46,311 bases of DNA from Syntrophomonas sp. (GTDB taxonomy: Bacteria; Bacillota; Syntrophomonadia; Syntrophomonadales; Syntrophomonadaceae): positions 1 through 46,311 of the forward strand of contig JBAYYO010000001.1 of NCBI GenBank assembly GCA_041672985.1. The letters are read 5' to 3'. Every line of letters starts with the position of its first letter. The first letter of the stretch is position 1. Below the pieces are notes generated by a model. The model worked only from the letters and a program-made list of their open reading frames with translations. It made no database searches and was not told the origin of the DNA. Shown piece by piece: positions 1 through 46,311 of the stretch. The position numbers and the translations under genes are program-made.

Positions 1-875
1 TTACCTGAACCTACATCGCCCTGGAGTAAACGGTTCATGCTGAGCGAGGCTTCCATATCACGAATAATTTCATTGCATACCTGCCGTTGAGCGTCGGTAA
101 GTTTATAGGGCAGTCCGCAGGTAACCCGGGCTACCAGGTCATTTTTCGGATGGTGCGCAATCGAGACCCGTTCATTCCTCTGAGTTAATCTTTCTTTCCA
201 AAGGCTTAACCTGAATAAGAGTAATTCTTCGAAAGCCAATCTTCTGCGGGCCATTAGATAAGCTCCTCCGGAGCGGGGAAAATGTATGTTTTGGAAAGCA
301 AATTGTATCTCGCATAGATCGTAACGTTTTCGTACCTCCGCATCCAAAATGTCTGGATAGGATGGCAGATAATTATTTAAGACGTAAATTATTATTTTAC
401 GCATGGTTTTCTGATTCAAACCTTCAGTCAGAGAATATACGGGAGCTACAGGGAAATCAGCTTCTTGACCATCAATTATATCGAATTCAGATACATGGAA
501 TTCGTTGACACCATAAACATTCTTCACCTTGCCGCTAATGAACAATTCCTGGCCGCTTTTAAGTTGTCGGGAAAGATAAGGCTGATTAAACCAGACCGCT
601 GTAATAATTCCCGAGTCATCCTCAATTCCTGCTTTAAATATATGGAAACCCTGTCTGGTGCGATTATACCTGGTTGCAGCAACTCTTCCGCGAATACTGA
701 CAACCACTCCTTCAGACAGGGTTGCTATCTTTTCTGCTTTGTTGCGATTAAAGTAGGTGCGCGGCACATTCCACAGCAAATCAAACACGCTCTGTATCTC
801 CAGTCGGTGCAACAGTTTACTGCGCTGGGGGCCTACACCTTTTACAAATTGTATCCCTTCCGATAATCTATCCAT
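1..875 (-). CDS. recG: ATP-dependent DNA helicase RecG, N-terminal ~291 codons (gene runs off the left edge)
   Basis: My own minus-strand translation starts at ATG 875, with GGAGGA about 8 nt upstream. It reads MDRLSEGIQFVKGVGPQRSKLLHRLEIQSVFDLLWNVPRTYFNR..., continues through an OB/wedge-like part and reaches Walker A 'LQGDVGSGK' at the window edge. It is missing from the ORF track because there is no stop codon inside the window. The synteny rpmB/asp23/yloV/recG matches Bacillus. Confidence 0.85.
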   Translation of the reverse strand, partial: MDRLSEGIQFVKGVGPQRSKLLHRLEIQSVFDLLWNVPRTYFNRNKAEKIATLSEGVVVSIRGRVAATRYNRTRQGFHIFKAGIEDDSGIITAVWFNQPYLSRQLKSGQELFISGKVKNVYGVNEFHVSEFDIIDGQEADFPVAPVYSLTEGLNQKTMRKIIIYVLNNYLPSYPDILDAEVRKRYDLCEIQFAFQNIHFPRSGGAYLMARRRLAFEELLLFRLSLWKERLTQRNERVSIAHHPKNDLVARVTCGLPYKLTDAQRQVCNEIIRDMEASLSMNRLLQGDVGSG

Positions 876-908
876 TTTTCCTCCCGATTAGGGGTATACA
901 ACCAATCT

Positions 909-2531
909 TTATTCCACTGATAACAAATAGCTATAGTGAGGCTGGCCACCATAGTGCATTTCCACTTCGCTGTCAGGATACTTGCCCATTATCTTGCCCT
1001 TCAGTTGCATAGCATCGTTTTCATCAATGTCATTTCCATAAAAAAGGGTTAATAGTTCTTGTTTCTGAGCCTGCATTTTCTCAAGTAAATCCAGAACCAC
1101 ATTCTCGACCACCGACCCTCGTATACTTATGTAATCATTTATAAGACCTATGATGTCCCCTGCCTTTATCTCCAGTCCATTGACAGCCGAATCCCTGACA
1201 GCATGAGTCACTTCAGCGTATGCAATATTCTTGATTTCCTGGTTCATGGCCGCCACGATCTGCTCCAGTTCCCCTTCATCATTATAAGCTATCAGAGCAC
1301 TTATAGCCTGCATCACCGACCTGGTAGGGACAATCTCCACCTTTTTATCACACAGATGTTGGACCTGTTTTGCTGCCATTATTACATTGCCATTGTTGGG
1401 AAGAATGATAACTTCAGGAGCATTTATCTGCAGGCAGGCATTCAATAAATCCTCAGTGCTGGGATTCATGGTCTGACCGCCTTCCACCACCTCATCAACA
1501 CCTAGACTCTGCAGCATCTTTTTGATTCCGTCTCCCACTGCAACCGCTACGAGACCTATCTTCCCGGGCTGCTGTGTTTTAAGCTCTTCCCAAAGATGAC
1601 GCTGTTCATGCACCTCTTCCAACATATTATTTATCTTAATGTCACTTAAGCTGCCAAATTGCAAACATGTCTCCAGTACCTTGCCAGGGTGATTGGAATG
1701 AATATGAACCTTCACCAGGTCGTCATCACCCACCACCAGCATGGAGTCCCCCAGGGGGCCGAGGTGATCTTTAATATCTGCGGAATCAAGTAATTCTCCT
1801 TTAATCAGTACCTCGGTGCAATAATTGAAGGCCAGTTCAAGAATCTCCTTTTCTCTTCTATCCTGGTGCGGGGCAGACATTTTCTCTTTGTAGCCATTCA
1901 GGGCTATGTCTCTTTCCTGAGCCAAACCGTCAATAAAGCCTTCCAGGAAATATAGAAGCCCCCGCCCGCCAGCATCAACAACCCCGGCTTCTTTAAGTAT
2001 GGGGAGCATGGTCGGGGTTTTTTCCAAGGTCTTATGACCCTGCTCTACACCAGCCAACAATGAGCCCAATACATCATTGCCTGCTTGGGCCTCGTCTTCG
2101 CAGGTTCGGGCAATCTCACGAATAACCGTTAAAATCGTACCTTCCACAGGTTTCATGACCGCCTTGTAAGCTGTATCAGAACCGGCCCGGAGAGCCTGAG
2201 CCAACACCACCGAGTTAGCTTCCGCTTTACCTTCCATTACTTTGGCTATACCGCGGAATATTTGTGACATAATTACTCCCGAATTGCCTCGAGCACCCAT
2301 AAGCGAACCTAAAGAAATAGCCCTGGCTACCCTGCCCAGAGTCTCCTGGCTGTTCTTTTCCCCTTCTTTGGCGGCCGCCAGCAGGGTTAAATACATATTG
2401 GTGCCTGTATCCCCATCAGGCACCGGAAATACATTTAGCAAATCAACCTGGTCACGATTATGCTCCAACCTTATACACCCGGCCTTTACGCTCCTGGCCA
2501 GGTCATTGCCGTTTATACTATTCAAGCTCAA
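909..2531 (-). CDS. DAK2-domain fusion protein (YloV family)
   Basis: 540 aa. The N-terminus has the Dak2-type 'PVPDGDTGTNMYLT' motif followed by a long C-terminal extension. It sits directly downstream of an Asp23 gene, as in the Bacillus yloU-yloV pair. Confidence 0.88.
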   Translation of the reverse strand: MSLNSINGNDLARSVKAGCIRLEHNRDQVDLLNVFPVPDGDTGTNMYLTLLAAAKEGEKNSQETLGRVARAISLGSLMGARGNSGVIMSQIFRGIAKVMEGKAEANSVVLAQALRAGSDTAYKAVMKPVEGTILTVIREIARTCEDEAQAGNDVLGSLLAGVEQGHKTLEKTPTMLPILKEAGVVDAGGRGLLYFLEGFIDGLAQERDIALNGYKEKMSAPHQDRREKEILELAFNYCTEVLIKGELLDSADIKDHLGPLGDSMLVVGDDDLVKVHIHSNHPGKVLETCLQFGSLSDIKINNMLEEVHEQRHLWEELKTQQPGKIGLVAVAVGDGIKKMLQSLGVDEVVEGGQTMNPSTEDLLNACLQINAPEVIILPNNGNVIMAAKQVQHLCDKKVEIVPTRSVMQAISALIAYNDEGELEQIVAAMNQEIKNIAYAEVTHAVRDSAVNGLEIKAGDIIGLINDYISIRGSVVENVVLDLLEKMQAQKQELLTLFYGNDIDENDAMQLKGKIMGKYPDSEVEMHYGGQPHYSYLLSVE

Positions 2532-2548
2532 ACTGATTATCCTCCCAA

Positions 2549-2911
2549 CTATATATCTCTAAGTACCTTAACTCCCCTAACGTTTACATTAACACTCGCT
2601 ACCGGAAGCTCGGCATTATTTTCCAAAACATAGGTCACCTTCTGCATTACATTAGATGCTACTTCAGTTATTCTGATGCCATAACCCACGATAACATAGA
2701 CATCGATTATCAATCCCTTATCACTGCTGCTTACCTGTACCCCTTTACGTATGGAGTCTATGCGCAGGATATTGCTAATTCCGCTTTGAATATTCTGGGG
2801 CACCATGCCCACCAGGCCATAACAATCCAGGGTTGCTAATCCAGCTAAAGTCTCCACCAATTCACGGGTTACGGTAATATCACCCATTTCATTACTCCTA
2901 ATTTTATACAT
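2549..2911 (-). CDS. Asp23/Gls24-family alkaline shock protein (YloU-like)
   Basis: 120 aa of typical Asp23-family sequence (ITVTRELVETLAGLATLDCYGLVGM...). It lies 17 nt upstream of the DAK2 gene. Confidence 0.85.
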   Translation of the reverse strand: MYKIRSNEMGDITVTRELVETLAGLATLDCYGLVGMVPQNIQSGISNILRIDSIRKGVQVSSSDKGLIIDVYVIVGYGIRITEVASNVMQKVTYVLENNAELPVASVNVNVRGVKVLRDI

Positions 2912-2970
2912 TCCCTTACCTCCTATCTAACATAATAATAATTCTACAACTTATTATTTATTCCTTCTTC

Positions 2971-2999
2971 TTGCCCTTTCCAGTGGTATTTGTTAAAAT
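2971..2999 (+). promoter_or_regulatory. Putative sigma-A promoter of rpmB
   Basis: TTGCCC, a 17-nt spacer, then TAAAAT, about 37 nt upstream of the rpmB start codon. Confidence 0.4.
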
Positions 3000-3035
3000 G
3001 TTTAAGTGCATCTGTTATAGAGAGGGGGCAAAATA

Positions 3036-3227
3036 GTGGCAAAATGTGAAATTTGCGGAAAAGGCGTGACTTTTGGTAAGAAGTACAGCCATTCCCATAT
3101 AAGAACCAATCGTCAATGGAAACCTAATGTACAACGAGTCAAGGTTTTAATTGGTGAGAAAACACCCACCCAAATGTACGTTTGTACTCGTTGCTTGCGT
3201 TCAGGTAAAGTTCAGAGAGCTCTATAA
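3036..3227 (+). CDS. rpmB: 50S ribosomal protein L28
   Basis: 63 aa, MAKCEICGKGVTFGKKYSHSHIRTNRQWKPNVQRVKV..., with a GTG start preceded by GAGGGGG. Confidence 0.92.
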   Translation: MAKCEICGKGVTFGKKYSHSHIRTNRQWKPNVQRVKVLIGEKTPTQMYVCTRCLRSGKVQRAL

Positions 3228-3245
3228 CTATGGATTAGTTACGTC

Positions 3246-3278
3246 AGCCTTAGATTTTAGTCTAAGGCTTTTTGTTTT
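3246..3278 (+). terminator. Intrinsic terminator of rpmB, overlapping the 3' end of the convergent hslO
   Basis: The stem is agccttaga / tctaaggct (9 bp, 6-nt loop), followed by TTTTGTTTT. The hslO stop codon lies inside the hairpin. Confidence 0.6.
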
Positions 3279-4144
3279 GAGTCCTCAATTTCTTGGCTGG
3301 TAAATAGGTAACGTTCCTGGCAGAAGTTACACACCACCTCAATATCCTCGCTTCCTTGAGTTTCCCCCTGTTCCTCATCAGGGAGGCCGCTCAATACCCG
3401 CAATAACCTTTCCCGGCTACAGTTACAGGAAAACGCCAAATCCTGCTCACCTAATATCATATATTCTGTTCCCTGCATAATAAGCGGAACAATATCTTCC
3501 AGTTTTTCGTGAATATCAAGCAAGTTGCTTATGCTCCCCAGTTTGAGAATGTTTTCCTCGATCATCTGCAATATATCATCACTCGCTGCAGGCAAAGCCT
3601 GGACAAATAAGCCTCCCGCAGCTTGAGTGCTCAAATCAGGTCTAACCAGAACCCCTAATGATATCAACGAAGGTATCTGTTCCGAGGCCATAAAATAATG
3701 GGCTATATCTTCGGCAATTTCACCGCTGACAAGCGGAACTCGCCCTGCAAAGGGTTGTTTCAAGCCCAAATCTTTACTCACTTCCAAATATCCATCCTTG
3801 CCCACCAGTTCTCCCACTGCCAGCTTACCAGGAATAGTCGATGGCAGGTCCGCATAAGGATTGGAAATAAGTCCGCGCACCCTGCCCTGTGAATCGGCGG
3901 TTGCCAGCACTGTTCCAGCTGGACCGCTGCCATTAATTCTTAAGGTCAATATGTCTTCATTTCCCTTAAGGTCGCTCGCCATCATAACCGCAGCTGTCAA
4001 TACTCTGCCCAGAGCTGCTGATGCAGTGGCAGAAGTTCCATGACGCTGATGGGCCTCTTCCACCAGGGAAGTAGTCCGGGCCAGAAGCAATCTTATATTT
4101 TTGCCTTGATCAACAATTTTTATTAAATAGTCTCCTTGCTTCAT
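3257..4144 (-). CDS. hslO: Redox-regulated chaperone Hsp33
   Basis: Hsp33-family sequence with the C-terminal zinc centre CxC...CxxC (FSCNCSRE ... VVCNFCQERY). I prefer the ATG at 4144 (GAAGGA upstream) over the ORF-track ATG at 4162, which has no ribosome-binding site. Confidence 0.88.
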   Translation of the reverse strand: MKQGDYLIKIVDQGKNIRLLLARTTSLVEEAHQRHGTSATASAALGRVLTAAVMMASDLKGNEDILTLRINGSGPAGTVLATADSQGRVRGLISNPYADLPSTIPGKLAVGELVGKDGYLEVSKDLGLKQPFAGRVPLVSGEIAEDIAHYFMASEQIPSLISLGVLVRPDLSTQAAGGLFVQALPAASDDILQMIEENILKLGSISNLLDIHEKLEDIVPLIMQGTEYMILGEQDLAFSCNCSRERLLRVLSGLPDEEQGETQGSEDIEVVCNFCQERYLFTSQEIEDSKQKALD

Positions 4145-4308
4145 TGTGTTTGATCCTTCCATTAATTATTACAGTAATTATACCCCAAATTCCTCTATTG
4201 CATAGGCTAATCGGCAATCATTCTGTTCCATAAACAAAAAGTTGGAAAATATAATGCATTTGTTTCTGCAGACTGGTGGGAAAGCGCTCAACAACTATCC
4301 GTATCCAT

Positions 4309-4356
4309 TAAAAAACGAGGCTGTCCCTTGCAATAGACGAACAGCCTCGTTTTTTA
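4309..4356 (-). terminator. Bidirectional-type intrinsic terminator downstream of coaD
   Basis: A 10-bp stem acgaggctgt / acagcctcgt, flanked by an A-run on one side and a T-run on the other. Confidence 0.7.
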
Positions 4357-4361
4357 TTAAT

Positions 4362-4856
4362 TTATTTATCAACTTTTAGCTGCTGCAACTTTTCCTTGAG
4401 TCCTGTGGCAACTACCGCAGGCACCATACTACTAACCTCCCCGCCCAGCAGGGCAGCTTCTTTGACCCCGCTGGAACTCACACACATGTAATTACTATCA
4501 GCGGTAATAAAAATAGTATTCGCTTCGGGAAGCAACTTTTTGTTCATCATCGCCATTGTGGATTCATATTCATAATCGCTAAACGATCTCAATCCTCTAA
4601 TGATAACATTGACCTGTTTCTTCTTGAGGTAGTCAACCAGCAGACCTCGGAAACATTCCACTTCGATGTTATTAAGGTGCCGGGTCGCCTCCTTAATCAA
4701 ATGTACCCTCTCTTCGGGAGTAAATAAAGCCTGCTTGTAAACATTGTGAACCACGGCTACAATAATTTTATCAAACATAGGACTGGTTCGTTCGAGTATA
4801 TCCACGTGCCCATTAGTCACCGGGTCAAAACTACCGGGATAAACAGCAATCTTCAA
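4362..4856 (-). CDS. coaD: Phosphopantetheine adenylyltransferase
   Basis: 164 aa, MKIAVYPGSFDPVTNGHVDI... (the T/HxGH nucleotidyltransferase motif). TTG start with AGGAGA 8 nt upstream. Confidence 0.92.
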   Translation of the reverse strand: MKIAVYPGSFDPVTNGHVDILERTSPMFDKIIVAVVHNVYKQALFTPEERVHLIKEATRHLNNIEVECFRGLLVDYLKKKQVNVIIRGLRSFSDYEYESTMAMMNKKLLPEANTIFITADSNYMCVSSSGVKEAALLGGEVSSMVPAVVATGLKEKLQQLKVDK

Positions 4857-5053
4857 GAGTTGATTCTCCTTTCATGCGGGGAAATTATTACTGCTAGAGC
4901 TACAGTCAATACAACCAAAAAGACTAAACATTAATTAAGCTGTACTTAAATTAAGCGAAATACTCTTTAGTATTTTAGCACGGAAATTGATTTATACAAG
5001 CCATAAATTTTCAGGGATACATCGTTTTCCTATAAGCAGAATAAAAGTTGACC

Positions 5054-5092
5054 TAAAAAAAGAGGATTCCCTATACAATAAGGAATCCTCTT
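5054..5092 (-). terminator. Intrinsic terminator of the etfBA/Fe-S oxidoreductase operon
   Basis: A 10-bp stem agaggattcc / ggaatcctct, followed on the minus strand by T7. It lies 13 nt after the stop codon. Confidence 0.75.
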
Positions 5093-5104
5093 TATACCGA
5101 CTTC

Positions 5105-7234
5105 TTAGTTCATCGACTGCCATAATACCTCAGCCACATCGAATACCTTGGTGTTTTCTTCTGCTTCCGCAGCTTTAACACCATCGGCTATCATAGTTAA
5201 GCAGAAGGGGCAGTTGGTAACAATCATCTGGGGCTCGGGCACCAGAAGTTGATCGGTTCTGGTGTCATTAATGCGTTTGTAGCCTTCGAAGGCTTCTTCT
5301 TCCAGCCACATCCGGCCACCGCCAGCACCACAGCAGAACCCGAAATTACGGGACTTTTCAATCTCAATAATGTTGCCGCCCGCTGACTTCAAGACCGAAC
5401 GGGGTTGATCATAAATACTATTGTGTCTGCCCAGGAAACAGGAATCATGATAGGTCATCTTAGCTCCCAGAGATTTACTGGGTTTTAGTTTGCCTTCCGC
5501 AATAAGTTTGGCGAGTATTTCGGTATAATGATATACTTCAAACTTACCGCCCATTTGCGGATACTCATTCTTCAGTGTGTTGTACCCATGAGGACACACA
5601 ACAATAATCTTTTTGACCCCGTAATTATTAAAGGATTCTAAGTTCTGGTTAGCCAAAGTCTGATAGAGATACTCGTTGCCAAGTCTTCTCGCCGAATCAC
5701 CGCAACAGTACTCTTCTGTACCCAGATAACCAAAGCTGACCCCAGCTTTATCCAATAGTTTAACCAGAGCTTCCCCAACTCTCTTATAACGATCATCGAA
5801 GGAAACCGCACATCCAGCATAGAGTAAATATTCAAACTCCTTGCCATCCTCAGGCAGCAGATTGACCATTTCTCTAACGCCTCTCTCTTCCAGCCATCCG
5901 GCCCGTCCAGCCCAACCTACACCCCAGGGATTATAGTTGCGTTCCATGTTGGTAAACGCAGCCTGTGCTTCACCCGGCATGTCACCCTGCCACATAACCA
6001 AATTTCTGCGCATTTCAGTAATCTTAGGAATATGTTCGATATACATCGGACAGTGTTCCATACAGGCGCGGCAATTGGTACAATCCCAGATAACTTCTGA
6101 GGTAACAATATCATAGAGTAGACTCTGCTCCATGGGATTAACTGCTTCCACAGCTTCATCTGTCATGGCCATTTCTTCACTATGCTCTTCATTACCTTTG
6201 GCAGCCAGGAGATAGGGTGCTTTTTCATCCAAGTGCTTTTTCATATGTTGGATTAATGTAATTTTAGGGTTAAGAGCCTTGCCGGTATTAAATGCCGGGC
6301 AGTTTTCCTGACACCTTCCGCAGCGAATACAGGCGTCCAGATCCAGCAAATCCTTCCAGCCGAAATCTTCTATATTCTCTGCACCAAAGGTTTCCGCTTC
6401 TTCAATGTTATAAACCATACGGTTGGCAGAAGGTTCAAGATCACGGAAAACATAGTTGAACATACCAGCAACAATATGCCACAGCTTACTAAATGGTACT
6501 AAAGCAATAAACAGGAAGGCTATGGCCATGTGGAACCACCACAGTAAGCGATGCCACATGAGAAGGGTGTCCACCGATAAACCAGCCATAAGGCTGGCAA
6601 ACATCCAACCGAAGGGAGATGCAATCTTCTCATAAGGCACTTGTTCCATGAAAGGGGTTTGTTGAATTTGGGCTGCTATTCTAGCACCTTCAATAACAAA
6701 ACCGGTAAACAAAATAACAAATATCAGCAGTAGTATCCAGCCATCGGATGATTTGGTATCATTGAGGCGGTCTGGCTTTTGCACGTAGCGGATGTATGCC
6801 AACACAATCATTCCTATTAACGCCAAGAAACCGGTCACGTCAACGATCCAAGACATTCCTATATAAATGGTACCTTCCAGATGAGGCCAACCGATCCAAT
6901 AATGAGCCGCATCAAGACCAGCCGCCGTGGCTAGAAGCGCAAATCCCCAAAATAGGAAAAAGTGCATCCAACCGGGTAGAGGTTTTCTTATTACTCTAGC
7001 CTGGGCTAAAGTATTAACTAAGAAAGATTTGGTACGATCCCAAATCCTATCGTTTCTATGTAGTTCACCTTTGGCCAGCATCCATATCTGAATCCTTTTC
7101 CAAATGCCGAATAGAATAACTCCAATGGGAATAAACATGATTAAATATATAAGCCATTCGTAGGGAACGTTAGCCCCAACCTCACGCATCGGGACATCAT
7201 AAAAACCTCTAATTGGGTGCGATCCGAAAATCAT
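5105..7234 (-). CDS. Membrane-bound Fe-S oxidoreductase, a fusion of a NarI/HdrE-like cytochrome-b domain and an HdrD/GlpC-like domain (Etf-associated, putative Etf:menaquinone oxidoreductase)
   Basis: 709 aa. The N-terminal ~270 aa carry 5-6 hydrophobic helices with conserved His residues (MHFFLFWGF, AAHYW, WHRLLWWFH). There are two ferredoxin motifs (CIRCGRCQENCP, CTNCRACMEHCP) and two CCG repeats (EYCCGDS, FCCGAGGG). The gene lies immediately downstream of etfBA in the same orientation. Confidence 0.8.
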   Translation of the reverse strand: MIFGSHPIRGFYDVPMREVGANVPYEWLIYLIMFIPIGVILFGIWKRIQIWMLAKGELHRNDRIWDRTKSFLVNTLAQARVIRKPLPGWMHFFLFWGFALLATAAGLDAAHYWIGWPHLEGTIYIGMSWIVDVTGFLALIGMIVLAYIRYVQKPDRLNDTKSSDGWILLLIFVILFTGFVIEGARIAAQIQQTPFMEQVPYEKIASPFGWMFASLMAGLSVDTLLMWHRLLWWFHMAIAFLFIALVPFSKLWHIVAGMFNYVFRDLEPSANRMVYNIEEAETFGAENIEDFGWKDLLDLDACIRCGRCQENCPAFNTGKALNPKITLIQHMKKHLDEKAPYLLAAKGNEEHSEEMAMTDEAVEAVNPMEQSLLYDIVTSEVIWDCTNCRACMEHCPMYIEHIPKITEMRRNLVMWQGDMPGEAQAAFTNMERNYNPWGVGWAGRAGWLEERGVREMVNLLPEDGKEFEYLLYAGCAVSFDDRYKRVGEALVKLLDKAGVSFGYLGTEEYCCGDSARRLGNEYLYQTLANQNLESFNNYGVKKIIVVCPHGYNTLKNEYPQMGGKFEVYHYTEILAKLIAEGKLKPSKSLGAKMTYHDSCFLGRHNSIYDQPRSVLKSAGGNIIEIEKSRNFGFCCGAGGGRMWLEEEAFEGYKRINDTRTDQLLVPEPQMIVTNCPFCLTMIADGVKAAEAEENTKVFDVAEVLWQSMN

Positions 7235-7270
7235 CTATCTAATTCCCTCCTTTTACAACAAGCAAGGATA

Positions 7271-7300
7271 TACTGGATATGCGTAAGCGCATATCCAGTA
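7271..7300 (-). other. Perfect 13-bp stem / 4-nt loop hairpin between etfA and the Fe-S oxidoreductase gene
   Basis: tactggatatgcg-taag-cgcatatccagta. No U-tract follows on either strand. Confidence 0.6.
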
Positions 7301-7325
7301 ACACCATTAGTAGCTTCCTAATTCT

Positions 7326-8279
7326 CTATTTCTTTAATTCGGTAACCAGAATCGGGATGACTTTAAACAGATCTGCAACTACACCAAAGTCTGATACTCC
7401 AAAGATAGGAGCTTCAGTGTCCGTGTTGACGGCGGCAATGAATTTTGAGGAAGACATCCCAGCCAGATGCTGGATAGCTCCTGAAATACCACATGCAACA
7501 TAAAGGTTGGGGAGAACAACTTTTCCAGTTTGACCTACCTGGAGTTCATGTCCCAGCCAACCGGAGTCAATCGATGCACGAGAGCCACCTACGGCTGCTC
7601 CCAATAAATCAGCCAGCTCCTCAACCAATTTAATACCATCCGGTCCTTTACATCCGCGTCCACCAGATACTACCACAGCAGCTTCGGCAAGGTCTGGCCT
7701 TGCTGATACAGTGGGGATAAAGTCCTTGGCTACCTGATATACATCGGCAGCAGTTGCAGCTACAGCAGCTTTAACAACAGCTCCTGCTCCAGCGGCTTCT
7801 CCAACTTCCCATACGCCGGGGCGAATGGTGGCCAGAACGGGACTGCCGGCAACTTCAACCTTGGCTAAAGCTTTACCAGCATAAATAGCTCTGGTAAATA
7901 CGCCCTTGCCCGCAGAAATCTCTGCAGCAACAGCATCAGTAGCCAGACCTGCATCCAATTTTTGAGCTAACCTGGAAGCCATATCTCTGCCATTAAAGGA
8001 ATGAGCAAATAATAGTGCATTGGGGCTGAATTCCTTTATCATTGCAACTATTTGGGCTACATAAGCTCCTGTGTTGTAAGCTGCAAAAATATCATCGTCA
8101 GCAACATATACCTTATCAGCTCCATACTTTGCTAATTCAGGAGCCAGTGCCTCTACGCCTTTGCCAAATACGACGGCAGATACTTCATCGCCACCCTTTT
8201 TAAGCTCAGACAACATTTCAAATGTAACTTTACGGATATTACCATCCTTTTGTTCAACAAAAACCCATGTTCCTGCCAT
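7326..8279 (-). CDS. etfA: Electron transfer flavoprotein alpha subunit
   Basis: 317 aa of EtfA-family sequence, with C-terminal FAD-binding signatures (VVVSGGRG..., [16 protein letters not shown]). There is no N-terminal ferredoxin domain. Confidence 0.9.
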
Positions 8280-8320
8280 GAATTACCCTCCTTTTTCTAC
8301 ATAAATAAGAATTTATGTGA

Positions 8321-9079
8321 TTATTTTACCTCTACTTTAACGGTATTCTTCATCCATTCTGCCAACTTGACTGCGCATACATCAGCATCGTCTTCTATCT
8401 TGATACCTGCAGTTTTGGCAGCAGGCAGTGCAAATTCGATGATATTGGTTTTGTTCTCAACTGCAACTGCATCAACAGTTGCAACGGGTTTCTTTTTGGC
8501 TTGCATAATACCCTTCATGGAAGGATAACGGGGTTCATTCCAGCTTACCTGACTGGAAATTACAGCAGGAAGAGCCACTTCAGTTACAGCTGTTCCTCCA
8601 TCGGCTTCGCAGGTACAGGTAGCTTTATCACCAGCTATTTCTATCGCGGTAATTACGTTAACATGCGGTAAACCAAGAATTTCTGCAACGCGAGTAGGAA
8701 CTTGTGAAGAACCATCATCAGCAGCAACATGGCCAGCCAGTATTATATTAGGATTCTCAGCCTTAATTGCTTCAGCAAGAGCAACCGCACGTGCATATTC
8801 ATCGGCACCAGCATCCTGTTTTACCAATATGCCTCTGTCAGCACCCATAGCCAGGGCGGTACGGATTGCATCCATGCCCTTATCGGTACCTGCAGTCAGA
8901 ACCACTACTTCTTTAGCAATTTTCTTTTCCTTTAATTGAATTCCGCCCTCTACCGCAACCTCATCATAAGGATTGATGATAAGGTTTATACCAGCATCGG
9001 AGATTTTGCCGTCCTTCAATTCAATTTTGGCTTCTGTGTCAAATGTTTGCTTAACACACACTAGAACCTTCAAGTTCAT
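8321..9079 (-). CDS. etfB: Electron transfer flavoprotein beta subunit
   Basis: 252 aa, MNLKVLVCVKQTFDTEAKI...INPYDEVAVE..., a typical EtfB. Confidence 0.9.
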   Translation of the reverse strand: MNLKVLVCVKQTFDTEAKIELKDGKISDAGINLIINPYDEVAVEGGIQLKEKKIAKEVVVLTAGTDKGMDAIRTALAMGADRGILVKQDAGADEYARAVALAEAIKAENPNIILAGHVAADDGSSQVPTRVAEILGLPHVNVITAIEIAGDKATCTCEADGGTAVTEVALPAVISSQVSWNEPRYPSMKGIMQAKKKPVATVDAVAVENKTNIIEFALPAAKTAGIKIEDDADVCAVKLAEWMKNTVKVEVK

Positions 9080-9333
9080 TCCTCCTTTTCATCTAATGCT
9101 TTTCTGCTATACGAAATTAGAATTACCGGTATACTATGTCTCTCAACCATCACCCCCAAGATATTTATATGTATTTACTTTTTGCCTACGGCAAATTTAC
9201 CGCCAATTTTGAATAGAATTTACGTTCATAGAAAAAATTTAAGACCAATGATATACTTTCTATATTGAAGTCTAATTTCCTGCTTTTAAGTAACAATAGG
9301 CAAAATTTTTATCAATTCTTTATGAGTCTCCTA

Positions 9334-10617
9334 TTAAAACGCATTTAAGGCCAGATTCACCGCTTCGGCGGTCTTGTCGATATCCTTAACAGTATGTGCC
9401 CCGGATATAAAACAAACTTCAAACTGAGAAGGTGGAAAATATATACCCGACTCCAACATACGCCGGAAGAACAGCGCATATTTGTCCGTGTCGCAACTTA
9501 GAACGGTTTCATAATCGTATACTTCTCGTTCGGTAAAGAACAAGGAAAACAGTGATCCGTTTCTGTTGATGGAATATTTAATATCATGTGCATCGAAAAT
9601 TAATTGTATTTTGTCTGATAATTGATAAGCCATTTGCTGGATACGTTCATAAAAGCCACCGTCCTGCAATTTTTTCAAAGTAGCAGTCCCGGCGGCCATT
9701 GCCAGAGGATTGCCCGACAGAGTGCCTGCCTGGTATACGTCTCCTTCGGGGGCAACCCGATCCATGATTTCTCTTCGGCCGCCATAAGCTCCTACCGGTA
9801 AACCCCCACCTATAATCTTGCCCAGCGTTGTCAGGTCAGGTTTAATCCCGAGCTGGGTTTGCACCCCACCATAACATACCCTGAATCCAGTTATAACCTC
9901 GTCAAAGATTAACAGACTTCCATACATCCTGGTTATGTCTCGCAGTCCCTCCAGAAAACCGGGCTTGGGATTTATAAGACCCATATTAGCGGCGACTGGT
10001 TCCACAACAACCGCAGCAATATCGGGGCCTGCCTGCATAAAGGCCTTTTTTACAGATTCAAGGTCGTTATACCTGCAGACCAGAGTTTCATCAATAAAGG
10101 TCTTGGGCACACCAGCACTGGTTGGGATGCCTGTGGTAAGCATACCTGACCCGGCCTTGATTAAAAAGGTATCTGCATGTCCATGATAACAGCCCTCAAA
10201 TTTGATAATCTTGTCACGTCCAGTATAGGCTCGCGCCAGACGCACCGCACTCATCGCAGCTTCGGTCCCCGAGTTGACCAATCGCACCCTATCTATGGAT
10301 GGAAAGGCTTCGCATATTAACTGGGTCAACTCGATTTCTCTGGCACAGCAGGCCCCAAAACTGGTGCCCTCCTGGGCGGCCGCGCATATTGCCTGGACTA
10401 CTTCTGGATGACTATGCCCCAAAATGAGCGGCCCCCACGAGCACACATAGTCAATGAATTGGTTGTCATCTTCATCATAAATTTTAGACCCCCGGCCTTT
10501 CTTAATCATCAGCGGGGTCATCCCCACCGACTTAAAGGCTCTGACGGGGCTGTTAACTCCGCCTGGCATATATTTCCTGGCTTTATTAAACAATTGTTCT
10601 GATTGTCTGGTATCCAT
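9334..10617 (-). CDS. hemL: Glutamate-1-semialdehyde 2,1-aminomutase
   Basis: 427 aa of class-III aminotransferase / HemL sequence (GGVNSPVRAF..., YQAGTLSGNPLAMAAG). It is the last gene of the hem operon. Confidence 0.93.
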   Translation of the reverse strand: MDTRQSEQLFNKARKYMPGGVNSPVRAFKSVGMTPLMIKKGRGSKIYDEDDNQFIDYVCSWGPLILGHSHPEVVQAICAAAQEGTSFGACCAREIELTQLICEAFPSIDRVRLVNSGTEAAMSAVRLARAYTGRDKIIKFEGCYHGHADTFLIKAGSGMLTTGIPTSAGVPKTFIDETLVCRYNDLESVKKAFMQAGPDIAAVVVEPVAANMGLINPKPGFLEGLRDITRMYGSLLIFDEVITGFRVCYGGVQTQLGIKPDLTTLGKIIGGGLPVGAYGGRREIMDRVAPEGDVYQAGTLSGNPLAMAAGTATLKKLQDGGFYERIQQMAYQLSDKIQLIFDAHDIKYSINRNGSLFSLFFTEREVYDYETVLSCDTDKYALFFRRMLESGIYFPPSQFEVCFISGAHTVKDIDKTAEAVNLALNAF

Positions 10618-10668
10618 GCTGGGATTCCTCCCCTATTATTTATTCCCTTAACTGGTCTTCTAGAATAC

Positions 10669-11136
10669 TTAAATATATTTCATGCTGGCTTTTTTGAATT
10701 CCTTAAGGCTCCTAATAACTATGTACTCACTCAAACCCGTTTGCTGGGCTGCAGCGTCGACAATTTTCATAAGCTGTTCCTCACTCTGGGCATGAATCAT
10801 AGAAAACAAGTTATATGGAAATGAATCAGGAACCTGTCGCAAATAACAGTGACTAATTGATTTGTATCCAGCCATTATTCGACCTGCTTCATCAGCACTC
10901 TCTAATCCAGCCTTCCAGGCGACCATAGCATTGGAGCCGTATCCGGCCTGCTGATGGCGAAGCACAACTCCCCATCTTCTCATGATGCCTTTTTGCCCCC
11001 ATAATTGTATCCGCTCAACTATCTCCTGTTCAGAAATACCCAGTTCCTCGGCAAGTTTCTGAAAGGGACGTGTTTTTAGAGGGAGGTCTCCCTGTATTAA
11101 GGCTATAATACCCCTGTCTATTGCATCATACATCAT
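10669..11136 (-). CDS. Siroheme decarboxylase subunit (AhbA/AhbB, NirD/L/G/H-like Lrp/AsnC fold)
   Basis: 155 aa with an N-terminal winged HTH (IIALIQGDLPLKTRPFQKLAEELGISEQEIVERI). It is paired with a paralog and overlaps that paralog by 11 nt. Which copy is A and which is B cannot be told by eye. Confidence 0.75.
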   Translation of the reverse strand: MMYDAIDRGIIALIQGDLPLKTRPFQKLAEELGISEQEIVERIQLWGQKGIMRRWGVVLRHQQAGYGSNAMVAWKAGLESADEAGRIMAGYKSISHCYLRQVPDSFPYNLFSMIHAQSEEQLMKIVDAAAQQTGLSEYIVIRSLKEFKKASMKYI

Positions 11137-11596
11137 TAGAACTCCCCATATCGAAAGATACTTTTATTTTATAAACCTTCTGGGCCGGCATATTGATTAT
11201 TTTTAGGCCTAATAAGGTTTCCAGTTCGCTCAGTTTTGCTTCCAACTCCTCAAGGGAGGGCATTGTTAACGTAAACCACATATTATATTCATGATCCCTT
11301 AGATAATTATGAGTAACCCCTGGCAGCTGATTTATTATCTCCGCTGCCTCTTCAATTTGTACCTCCGGAACGGTCACGGCACACAGGGTAGAATAAAAGC
11401 CCAAACTACGGGAGTCCATGATGCCCCCGATTCTCCTGATCACACCACTGGCCTTCATCGCCGCAATTCTGGTCAGGAGTTCTTCCTCACTGATGTTCAG
11501 TCGATTAGACATTTCCTGAAAGGGCTGTACAGCCAGCGGAAAATCATTTTGTAATATGTCTAGAATTTTTCTATCCACATTCTCCCCGACACGCAC
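11126..11596 (-). CDS. Siroheme decarboxylase subunit (AhbA/AhbB family)
   Basis: 156 aa (ILDILQNDFPLAVQPFQEMSNRLNISEEELLTRI...). GTG start directly after the stop of the radical-SAM gene, with GGGGGGA 7 nt upstream. Confidence 0.75.
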   Translation of the reverse strand: MRVGENVDRKILDILQNDFPLAVQPFQEMSNRLNISEEELLTRIAAMKASGVIRRIGGIMDSRSLGFYSTLCAVTVPEVQIEEAAEIINQLPGVTHNYLRDHEYNMWFTLTMPSLEELEAKLSELETLLGLKIINMPAQKVYKIKVSFDMGSSNDV

Positions 11597-12589
11597 CTAA
11601 ACATCCCCCCTGGGGTGGTATAAACACCAGCTATCTTCCGCCATATAATCACCATTATAATAATTCGCTCGGGCTCTGCAACCCCCACAGCGGGTCTTAT
11701 AATCACATATCCCGCACTTACCCTTATAATCCATAGTGCGCAGCTTTTGTAAAATCTCATTGTCCCGCCAGATACTATCAAAGGACTTTTCCCTAACATT
11801 GCCGAGTGGCATGTCCAGGTAGGCACAGGGCTGAACATTTCCGGTCGGACTGATAATACAGTAGCTAATCCCTGCCAGGCACCCTTTAGAAAATCTGAGG
11901 GGTATGCCTTTTTTATCGGCTACCCTGATGAACTGGGGAGCACAGGTAGGCTTTATTTCAATTGACACCGTCTTCTGTTTTTCCATCACTCGAGCTATGG
12001 TTTTCTCATATTCAACTACTCGTAAAGCCTCATCCTCAATATTTATAGCCCTCCCGGTGGGCACCAGAAAGAATATGTGATGGGCCATGGCACCGATCTC
12101 AACAGCAAAATCTGTTATAGTTTCCAATTCCTCCACATTCCAATCCATAACCGTGGTATGAATCTGAAAAGGCAAACCTGCTGACTTGAGGTTTTCCATG
12201 CCTTCAACCGTCAGCTGATAAGCGTTATCCAGTTTGCGGAAAGAATTGTTTTTGACAGGGTCAAGGCTGTCAAGACTAACGCCTGCCGCCATAAAACCGG
12301 CTTTTTTCATCCGGCTGGCCACCTCGGGGGTAATAAGGCTCCCGTTGGTTCCCATAACTGCACGCAACCCCTGTCGGGTGGCAAAAGAAGCAAGTTCATA
12401 AATATCCGAGCGCATCAAAGGCTCGCCACCGCTGAAAATCATAATCTGGAAACCAGCCTTTTTAATCTCCTCGATTAACTTCCTGGCTTCGGCGGTAGAA
12501 AGCTCTTCTTCAGATTTAACGCCAGCATCCCTATAACAATGGTCACAAAACATATTACATTGGTTGGTGGTATTCCAGGAAACCAGCAT
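11597..12589 (-). CDS. Radical SAM/SPASM enzyme of the AhbC/AhbD (NirJ-like) heme biosynthesis family
   Basis: 330 aa. The CxxxCxxC motif is at the N-terminus (NQCNMFCDHCY) and a Cys-rich SPASM-like C-terminus follows (CAYLD...CGICDYKTRCGGCRARA). It is embedded in the hem operon next to ahbAB. Confidence 0.72.
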   Translation of the reverse strand: MLVSWNTTNQCNMFCDHCYRDAGVKSEEELSTAEARKLIEEIKKAGFQIMIFSGGEPLMRSDIYELASFATRQGLRAVMGTNGSLITPEVASRMKKAGFMAAGVSLDSLDPVKNNSFRKLDNAYQLTVEGMENLKSAGLPFQIHTTVMDWNVEELETITDFAVEIGAMAHHIFFLVPTGRAINIEDEALRVVEYEKTIARVMEKQKTVSIEIKPTCAPQFIRVADKKGIPLRFSKGCLAGISYCIISPTGNVQPCAYLDMPLGNVREKSFDSIWRDNEILQKLRTMDYKGKCGICDYKTRCGGCRARANYYNGDYMAEDSWCLYHPRGDV

Positions 12590-12638
12590 TTAAAAACCCC
12601 CTCATACTTTACTCATCAAGTCTATTGTCTCCAATAAA

Positions 12639-13616
12639 CTATGGCTGGAGTAGCCTGGCCATATCCTTGGCAGCGTAAGTAATGATCATATCAGCACCGG
12701 CCCTCTTAATAGCGATCAGTATCTCAGTCATTACCGCCTCTTCATCGATCCATCCCTGGGCAGCGGCGGCTTTAACCATGGCATATTCACCACTCACATT
12801 ATAGGCAGCGGTCGGATAAGCAAACTTATCCTTCACCGCCTTCAACACATCCAGATAAGCTAAAGCCGGTTTGACCATAACAATATCTGCACCCTCGGCA
12901 ATATCAAGCTCCACTTCGCGTAAAGCTTCCAAAATGTTGGCCGGATCCATCTGGTAGGTCTTGCGATTGCCAAACTTGGGAGTTGATTCAGCCGCTTCCC
13001 GAAAAGGCCCGTAGAAGGCCGAAGAATATTTGGCCGCATAAGACATTATGGGGATGTGGTTATAGCCCTCACCATCCAGTATATTCCTGATGTACCCAAC
13101 TCTACCATCCATCATATCTGAGGGTGCTACCATATCTGCACCTGCTTCTACATGTGATAAGGCTTCCCAGGCCAACAAATCCAGGCTGGCATCATTATTG
13201 ACACAACCATCAGCTTCTACAATACCACAATGCCCATGATCCATATACTCACATAAACAAACATCGGTTATAACCAATAAATCTGGACAAGTATCCTTTA
13301 TAGCCCGGATGGCCTCCTGCACCACCCCATCCTTATCATAGGCTGTGCTGGCCCGATTGTCTTTGTATTCCGGTATCCCAAAAAGCAACACCGCCGGAAT
13401 ACCCCAAGAATTTATTTCATCTATCTCCGCTGCCAGATTATCCACTGATAGTTGGAATACGCCCGGCATCGATTGCACCGGAGTTCTCTTATCTTTTCCG
13501 AAAGTCACAAAGAGAGGGTAAATGAAATCTTTTACATTAAGATGGGTTTCGCGGACCATGCTGCGAATGTTTTCATTAGCCCTCAGTCTTCTCATTCTAG
13601 TTATTGGAAAACTCAT
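12639..13616 (-). CDS. hemB: Porphobilinogen synthase (delta-aminolevulinate dehydratase), Zn type
   Basis: I chose the start at ATG 13616 (MSFPITRMRRLR...; AAGGGGTGA ribosome-binding site; 16 nt after the cobA/hemD stop) rather than the ORF-track 13766. The Cys-rich Zn site is DVCLCEYMDHGHCG. Confidence 0.9.
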   Translation of the reverse strand: MSFPITRMRRLRANENIRSMVRETHLNVKDFIYPLFVTFGKDKRTPVQSMPGVFQLSVDNLAAEIDEINSWGIPAVLLFGIPEYKDNRASTAYDKDGVVQEAIRAIKDTCPDLLVITDVCLCEYMDHGHCGIVEADGCVNNDASLDLLAWEALSHVEAGADMVAPSDMMDGRVGYIRNILDGEGYNHIPIMSYAAKYSSAFYGPFREAAESTPKFGNRKTYQMDPANILEALREVELDIAEGADIVMVKPALAYLDVLKAVKDKFAYPTAAYNVSGEYAMVKAAAAQGWIDEEAVMTEILIAIKRAGADMIITYAAKDMARLLQP

Positions 13617-13632
13617 TGGATCACCCCTTAAT

Positions 13633-15168
13633 TCAGAATCCAGCATATTTGAGGTCTTGTACAATTGAGTCCAGTAATGCTTCAATAGTATATTGGGTGG
13701 GCATAATATCGACTGTAAATCCATTTTCCTGAGCTGTTCTGGCTGTAATTGGACCGATACAGGCAACCTTTACTTTAGCATTGAAATCCTTGATATTTTC
13801 CGACCCTATTATATTAACAAAATTTTTTACGGTGGAGGAACTGGTAAAAGTTATATAATCCACCTCGCCGTCCCTTATATTTTGCAGACGGGATGGATTG
13901 ACATGGGACGTTGGGGCGGCCTGATAGATGATTACCTCATCAACAACGGCCCCTAACTGCCGCATACTCTCCGGCAGAATCTCACGGGCTCCCCGGGCCC
14001 GGGGTAAAAGTATGCGCTCACCGGGTTTTATCAGGTTCTTTAATTCGGCGATGATCCCCTCAGCACGATACTCTGTAGGCATCAAGTCCACTAATAATCC
14101 CCGCCGGGTAAGCTGGGCTGCAGTTGCCGGACCTATCGCACAGATTCTGATGCCCCGTAATTGCCGAATATCAATCTCCCTCAAGCGGAGTTCTTTAAAA
14201 AATATCTCCACCGCATTAGCACTGGTAAATATTATCCAGGCATAATCATTAAGCTCGGCCAAGGCTTTATAAAGAGCCGTTAAATTATCTTCCTTAACGA
14301 TTTCTATGGACGGAAACTCAATAGCTTCTCCGCCCTCATCTCTTATAAGCTCCAACAAGCCGCTGGCTTGGGCTCTAGCTCTGGTGACTACAATTTTTGC
14401 TCCCCAGAGCGGACCATTTTCCCTCCATTTTAACTCCTGGCGCAAACCCACGGTCTCCCCCACCACAATAATAGCCGGTGGTTTAAAGTTTGCCTGCCGC
14501 ACTTTTTCAACAATATCTGCCAGGGTGCCGGAGATTACGGCCTGATCCGGAAGTGTCCCCCGGCGAATCAAGGCTACCGGTGTGTCCGGGCTTCTTCCAG
14601 CCTCCAGCAGATTACTGACAATAAACTCCAGGTTTTCAACCCCCATCAGAAATACCAGGGTGCCTATCCCAGTGGCTATTTTATCCCATTGAATGGAACT
14701 AACCGCCTTGCCTGGTTTTTCGTGGCCGGTAATTACTGCAAAACTGGAGGTTGCATCTCTATGAGTCACCGGAATCCCTGCATAGGCAGGTACGGCTACG
14801 GCCGACGTTATACCCGGAACTATTTCAAATCTCAAGCCATGCTGGTGAACAAACTGCGCTTCTTCCCCACCCCGCCCAAATACAAAGGGGTCGCCCCCTT
14901 TTAAACGGGCCACGATTTTGCCTTCCCGGGCTTTTTGCACCAGCAGTTTATTAATTTCATCCTGGGGCAGGGCGTGATTGCTGGAAGCTTTACCGACATA
15001 AATAAACTCCGCATCTTGAGGTGCATAATCAAGTATATCCTGACCAATCAAGCGATCATAAATAACAACATCTGCAGTTTCCAGCACTTTCTTGCCTTTG
15101 ATCGTAAATAAACCGGGGTCTCCAGGCCCCGCCCCAATCAGATAAACAATCCCTTGCTTTGGCATCAA
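13633..15168 (-). CDS. cobA: Fused uroporphyrinogen-III C-methyltransferase / uroporphyrinogen-III synthase
   Basis: 511 aa. The N-terminal ~250 aa are a SUMT domain (VYLIGAGPGDPGL...), and the C-terminal ~250 aa are HemD-like. Confidence 0.88.
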   Translation of the reverse strand: MMPKQGIVYLIGAGPGDPGLFTIKGKKVLETADVVIYDRLIGQDILDYAPQDAEFIYVGKASSNHALPQDEINKLLVQKAREGKIVARLKGGDPFVFGRGGEEAQFVHQHGLRFEIVPGITSAVAVPAYAGIPVTHRDATSSFAVITGHEKPGKAVSSIQWDKIATGIGTLVFLMGVENLEFIVSNLLEAGRSPDTPVALIRRGTLPDQAVISGTLADIVEKVRQANFKPPAIIVVGETVGLRQELKWRENGPLWGAKIVVTRARAQASGLLELIRDEGGEAIEFPSIEIVKEDNLTALYKALAELNDYAWIIFTSANAVEIFFKELRLREIDIRQLRGIRICAIGPATAAQLTRRGLLVDLMPTEYRAEGIIAELKNLIKPGERILLPRARGAREILPESMRQLGAVVDEVIIYQAAPTSHVNPSRLQNIRDGEVDYITFTSSSTVKNFVNIIGSENIKDFNAKVKVACIGPITARTAQENGFTVDIMPTQYTIEALLDSIVQDLKYAGF

Positions 15169-16104
15169 TTATTCTCCTAAACGCTTTATTTCTTCCAGAA
15201 TTCTATGTGCCCCCCTGCTTAAAAGGTTCTGGGCCAAGATTCTGCCAATTTCCTCAGCCTGATCCAAAGGCCCCGAAAGACTACCTTTAATCAATTGCTG
15301 CCCGTCCATAGAGGCCACCAAGCCTTCTAAATTGAGTACGTCGTCTTTAATGTGAGCCAGGGAAGCGATAGGCACCTGACATCCTCCCTCTAGCTCCCGC
15401 AGGAGAGCTCTTTCGGATTGGGTGGCAATATCAGTAGGCAGGTCATTTATAAGCCCCATGATCTTTAGGGTCTCATAATCATCCTCCCGCACCTCGATCG
15501 CAATAGCTCCTTGCCCTACTGCAGGCATAATTGCCTCCGTGCTTATCATTTCTGTAATCTGCCCGGTATAGTTCAGGCGTTTTACTCCTGCGTAAGCGAG
15601 AATAATCCCATCCAAATCCTGGGTTACCATCTTTTTGATACGGGTTTCCACATTCCCCCGCAGGTCGGTTGTACGAATATCGGGTCGCAACGCTTTTAGT
15701 TGTGCTATCCGGCGCAGACTTGAAGTTCCGACTAATCCGTTAGGGGGCAAGGTGGTCAGGGTATACCCTTTATGGGATATTAGGACATCCCGGGGGTTTT
15801 CGCGTTTTAAAACCGCTCCCAAAGTAAGACCAGGAGCTAAAAATGAGGGTAAATCCTTCATGCTGTGTACGGCTAGATCGACCTCGCCGGCCAGCAGTGC
15901 ATTCTCTATTTCTCTGGTGAAAAGCCCTTTATCCCCAATTTTGGATAAAGCCACATCTAATATTTTATCACCCTTGGTTTTAATAATATTTATTACAATA
16001 TTTAGATCAGGCGCTTTACCTTTAATTTCCCTGGCAACACAATCGGCCTGCCATAGAGCCAGTGCACTACCCCTTGTTCCCAGCCTTAATTGTTTCATAA
16101 ACAT
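15169..16104 (-). CDS. hemC: Hydroxymethylbilane synthase (porphobilinogen deaminase)
   Basis: LRLGTRGSALALWQA... The start could be ATG 16104 or ATG 16098. It overlaps the 3' end of hemA. Confidence 0.9.
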   Translation of the reverse strand: MFMKQLRLGTRGSALALWQADCVAREIKGKAPDLNIVINIIKTKGDKILDVALSKIGDKGLFTREIENALLAGEVDLAVHSMKDLPSFLAPGLTLGAVLKRENPRDVLISHKGYTLTTLPPNGLVGTSSLRRIAQLKALRPDIRTTDLRGNVETRIKKMVTQDLDGIILAYAGVKRLNYTGQITEMISTEAIMPAVGQGAIAIEVREDDYETLKIMGLINDLPTDIATQSERALLRELEGGCQVPIASLAHIKDDVLNLEGLVASMDGQQLIKGSLSGPLDQAEEIGRILAQNLLSRGAHRILEEIKRLGE

Positions 16105-17380
16105 CCTGCTCCTCGCCCGGTAATTGCAAACTAAACAGCTTTTTCACTACTTCAGCATAGAGATGTCCCTGGTTGCTTACGGCCATCTCTTTCAAGTTTA
16201 TCACTGGATAATGCAGCAATTGATTGATAATGGAATGGGCCAGTGCAGTGATAATCTCTTTTTCGTGGTCAGAAACTTCACCCAACCTGTTAAAGGTTTT
16301 TTTAAGTTCATTCTGTTTAATGATTTCCCCATGCTTTTTGAGCGCTGATATGACAGGCACTACGTACAGACTGGCCATCCATTCGTTGAATTCCAGCAAT
16401 TGATCAGCAATAATATCATTCGCTTTGATGGCCGCTTTGTGCCGGGCAGTAAAGTTTGAATTAATTACACCCTGCAAATCATCAATATCATACAGATAAA
16501 CTCCTTCAATGGTGTTGAGCACTGGCTCTATGTCTCGAGGTACAGCGATGTCAATCAGTATTATTTTCCGCCCCTGACGAGCCAGCAGGGCTTCACGGCA
16601 ATTATCTTCCCGAATCACATAATGCCTGGCAGCTGTACAACTGATGACAATATCAGCATTCTTCAATTCTTCCGCCAGTACATCAAATCGTACTGCCCGA
16701 CCGTTTAAATACTGTGCCATCTCCACCGCTTTTTCATAAGAACGATTGGAAACCATAACCGAATGCACACCATTTAGCAGCAAATACTTGGTGGTTAGGT
16801 CGCCTACTTCCCCTGCTCCCACCACCAGGACAGTTTTATCTTGCAAAGAACCCAGTATCTTTTTGGCTAGTTCCACCGCTGCATAACTGACCGAAACAGG
16901 ATGTTGGTCTATAGCCGTCTCGGTGCGAACCTTTTTACCCACATATAATGCCTTCTGAAACAGGGAATTCAACACTCCATCGGCGGCCTTAAGTTCCTGG
17001 GCCTTCTGGTATGCCTCCTTGACCTGCCCCAATACCTGGGTTTCTCCTACTATCATAGAATCTAGTCCGGATGATACTCTAAAAAGATGTTCAATAGCCT
17101 CATAACAATCCGGCTGATAAACGTATCTGTCTAATTCCTCAGCTGATAAGCCAGAATAGGATAGCAAAAATGATTTCAAGTAATTCTGACCTGCTTCAAT
17201 GTCCCGGGCAGTAGCATACAACTCGGTACGATTGCAGGTGTTAAGTATAACCAGACCTTCAATATCTTCATTTTTCAGCTTCGCGTAAGCATGCTCCAAC
17301 TGAGAAGGAGCAAAAGCAAATTTCTCACGGATATCAACCGGCGCTGTCTGATGATTTATTCCCGTAAGCAAGACATACAT
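16067..17380 (-). CDS. hemA: Glutamyl-tRNA reductase
   Basis: 437 aa with the active-site region ILNTCNRTELY and a NADPH-binding GAGEVG motif. Confidence 0.92.
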   Translation of the reverse strand: MYVLLTGINHQTAPVDIREKFAFAPSQLEHAYAKLKNEDIEGLVILNTCNRTELYATARDIEAGQNYLKSFLLSYSGLSAEELDRYVYQPDCYEAIEHLFRVSSGLDSMIVGETQVLGQVKEAYQKAQELKAADGVLNSLFQKALYVGKKVRTETAIDQHPVSVSYAAVELAKKILGSLQDKTVLVVGAGEVGDLTTKYLLLNGVHSVMVSNRSYEKAVEMAQYLNGRAVRFDVLAEELKNADIVISCTAARHYVIREDNCREALLARQGRKIILIDIAVPRDIEPVLNTIEGVYLYDIDDLQGVINSNFTARHKAAIKANDIIADQLLEFNEWMASLYVVPVISALKKHGEIIKQNELKKTFNRLGEVSDHEKEIITALAHSIINQLLHYPVINLKEMAVSNQGHLYAEVVKKLFSLQLPGEEQDVYETIKAGNKG

Positions 17381-17997
17381 TGCGCAATACGCTCCTCTAT
17401 CTTTTCTTTCCTACCCTCTTTGAGCAGTTCCAAAATATCAGAATAAACTAGAGTCTCAAACAATTTCTGTCTTTCATTTATGTCCAAATGCGACTTTTTA
17501 ATGTCTTCTCTAAGTCTGCCTAAGATTTCCACCCATTCCCCATACTCAGCCGGGACTATGCTTTCCAACTCCCGCCGCAGTTTAGCAGCCAGCAGAGGAC
17601 TCTTACCCTCAGTGGAAATGGCTATACATAGTGAATTGCGTCTGAGAATTGAAGGAACATAAAAATCACAGTTGGGCGGGTCGTCAACGGCATTAACCAG
17701 AATACCTTTCTGGCGACATAATGTGGTTATAGACTTGTTAACGTTATTGTCACCAGTAGCAATAAAAACGAGAAATATATTATCCAAATCTTGAGGCTGA
17801 AAAACTCCCCGCCGCCAGATAATCAAGTTATGGGCTGCCCAGTCATCAATCATGGGAGTAACCTCAGGGCTAACCAGTATTACATCGGCTTCATATTCCA
17901 GTAAAGTAGCCACTTTACGTTCAGCTACTTTACCGCCGCCGATTACCAAGCACCTTTTGCTATCCAGATTCAAATAGATCGGGTATAAATGTGACAT
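17356..17997 (-). CDS. sirC: Precorrin-2 dehydrogenase / sirohydrochlorin ferrochelatase (SirC / CysG N-terminal type)
   Basis: 213 aa with a Rossmann motif CLVIGGGKVAERK. It is the first gene of the hem operon. Confidence 0.8.
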   Translation of the reverse strand: MSHLYPIYLNLDSKRCLVIGGGKVAERKVATLLEYEADVILVSPEVTPMIDDWAAHNLIIWRRGVFQPQDLDNIFLVFIATGDNNVNKSITTLCRQKGILVNAVDDPPNCDFYVPSILRRNSLCIAISTEGKSPLLAAKLRRELESIVPAEYGEWVEILGRLREDIKKSHLDINERQKLFETLVYSDILELLKEGRKEKIEERIAQCMSCLRE

Positions 17998-18047
17998 TTT
18001 CGCTCCTTAAATCCCTCACACTAAAAAGGCCTGCCCTCAGACCTATT

Positions 18048-18227
18048 TCATTTTTCTTTGGAATCCAGTTCGTCGTCGTCCTCTTCTTTAGCTTTTTTGA
18101 AGCTTTGCAATGCCTTTCCCAAAGATTCCCCCACTTTAGGCAATTTCCCCGGGCCAAAAATAACCAGCACTATCACCAATACCAGTACCAATTCCCAGGG
18201 TCCAATGTTACCGATAAATCCAAACAA
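18048..18227 (-). CDS. tatA: Twin-arginine translocase subunit TatA/E (not in the ORF track)
   Basis: My own translation reads (M)FGFIGNIGPWELVLVLVIVLVIFGPGKLPKVGESLGKALQSFKKAKEEDDDELDSKEK, 59 aa. TTG start with AGGAGG 7 nt upstream. It has the canonical TatA transmembrane segment plus the FGPxKLP hinge. The ORF-track entry 17960..18157 is in a different frame. Confidence 0.78.
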   Translation of the reverse strand: MFGFIGNIGPWELVLVLVIVLVIFGPGKLPKVGESLGKALQSFKKAKEEDDDELDSKEK

Positions 18228-18322
18228 AACATTTCCTCCTTCAATGTAAGCCAGCAGAGGCTTGGACGATGTTTATCAAAACCAGACAAATGTTTACTCG
18301 CAAATATACCTCTTCACCAAAC

Positions 18323-18351
18323 ATTATGACAAAAAGTCCATCCTTTGTAAA
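18323..18351 (-). promoter_or_regulatory. Putative sigma-A promoter for tatA
   Basis: On the minus strand: TTTACA, a 17-nt spacer, then CATAAT, lying between the tatC stop and the tatA start. Confidence 0.35.
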
Positions 18352-18389
18352 GAATGTGCGCTAGACAGTTTCTTCTCTCTATTAACCGT

Positions 18390-19160
18390 CTATTCCTGCA
18401 TAGAATCAGTCGTGTCCGAATCTTCAACCTTCTGGCGGGGTTTAGCCCATTTGGCAACTATTACACTAACCTCATATAGAAAATAAACCGGTACTGCCAT
18501 CATTATTTGACTGATGGGGTCAGGTCCAGGAGTAAGCACCCCAGCCAAAATAACGATAACCAGAATAGCATATTTTCTGTTTTTAGATAACATCTGGGGC
18601 TTAATTACCCCTATTTTGGTAAGAAAGAAGGTAAGTACAGGTAGTTCAAAAACAAGACCGAAGGGGATTACAAAAGACATTACGAAGGATACATATTGGT
18701 CAACCTTAAACATGGTCTCGAGGTTTTCTCCGGCTATATATACGAAGAAATTAAGCACCAGAGGCAGGATGGCAAAGTAGGCAAATAACACCCCGCCCGC
18801 AAAAAGAACAATAGTTATGGGGAATAAAGTAAAAATATATTTTCTCTCGTGCGGATAAAGAGCTGGTTTAAAAAACCTCCACATGGCCCAGGCTACGATC
18901 GGGAAAGCAAATATGAAGCCAGCCAGAAAAGACAGCTGCAGTTTGACGAAAAACGCTTCCGTAACCCCCGTTACTATCAATTCCTGATTGATAGCACGTA
19001 ATGGTAAGGTCACGATTTTCAATAAAAACTCATTATAGGCAAAGCAGATTATTGCAGCAATACCAATTGCTGCCACACTTATAAGAATGGATTTTCTTAA
19101 TTCACCTAAATGTTCCAGCAAGGTTTGTTTTTCTTCAACTGACATGTCTTTTAATGCCAC
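18390..19160 (-). CDS. tatC: Twin-arginine translocase subunit TatC
   Basis: 256 aa polytopic membrane protein. It has the TatC N-terminal signature (LLEHLGELRKSI) and six hydrophobic segments. GTG start with GGGAGG upstream. Confidence 0.9.
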   Translation of the reverse strand: MALKDMSVEEKQTLLEHLGELRKSILISVAAIGIAAIICFAYNEFLLKIVTLPLRAINQELIVTGVTEAFFVKLQLSFLAGFIFAFPIVAWAMWRFFKPALYPHERKYIFTLFPITIVLFAGGVLFAYFAILPLVLNFFVYIAGENLETMFKVDQYVSFVMSFVIPFGLVFELPVLTFFLTKIGVIKPQMLSKNRKYAILVIVILAGVLTPGPDPISQIMMAVPVYFLYEVSVIVAKWAKPRQKVEDSDTTDSMQE

Positions 19161-19179
19161 AAATATTACCTCCCATGCC

Positions 19180-20148
19180 CTAGTATTCTCTACCGGAAAT
19201 AAAATCAGCTATTTCATACAAAGAATTTTTCCCCAGCATATCGGGCAGGAAATCTAGTTGCTGTCTGGCCTTTTCTGCAAATCTATTGCTTATATAGTAG
19301 GCGTAATCAATCCCATCACTTTCGTTTATCAAATTTACAATCTCTTCAGCCTGGCTTAAACACAAGTCAGGTGATGATAAAAGTCTGCCCAGTTGTTCAC
19401 GTTGGGATCCACACCTCAAAGCATAAATGGCTGGCAGGGTAATTACTCCTTGTCTAATATCGCTCCCAACTGGTTTTCCAAGAATCTCCTCATCGGCCAC
19501 AAAATCCAGAATATCATCTGTGATCTGAAAGGCCATGCCCAGGTGGTATCCATATCTTTTAAGAGCCAAAACCTGAGCTTTTGTGGCTGGACTGATCATT
19601 GCTCCCAGTTGACAACTGACCGATATCAACAGGGCGGTTTTTCTCTCGATCCGACGCAGATAATCTTTGAGTCCCTGGTGAATATTATAACAGCTGAGCA
19701 TTTGCTTAATCTCACCTTCGCAAATCCGCATGCTGGTATCGGCCAGAACATCTAATACGTCACTACGCTGGTATGGTGCAACCAGGCATAGCGATCTGGC
19801 CAGAATATAATTGCCGGTGTATATGGATAAACGGTTGCCCCATTTACTTTTGACGGTCGGTTGTCCACGCCGTAATTCAGAATTATCTATGACATCGTCA
19901 TGAACCAAGCTCGCCATGTGAATCAATTCCAGAGCGACAGCCAGGGGAATAGCATGCTGCACGGAATTATTGAATAACTTGGCTGCCAGCAGCGTAAATG
20001 CGGGCCGCAGCCTCTTGCCACCCGCTCTAATCAAGTGGGTAGCAGCTTGATCCAGCACTGGTATTTCCGTATCAATGCTGGTGATTAATTCCTGCTCAAC
20101 CAATTCCAACTCTGTACTTATAGGATTAAAAATCTCTAAATTTGTCAT
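19180..20148 (-). CDS. hepT: Long-chain polyprenyl diphosphate synthase (HepT/IspB-like)
   Basis: 322 aa. Both Asp-rich motifs are present (LVHDDVIDNS and FQITDDILDF). Confidence 0.85.
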   Translation of the reverse strand: MTNLEIFNPISTELELVEQELITSIDTEIPVLDQAATHLIRAGGKRLRPAFTLLAAKLFNNSVQHAIPLAVALELIHMASLVHDDVIDNSELRRGQPTVKSKWGNRLSIYTGNYILARSLCLVAPYQRSDVLDVLADTSMRICEGEIKQMLSCYNIHQGLKDYLRRIERKTALLISVSCQLGAMISPATKAQVLALKRYGYHLGMAFQITDDILDFVADEEILGKPVGSDIRQGVITLPAIYALRCGSQREQLGRLLSSPDLCLSQAEEIVNLINESDGIDYAYYISNRFAEKARQQLDFLPDMLGKNSLYEIADFISGREY

Positions 20149-20221
20149 TATATTCCCCTTATCAACCTAAATACTATATAATTATATATTCGAATCCATC
20201 TAAAAACCAACTTAAAATGAA

Positions 20222-20818
20222 TCAATCAACATCTGGTCCCTGATACCTACGAAATATATCATGGGGAATCTTCATTACATCCAATACTTTTCCTACCATA
20301 AAAAGTATTATTTCATTTATTGATTCGGGTCGATGATAGAAGGCAGGCATAGCTGGGACGATGGCAACACCCATATCCGCCAGCATTAACATGTTGCGTA
20401 AATGCACCTTGCTCAGGGGGGTTTCTCGCGGAACTATGATCAATAACCTTTTCTCCTTGAGCATAACATCGGCAGTGCGCTCAATAAGGTTGTTTGACAT
20501 GCCGTTAGCAACAGCTGCCAAAGTTGACATTGTACAGGGGATAACTACCATGGCATCTGCAACAAATGAGCCGCTGGCTATTCGAGCCCCAATATCAGTA
20601 TTTTTATAATAATAAAGCTTCCCCGCCGGTAAATGCGCGCGCAACATTTCTTCTGGGGCAGTATCGCTCGGCCAGTCTATTTCCTGCTGCAATACCAGCA
20701 CGCCTGGTTCACTAACTACCAGATGCACTTCGTGCTCCCTTTTTAGCAGTTGGGCGATAAGCTCCAGACCATATACGACCCCACTGGCACCGGTTAAAGC
20801 CACAATATATCTCGACAA
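20222..20818 (-). CDS. ubiX: Flavin prenyltransferase UbiX (MqnL-type)
   Basis: 198 aa, YIVALTGASGVVYG... TTG start with GAAGGTG upstream. Confidence 0.9.
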   Translation of the reverse strand: MSRYIVALTGASGVVYGLELIAQLLKREHEVHLVVSEPGVLVLQQEIDWPSDTAPEEMLRAHLPAGKLYYYKNTDIGARIASGSFVADAMVVIPCTMSTLAAVANGMSNNLIERTADVMLKEKRLLIIVPRETPLSKVHLRNMLMLADMGVAIVPAMPAFYHRPESINEIILFMVGKVLDVMKIPHDIFRRYQGPDVD

Positions 20819-20882
20819 TAAATCACCTTCTTATGTCCTTTAGTGGTATTTTGGTCCTCCCTGCCAACTGCAGGATTTTAGT

Positions 20883-21743
20883 CTAGGCAAGTATATCCAG
20901 CAGCGTCGTAGTAAAAATGATCAAACCAACATAATGATTAATTTTAAAAGAAGCAAAATTAACTCGCGCTAAATTGCCCGGAGTCACAATAATATGTTCA
21001 TAGAGCAGCAGCAGGCCCGTGAAAATAATTCCTGCATAATACCAGATCCCCAGATGTAAAACTATCCCATTTAGGATCAAGAAAGCCACCGTAAATAGAT
21101 GAAACATTGCTGAAAACATTAAGGCCCCACGTTCCCCAAAACGCGCCGGAATAGAATAAAGACCACGGGCACGGTCAAATTTGATATCCTGGCAGGCATA
21201 CATAGTATCAAAGCCGGCTATCCAACAGGCTACGGCCATCCATAATATTAAGGGCTCCCAGGCAAATTGTCCTGTTATGGCTATCCAGCCCCCAACCGGA
21301 CCTATTCCTACCGCCATGCCCAAAAGAAGATGACACCACCAGGTAAATCTTTTAGTGTAGGAGTACACCCACAAGATTAAAACAGCTAACGGTGCCAGCT
21401 TGACGCATAATAGATTAAGCTGCCCGGCAGCAAAAAACAGTATCACAAAAAAAAGTACCACCAGCAACCAGACTCCAGCAACAGGCAGTTCACCCGCTGC
21501 CATAACCCATCCCTCAGTACGGGGGTTAGCTCGATCAATTCTGCGATCAATTAAACGATTCAGGCATAGGGCAGCTGAACGAGCACTTAACATAGCTACT
21601 GTAATCCACAGCAACTGCTTTATGGAGGGTATACCCGGTATGGCTAGAAATGCCCCCAAATAAGCAAAAGGCAAACCGAAAAGCGTATGTCCAAAGTCTA
21701 TCATTGCCAAAAATTTGCGAACTTTAATCAATTCCGTATTCAC
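20883..21743 (-). CDS. ubiA: UbiA-family aromatic prenyltransferase (menaquinone, MqnP-type)
   Basis: 286 aa polytopic membrane protein. The N-terminal FGHTLFGLPFAY and NRLIDRRIDRANPRT (NxxxDxxxD) motifs are present. The exact start is uncertain (GTG 21743 or TTG 21731). Confidence 0.85.
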   Translation of the reverse strand: MNTELIKVRKFLAMIDFGHTLFGLPFAYLGAFLAIPGIPSIKQLLWITVAMLSARSAALCLNRLIDRRIDRANPRTEGWVMAAGELPVAGVWLLVVLFFVILFFAAGQLNLLCVKLAPLAVLILWVYSYTKRFTWWCHLLLGMAVGIGPVGGWIAITGQFAWEPLILWMAVACWIAGFDTMYACQDIKFDRARGLYSIPARFGERGALMFSAMFHLFTVAFLILNGIVLHLGIWYYAGIIFTGLLLLYEHIIVTPGNLARVNFASFKINHYVGLIIFTTTLLDILA

Positions 21744-23175
21744 TCCACCGGGCCGTTACCTTATCAATTATTTCCTGGCTCATTATTATATCATCCGGCC
21801 ATTCACGCATGTGTCCTTCACTGGCCCATTTCTTGGTAGCATCTATACCCATCTTAGAACCGAAAAGCGGCAAGGGTGCCGAATGATCAAGAACATCGAG
21901 CGGACCCTCGACAATCATAGTGTCCCTTTGGGGATCAGCATTATTAAAGACTTTCCACAAAACTTCAGATAAATTCTGAACATTTACATCTTTGTCAACC
22001 ACTACGATATACTTGGCAAACATCATCTGCCCCATACCCCACAACGCATTCATTATCTTGCGGGCATGGCCCGGATAGGCCTTTTTTATCGATATGAACA
22101 CACAATTATGGAAGACCCCTTCCATCGGCATATGCATATCCACCACTTCGGCCAACTGCATTTTCAGAAGCGGCAGGAAGATCCGTTCGCTGGCCAGGGC
22201 CAGATAACAATCCTCCTGGGGAGGCTTGCCTACGATTGTGGTCGGATAAATAGCATCTTTACGATGGGTTATACATTTGATGTGAAAAACCGGGTATTCG
22301 CCGGTTAGCGAATAATAACCCGTATGATCTCCGAATGGTCCTTCTATACGACTTTCCGCAGGATCAATATAGCCTTCTAAAACGATTTCGGCATCAGCGG
22401 GAACTTCCATATCGATCGTTTTACATTTTACAAGTTCTACCGGTTTCTTCCTTAAAAAACCGGCAAAAATCAGCTCATCTATCTCTTTGGGCAGAGGCGC
22501 TGTAGCAGCATAAGCAATAGCCGGATCTCCTCCTAAAGCAACTGCCACTTCCACCATCGGGGTGCCCATCTCTTTATTCAAACGATAATTCTCGGCTCCA
22601 TCATGATGAATATGCCAGTGCATCCCGGTGGTATTCTTATCGTAAACCTGCAATCGATACATGCCTACATTCCTTTTTCCGTTGCGAGGATCACGGGTGA
22701 AGACTTGAGGGAGGGTGATAAATTTGCCCCCATCATCCGGCCAGCATTTAAGAATTGGCAATTTATCCAGAGATGGCTCCATACATACAACCTCCTGGCA
22801 GGAGCCGCTTTTAACCATCTTGGGAAAGAAAGAAGAAAGCTGGGCTAATATCGGTACCATCTTAACTTTACCCAGCAAAGAATCGGGAACATTATCGGCC
22901 AATTGCAGCAATCCCGTGATTTCATCGCCAATAGCATCCAGGTCTTCAACTTGCAGACTCCAGGACATGCGCTTGCTGCTGCCATAAGCATTGATCAAAA
23001 CCGGCATCTCAGAGCCTTTTACATTCTCAAAAAGCAAAGCCGGTCCCTCAGCCTTGCTGACTCTATCCGTAATTTCAGTTATTTCCAGTTCCGGGTCAAC
23101 CAATGTTTTGATGCGGCACAACTCTCCCCGGTCTTCCAGGACTTTAATGAATTCGTGCAAATCTTTATAGGCCAT
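21724..23175 (-). CDS. ubiD: UbiD-family (prenylated-FMN dependent) decarboxylase, menaquinone type
   Basis: UbiD-family sequence throughout. I prefer the ATG at 23175 (GGAGGTG 6 nt upstream); the ORF-track GTG at 23184 is part of that ribosome-binding site. The gene overlaps the ubiA start by 20 nt. Confidence 0.88.
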   Translation of the reverse strand: MAYKDLHEFIKVLEDRGELCRIKTLVDPELEITEITDRVSKAEGPALLFENVKGSEMPVLINAYGSSKRMSWSLQVEDLDAIGDEITGLLQLADNVPDSLLGKVKMVPILAQLSSFFPKMVKSGSCQEVVCMEPSLDKLPILKCWPDDGGKFITLPQVFTRDPRNGKRNVGMYRLQVYDKNTTGMHWHIHHDGAENYRLNKEMGTPMVEVAVALGGDPAIAYAATAPLPKEIDELIFAGFLRKKPVELVKCKTIDMEVPADAEIVLEGYIDPAESRIEGPFGDHTGYYSLTGEYPVFHIKCITHRKDAIYPTTIVGKPPQEDCYLALASERIFLPLLKMQLAEVVDMHMPMEGVFHNCVFISIKKAYPGHARKIMNALWGMGQMMFAKYIVVVDKDVNVQNLSEVLWKVFNNADPQRDTMIVEGPLDVLDHSAPLPLFGSKMGIDATKKWASEGHMREWPDDIIMSQEIIDKVTARWSEYGID

Positions 23176-23911
23176 CTGCGTCACCTCCGGTATTATTGCT
23201 TATTTGTTGCATCAGGACCTCCAATTCTCCCTTTTTTAAAACCTCAGCGTCCTGCAGCTGTCGCATTAGTGACTCCGCTTTATATAAATAAGTACGGCCA
23301 CACTTTTCCTGGTGATAAATATATATTAACTCTACAGCCATACCTAAATTATGTCCAATCTCACTATAAATGTCTGCTGTTTCAGGTTTTAATCCCGCCA
23401 TTTTACCAGCGGTGAGGAAGGCGTTGGTATATAGAGGAGCTCTAGTTTTGGTCAGCACATCCTCCAGACCGCCATGCAAAGTATGTTTAATTACCAACCC
23501 TTCATTGATACTGCATATCATGGTGGCAAATATATTTAGTAATTTGTCAGCATCAGCCTCAAGCAATAATTTTAGGACTCTGCCGAAAATATAATCTCCA
23601 ATGAGTATCGCAAACTGTAATTCCTGGTTGTGTATTTGCCCTTCCTCGTCGTCTTTAGCAAGTATGTGAATTATATTGGCAAAGTTTATGGTCTTGAAAA
23701 TATTTGCCATCTGAATGGTCAATTCCCCTTCAATCCCTAAATACCTATAGGCATTAATGACCATGGCGGGGAGCAATTTGTAACCTAAATCCTGGTCCGC
23801 TTCGGGAACATAGATAGATATTTCATCCCACCAGGGCAACAGGCTTCTTTGGAATGTATTATTAACTTCTCGCAGATCGTCTTGCATCTCCCTAGTGAAA
23901 ATAAACTCCAT
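23165..23911 (-). CDS. Degenerate polyprenyl-synthase-like protein (possible non-catalytic HepS-like partner subunit)
   Basis: It aligns by eye with the HepT paralog in this window (IGDYIFGRVLKLL versus TGNYILARSLCLV). Both DDxxD motifs are lost (HILAKDDEEG and VELIYIYHQEK at the corresponding places). I prefer the start at ATG 23911 (MEFIFTRE...). Confidence 0.55.
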   Translation of the reverse strand: MEFIFTREMQDDLREVNNTFQRSLLPWWDEISIYVPEADQDLGYKLLPAMVINAYRYLGIEGELTIQMANIFKTINFANIIHILAKDDEEGQIHNQELQFAILIGDYIFGRVLKLLLEADADKLLNIFATMICSINEGLVIKHTLHGGLEDVLTKTRAPLYTNAFLTAGKMAGLKPETADIYSEIGHNLGMAVELIYIYHQEKCGRTYLYKAESLMRQLQDAEVLKKGELEVLMQQISNNTGGDADGL

Positions 23912-24128
23912 GGATAAGTCCCCCCAGTCAAAAGATAACACAATTATTAATAAGTACCGCTTTTCTATCATTCAACAAAATACAAGTATTTCCTGCCTAA
24001 TATTATTGTTTACATTTAAATAGTAAATATTTTAACATGCTGCTTGCCTTTATATCATACATTAATAATCATTACAATTAAATTATAATTCATAGCACTA
24101 CTCCCATTATTTGAGCCTATAAACAACT

Positions 24129-24161
24129 AGACCTCACTTGCAACTATTTCAAGTAAGGTCT
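24129..24161 (-). terminator. Probable terminator of speH
   Basis: A 12-bp stem with one mismatch (agacctcacttg / caagtaaggtct), followed on the minus strand by a T-rich stretch. Confidence 0.45.
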
Positions 24162-24218
24162 TAGTTATAATTATTAATATTTTTACTCCTACTTCGGTCT
24201 ACTAAAATAGTATCCCTC

Positions 24219-24608
24219 CTAAATATTTACCACCATGCGCTCTTCCTGGTTTACTATTAATCCCCTCGTAATTTCCTGTGCATTTACATATTCGGCTCCA
24301 AACGCTTCTGCAACAAAATTACATGCGTCCCATGGATTGACCTTTTCCCCACAGGTAAAGACATCTACTGCTGCATATCCCAATTCGGGCCAGGTATGAA
24401 TCGCAAGGTGAGACTCTGAAATAACAACTACACCACTTACCCCTTGAGGACTAAACTTATGGAAAACCACTTCCCTAACCTCAGCGCCAGCCTCCAAAGC
24501 CGCATTTACCATGATATCCTCTACCTTTTGGATATCATTTAACGCTTCAAATCGACATCCGTAAACTTCGGCTAAAACGTGTCGCCCCAAAGCCTGCAAT
24601 AATGTCAA
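24219..24608 (-). CDS. speH: S-adenosylmethionine decarboxylase proenzyme (small pyruvoyl type)
   Basis: [12 protein letters not shown]..., with the self-cleavage site [18 protein letters not shown] start at 24608 or, with better ribosome-binding-site spacing, TTG at 24599. Confidence 0.88.
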
Positions 24609-24858
24609 CCCCCTTCAATTCAATTATAATGCCGTTCCCAAACCTCCTTTTTATTATTAGCAGAAAACATACATGTAGAATTTTAGCACAATCATTTTGC
24701 ATGTCAACAATTCATTAAGAAATATTCACGTGCACGCGTTACCGGCTCGCTTTTTTCAGTCCTTTTTATCCCTGGGACTTGAATTTTCCAGCTCGTAATG
24801 ATAATTTTAATGTTGGTTTAACATTCAGGTTAGATTAAAAAGCAGGAGGAACTAAGGG

Positions 24859-25854
24859 ATGACAAGCAGGAAGAGGATACTGACCGGTGACAGACCCACT
24901 GGCAAGCTGCATCTGGGCCATTATGTAGGCAGTGTGGCCAATAGAGTCAGACTGCAGGAAGAATATGACAGCTATATTATTATTGCCGATGTTCAGGCTT
25001 TAACCACCAATTTTGAAAATCCCGAGAACCTCAGTAAGGATACCTGGCAGATTGCTGAGGACTATTTGGCCGCAGGACTAAATCCAGAGATTTCAACCAT
25101 ATTTATTCAAAGTATGATTCCGGAGATCCATGAATTAGCAGCTTATTTTTCTATGTTCACGTCAGTAAATGTATTAAGACATAACCCCACCGTGAAGTCT
25201 GAAGCACAGCAGCATGGGTTCAATGATATGACCTATGGTTTTTTAGGCTATCCGGTTAGCCAGGCAGCTGACATCAGTATTTTCAAGGCCCACCTGGTTC
25301 CAGTTGGGGAAGACCAGATTCCCCATCTTGAACTGGCTCGCAAAATTGTAAGACGATTCAATGACCTATACCGGCCTGTATTGGTGGAACCAGAGATATT
25401 GGTAGGCGAAGTACCCCGGTTGGTTGGACTGGATGGAAAAACCAAAATGAGCAAAAGTCTTAATAATGCCATCTATTTAAGTGATAACTCCCCTGAGATA
25501 AAGAAAAAGGTTATGGACGCTGTGACCGATCCAGCCAGAATTCATAAAAACGACCCCGGTCACCCGGAGGTCTGCACAGTCTTCGAGTATCACAAGGTTT
25601 TCAATCAGGTGGAGGTCCAACAAATAGAAGAGGATTGTCGGCAAGGAACAATCGGTTGTGTGAACTGCAAGAAAAAGCTGGCCGGATGTATTGATGCCCT
25701 GCTCGAGCCCATGCACGAAAGACGCCAAAAATACTCAGCTAATCCCACCCTGATCAAAGATATTTTGCTGGAGGGAACCAAGAAGGCACACCGGGTAGCC
25801 AAAGAAACCATGAGCGAAGTAAGAGACGCTATGGGCATAAACTACTTCGGTTAG
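24859..25854 (+). CDS. trpS: Tryptophan--tRNA ligase
   Basis: 331 aa with the HIGH-type motif (TGKLHLGHYVG) and KMSKS. AGGAGG ribosome-binding site. Confidence 0.95.
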   Translation: MTSRKRILTGDRPTGKLHLGHYVGSVANRVRLQEEYDSYIIIADVQALTTNFENPENLSKDTWQIAEDYLAAGLNPEISTIFIQSMIPEIHELAAYFSMFTSVNVLRHNPTVKSEAQQHGFNDMTYGFLGYPVSQAADISIFKAHLVPVGEDQIPHLELARKIVRRFNDLYRPVLVEPEILVGEVPRLVGLDGKTKMSKSLNNAIYLSDNSPEIKKKVMDAVTDPARIHKNDPGHPEVCTVFEYHKVFNQVEVQQIEEDCRQGTIGCVNCKKKLAGCIDALLEPMHERRQKYSANPTLIKDILLEGTKKAHRVAKETMSEVRDAMGINYFG

Positions 25855-26059
25855 ACACGACACAAGGACGTTTTTGGTTTGTCATCTTACCATAAGGGGA
25901 TGGTCCTTTTGTTGCAAAGGTAACTTCACCTCTTTCTATTTGTTTAGGTTTGGGTTTTGGTTACCTTATAAACTCGACAAAAGCAGGGGTGAAGCCTTTA
26001 TTTTTACTTCACTAAGTCCCTATTTTATTAGGGTTTCAAGCATGAACTATTCTCAATAA

Positions 26060-26893
26060 TCAAAGCACTATTTTATTATCCATAAGGGCTAATTTTACTA
26101 TCTGTTCATGCAACTTCCGAAAGTTGTCCGGGGTTAAAGATTGCTTCCCATCAGATAGGGCTCTGTCAGGCTCAGGGTGCACCTCCACCATTACCCCATC
26201 AGCACCTGCCGCAATAGCAGCTTTGGCCACCGGAGTCACTATCTTCCATTTCCCGGTAGCATGACTGGGATCTACTATTATAGGTAAATGGGATAGGACT
26301 TTTATTAAAGCTACGGCCCCAATATCAACCGTGTTGCGGGTATAGGTTTCGAAAGTGCGGATGCCGCGTTCACATAGAATTACATTAGGATTCCCGTTAT
26401 TTAGTATGTATTCGGCGGCCAGGAGCCATTCCTCAATGGTAGCCGCCAAACCCCTTTTTAGAAGGATCGGCTTGTCCAGCCTGCCCACCTCCTCAAGCAG
26501 AGCAAAGTTTTGCATACTCCGGCTGCCAATCTGGATTATATCAACTTCTTCACACATATAATCCAGGTCTCTGACATCCATTACCTCGCTTATCAGGGGC
26601 AACCCGGTGATATCACGGGCTTCAACCATGATTGCCAGCCCATCTCTGCCCAGACCTTTAAAGGAATAGGGTGAAGTACGGGGCTTAAAAAGGCCGCCCC
26701 TTAGTATATGAGCCCCCATCGCTTTAAGTTTAAGAGCAATCTCCAGATAATCCTCCCGGCTTTCAACCGCGCAGGGCCCGGCAATAATCGTACAGTAGCC
26801 TTCCCCTATGAACACAGTTCGCTCCCGTCCCGGTATTTCCACCAGAGTGTCCTGGCCACCTGCATCGCGCGCAGCCATTTTAAAAGGTTTCAT
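26060..26893 (-). CDS. aroF: 3-deoxy-7-phosphoheptulonate (DAHP) synthase, type I-beta
   Basis: 277 aa of AroF/KdsA-like TIM-barrel sequence (IIAGPCAVES..., KPRTSPYSFKGLG, VDPSHATG). Confidence 0.85.
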   Translation of the reverse strand: MKPFKMAARDAGGQDTLVEIPGRERTVFIGEGYCTIIAGPCAVESREDYLEIALKLKAMGAHILRGGLFKPRTSPYSFKGLGRDGLAIMVEARDITGLPLISEVMDVRDLDYMCEEVDIIQIGSRSMQNFALLEEVGRLDKPILLKRGLAATIEEWLLAAEYILNNGNPNVILCERGIRTFETYTRNTVDIGAVALIKVLSHLPIIVDPSHATGKWKIVTPVAKAAIAAGADGVMVEVHPEPDRALSDGKQSLTPDNFRKLHEQIVKLALMDNKIVL

Positions 26894-27048
26894 GTATAAT
26901 CCTCCACAAATTAAAACCTAAAGAATGTTTGCAATTAGTATAACATGAGCTAAACTTAAAAATACTTAACAATATTGTATAACTTTTGTCACCCATATAA
27001 TGCGCCTTTTTTTATTGTCTAGCAAGGTTATGTGAATAGGAGAGATAG

Positions 27049-27942
27049 ATGACTGCAAATATCAAAATAGCAGTATGTCAGATGAGGGTCTCCGAACGGA
27101 AATCCCTAAACCTCAAGCATGCTGGAGAGATGATTAGGAAAGCTTCTCTCCAAGGAGCCCAAATGGTAATTCTGCCGGAATTTTTCAATTCTCCCTACAA
27201 TACACGGATTATGGCTGAAAATGCGGAGTGTTTTCCGGGGGAAACCACTGCTTTTTTATCTGAGCAAGCCCGTAGTAATGCGATTTTGTTAGTGGGTGGT
27301 TCTATCCCGGAAGTGGATGCGGACGGCAAGCTATACAACACCAGTTATGTGTTTGATGAACAGGGCCTTCTGATTGGCAAACACCGTAAAATGCACCTCT
27401 TTGATATTGATATTCCTGGGCAAATTACTTTTAAGGAATCCGAAATCCTCACAGCAGGGGATGGGCTGCAAATAATAAGACATAATGGTTTATCTTGGGC
27501 GGTAATAATCTGCTATGATATCAGATTTCCTGAACTGACTCGCATGGCAGCATTGCAGGGTGCACAGATTTTAATCGTACCCGCCGCATTTAATGGGACG
27601 ACCGGCCCAGCTCATTGGGAGTTATTGATGAGAACCAGAGCGGTTGACAACCAGTTGTTCGTCGCCGCTGCCTCCCCCGCCCCCAATCCGGATGCCAATT
27701 ATCAGCCCTGGGGACATTCCCTGGTGGTTGACCCCTGGGGGACAGTTATATCCGCCGCTGGAAATGATGAAGAAATACTTGTTTGTAATATTAATTTATC
27801 AATATTGGACCGGGTGCGGCGAGAATTGCCCCTTTTGAAGCATAGAAGAACTGACCTCTATGAGTTGAATTATAAGCAATGGACATCCCCGGCTGAATGC
27901 ACCCATGATTGGCAGGGAACAAAGACCAATGAGCTAGGGTGA
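27049..27942 (+). CDS. Carbon-nitrogen hydrolase (nitrilase superfamily, omega-amidase/Nit2-like)
   Basis: The Glu-Lys-Cys triad contexts are visible: VILPEFF, HRKMHLF, AVIICYDIRFPE. Confidence 0.85.
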   Translation: MTANIKIAVCQMRVSERKSLNLKHAGEMIRKASLQGAQMVILPEFFNSPYNTRIMAENAECFPGETTAFLSEQARSNAILLVGGSIPEVDADGKLYNTSYVFDEQGLLIGKHRKMHLFDIDIPGQITFKESEILTAGDGLQIIRHNGLSWAVIICYDIRFPELTRMAALQGAQILIVPAAFNGTTGPAHWELLMRTRAVDNQLFVAAASPAPNPDANYQPWGHSLVVDPWGTVISAAGNDEEILVCNINLSILDRVRRELPLLKHRRTDLYELNYKQWTSPAECTHDWQGTKTNELG

Positions 27943-28138
27943 TTTTGACAGGCTGGGGCTATAAGCACTGATGATTTTGGGGGGACAAAAATCGCCCCCC
28001 GAATATACAGGTATTTTCTACAGGCCTGCAACCAGCGGATGGGTTGGCATAGCTTTATTTAAAGGTTTATAAACCCACAAGACCAAAGGATAGGGACAGG
28101 AGAGTTTTTGAAAATAGATAGGCAACCAGGCTTTGACT

Positions 28139-28504
28139 TTAATCTTTAATTAAATCCTTACGTAATTGGACAGCGTCCCTGAGGAAAACATGGTTGATTT
28201 CCTCCTGAGACTTGTCGGTGTTCACATGCAGCAATACCCGGATGCAAAGCGGAAGTGCATCGACGACAGCTATCTCCTGGGTACACAGCAGGGGAACCTG
28301 CTCCAAACCTATGGATCGGGCAGCTTGAGCCGGAAAGACAGACTTGATATCAGGTGTAACCGTAAATAAGATACTGGCGATGTCCTGCGAATTCAGATCA
28401 TTTTGTTTAGTAATTTCTTCCAGCAACTCACGGGTGGCCAGTAAAACCTGGCTTGGGTCATCTTCTTTTACAGTAATCGCGCCTCTTATTCCTCTTACCA
28501 ACAT
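28139..28504 (-). CDS. aroH: Chorismate mutase, AroH class
   Basis: 121 aa, MLVRGIRGAITV...SILFTVTPDI...PLLCTQE, typical of the monofunctional AroH type. Confidence 0.85.
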   Translation of the reverse strand: MLVRGIRGAITVKEDDPSQVLLATRELLEEITKQNDLNSQDIASILFTVTPDIKSVFPAQAARSIGLEQVPLLCTQEIAVVDALPLCIRVLLHVNTDKSQEEINHVFLRDAVQLRKDLIKD

Positions 28505-28602
28505 TCTTCCGTCCTCCTTGGCTTCCTTTCTCTTGGGACTTGTCCCAGGCCTATGGAGCCTGCTCGCCCCCTGCCACAGAAAATCCCTTGCTCCTGCAAT
28601 CT

Positions 28603-29019
28603 TTAAGGTACAGCACGGTGCCCCAGACCGATTGAAACCTCATCCAGGTGCAGCAAACCAATGCCAAAGAAGATAGCCACACTCACATGGTCATTATATC
28701 GAGCCACCCCTATTTTACCACCAACATTAAGCCCCAGAGCCTTGGGCATAATCTGGGTCACAGCTTCACGGGCAGCGCCAGCCACAGCCCCCTCGTCCGG
28801 GTGGGTATCCTTAATAACTCCTTCACGTTTGGCGGACACCACTGCCCGCTCAACTATTTTGGCTACTGAGGATATGAATTCTCCCCCATAATCGACGGCC
28901 ACGGCCTTAATACCATATTCATTCGCTAATTCCTTTTTTATTTGCGTTTCCTCCGTACGAGATGAAGAAAGAGCCATTCTAATGGCAGCCGTAGCTGCAA
29001 CTTTACTTCCTGCCTCCAT
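28603..29019 (-). CDS. hutP: HutP-family RNA-binding (antiterminator-like) protein
   Basis: 138 aa. The C-terminal half is similar to B. subtilis HutP (GVIKDTHPDEGAVAGAAREA..., VSVAIFFGIGLLHLDEVSIGLGH). GGGGGGG ribosome-binding site. Confidence 0.78.
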   Translation of the reverse strand: MEAGSKVAATAAIRMALSSSRTEETQIKKELANEYGIKAVAVDYGGEFISSVAKIVERAVVSAKREGVIKDTHPDEGAVAGAAREAVTQIMPKALGLNVGGKIGVARYNDHVSVAIFFGIGLLHLDEVSIGLGHRAVP

Positions 29020-29046
29020 AAATATTACCCCCCCTATTCATTTGCC

Positions 29047-29532
29047 TTATTTTACTATAATCTTGCCCACCATTACTACAGTCTGATTGGCAGTAAATGT
29101 CTGCTCCGACTTGGGATAGGCCAGATTTGATGATACTGCTGCAATTTCATACTCGATAGGGAAGTTGTAAGCAGTCGAATCTATCTCTACCGTATCCCCC
29201 GCATCTATTTCAATAGTGACCCTTTTGGCTGAAAAATTATACTTTTCCTGACCATTAATTAAAATCTTAGCTCGCGGCAGAGATGAGAATTTACCAACTT
29301 CTATGATCACCCGAGCTTGCGGTGATATGGCGTCCTCAGCGCCAGGAGCAGCATTTTCCCGGGTTGAAGTCACGGGCATTTGTATAGTTTGACCTTCCAT
29401 TCTTTCCCCCCAGCTAAGGTAAAAACGAATGGGGTCGACCGTCATCAAACCCTGCACCGCTACCATGACCATTATAGTCAATACAATTAATCTTATCAGG
29501 CCTTTTTCCACCCGATTCATAAAATTTTTCAT
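29047..29532 (-). CDS. Hypothetical membrane-anchored protein (single N-terminal TM helix)
   Basis: 161 aa with a hydrophobic segment LIRLIVLTIMVMVAVQGL followed by a beta-rich soluble part. It ends 27 nt upstream of hutP. I do not recognise a family. Confidence 0.6.
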   Translation of the reverse strand: MKNFMNRVEKGLIRLIVLTIMVMVAVQGLMTVDPIRFYLSWGERMEGQTIQMPVTSTRENAAPGAEDAISPQARVIIEVGKFSSLPRAKILINGQEKYNFSAKRVTIEIDAGDTVEIDSTAYNFPIEYEIAAVSSNLAYPKSEQTFTANQTVVMVGKIIVK

Positions 29533-29767
29533 AATACCATCCCCTCAGGCATATATCTCTCCTCTATCTTATGCCCGGCGGAAAGGCTTTATCCACGGAA
29601 TATATCTAATTGGGAAATAACCAGAGTAGCTAAGATTAATCTGCCAAGCTGGTTCATTCCCACAAAATGCTAAACCTTTTACATTGGCAAAGCAACAACA
29701 TAAAAGGTTATTAGCAGAATATTTTGTATTTTGCATCACCGCTGCCCCATGAATATTAACTGTCATT

Positions 29768-29817
29768 CCTCAGAAAACCAGCGTTTTCTGAGGAGTAGAT
29801 ATCCCCGGCAGGGCCGG
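29768..29817 (-). terminator. Two stem-loops after the OFOR operon (11-bp cctcagaaaac/gttttctgagg and 5-bp ccggc/gccgg), probably a U-tract-poor terminator or RNA-end stabiliser
   Basis: Both are perfect inverted repeats immediately 3' of the gamma-subunit stop codon. No canonical U-run follows. Confidence 0.4.
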
Positions 29818-29823
29818 TCATGA

Positions 29824-30375
29824 CTACCAGTTTTCCTTGGCATACTCTACGCCCACTAAAAAGGCTTCTTTGTTTCTCTTAATTATGCTTTGTTTTTTAC
29901 CTTTGAAGATAACCTCAAAATGTTGCAAAGCCTTTTCAGTCGGGACTATATTGGTTTTTTGCAGACAGGCCCCCAGGAGTATCATATTAGCTGCATGGGA
30001 GTTGCCCATATCGTCGGCAATCTGATTTACGGGAATTTCAAAAACGGTTAGGTCATCACGTACAATCGGTCTATCCACCAGCGAAGTGTTGATAACCAAG
30101 GTCCCATTTGGTTTAATCTTGTCCTCAAACCTATCCAAAGAGGGGCGATTCAAAATAATTGCCATACCAGGATGCTCGGTCAATGGGGAGCTAATCTCAT
30201 CGTCGGCAATTGTAACCAGGCAGTTGGCGGTTCCTCCCCGCATTTCTGCTCCATAAGAAGGTAACCAGGAAACATTTTTACCTGCCCCCATGGCTGCATA
30301 GGTTAGAAATTTACCCATTGACAAAACGCCCTGCCCTCCAAAACCGGCAAACAGTACCTGTTTTTCACTATCCAT
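29824..30375 (-). CDS. 2-oxoacid:ferredoxin oxidoreductase gamma subunit
   Basis: 183 aa, LFAGFGGQGVLSMGKFL..., a typical gamma subunit. Confidence 0.88.
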   Translation of the reverse strand: MDSEKQVLFAGFGGQGVLSMGKFLTYAAMGAGKNVSWLPSYGAEMRGGTANCLVTIADDEISSPLTEHPGMAIILNRPSLDRFEDKIKPNGTLVINTSLVDRPIVRDDLTVFEIPVNQIADDMGNSHAANMILLGACLQKTNIVPTEKALQHFEVIFKGKKQSIIKRNKEAFLVGVEYAKENW

Positions 30376-30380
30376 GCTGC

Positions 30381-31121
30381 TTATGCCTCCTTGATCTTGA
30401 ATTCACCCAATGGATAATAGGGAATCATGTTTTCTTCCAGCCATTTAAATGCATCAATTGGACCTAATCCCCAGTTAGTAGGACAAGTAGACAAAACTTC
30501 TACCAGTGAAAAGCCCAGACCCTTCATTTGGGTTTGCAAGGCTTTTTTTATCGATTTCTTGGCCTTGATTACATTGGCCGGGTTGTTGACTGCCACCCGG
30601 CTAATATAGGCAGACCCCTCATTGGTGGCCAATAATTCTGCCATTCGAATCGGATATCCTGCCTCTTCTTTCTTCCGTCCGTAAGGCGAGGTAGTTGTTA
30701 CTTGTCCCAATAAGGTCGTGGGAGCCATCTGCCCACCGGTCATACCATATATGGTGTTGTTCACAAAAACCACGGAAATGTTCTCACCGCGTGCTGAAGC
30801 GTGCACAATTTCAGCCATCCCTATAGATGCCAGGTCACCATCACCCTGGTAAGTCAGGACGCAGCGATCCGGCAATATCCTCTTGATCCCGGTAGCAATT
30901 GCCGGGGCTCGCCCATGGGCTGCTTCCAGCATATCAAAGTTAAAATAATCATACGCCAGGACCGAACAACCAACTGGACAAATGCCGATAGTATTCTCGC
31001 GCATATTCATTTCATCAATACATTCTGCGACCAATCTATGTATAATACCATGGGTACACCCAGGACAATAATGAGTTTTGGCAGAAGTAAGGCTCTGCGG
31101 TCTCCGGGCTACAATTTTCAT
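30381..31121 (-). CDS. 2-oxoacid:ferredoxin oxidoreductase beta subunit (TPP-binding)
   Basis: 246 aa. It has the N-terminal Cys ligands (YCPGCTHG) and the TPP motif GDGDLASIG. Confidence 0.9.
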   Translation of the reverse strand: MKIVARRPQSLTSAKTHYCPGCTHGIIHRLVAECIDEMNMRENTIGICPVGCSVLAYDYFNFDMLEAAHGRAPAIATGIKRILPDRCVLTYQGDGDLASIGMAEIVHASARGENISVVFVNNTIYGMTGGQMAPTTLLGQVTTTSPYGRKKEEAGYPIRMAELLATNEGSAYISRVAVNNPANVIKAKKSIKKALQTQMKGLGFSLVEVLSTCPTNWGLGPIDAFKWLEENMIPYYPLGEFKIKEA

Positions 31122-32176
31122 TAGAATCCCTCCCTTTCGGCCAGCATAATAATCTGCCCGGCTATTTCCTCAGGACTGGGAATCATACCTATTCTACCGT
31201 AGAACTCTACGGGCACTTTACCATTTACAGCCAGTCGGACATCATCGATCATCTGCCCCATGCTTATTTCCACTGCCAGGAACATTTTGGCGCTCTGCGC
31301 AGCATTTCTAATCTCCTCTTCAGGAAATGGCCACAGAGTAATCGGCCTGATTAACCCTACTTTATGCCCTTTTTTGCGCACTTCCATAATCGCTTTCTTG
31401 ACAATACGCGACATAAGTCCAAAAGCAACCACCACTAGATCCGCATCTTCGGTCAAAAAGGCGGCGGCTTTCTGTTCATTGGCTTTTATTAAAGAATATT
31501 TTTCGCCTAATACATGATTGCGATGCTCCAAGAATTCCGGGGACAAATGCAGCGTATTCACAACATTAGGGGCTCTGCCTTTACAACCGTTAACAGCCCA
31601 GGGTTTATCGATAAAATGGGTAACCTTGGCACGTGGAATCACCGGTTCCATCATCTGCCCCAGGGTTCCTTCAGCCATTATCATTACTGGTATGCGATAC
31701 TTATCAGCCAAATCAAAAGCATCCATGGCGAAATCCATCATTTCCTGAACGGAAGAGGGCGCCAGCACCATGATATGAAAGTCACCGTGACCTCCACCGC
31801 GAGTTGCCTGCCAGTAATCGGACTGGGCTGGCTGTATCCCTCCCAGTCCCGGCCCGCCCCGGGAGATATTAACAATCAAGCAGGGCAGCTCTGCTTCCGA
31901 GATAAATGATATTCCTTCAGATTTCAAGCTTATCCCCGGCCCGGAAGAAGCTGTCATAACCCTCGCTCCGGTTGAGGCCCCGCCATAGACCATGTTTATT
32001 GCGGCCAGTTCACTTTCGGCCTGTACAAAGGTTCCCCCCAGAAGGGGAAACTTTCTAGCCATATATTCTGCAATCTCGCTGGAGGGAGTGATCGGATAAC
32101 CAAAAAAAGCAATACATCCTGCGGTAAGCGCTCCTTCAGCCAGTGCTTCATTACCTTTCATCAATACCTTTTCCAT
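31121..32176 (-). CDS. 2-oxoacid:ferredoxin oxidoreductase alpha subunit
   Basis: 351 aa, KGNEALAEGALTAGCIAFFGYPITPSSEI... The TAATG stop/start overlap links it to the beta subunit. Confidence 0.9.
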   Translation of the reverse strand: MEKVLMKGNEALAEGALTAGCIAFFGYPITPSSEIAEYMARKFPLLGGTFVQAESELAAINMVYGGASTGARVMTASSGPGISLKSEGISFISEAELPCLIVNISRGGPGLGGIQPAQSDYWQATRGGGHGDFHIMVLAPSSVQEMMDFAMDAFDLADKYRIPVMIMAEGTLGQMMEPVIPRAKVTHFIDKPWAVNGCKGRAPNVVNTLHLSPEFLEHRNHVLGEKYSLIKANEQKAAAFLTEDADLVVVAFGLMSRIVKKAIMEVRKKGHKVGLIRPITLWPFPEEEIRNAAQSAKMFLAVEISMGQMIDDVRLAVNGKVPVEFYGRIGMIPSPEEIAGQIIMLAEREGF

Positions 32177-32180
32177 ACCA

Positions 32181-32396
32181 TCACTCCCTTTCTACCTCGA
32201 TCACTAAATCGGGACACATGAGAGCACAAATCCCGCATCCCGTACAGCTATCCGGCAGCAGGTCTGTAACCGGATGGTAACCTTGAGCATTGATTCTGTC
32301 CATGTCCAACCCCAGCACATCCTTGGGGCAGAAATGGACACATAGTTCGCAGGCCTTGCATTCTTCCACATAAAACCTGACTCTTCCCTTTGCCAT
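32181..32396 (-). CDS. 2-oxoacid:ferredoxin oxidoreductase delta subunit (2x[4Fe-4S] ferredoxin)
   Basis: 71 aa with CKACELCVHFCP and CTGCGICALMCP. Confidence 0.85.
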   Translation of the reverse strand: MAKGRVRFYVEECKACELCVHFCPKDVLGLDMDRINAQGYHPVTDLLPDSCTGCGICALMCPDLVIEVERE

Positions 32397-32420
32397 ACTG
32401 CATTCCCCCTTCAGAGCATC

Positions 32421-33083
32421 CTACAGCCATTCAGGCTTTAAATATAAATTAATTACCTTTAATAATTCTTTATAGTCGGGATAAAGTTCCGTGTAGAATC
32501 TTCTTTCTACAGTCAGATACCTAATCGGTATATTCAGGGCTGTACTAAAACCCGCAACCTTTTCGTGCCCGCCCCGAATAACAGCAGTGCTCGTCTCCTG
32601 CAGTAAATTAGGATTGCTTACAATACCGGTGAACTTGATATGGGCCGCCCTCTCCAGTTGATCCCTCAATAGAATCACACTTTCCAAATCCTGAGCAAAC
32701 GGTCGATAAGGATTCAATACCAGTAAAAAATCATAAGTAGGGCGAGCTAGTATGTATTTACTCAAATAACCTAGCACCAAAGATCCAACTTCATCGCCAG
32801 CCACATCGATAACCATATTATTTTCCTGCCTGATCAAGCCAATTATTTCAGAAGGTATGGCGGGCACATCTCCGAAGGACAAATCCCCGGCCGGGGCTAC
32901 CAGCCTGATACCGGCCAGCCTGAGTGCATCATAAAGATCTCTGGAAGCAAAATAGGGGTTAACCAAATCCAAATCTGCCAGAATCACATCTGAAGAAATT
33001 GCTGCCATCTGCATGGCATGATTTAGAGCGAGTTCCGATTTGCCACTGCCAAATCCACCCGCGTAAATAGTCATATTTGCCAA
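32421..33083 (-). CDS. Uncharacterised P-loop NTPase (SIMIBI/MinD-ParA-CooC-like), first gene of the OFOR operon
   Basis: 220 aa. It has a Walker A (YAGGFGSGKSE), a switch-like ADLDLVNP and a Walker B-like MVIDVAGDE. The gap to the delta subunit is 24 nt. TTG start. Confidence 0.65.
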   Translation of the reverse strand: MANMTIYAGGFGSGKSELALNHAMQMAAISSDVILADLDLVNPYFASRDLYDALRLAGIRLVAPAGDLSFGDVPAIPSEIIGLIRQENNMVIDVAGDEVGSLVLGYLSKYILARPTYDFLLVLNPYRPFAQDLESVILLRDQLERAAHIKFTGIVSNPNLLQETSTAVIRGGHEKVAGFSTALNIPIRYLTVERRFYTELYPDYKELLKVINLYLKPEWL

Positions 33084-33165
33084 CTAATTACCCTTTCTTA
33101 GCAGATCTTATTGAGTAATAATATTAGATTAAGATAAGACGAAAAGCAATAAATAATTTTATATT

Positions 33166-33190
33166 AAAAAATGGCTCTTTAAAGCCATTT
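33166..33190 (-). terminator. Intrinsic terminator of the 145-aa gene
   Basis: Stem (aa)atggct / agccat(tt), followed on the minus strand by a T-run. Confidence 0.6.
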
Positions 33191-33260
33191 CAATCTGATA
33201 AACAAAATCTACACTGCCAAGAATTTATGCATTTATAAATTGGAGGTAAATTGGGGACGG

Positions 33261-33698
33261 CTATTTCCAAGTATCAACCTTGCGGAAAATATACTCTTTA
33301 TATTCTGATAGTTCCAGGCTTATCCTGAACAGCAGTTTCTCCATATCACTTTTGGAAAGCACTAACTCTTCGGGTTCGATAATTTCTACGGTTCTAAATT
33401 CTTCCTTCACTATAAATTTTATGGCATCTTCAATGCTATCCGCATAAAAGGTAATCACTACCGGTGCATAAGCCATCTTCTTACCGGTGATATCATCAAT
33501 TAGAGAATAAATATCCTGGCTCATATCTATGTCTTCGATGCTAATCCCTTGTACCGGCACATTTCTCATCATAGTAACCTTATGCTGTCGGGCATCGTCG
33601 GCAAGTTGCTCCAAATTCTTGTTCCCAAAAAGTTTGCCCGATTTAGCTTTACCGACATAATCAAAACGCAGCTTAATTTTTATTGCAGGCAAAATCAT
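33261..33698 (-). CDS. Hypothetical protein, 145 aa, acidic, family not recognised
   Basis: It has a GGAG ribosome-binding site, a possible promoter of its own (TAATAT) and its own terminator. There is no transmembrane segment and no obvious motif. Confidence 0.55.
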   Translation of the reverse strand: MILPAIKIKLRFDYVGKAKSGKLFGNKNLEQLADDARQHKVTMMRNVPVQGISIEDIDMSQDIYSLIDDITGKKMAYAPVVITFYADSIEDAIKFIVKEEFRTVEIIEPEELVLSKSDMEKLLFRISLELSEYKEYIFRKVDTWK

Positions 33699-33780
33699 CC
33701 AACTCCTGTTCCTCAGTCTATATTATCCTGGACTAACTCCTATGACTAAATTATGGCTCCAAATTAAGAGGTTAGGCCGG

Positions 33781-34515
33781 CTAAACCTGCGGAGATTGAG
33801 ATTCATTCTCGGCCATTGCTTTCAAAAGCTCAACTTCTTCCTGGCGCAGGAAGCGGTACTGCCCCTTGTCCAAGCCCTCCAGAGTCAGCAATCCTACACC
33901 GGTTCGCTTGAGGCTTATTACCGGGTGCCCTACTGCCGCGCACATCCTCTTTACCTGTCTCTTGCGGCCCTCATGGATAGTCATTTCAATCATCGAAGTC
34001 CTGTCATCCCGTTCTATCACGTGCACATCCGCTGGGGCAGTAACACCATCTTCCAATTCGACCCCTTCCCGCAGGGTTCTCAGTTCGTCATCCTTAATAA
34101 ATCCTGTCACCCAGGCCTGGTATTTCTTATCTATTTTATAGCGGGGGTGAATTATAAGATTAGAAAACTGTCCGTCATTGGTCAGCAACAGGATTCCTTC
34201 GGTGTCATAATCCAGCCGCCCCACTGGATAAATGCGCTCCTTCACCTCGGCTGCCAATTCCAATACCGTAGATCGACCCTGGGGGTCATAGACGGTACTA
34301 ATAAAGCCGGCTGGTTTATACAGCAAAATGTAAACAGGGTCTTCCTCAACAACTGAATGCCCATCAAACTCAATACAATCAGATTGAGGATCTACCTTCG
34401 TAGCTGCCTCTCTCACCACACAACCGTTAATCCTAACTCTTCCTTGCGTAATTAATACTTCCGCCTGGCGGCGCGAAGCAATCCCAGCATGGGCCAAGTA
34501 TTTTGCCAGCCTCAA
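33781..34515 (-). CDS. rluB: 23S rRNA pseudouridine synthase (RsuA/RluB family) with an S4 domain
   Basis: MRLAKYLAHAGIASRRQAE (S4 domain), with the catalytic motif GRLDYDTEGILLLTNDG. TTG start with AGGAAGG upstream. Confidence 0.88.
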   Translation of the reverse strand: MRLAKYLAHAGIASRRQAEVLITQGRVRINGCVVREAATKVDPQSDCIEFDGHSVVEEDPVYILLYKPAGFISTVYDPQGRSTVLELAAEVKERIYPVGRLDYDTEGILLLTNDGQFSNLIIHPRYKIDKKYQAWVTGFIKDDELRTLREGVELEDGVTAPADVHVIERDDRTSMIEMTIHEGRKRQVKRMCAAVGHPVISLKRTGVGLLTLEGLDKGQYRFLRQEEVELLKAMAENESQSPQV

Positions 34516-34672
34516 TTATAACCTTCCTTTGTACGTTATTCATGTCACCACTTGTGCAACTATTATACTAATTCTTCTCCAAAAAGTATAATATTCCTCC
34601 TGTTTCAGCCACATTACGCAAAATATAGGCCGAGGAAAACAAAAAACCTTCAAAATACGATCATTTGGTTCT

Positions 34673-35521
34673 CTATGATGAAATACTCATTTTAACGCCC
34701 ATATCTACTGGCCGGCCAAAATAAACAGCTGAGGTTACTAGGGCATCAACCCCGGTCTGGGCAAATGTTTGCACATTGCTTTCATTAATCCCGCCCGCGG
34801 CGAGTATGGTGATCCCGGCATCAATCCCCCTGATTATTTCCACCGCCTTTCTTAATTCCAGCGGGGATATTTTGTCAAACTGTACACCATCTGCCCCCGC
34901 CTGGCATACTCTGACCGCATCATCGATTGTTTTTACCTCTATAACAACCTTCTTTTCCCGGTTGCGTAATTTTATATCCTTAAGCCTCTCCAGCAGGCCA
35001 TCCAAGCCTCCTAAAAATTCCAGGTGCTGTTCGAAAATCAGAATGGTTTCCGATAATCCCAGCCTGTGCGGCAGCCCTCCCCCGGCTATAACCGCTTTGG
35101 TACTCATTTCTTTGGTACCAGGAAAGACCTTGCGGGTGGCAGTGATTTCAATGTTCGGATTGACTTCTCGGGCTTTCTCCACCATCCTCCTGGTGCGGGT
35201 AGCTATCCCTGAAACATGCTCCAAAACATTCAAAGATACTCTCCAGGCCATATGGAGGTCCTCTGCCTTACCCTCCGCTCCTATTATGATGCTTTGTGGT
35301 TTGACCGCTGTTCCTGAGGCCAAATATTCCAAAGGGGTAATATTAAGCTTGTGAAATATCTTGAGCACCTCTTCAGTGCCGCATATTACCGCTTCTTCCC
35401 GGCAGATATACTCCATCTTCCCTTTTTGCCCGGCCATATTCAAAACCAGCGAGGTCAGGTCTATATAGGGTATATCTTCCTTAATAAATCTTTCAATCGT
35501 TGCATCCGCAATAAACATCAT
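34673..35521 (-). CDS. modD: ModD-like protein (QPRTase-fold paralog, putative molybdenum utilisation protein)
   Basis: Quinolinate-phosphoribosyltransferase fold. It has the ModD-type 'LSETILIFEQH' where NadC has 'D.vLIKDNH'. I prefer ATG 35521 (GAAGGAGG 8 nt upstream); the ORF-track TTG at 35539 lies inside that ribosome-binding site. Confidence 0.72.
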   Translation of the reverse strand: MMFIADATIERFIKEDIPYIDLTSLVLNMAGQKGKMEYICREEAVICGTEEVLKIFHKLNITPLEYLASGTAVKPQSIIIGAEGKAEDLHMAWRVSLNVLEHVSGIATRTRRMVEKAREVNPNIEITATRKVFPGTKEMSTKAVIAGGGLPHRLGLSETILIFEQHLEFLGGLDGLLERLKDIKLRNREKKVVIEVKTIDDAVRVCQAGADGVQFDKISPLELRKAVEIIRGIDAGITILAAGGINESNVQTFAQTGVDALVTSAVYFGRPVDMGVKMSISS

Positions 35522-35676
35522 AAATTTAGCCTCCTTCAATTCTCGTTTCTAAATCGGACTGTCAGTTTGATAAACGCAATCTTACAATAACAGCATAATA
35601 CCATAATTTATCCCCATATGTTTTTACATAACGGCAGGATTTAATGCAATAGTCAACGAATAACTATAAAAATATA

Positions 35677-35775
35677 TTTATCTTCGAGTTTGGCTGCCTG
35701 TGGTTGCAGCTATGGCAACCAAACCGATTGGGTTCAAGCGGAAACGATTGGGCCTCCCGTTGCGGAAAGAAGATA
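35677..35775 (+). promoter_or_regulatory. Candidate riboswitch aptamer, Moco (molybdenum/tungsten cofactor) RNA motif-like
   Basis: P1 is ttatcttc/gaagatag. After 5' CUUCGAG comes the helix gtttgg/ccaaac enclosing CUAUGG. A hairpin at 35733-35750 is capped by a GAAA tetraloop. The 3' segment is GGGCCUCCC-GUUG-CGGAAAG. These match my recollection of the Moco motif (CCGAG, GCCUCCC, GGAAAGG, GNRA plus receptor). This has not been verified with a covariance model. Confidence 0.5.
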
Positions 35776-35798
35776 GGCAGTGGTTACTTATCTCCGTG

Positions 35799-35827
35799 GC
35801 GATTTGTTTTTATACAAATCGTTTTTT
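35799..35827 (+). terminator. Intrinsic terminator forming the expression platform of the leader
   Basis: A perfect 8-bp stem cgatttgt/acaaatcg with a 6-nt loop, followed by T7. It lies 113 nt upstream of the next start codon. Confidence 0.7.
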
Positions 35828-35939
35828 TGTACCCGAGTGGGCACAGGTAAAAGAAGCCTATCTGGAAACCGAAAACTTGTTTGCCTGGATGTTGGTGCTT
35901 TGAACCAGACATTTGGGCTAGAAAGGATTGGATTATATC

Positions 35940-36749
35940 ATGACAGATGACTTGAGCATTGTTCTTAAACCCATTGGAGTAGTTAGATCCGAAATGATTG
36001 ATCCCAATGACGTCCCTATTCCCGGACAACCGTCCCGGGTAGAAATTTTTCCGCAATATAGTCAGGCGCTACACCGAATTGAGGAAAACTCACATCTATG
36101 GCTCTTGTTGTGGTTTCACAAATCAGATCGCAATTGCCTAGTTACGGTACCCCGCCGGGTAAATCCGAATCTGCCCGAATATGGGGTCTTCGGACTAAGA
36201 TCACCCAATCGTCCTAATCCCATCGCCTTATCTTTAGTGCGTTTGAATTCAGTGGCAGGCAATATCCTCCAGGTGGGTGGTCTGGACGCAATTGATGGGA
36301 CACCCGTGCTGGATATAAAATCTTACTACGAGCAAGACATAATATTTTCACCCCAAACGCCTTATATCCGGGCTCATAATCCTGTTATGCGTCGCAATAT
36401 ATTCTTAAAGCAAGCCCTTTCCCACCATCAGGAAGAATGTCCGGATCTATTTATGGCTATTCGTATGGCCCTGGCAGCCGATGAATATATGGGGCATATT
36501 AATCGGCCGGATTTAAAACTCACGATAACCGGTTCGGCTTGTCTCGCCGATACCTTACAGGGGTTGAGTCGGGCCAGACTGGCTAACCCTCCACGATTTG
36601 CCTTTCAGGAGACAGCTGCACTGCCGGTCAGTGTTTGGACGGATAGCAGACACAGCCTGAAGATAGAAGCGCGCTGCCACCTTAACCAGATAACATTCAC
36701 CGAGCTTGCCGATGAGGATCTTTTCAGTATTAATTTTAAGGAATTATAG
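35940..36749 (+). CDS. Fusion protein: N-terminal TsaA/TrmO-like (UPF0066) domain plus C-terminal FmdE/FwdE-like domain
   Basis: The N-terminal part reads VLKPIGVVRSE...GVFGLRSPNRPNPIALSLVRL...GLDAIDGTPVLDIKSYY, the TsaA/YaeB signature. The C-terminal ~130 aa begin FLKQALSHHQEECPDLFMAIRMALAA, resembling the FmdE 'fHGHlCPGlaiGyRaa' motif. I prefer the ATG at 35940 over the TTG at 35928. Confidence 0.68.
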   Translation: MTDDLSIVLKPIGVVRSEMIDPNDVPIPGQPSRVEIFPQYSQALHRIEENSHLWLLLWFHKSDRNCLVTVPRRVNPNLPEYGVFGLRSPNRPNPIALSLVRLNSVAGNILQVGGLDAIDGTPVLDIKSYYEQDIIFSPQTPYIRAHNPVMRRNIFLKQALSHHQEECPDLFMAIRMALAADEYMGHINRPDLKLTITGSACLADTLQGLSRARLANPPRFAFQETAALPVSVWTDSRHSLKIEARCHLNQITFTELADEDLFSINFKEL

Positions 36750-36940
36750 GTTCGAAAGGAGTCGGTCCAGAATCTCCATAAAATAAATGAGGCCTTGCTT
36801 AGATACTGTGGGACATAATAATTACCAACTCCAGGCTTGAAGCCTGTCTTCTCTACCGGGCTTGCAGATATACTCGCACAACTGGTATTATTTAATTGAT
36901 TTTGAGCGAAATATATCTGAATAGAAGCAGGGAGGAAACC

Positions 36941-37513
36941 ATGCATAACAAACCTATAGACAAGGAGAAGATCGAAGCCGCCTTCCGACAAATTCTGGAA
37001 GCCCTGGGGGAAGACCCGGAACGGGAAGGATTGGCCCAAACTCCCAAGAGAGTAGCCCGGATGTATGAAGAAATCTTCTCCGGTATGAACAGCGAACCAA
37101 AGAATTATCTGGATGTGTCTTTTACCGAATATCATGATGAGCTAATCCTGGTAAAAGATATTCCTATGTATTCTATGTGTGAACATCATTTTCTGCCCTT
37201 TTACGGTTGGGCCCACGTTGCCTATATACCCAAAGGCGGTAAGGTAGTAGGAATAAGCAAACTGGCCCGAGTAGTCGAATCCTATGCAAGACGACCGCAG
37301 CTGCAAGAACGACTTACTTCCCAAATTGCGGATTGTATCTTTACGGAGTTAAAACCGATGGGGGTAGGAGTGGTAATTCAAGCTGAGCATATGTGTATGA
37401 CTATGCGGGGAGTCAAGAAACCGGGTTCTTTAACTGTAACATCGGCAGTTAGAGGCATTTTTGAAACCCGCCCTGAGACCCGAGCCGAACTATTCTCACT
37501 GATCCAGAGATAA
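36941..37513 (+). CDS. folE: GTP cyclohydrolase I (Zn-dependent FolE1)
   Basis: 190 aa from ATG 36941 (GGGAGGA 4 nt upstream). It contains [10 protein letters not shown] and [11 protein letters not shown]. Confidence 0.92.
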
Positions 37514-37599
37514 TTTATGTCCGGTTTAGCCTGTCGTCTGCCAAACAACTGACCTAAATGAATATCAAAGCATGAGAAAAGTCCGCGATTAAGGCGTAT

Positions 37600-37630
37600 A
37601 AAAAGCACGTTAATTGAACGGGCTTTTTGA
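37600..37630 (+). terminator. Probable folE terminator
   Basis: aaaagcacg...cgggctttt, a 9-bp stem with one mismatch, running into TTTTT. Confidence 0.4.
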
Positions 37631-37658
37631 AATAACACAGAGATCCTGATTCGGTATT

Positions 37659-37703
37659 AAAAAAAATGACAGGCGGGTGAAGGTGCAGCATTATTACCCG
37701 CCT
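37659..37703 (-). terminator. Intrinsic terminator of the beta-oxidation operon
   Basis: An 8-bp stem aggcgggt/acccgcct, followed on the minus strand by T8. Confidence 0.7.
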
Positions 37704-37763
37704 ATCAAGAATATTGGAGGAGTTAATAAACAAAAAACATCAATTTACACTTTACCCTGCTGG

Positions 37764-39110
37764 TTAAACTATTTTGTTGCTTCTTACCCAGATTTTCATC
37801 TGTTGAGCTTCCTTGATCAGCTCATCGCGAAGATCAGGATGGGCTATATTGATCAATGCTTCCGCCCTTTGCCAGGTCGATTTGGCTTTGAGCATAGCTA
37901 TACCATACTCGGTGATTACATAGAAATTTATGCTCCGGGGTACGGTTACTATTGCTCCCGGGGTTAACGTCGGCCGAATTCTTGACTTTAGATTGCCATT
38001 CTTATCCTTGTAAGTGGCAGTCAGACATATCAAGCCTTTGCCGCCTTTGGAATCATAAGATCCGGAGATAAAGTCCAGCTGCCCGCCGGTTCCGGAGATA
38101 TGCCTGATCCCTGACGATTCTGAGGCCACCTGCCCGTACAGGTCAACCTCGATAGCATTATTGATGCCGATAACGTTGTCATTTTGGCTTATTACACAGG
38201 GATGATTGGTGTATTCTACCGGATAACTGGCACAGCAGGGATTACCATCCAGGAAGTTGTACAATTTATTGGTGCCCATGGCAAAGGTATATGCCATTTT
38301 GCGTTTATCCAGTTGTTTACGGAGGCCAGTAATGCGTCCAGCTTCATACATATCAACGAACGAGTCCACCAGCATCTCAGTGTGTACCCCCAGATCCTTA
38401 AGATCAGATTGAGCAATCATGGCACCGACGGCATTGGGCATGGCGCCAATGCCTAATTGCAAACAGGCTCCATCTTCGATCTCTTCCATAACCAGGGCCG
38501 CAATCTGCTTATCAATATCGGAAATAGGCAGTTCGGGCAGTTGAATCATGGGTTGGTTATCACCCTCAACGATATAGTCCACCTCGGAAATGTGAATAGA
38601 TTCCCTATTCCCTCCCAGACAAATGGGCACCGTTTCATTTACTTCAATGATGACTGTTTTAGCGGCATCGCAAACACTGGGGGTAAAAGAATTTGAGGTT
38701 CCGAAATTGAAGAAACCATGTTTATCCATAGAGGATACCTTAATCAGAGCCACATCTGTTTCTACATAACCCCGGGCATAGAAGCTGGGACCCTCATGGT
38801 AAGTCAAGGGTATATAATTACAGAGATCTTTATCATGCAACTTGCGGCTGGCGCCACTCATATGCCAGTCATTGTAAATAAAATGCTTTCTCTCTGGATC
38901 AGCCAGAACCGCTTTCGGCGGGAAGGGGCAAGTAGTAGTCCGAATATTAACATTCTCCAGTTCATCAACCCTTCTGGCCAGGGCCGCATCCAGGTAAGCA
39001 GAGGTCATGACAAACTCACCGTAGTGTACCAGGTCACCTGATTTGACTACTTTCATGGCTTCATCAACGGGGGTTAGTTTACGTTGGTATTCTGCACTAT
39101 AATCAGCCAA
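37764..39110 (-). CDS. Acyl-CoA:acetate CoA-transferase of the acetyl-CoA hydrolase/transferase family (butyryl-CoA or 4-hydroxybutyrate CoA-transferase-like)
   Basis: 448 aa. The family signature GIGAMPNAV... and the catalytic-Glu region EVDLYGQVASES...GTGGQLDF are present. Confidence 0.86.
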   Translation of the reverse strand: MADYSAEYQRKLTPVDEAMKVVKSGDLVHYGEFVMTSAYLDAALARRVDELENVNIRTTTCPFPPKAVLADPERKHFIYNDWHMSGASRKLHDKDLCNYIPLTYHEGPSFYARGYVETDVALIKVSSMDKHGFFNFGTSNSFTPSVCDAAKTVIIEVNETVPICLGGNRESIHISEVDYIVEGDNQPMIQLPELPISDIDKQIAALVMEEIEDGACLQLGIGAMPNAVGAMIAQSDLKDLGVHTEMLVDSFVDMYEAGRITGLRKQLDKRKMAYTFAMGTNKLYNFLDGNPCCASYPVEYTNHPCVISQNDNVIGINNAIEVDLYGQVASESSGIRHISGTGGQLDFISGSYDSKGGKGLICLTATYKDKNGNLKSRIRPTLTPGAIVTVPRSINFYVITEYGIAMLKAKSTWQRAEALINIAHPDLRDELIKEAQQMKIWVRSNKIV

Positions 39111-39219
39111 TTAGATCCCTCCTCATCTAATAACATACCGTTAATTCTATTGCAAAGAACCAATATAACTTGGTGGCCAGATCAATCAAGTTTTGTTTCC
39201 GCCACCAGGTCTTTTCTCT

Positions 39220-40362
39220 CTAGCCTCTAAGCAGATCGCCTGCTATAACAAGTCTCTGCACTTCGCCGGTTCCTTCATAAATCTGGAATATCTTGGCATC
39301 CCGATAATACTTCTCAACTGGATAATCTTTGGTATAACCATAGCCGCCAAATACCTGTACAGCTTCGGTAGCACAGAATACTGCGGTGTCACCGGCAAAG
39401 GCTTTCGCCAGGGAAGCAGCCTTGCTGAACCGCGGCACGTCCATATCCTGTAAAGAAGATGCTTCCAAATAGAGCAGGCGGGAAGCCTCAATTCTCATAG
39501 CCATATCCGCCAGTTTGAATTGAATGGCCTGGAAGCTACAAATAGGTTTGCCGAACTGGGTGCGTAGTTTAGAGTATTCCAATGAAGCATCCAGACTAGC
39601 CTGGGCAACACCGGTGGCCATTGCGGCAATACTGGCCCGGGAAATATCCAAAGTCTTCATAATAATATAGAATCCCTTGCCTTCACTGCCCAGCAGGTTT
39701 TTGGCCGGAACCCGTACATCCTCAAATATTACTTCCGTAGTGTTGGAGGTTCTAATCCCCAGTTTGTCCTCGGTTTTGCCCACGGTTATACCCGGAGTAT
39801 CACGATCAATTATGAAAGCACACATACCCTTGGTACCCATTTTCTTGTCCAGGGTTGCCAGGAGGGTATATACTCCAGCGGTTCCACCATTACTGATAAA
39901 CTGTTTAACTCCGTTAATTACATATTCATCGCCCACCTTTACACATCTGGTGGAAAGGCCACCCGCGTCGGAACCTGCCCCGGGTTCAGTTAAACAGAAG
40001 GCTGCCAATTGGCCATCGTTTAACTTGCCATAAAAATCCTTCTTCTGCTCGTGATTGGCGGCAATCAGTACCGGGTCTGCCGCCAACAGGGTGCTGGCTA
40101 CCATAACAGTACCTATCCCGGCGTCGCCCCAGCATATTTCTTCGGCGACAATGTTTTGCGCTGCATGATCCAGCCCCGGTCCGCCATATTCAGCTGGAAC
40201 ACCTATGGTCATAAGTCCTACTTCATGCATCTTCTTGATGCAATCTTCGGGATAAATATGCTTATTATCCCATTCACTGGCAAAAGGAGCTATTTCATTG
40301 GCGGCAAAATCATGAGCCATTTTTTTCATCATTTCTTGTTCTTCACTTAAACGAAAATCCAT
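39220..40362 (-). CDS. Short/medium-chain acyl-CoA dehydrogenase (butyryl-CoA dehydrogenase-like)
   Basis: 380 aa from ATG 40362 (GGGGAGGA ribosome-binding site). MDFRLSEEQEMM... with C-terminal QIYEGTGEVQRLVIA. Confidence 0.92.
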   Translation of the reverse strand: MDFRLSEEQEMMKKMAHDFAANEIAPFASEWDNKHIYPEDCIKKMHEVGLMTIGVPAEYGGPGLDHAAQNIVAEEICWGDAGIGTVMVASTLLAADPVLIAANHEQKKDFYGKLNDGQLAAFCLTEPGAGSDAGGLSTRCVKVGDEYVINGVKQFISNGGTAGVYTLLATLDKKMGTKGMCAFIIDRDTPGITVGKTEDKLGIRTSNTTEVIFEDVRVPAKNLLGSEGKGFYIIMKTLDISRASIAAMATGVAQASLDASLEYSKLRTQFGKPICSFQAIQFKLADMAMRIEASRLLYLEASSLQDMDVPRFSKAASLAKAFAGDTAVFCATEAVQVFGGYGYTKDYPVEKYYRDAKIFQIYEGTGEVQRLVIAGDLLRG

Positions 40363-40422
40363 TATAATTCCTCCCCTTCGTTTATAGTTTAATTGACTGA
40401 CAATGGGTTTCATAAGAAGGGC

Positions 40423-41634
40423 TTATATATCTCTGGTCCAGAGTGAAGCCATCGCTGGCCCACCACCAACACAAAGGGAGGCTCCACCTACGGTCTTGCC
40501 CTGTTTCTCCAATTCATAATACAGGGATACAATGATCCGTAAGGCGGTGCATCCTACCGGGTGACCGAGACCAATACCGGAGCCATTAACATTAACCTTG
40601 CTCAGATCCATTTCGATGCCGAAATCTTCTTTAATCATCCTGCCGACACCCAGGAACTGGGCGGCAAAGGCTTCATTGATCTCCCAGTATTCTACGTCTT
40701 CATACTTCATGCCGGCTTCCTTTAGACATTTGGGAATTGCCACTGCCGGACCTAATCCCATAACTTCGGGAGCTACCCCTTCGGCACAGATGTTTATCAG
40801 TTTCATCAAGGGTTTTAAACCTAATTCCAGCGCTTTGGCTTTGGACATTACGATTACAGCAGCTGCCGCGTCATTAATACCGGAGGCATTGGCGGCTGTT
40901 ACGACCCCACCCTTTTTAAAGGCGGACGGCAGCTTGGACATGGCTTCAATGTTGGCATCAGGAATCATATGCTCATCTTTTTCATATAACTTGACGCCTT
41001 TTCTGGATTTGAGTTCCACCGGGACTATTTCCCGCTGGAAGGTTCCGTCTTCAGTAGCCCGGGTAGCACGTTGATGGCTTAGAAGTGCCAGTTGATCGCA
41101 TTCTTCACGAGTAATACCGTATTTTTCCGCAATATTCTCAGCAGTCAGGCCCATGTGCCCGGGAACCAGTTTATCGAATAGTCCGTCATGAATCATGGCA
41201 TCCTCCACGGAACCGGCGTTCATCCGATAACCCATTCTGGCTTTGGGAAGCATATAGGGGGCATTGGTCATACTCTCTACCCCTATAACCAGACCAATAT
41301 CGGTTTTGCCCAGTTGAATACGATTAATGGCTATTTCCAGAGCCCGCATCCCGGAGGCACAGTTCTGGTTTACGTTGCAGGCATTGCTGGTAACCGGGAG
41401 CCCGAGCGCCATACCGACCTGGCGAGCAGGAAGGGATCCCTGCATATGGGGATATACTTGACCCATTACGATTTCATCAATGGTATCCGCTGCTATTCCT
41501 GCTCTCTTGATGGCTTCTTTGCCCACCCCTATGGCCAAATCTAAAGCTTGTACGTCTTTAAGGCTGCCCATAAACCTTGCTATTGGTGTTCTGCAGGCAC
41601 TAACGATTACAACATCTTGTATTTCTTTCATCAT
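40423..41634 (-). CDS. Acetyl-CoA C-acetyltransferase (thiolase II)
   Basis: The active-site contexts are NQNCASGMRA, GHPVGCTALR and LCVGGG. Confidence 0.93.
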   Translation of the reverse strand: MMKEIQDVVIVSACRTPIARFMGSLKDVQALDLAIGVGKEAIKRAGIAADTIDEIVMGQVYPHMQGSLPARQVGMALGLPVTSNACNVNQNCASGMRALEIAINRIQLGKTDIGLVIGVESMTNAPYMLPKARMGYRMNAGSVEDAMIHDGLFDKLVPGHMGLTAENIAEKYGITREECDQLALLSHQRATRATEDGTFQREIVPVELKSRKGVKLYEKDEHMIPDANIEAMSKLPSAFKKGGVVTAANASGINDAAAAVIVMSKAKALELGLKPLMKLINICAEGVAPEVMGLGPAVAIPKCLKEAGMKYEDVEYWEINEAFAAQFLGVGRMIKEDFGIEMDLSKVNVNGSGIGLGHPVGCTALRIIVSLYYELEKQGKTVGGASLCVGGGPAMASLWTRDI

Positions 41635-41655
41635 ATTGCTGTCCTCCTAAATATA

Positions 41656-42438
41656 TTATTTATTCTGAAATACCGGTTTTCTCTTTTCCAGGAAAGCTCC
41701 CATACCTTCTTTCTGATCGAAGGTGGAGGAGCACATACCGAACATATCCGATTCTATACCCATGGCCGTATCCAGGTCGGCCTGCATTCCCTTACCAATT
41801 GCATATTTAGCGTATCCCACCGCCAGGGGTGCTTTTTTAGCAATCTTAGCGGCCATCTTCCTAGCTTCTTCCATTAATTGATCAGCAGGATATACATGGT
41901 TGACAAGTCCCAAGCGATAAGCTTCATCAGCCTTGATATTATCTGCTGTATAAGTAAGCTCTTTGGCCCTTCCTTCACCTATTAAACGGGGTAGACGCTG
42001 GGTGCCGCCGAAGCCGGGGATAACCCCCAGACCCACTTCGGGTTGGGCAAACAAGGCATTGTCTGCCGCCAGCCTAATATCACAAGCCATAGCCAACTCG
42101 CACCCGCCCCCCAGGGCAAACCCTTTAATAGCTGCTATAACAGGTTTCTCCATTATTTCCAGCATGCGCATGGTTTTCTCGCCATAGTCGGAGAATTCAC
42201 GTGCTTCCACACCGGATAAGGGCTGCATGTAGGCGATGTCAGCACCGGCCACGAATGCCTTGTCGCCGCTGCCAGTGATAATCATCACCCTTATAGCCTC
42301 ATCGGCGCTCACATCTTCTATAGCACTTCTAATCTCGGTTAATGTATCTTTATTCAGGGCATTTAAAGCTTTGGGACGGTTGATATAAAGGATCGCTAAA
42401 TAATCCTCTTTTTCAAGAATAATGTTTTCGTAGGCCAT
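41656..42438 (-). CDS. crt: Enoyl-CoA hydratase (crotonase)
   Basis: 260 aa of crotonase-fold sequence (FVAGADIAYM, GFALGGGCELAMACD). Confidence 0.9.
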   Translation of the reverse strand: MAYENIILEKEDYLAILYINRPKALNALNKDTLTEIRSAIEDVSADEAIRVMIITGSGDKAFVAGADIAYMQPLSGVEAREFSDYGEKTMRMLEIMEKPVIAAIKGFALGGGCELAMACDIRLAADNALFAQPEVGLGVIPGFGGTQRLPRLIGEGRAKELTYTADNIKADEAYRLGLVNHVYPADQLMEEARKMAAKIAKKAPLAVGYAKYAIGKGMQADLDTAMGIESDMFGMCSSTFDQKEGMGAFLEKRKPVFQNK

Positions 42439-42490
42439 GATTTTTCCCCCTCTCGTCAGATTGGCCTCTGATTCATTTATCTATCTGATA

Positions 42491-43339
42491 TCAATATTCA
42501 TAGAAACCCTTTTTGGTTTTCATCCCCAGCCAGCCAGCCCGGACATACTGTTTTAACAGTCCGGAGGGACGGTATTTGGGGTCTCCGGTTTCGTCATACA
42601 AGGTATTCATAACGGCCAGAGCAATGTCACCGCCTACCAGATCGCAGAGGGTAAGCGGTCCCATCGGCCATCCAGCCCCAAATTTCATAGCTGTATCAAT
42701 ATCTTCAGCGGTAGCCAGGCCTTCATAAAGGATGGCACAGCCTTCATTGATGGTAGGTACCAGGATACGGTTGACAACAAACCCCGGTCCTTCTTTAACC
42801 TTTACTGGTTTCTTGCCGATTTCTATGGAAAGATCAACCACCGTTTGTACGGTTTCGGCGGAGGTTTGCAGGGCAGGAATAACTTCAACCAATTTCATTA
42901 CATTGGCCGGGTTGAAGAAATGCATGCCTACGACTTTGTCTGGTCTTTTGGTTATGGCTGCTATTTCGGTAATGGAAAGAGATGATGTATTAGTGGCGAT
43001 TATTACTTCAGGTGCCAGCAAAGCGTCCAGTTTCGTGTAGACATCTTTTTTGACATCCATATTTTCGAAAACACCCTCGACTATGAAATCGACGTCTTTT
43101 AGGTCCTCGAATTTATCGGTTCCAAAAATATTTCCCAGTACAGCATCCTTGGTACCGGCAGCGGCTTTGCCTTTCTCTTCAGCCCTAGCCAGATTTTTGC
43201 CAATTGCATTTATGGCTCTATCGATAAATTCTTTTTTGATATCATAAAGTACTACCTTCTTGCCCGCAGCTGCCAGAGCCCAAGCGATACCCTGTCCCAT
43301 TGTTCCTGCACCCAACATCCCAATTTTGTTAATGGCCAT
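42491..43339 (-). CDS. hbd: 3-hydroxybutyryl-CoA dehydrogenase
   Basis: MAINKIGMLGAGTMGQGIA... I prefer ATG 43339 (GAGGAGG ribosome-binding site) over the ORF-track 43357. Confidence 0.92.
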   Translation of the reverse strand: MAINKIGMLGAGTMGQGIAWALAAAGKKVVLYDIKKEFIDRAINAIGKNLARAEEKGKAAAGTKDAVLGNIFGTDKFEDLKDVDFIVEGVFENMDVKKDVYTKLDALLAPEVIIATNTSSLSITEIAAITKRPDKVVGMHFFNPANVMKLVEVIPALQTSAETVQTVVDLSIEIGKKPVKVKEGPGFVVNRILVPTINEGCAILYEGLATAEDIDTAMKFGAGWPMGPLTLCDLVGGDIALAVMNTLYDETGDPKYRPSGLLKQYVRAGWLGMKTKKGFYEY

Positions 43340-43521
43340 TACTGTATACCTCCTCATCCTAAAATTATATCTAAAACAGCACCCAGAAAAATCTTCCCCC
43401 CTCTCATTTAATTTAGTATCTAAAACTAATCAAAATAGTAAAATATCCCTCTATATTGATATATAGTCAAAGCAAAGAATATGCCAAATATTCTAAATTA
43501 ATCCATCCATAGGCGTTAAAA

Positions 43522-43553
43522 GGCGACACACCTTGGTTTTAGAATGTGCCGCC
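43522..43553 (-). terminator. Terminator-like hairpin with no gene upstream of it
   Basis: Stem ggcgacaca / tgtgccgcc (9 bp, one mismatch) with a 14-nt loop. On the minus strand it is followed by TTTTAA. Confidence 0.35.
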
Positions 43554-43587
43554 TCAAAATTGCATTCAACTTTCATCAGACCGAGTA

Positions 43588-43800
43588 CGCCAAAATAGGA
43601 GAGTTGAGTGAATATTCGCGTGGTTAAAAAGCAGCTATAATTCCACTCTGGTAGGCTCTTCGTCAAAATAGGAGACCCATGCCTGTTTTCAAAGCATTAC
43701 CGTTTATTGTAAATCTTAATGGTAAAAGTCGCTGGAATACCGTCTTTTAGTCCACTCTATTATTACCCGCCGTCAACTTAGGTCTGCCAAAATAGAAGAG
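43588..43800 (+). repeat. Three dispersed direct copies of a 16-mer, CG(C/T)CAAAATAG(G/A)AGA(G/C)
   Basis: The copies are cgccaaaataggagag (43588-43603), cgtcaaaataggagac (43661-43676) and tgccaaaatagaagag (43785-43800), with pairwise identity of 14/16. Copies 2 and 3 are each preceded by 'ccactct'. Confidence 0.6.
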
Positions 43801-43942
43801 AAGCTCTGCAATCCCTATTGCATATCTCGGATGCAATTGAGAAAAACGAAATATTCATTCATAATATATATGAAGCCATTGAATGGGTAAAAAATGGAGG
43901 CCGAGTATTGCTTGTATCTGAAGTTGATAGGGAGGGGATAGC

Positions 43943-44407
43943 ATGGCATTTTTCAAGGAAACGTTAATAGGTAGAATCGGTATGGAAGAAAAAGACGGCT
44001 GCATAACCCATTTGTGGTTTGAAAATGATATAGTCCCCCAAAATTTAGAACAAGGCGAAACACCCCTCATTAAAGAAGCCTTCGAACAACTTGAGCTTTA
44101 TCTCAACGGGCAGTTAAAAGAATTCTCCGTACCGCTCCAGCCAGAAGGGACGCCCTTCATGCAAAGTGTATGGCAAAGGCTGCTGGAGGTTCCCTATGGT
44201 CAAACAGCCAGTTACAGGGATATCGCCACCGCTGTGGGAAATCCCCGGGCAGTGCGCGCCGTAGGGATGGCCAACCGCAGAAACCCCATCCCGATACTTA
44301 TTCCCTGCCATAGGATTATCGGTTCCCAAGGAGATCTGGTTGGTTATAGCAGTGGTCTGGATTTAAAAAGAAAACTATTAGATCTGGAAACCAAAGGTAA
44401 TAAGTAA
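43943..44407 (+). CDS. ogt: Methylated-DNA--protein-cysteine methyltransferase
   Basis: 154 aa with the active site IPCHRI and the helix-turn-wing segment YRDIATAVGNPRAVRAVG. Confidence 0.9.
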   Translation: MAFFKETLIGRIGMEEKDGCITHLWFENDIVPQNLEQGETPLIKEAFEQLELYLNGQLKEFSVPLQPEGTPFMQSVWQRLLEVPYGQTASYRDIATAVGNPRAVRAVGMANRRNPIPILIPCHRIIGSQGDLVGYSSGLDLKRKLLDLETKGNK

Positions 44408-44486
44408 GAATTACTGTGAAATAGCCAAGATACTTATACGCGCTAAGAGAAGGATAGATATTGCAGTTCATTTTTAGCCGTGGGCA

Positions 44487-45017
44487 TCAATTATCTATTA
44501 ATTTAAGCCCGTCAATACATCTTTTAGTAAGCTTTTGGTAGTGTTTAAGGCCCTCCTTGGACATAAGTATGTTTTTATCGCTCAAATCTTTCATAGTTGT
44601 AGCTGGATTTCCCATGGCTACTTTACGCGGCGGCACTACACGACCATTGGGAAGTAAACTCCCGGCCGCCAGTATACTTTCAGGACCTATTTCACATCCC
44701 ATGGAGACAATAGCGCCCATTCCTATCACGGCATATTCATTAATTATGCAAGGACCATGGACAATAGCGCCGTGACCTATGAGAACGTTGTCGTGGATAA
44801 TAGCTTCGGTGTTAATGTCAACATGAATAACGCAATTGTCCTGAACATTCGATCCCGAACCTATAATTATCCTCCCGAAGTCGCCTCTTATAACGGCACC
44901 AGCTCCCACCAAACACCCTTCCCCCAATACGACATCACCGATAACTACTGCGTCGGGATGCACAAATGTAGATTCTGGTATTGATGGCCTCTTCCCCTCG
45001 AATTCATATAGCGGCAT
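44487..45017 (-). CDS. Gamma-class carbonic anhydrase / left-handed beta-helix (hexapeptide, PaaY/YrdA-like) protein
   Basis: 176 aa with hexapeptide repeats throughout and His ligand contexts (IHVD..., GHGAIVHG). Confidence 0.85.
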   Translation of the reverse strand: MPLYEFEGKRPSIPESTFVHPDAVVIGDVVLGEGCLVGAGAVIRGDFGRIIIGSGSNVQDNCVIHVDINTEAIIHDNVLIGHGAIVHGPCIINEYAVIGMGAIVSMGCEIGPESILAAGSLLPNGRVVPPRKVAMGNPATTMKDLSDKNILMSKEGLKHYQKLTKRCIDGLKLIDN

Positions 45018-45289
45018 CTATAACCCTCCCCCCATTTTTTTACCATACCGTCTATGGTTTTATTAAGATTATACTTAAAATATGGTTGAGTCTTCTCTGG
45101 AAATCTTGCTATCATTATAATACATGTAGATTATTTGGATATACCACTTATTAAATGTCTTGCTATTTGCCTGGGGGAGGTTAGCCCAAACATAACCTTT
45201 GAAACTCGCTAGTAACCTTCCCGCCAGAGTGTTATTATTGAATCGATATGGTCGTGAAGTAAATAACAAAGGGAACGGAGTTGTTGGCT

Positions 45290-46078
45290 GTGAAAACAGT
45301 GGTTGTGATACAACGGGAACTTCAGGAGAATCTGCGCAACTATAAGACCTTGTTTTTGTTGATGTTTATTTTTGGCGGTATTCTTATGGCGCTCTACACT
45401 GAGGTCGGCCCCACAGCCAACTCCCAAAATGTTCTGGACCCCTTTTTCGAACTTTTTGCCGTGCTTTGCCCCATGATTGGCATATTAGCCGCCATGGATG
45501 CGGTGGTAGGGGAAAAGGAGAAGGGTACTTTGGAACTGATCCTCTCCAAGCCTTTGCCCCGACGGTCCCTGCTCCTCGGCAAATTCTGGGCTTATGTACT
45601 GATGATCGTGCCCCTGTTGGTGGCAGAATTGATCGCTGCCTACTTCTGGGCTCAGTTTTCGGGGATATCCCAGTATCGCTGGCAGCTTCCCATGCCCCCG
45701 TTTAGCCAGTGGTTGACCCTGGTAGCCATCGTAAGCTGTGTTTCCCTATTTTTTATAGCTCTGACCACCCTGATTTCTATGTTTGCTCCTACCACGGCTA
45801 CTTCCGGCTTATGTGCTCTGGTCTTCATGGCCCCGGCTCATCCGTTGGGAGGCGAATTTCTAAGACAGGTTGGCCTGCGGCTGAATATAAGCAGCTTTGA
45901 AGGACTGCCCCTCGCAGTCAAGTTCTTCCTCAGCGTTTTCTCCAAGTTTCAGAAATTCGCCCTGACCAGCCCTGGCGATGCTCTAATCTGTTGCCTATCG
46001 CTGTTGAGCATGACTATTGTTGTGCTGCTTCTAAGCAGTTGGATCTTTGAGCGGCAAAACGTAGCTTTCAAAAATTAA
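45290..46078 (+). CDS. ABC-2-type transporter permease
   Basis: About 6 hydrophobic segments. I prefer the GTG at 45290 (GGAACGGAG 9 nt upstream); the ORF-track TTG at 45281 abuts that ribosome-binding site. It is followed 12 nt later by the ATPase gene. Confidence 0.7.
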   Translation: MKTVVVIQRELQENLRNYKTLFLLMFIFGGILMALYTEVGPTANSQNVLDPFFELFAVLCPMIGILAAMDAVVGEKEKGTLELILSKPLPRRSLLLGKFWAYVLMIVPLLVAELIAAYFWAQFSGISQYRWQLPMPPFSQWLTLVAIVSCVSLFFIALTTLISMFAPTTATSGLCALVFMAPAHPLGGEFLRQVGLRLNISSFEGLPLAVKFFLSVFSKFQKFALTSPGDALICCLSLLSMTIVVLLLSSWIFERQNVAFKN

Positions 46079-46090
46079 GGGGGAGCAATT

Positions 46091-46311
46091 ATGAAGGATT
46101 TCGCGGTAAGTGTTCAAGATTTAAGCAAACGCTACGGTTCCTTGCAAGCCGTTGATAATGTCAGTTTTCAGGTAAAGCAGGGCACCTCTTTTGGCCTGCT
46201 GGGATTAAACGGAGCAGGTAAAACCACCACCTTCAAAATGCTGGTGAGCCTGATTAGACCAGATGGCGGAACCGCTCATGTGGCTGGTTATGACGTGGTG
46301 AAAGAACCCAT
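46091..46311 (+). CDS. ABC transporter ATP-binding protein, N-terminal 73 codons (runs off the right edge)
   Basis: My own translation reads MKDFAVSVQDLSKRYGSLQAVDNVSFQVKQGTSFGLLGLNGAGKTTTFKML... (Walker A). GGGGGAG ribosome-binding site. Confidence 0.85.
   Translation, partial: MKDFAVSVQDLSKRYGSLQAVDNVSFQVKQGTSFGLLGLNGAGKTTTFKMLVSLIRPDGGTAHVAGYDVVKEP

Follow-up and report, generated by a model that had tools for sequence, protein, structure and literature searches.

A P3-less Moco-family riboswitch lies upstream of a TsaA/TrmO-FmdE-like fusion gene, a probable tungsten/molybdenum accessory factor, in Syntrophomonas sp.

Here we report a locus of Syntrophomonas sp. in which a riboswitch of the Moco family, devoid of helix P3 and followed by an intrinsic terminator, lies straight before a gene annotated as TrmO. 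The encoded protein joins a SAM-barrel to an FmdE-like domain, and we hold it rather probable that the riboswitch is an OFF switch controlling a protein of molybdenum/tungsten (Mo/W) acquisition or cofactor maturation, not a TrmO enzyme. The window, that is the whole stretch of DNA analysed, is 46,311 nucleotides long; the features discussed are the following.

34673-35539, minus strand: ModD (QPRTase-like paralogue), by TIGR01334, QRPTase_N and QRPTase_C
35540-35669, no strand assigned: ModD-leader interval, a putative divergent promoter region with consensus-level matches
35670-35788, plus strand: Moco/Tuco aptamer RF01055, P3-less, with P1, P2, P4 and P5, by the Rfam covariance model
35758-35800, plus strand: candidate anti-terminator hairpin, predicted from ViennaRNA folds
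35798-35830, plus strand: intrinsic terminator (hairpin 35798-35823 plus U7), by sequence reading and terminator scan
35940-36350, plus strand: N-terminal TsaA/TrmO_N barrel of the fusion, about residues 1-137, by PF01980 and TIGR00104
36360-36749, plus strand: C-terminal FmdE-NTD-like alpha+beta domain of the fusion, about residues 141-269 plus stop, by profile-profile, fold and motif evidence
36750-36940, plus strand: intergenic region between fusion and FolE, 191 nt, by terminator scan, folding and alignment
36941-37513, plus strand: FolE (GTP cyclohydrolase I), by PF01227 and TIGR00063

The four sequence calls made in an earlier note on this DNA, namely ModD, a riboswitch leader, the fusion and FolE, are all real. 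The fusion reading frame runs from the ATG at 35940 to the stop at 36749 and encodes the 269 aa originally quoted; the spacer of 388 nt given there for the ModD-to-fusion distance assumes, however, a TTG start at 35928, and measures 400 nt when counted to the ATG. For ModD, the start in public gene calls is the ATG at 35521, giving a product of 282 aa.

The aptamer matches RF01055 at 35670-35788 of the plus strand over its full length (model positions 1-135), with 68.0 bits (E 2e-14) against a gathering score of 36 bits, and scores 123.8 bits with R1, a covariance model built within the analysis. With the terminator located 3' of it, what had been described as a Moco-riboswitch-like leader is a genuine member of the Moco family. 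In the 33 instances adjoining fusion genes, 89% of the cells of RF01055 helices are paired, as compared with 37-45% for slid partners, and compensatory changes on both sides are found in 22 of 33 RF01055 pairs; the alignment, having been fitted to the RF01055 model, leans towards structure in both figures. The P3 model positions are deleted in the window aptamer, where the linker reads ACCGAUUGGG; for comparison, RF01055 matches with P3 occur at the related loci L051, L059 and L058. P3-less aptamers of this family correlate with tungsten-cofactor genes, the assignment of their ligand being correlative (PMC2408646). Because P3 is absent, the window aptamer falls in the class whose proposed ligand is the tungsten cofactor and not Moco: the idea of a leader sensing Moco or Wco stands as far as the family is concerned, with Wco as the ligand proposed. 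Tungsten-specific genes (tupABC, AOR-type enzymes) were not seen in the annotated part of the 46-kb window; TupA-like genes occur at related loci.

The terminator, recognized both by reading the sequence and by a terminator scan, features a 10-bp stem (GGCGAUUUGU/ACAAAUCGUU), a 6-nt loop and a U7 tract (TTTTTTT), and a comparable hairpin with T-tract lies 3' of 24 of the 33 aptamers of the window and related loci. This element, at 35798-35830, is the expression platform, and the logic expected of the switch is OFF. When nascent transcripts and constrained full leaders are folded with ViennaRNA, a candidate anti-terminator is predicted, a hairpin at 35758-35800 that draws on the 3' part of the aptamer (P5 together with the 3' P1 strand) and would take GGC from the base of the terminator stem; that it costs the terminator just 3 bp counts against the proposed switch. 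P3-less riboswitches with terminators 3' of them also occur in E. limosum, where the operons behind them are up-regulated under tungsten limitation (PMC11725836). We infer that the region upstream of the aptamer, at 35540-35669, is a divergent promoter region shared by ModD and the riboswitch leader; promoter matches within it are no more numerous than expected from shuffled sequences. One such match, CTGTCA-18-TACAAT at 35559-35588 on the plus strand, is, like the others, at consensus level only.

The N-terminal half of the fusion is TrmO_N (PF01980, E 1e-30), and the protein passes TIGR00104, the TrmO equivalog model, with 122.9 bits against a cutoff of 93.25. Three residues contacting AdoMet, Arg87, Asp116 and Lys127 (Arg82, Asp111 and Lys122 in AF0241), are invariant. 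Score and contacts alike favour the annotation, according to which the fusion would be a TrmO/TsaA SAM-dependent methyltransferase of tRNA or another RNA, its FmdE-like domain replacing the C-terminal RNA-binding domain, and the riboswitch reflecting regulatory coupling or coincidence. The adjoining pseudouridine synthase gene and folE, present in the window and in L005, L006 and L008, point the same way, folE encoding an enzyme of queuosine and folate precursors. The Gln contact, on the other hand, is not conserved: Gln22 of AF0241 corresponds to Pro28 in the window protein, and the position is variable across the family. Moreover, the nearest PDB relative is the archaeal AF_0241 (2nv4, E 3e-25), from organisms in whose group m6t6A has never been detected, and the gene lies within transporter operons and occurs as several paralogues per genome, as in the MAG pairs L005+L009, L001+L017 and L031+L039. 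The DPRxxY motif of the TrmO C-domain is absent from the fusion ORFs (0 out of 76), and this C-terminal domain is essential for m6t6A formation by TrmO (Kimura et al. 2014, PMC4132733). Because the fusion misses it, tRNA m6t6A methylation is unlikely, in keeping with the earlier suggestion of a role other than tRNA methylation, and we regard the annotated function as a whole as highly improbable. Methyltransferase activity on some substrate, even RNA, may have been retained, TIGR00104 being passed and three out of four AdoMet contacts being intact.

As to the C-terminal half, searches with the FmdE profile give a divided answer: taken alone, the half falls below the Pfam cutoff (PF02663, 18.4 bits against 22.9, E 0.0023), but PF02663 does hit 14 out of 20 close homologues with an E of 0.01 or lower, the best being 1.3e-7. 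Alignment by hhalign to neighbouring stand-alone FmdE proteins yields a probability of 91.7% (E 7.8e-7). The comparison of structural models proposed in the earlier note turned out likewise: with the AF2 model (pLDDT 88.5) as query, Foldseek places the FmdE-like 2glz first (E 1.8e-5, probability 1.00, TM 0.64-0.67) and 3d00 fifth (TM 0.58). His163, Glu165, Cys167, Cys201, Asp204 and Gln207 are invariant in the 20 homologues and map, with the same spacing, onto FmdE His15, His17, Cys19, Cys55, Asp58 and Gln61 (PMC2954224), the invariant Glu165 taking the place of His17; the first four, along with Asp204 and Gln207, are predicted to form a metal site. On profile, fold and motif evidence, and despite the Pfam score, we consider this half to be FmdE-like, which, with a barrel identified by PF01980 and TIGR00104, bears out the reported TsaA/TrmO-FmdE fusion.

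This C-terminal subtype is almost confined to the fusion, with 66 clusters (50% identity) among 1.84 billion representatives. Neither the window nor the 79 related loci surveyed showed any fmd/fwd (formylmethanofuran dehydrogenase) gene, and co-transcription of FmdE with formylmethanofuran dehydrogenase subunits is found for just 13 of 208 family members. FmdE crystal structures held Zn or Ni, not Mo or W. Axelrod et al. in 2010 listed the FmdE-NTD plus UPF0066 architecture and found most FmdE genes beside metal-ion transporters (PMC2954224): the statement that fusion and neighbourhood have no described function is thus correct for the function, but architecture and transporter link had been noted.

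The survey covered 79 related fusion loci, neighbour counts referring to 80, window included. An RF01055-family riboswitch is found in 22 of the 79, each one re-checked with Rfam being confirmed, and in 18 of these 22 it lies upstream of the fusion and co-directional with it (L002, L003, L004, L007, L009, L010, L012, L014, L016, L017, L018, L019, L021, L028, L039, L051, L059 and L069), within at least six operon layouts. The co-directional loci belong to Syntrophomonadaceae, Desulfoscipio and other Desulfotomaculaceae, Desulfosporosinus, Sporotomaculum and a Clostridiaceae MAG; in Pelotomaculum the riboswitch is nearby, not co-directionally upstream. Neighbours include FecCD/PBP2 importers (24 loci), stand-alone FmdE (15), DUF364 (14), Mod/Tup (12), Oxidored_molyb-like genes (8), XdhC (6) and ModD (5), and SsuA-like ABC importers are also frequent. 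A Mo/W-specific marker is present in 35 of the 80 loci, while at 32 nothing related to Mo/W, transport or FmdE lies within 6 kb, among them L005, L006 and L008, which share the flanking synteny of the window. Because riboswitch and Mo/W neighbours recur across fusion loci, the link of the family to Mo/W homeostasis is well supported by gene context, and the tie anticipated in the earlier note proves a strong one.

Several points count against a role in Mo/W handling: the 32 loci just mentioned, the Zn or Ni of the FmdE structures, and the FecCD/BtuF-like type of the commonest partner transporters, which is usually associated with iron, haem or B12. The fusion might then serve another metal (Fe, Ni, Co or Zn), co-regulated with tungsten-enzyme demand, as the cytoplasmic partner of FecCD/BtuF importers, such as a metal chaperone or chelate-release factor, the riboswitch merely coupling metal supply to cofactor status. 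Such a role would suit the FecCD/Peripla_BP_2 importers being the top neighbours (24 of 80), accompanied in Sporomusa by TonB, ExbBD and a TonB-dependent receptor, as well as the Zn or Ni bound at the homologous site in FmdE structures; in E. limosum, moreover, Tuco riboswitches precede two 'iron ABC transporter' operons, read by the authors as iron uptake and supply (PMC11725836). It accounts less well for the occurrence of the fusion in operons with ModABC/TupABC, XdhC, ModD and Oxidored_molyb-like genes, or directly behind the riboswitch with no transporter, as in the window, L014, L017, L019 and L039. Iron import switched off at plentiful tungsten cofactor is, in addition, a poor fit to the iron demand of holo-enzymes, and the substrate of FecCD-type systems could itself be a W or Mo complex. 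Overall, we judge service to another metal unlikely.

The ModD ORF (34673-35539, minus strand) carries QRPTase_N and QRPTase_C domains and scores 231.1 bits with TIGR01334 (cutoff 178.85), better than with nadC, where its 197.1 bits fall just under the cutoff of 198.4; the call of a ModD-type QPRTase paralogue on the minus strand is therefore upheld. At L039, L069, L051 and L059 a ModD (238-252 bits) stands next to the fusion and co-directional with it, and no modABC genes lie within the window region. Because window ModD is transcribed divergently, the riboswitch cannot control it. Its inclusion in a common module is sustained by the recurrent partnership with the fusion at those four loci, but not by its divergent position outside riboswitch control.

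FolE (PF01227 E 4e-78; TIGR00063 250 bits against a cutoff of 181.6) lies, as reported, 191 nt beyond the fusion, and had been counted into the module on the ground that GTP is a common precursor. Moco synthesis leads from GTP through MoaA/MoaC, not via FolE, and this argument is weak because the route bypasses FolE. The fusion-FolE pair is found in just 4 of the 79 related loci: L005, L006 and L008, syntenic Syntrophomonadaceae loci without riboswitch and without ModD, and L068, where FolE is on the strand opposite the fusion. The inclusion of FolE is thus not borne out, and FolE is probably a neighbour by lineage-specific synteny, outside the Mo/W module. Riboswitch, fusion and folE might otherwise form one pterin operon, with FolE co-repressed at abundant W/Mo cofactor and the fusion acting on a FolE-derived pterin. 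No convincing terminator separates the two genes, the sole hairpin found by the terminator scan (36832-36846) being a weak one of 6 bp with a poor T-tract; the pair is kept in four Syntrophomonadaceae loci, window included, and FmdE-NTD is fused elsewhere to the MPT-binding domain PF00994 (PMC2954224). However, the pair is missing from 75 of the 79 other loci, FolE is off the Moco/Tuco biosynthetic route, and the gap has room for a promoter of folE's own. The gap folds no better than shuffled sequences (z -0.18) and, aligned with L005, L006 and L008, is conserved near the RBS only. A single pterin operon seems to us quite improbable.

Returning to control of an Mo/W factor, we regard the sequence identities, the riboswitch family with its P3-less form, the terminator and the comparative association as established, and infer ligand, switching mechanism and biochemical role of the riboswitch-fusion unit as follows. 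With the cofactor plentiful, the aptamer (35670-35788) would keep P1 and P5 closed, and the 35798-35823 hairpin with its U7 would end transcription before 35940. With the cofactor scarce, the 3' part of the aptamer would refold (35758-35800), eroding the terminator base, and RNA polymerase would read into the fusion gene, possibly into folE. The fusion would work in the cytoplasm as an accessory factor, at a stage after the metal is imported and before W or Mo is inserted into pterin or apo-enzymes: its FmdE-like His/Glu/Cys/Cys site may carry the metal itself, the metal in thiolated or oxo form, or the cofactor, while the barrel may bind SAM or another adenosyl ligand. ModD would take part in that process as a recurrent partner, FolE being just a synteny neighbour.

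A bolder version, which we advance as tentative and rather doubtful, is that the fusion, with stand-alone FmdE, DUF364 and ModD, makes up a missing step in the use of tungsten and molybdenum by anaerobes. A SAM- or adenosyl-dependent factor would possibly catch imported W/Mo at the His/Glu/Cys/Cys site and pass it to pterin or apo-enzymes; import may be as a thiometalate, or as a chelate taken up via FecCD-type or TonB-dependent systems. If this were true, FmdE/FwdE would acquire a long-sought function, and the 'iron' ABC operons behind Tuco riboswitches would be importers of W/Mo complexes.

To our knowledge, FmdE/FwdE and ModD, linked with Mo/W operons for some thirty years, have no known function, and the selection, trafficking and insertion of tungsten by anaerobes are poorly understood. 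At the window locus the arrangement is as small as it can be, with a tungsten-class cofactor riboswitch straight before one gene, and the same gene family stands behind the same riboswitch in at least six operon layouts, along with Mo/W importers and maturation factors. The fusion family offers a concrete and testable candidate for a step in W/Mo handling; among anaerobic Firmicutes and Deltaproteobacteria, 'TrmO' is probably a wrong annotation in hundreds of cases, and the question is raised of the true cargo of FecCD-type 'iron' transporters under Tuco riboswitches.

Among known systems, the window riboswitch is closest to the P3-less subclass of Moco/Tuco RF01055 (Regulski et al. 2008, PMC2408646), with which it shares P1, P2, P4 and P5, the lack of P3 and the downstream terminator. 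The E. limosum fetABC1 and focA leaders (PMC11725836) are examples of this 'Tuco' subclass, and a Syntrophomonas-type lineage, the type to which the window genome belongs, has been reported to carry at least 15 Moco/Tuco copies. In contrast with known Moco/Tuco riboswitches, the target encodes neither a transporter nor an enzyme of MPT biosynthesis nor one that uses W/Mo, but an uncharacterised TsaA-FmdE fusion annotated as TrmO.

With TrmO/TsaA/YaeB, the class VIII SAM-dependent tRNA m6t6A37 methyltransferase (PMC4132733), the fusion shares the PF01980 N-terminal beta-barrel, and keeps the RPNP loop, the DGTPVLDIK motif and the Arg/Asp/Lys AdoMet contacts; it differs in having an FmdE-like domain instead of the DPRxxY domain and in the loss of the Gln contact, and its closest solved relative is the short archaeal AF_0241 type. 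The FmdE/FwdE family (PF02663; 2glz, 2gvi, 3d00; PMC2954224) has the alpha+beta NTD fold in common with the fusion, whose HH(G/Q)ExC...CLADxxQG corresponds to FHGHxC...CxxDxxQ, and genes of both kinds are found beside metal-ion transporters; the fusion is set apart by its score below the Pfam cutoff, the invariant Glu in place of the second His ligand and the lack of a C-terminal zinc ribbon. Finally, window ModD passes the TIGR01334 model for ModD of modABCD operons, and its homologues in L051 and L059 (Desulfosporosinus) directly follow ModA; unlike ModD in modABCD operons, it pairs divergently with the riboswitch-fusion unit, an association that is co-directional in L039 and L069.

The earlier note's four sequence calls at this locus, a ModD-type gene, a Moco-riboswitch-like leader with a terminator on the plus strand, a TsaA/TrmO-FmdE fusion gene and a FolE gene, were all confirmed, with gene boundaries matching public gene calls (13 contigs with an identical protein):

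34673-35539, minus strand: ModD, a QPRTase-like paralogue with both QPRTase domains
35670-35788, plus strand: RF01055 riboswitch aptamer
35798-35830, plus strand: terminator, GGCGATTTGT-TTTTAT-ACAAATCGTT and then TTTTTTT, 10 bases past the aptamer
35940 (ATG) to 36749 (stop), plus strand: fusion gene, 269 aa
36941 (ATG) to 37513, plus strand: FolE, GTP cyclohydrolase I, 190 aa (PF01227, E 4e-78; TIGR00063, 250 bits)

As an RF01055 (Moco/Tuco) riboswitch the leader is unremarkable: it matches the full model length with 68.0 bits (gathering score 36; E 2e-14), and this is the sole Rfam family above its gathering score across the entire 46-kb window. The P3 positions are deleted in the alignment. 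Representatives devoid of P3 track tungsten-cofactor genes (Regulski 2008, PMC2408646), and all five E. limosum riboswitches lack P3 (PMC11725836); the window sensor is of the tungsten class, with the tungsten cofactor as its presumed ligand. A 67-aa ORF (MVAAMATKPIGFKRKRL...), publicly called over aptamer and terminator (35700-35903, plus strand) in all four contigs listed, is almost certainly a false gene over structured RNA.

Folding of the nascent transcript predicts an alternative hairpin at 35758-35800, which competes with P5 and P1 and takes the GGC at the terminator's base. No strong anti-terminator was found in the leader folds, the best alternative fold opening just 3 bp of the terminator stem. 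A pairing of 35770-35778 with 35857-35864, present in the whole-leader MFE fold, was discarded because it lies downstream of the terminator and is therefore irrelevant during transcription. In E. coli, the Moco RNA acts as a genetic OFF switch and needs Moco synthesis to do so (Regulski 2008, PMC2408646), the two terminator-followed riboswitches of E. limosum precede operons up-regulated under W limitation (PMC11725836), and terminator-like hairpins follow 24 of the 33 aptamers from the window and related loci. These precedents, together with the nascent-transcript folds, are the basis of a model in which bound cofactor would leave the full terminator in place and the fusion unexpressed, and scarce cofactor would let the alternative hairpin weaken the terminator and allow read-through; that this hairpin is the switching state is suggested by the predicted folds.

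Association of the fusion with this riboswitch was surveyed in 79 loci (numbered with an L below), retrieved from species-representative genomes by a 20-homologue profile. A covariance model built on six Rfam-confirmed aptamers detected 33 aptamers: besides that of the window, 22 of the 79 loci carry 32 between them. All re-checked matches exceeded the Rfam gathering score. Covariation is strong: pairing reaches 89%, compared with 37-45% for slid partners. At 18 loci an aptamer precedes the fusion and every gene in between is co-directional; the aptamer is immediately 5' of the fusion in L014, L017, L019, L039, L069 and the window. Gene order in L007, L009 and L010, where a simple ORF caller gave wrong strands, was read by hand from tblastn coordinates. 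The following layouts were found:

riboswitch, fusion, with or without ModD
riboswitch, ATPase, SsuA/NMT1-like binding protein, permease, fusion, FmdE
riboswitch, TupA-like or Oxidored_molyb-like gene, Peripla_BP_2, FecCD, ATPase, fusion
riboswitch, TupA-like, ModB, ATPase, DUF364-like, ModA-like, fusion
riboswitch, FecCD, ATPase, an unknown protein in three copies, XdhC, fusion
P3-containing riboswitch, with or without methyltransferase, FmdE, DUF364, fusion (Desulfosporosinus)

Among 80 loci, window included, at least one Mo/W-specific marker is present in 35 and informative context is lacking in 32, all neighbour counts being lower bounds since many contigs are short. The partners are a FecCD/PBP2 importer (24), the riboswitch (23), stand-alone FmdE (15), DUF364 (14), radical SAM proteins (13), Mod/Tup components (12), Oxidored_molyb-like proteins (8), XdhC (6) and ModD (5); NCBIfam yields no specific name for neighbour clusters c5, c12 and c38. 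On this genomic context the role we favour for the fusion is Mo/W handling between import and cofactor insertion. The main rival is that it serves the supply of another metal, because the commonest partner transporters are of the iron/haem/B12 class and FmdE crystals contained Zn/Ni (PMC2954224).

Some loci are built differently. In Sporomusa and relatives (L061, L065, L066, L067, L076) the fusion lies inside a conserved 12-gene cluster, where Peripla_BP_2, radical SAM, an unknown 381-aa protein, FmdE and FecCD precede it and ExbB, ExbD, TonB, an ATPase and a TonB-dependent receptor come after; a search out to 6 kb yielded no riboswitch, and the gene content suggests import of a chelated metal. 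In Desulfosporosinus nitroreducens (L059), tandem cobalamin riboswitches (9804-9989 and 10269-10455, plus strand, 110 bits each) stand directly 3' of the Peripla_BP_2/FecCD/ATPase genes that come after the fusion. L040 carries three tandem P3-less Moco-family aptamers (376-857, plus strand) ahead of a TupA-like/ModB/ATPase operon, resembling the triple arrangement in S. wolfei, a genome with at least 15 copies of this riboswitch family (Regulski 2008, PMC2408646); a fourth, on the opposite strand (5649-5780, minus), adjoins the fusion gene.

The C-terminal half of the fusion (residues ~141-269), which the earlier note had called FmdE-like, misses the Pfam cutoff when taken alone (18.4 bits versus 22.9) and gives weak matches in PDB sequence searches, so that family-wide scans, hhalign and fold comparison were used. 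PF02663 is matched by 14 of 20 close homologues (best E 1.3e-7), and the domain profile aligns with the stand-alone FmdE encoded beside fusion genes (91.7% probability, E 7.8e-7). When the domain was modelled with AlphaFold (pLDDT 88.5), FmdE-like 2glz ranked first among PDB folds (E 1.8e-5, TM 0.64-0.67) and 3d00 fifth; the full-length AF2 model was left out of the fold search, its N-terminal half having pLDDT 30-70. The invariant residues His163, Glu165, Cys167, Cys201, Asp204 and Gln207 align at equal spacing with the FmdE metal ligands His15, His17, Cys19 and Cys55 and the Asp58/Gln61 motif (PMC2954224), and distant members carry HHGExC, nearer still to FHGHxC of FmdE. By these sequence comparisons and the predicted fold, the C-terminal half is an FmdE N-terminal-type domain, and the call stands despite the missed cutoff. 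Its His/Glu/Cys/Cys site would bind metal or cofactor. A domain-profile search of 1.84 billion representative proteins returned only 66 clusters, nearly all ~250-290 aa long with the domain at ~138-265, so that this subtype hardly occurs outside the fusion. L072 has two fusion paralogues 2 kb apart (2905-3696 and 5953-6801), the second of which is devoid of the Cys ligands (HHGADS..., RELAD) and may be a degenerate, non-metal-binding copy.

The N-terminal half is a TrmO_N barrel (PF01980, E 1e-30; TIGR00104, 122.9 bits), with the short archaeal AF_0241 (2nv4, E 3e-25) as nearest solved relative. TrmO is defined by four AdoMet contacts and a C-terminal DPRxxY domain needed for m6t6A formation (Kimura 2014, PMC4132733). 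Contacts Arg87, Asp116 and Lys127 are invariant in the fusion family, the Gln position varies (Pro28 in the window protein), and DPRxxY occurs in none of the 76 collected fusion ORFs. With this defining feature absent, the usual "TrmO" annotation is doubtful and probably an over-call, in line with the earlier reading that the role is not tRNA methylation; the barrel would instead serve as a SAM/adenosyl-binding module.

ModD and FolE had both been counted in the module. The window ModD scores 231.1 bits on TIGR01334 (cutoff 178.85) and 197.1 on the nadC model, 1.3 bits short of the cutoff of 198.4; HMM score hardly tells ModD from true QPRTase in this lineage. ModD of related loci scores 238-252 bits on TIGR01334. 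It lies on the fusion's strand in riboswitch-fusion-ModD order in L039 and L069, and L051 and L059 have ModA, ModD, riboswitch, then FmdE, DUF364 and fusion, with a methyltransferase preceding FmdE in L051. ModD thus turns up repeatedly as a partner of the fusion, but the window copy points away from the riboswitch, which therefore cannot control it. In L083 (GCA_001577815.1, LSQX01267847.1), 99.4-99.5% identical to the window, ~455-464 bp are gone from mid-ModD (L083 4594-4800 = window 34924-35378; junction overlap 9 nt), leaving only a 68-aa remnant ORF. The strain may be able to do without ModD, or the gap may be an assembly artefact.

Among the 79 loci, FolE adjoins the fusion only in L005, L006, L008 and, on the opposite strand, L068. 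The first three match the window in flanking gene order (pseudouridine synthase, fusion, FolE), and neither riboswitch nor ModD was found in them; FolE was therefore rejected as part of the module, and we conclude from gene order that it is a neighbour through lineage-specific synteny. The fusion-FolE spacer is conserved near the RBS only and contains only a weak hairpin; a riboswitch-controlled transcript might still read through into folE. The earlier interpretation is partly borne out, as the Mo/W link survives these revisions.

Elsewhere in the window, two ORFs of 220 and 145 aa (32421-33698, minus strand) have no Pfam match, the latter being syntenic beside the pseudouridine synthase gene in L005, L006 and L008. 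At 5105-17380 (minus strand), a 709-aa membrane Fe-S oxidoreductase with CCG and NarI-like domains is followed by a tetrapyrrole cluster (HemL-type class III aminotransferase, ALAD, TP_methylase-HemD fusion, GlutR). This arrangement is typical for Syntrophomonas-like butyrate oxidisers and agrees with the beta-oxidation genes at 37764-43357.

The earlier note knew of no described function for this domain fusion; the FmdE-NTD + UPF0066 architecture has been in print since 2010, as has the tendency of FmdE genes to adjoin metal-ion transporters (PMC2954224). In the literature covered, with most subscription journals and RegPrecise outside its scope, we found no link of TsaA/TrmO, FmdE or DUF364 to the Moco/Tuco riboswitch, nor a function for the fusion or a biochemistry for ModD; COG1720, yaeB and folE are absent from the Regulski 2008 supplement. 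The riboswitch-fusion unit adds a member to a known regulon type, offers a clear, testable lead on two long-standing orphan families and points to a probable systematic mis-annotation. Compared with the known proteins, the fusion keeps the Arg, Asp and Lys contacts of TrmO but not the Gln, ends in an FmdE-like domain where TrmO has its DPRxxY domain, and carries Glu165 where FmdE has its second metal ligand, His17.
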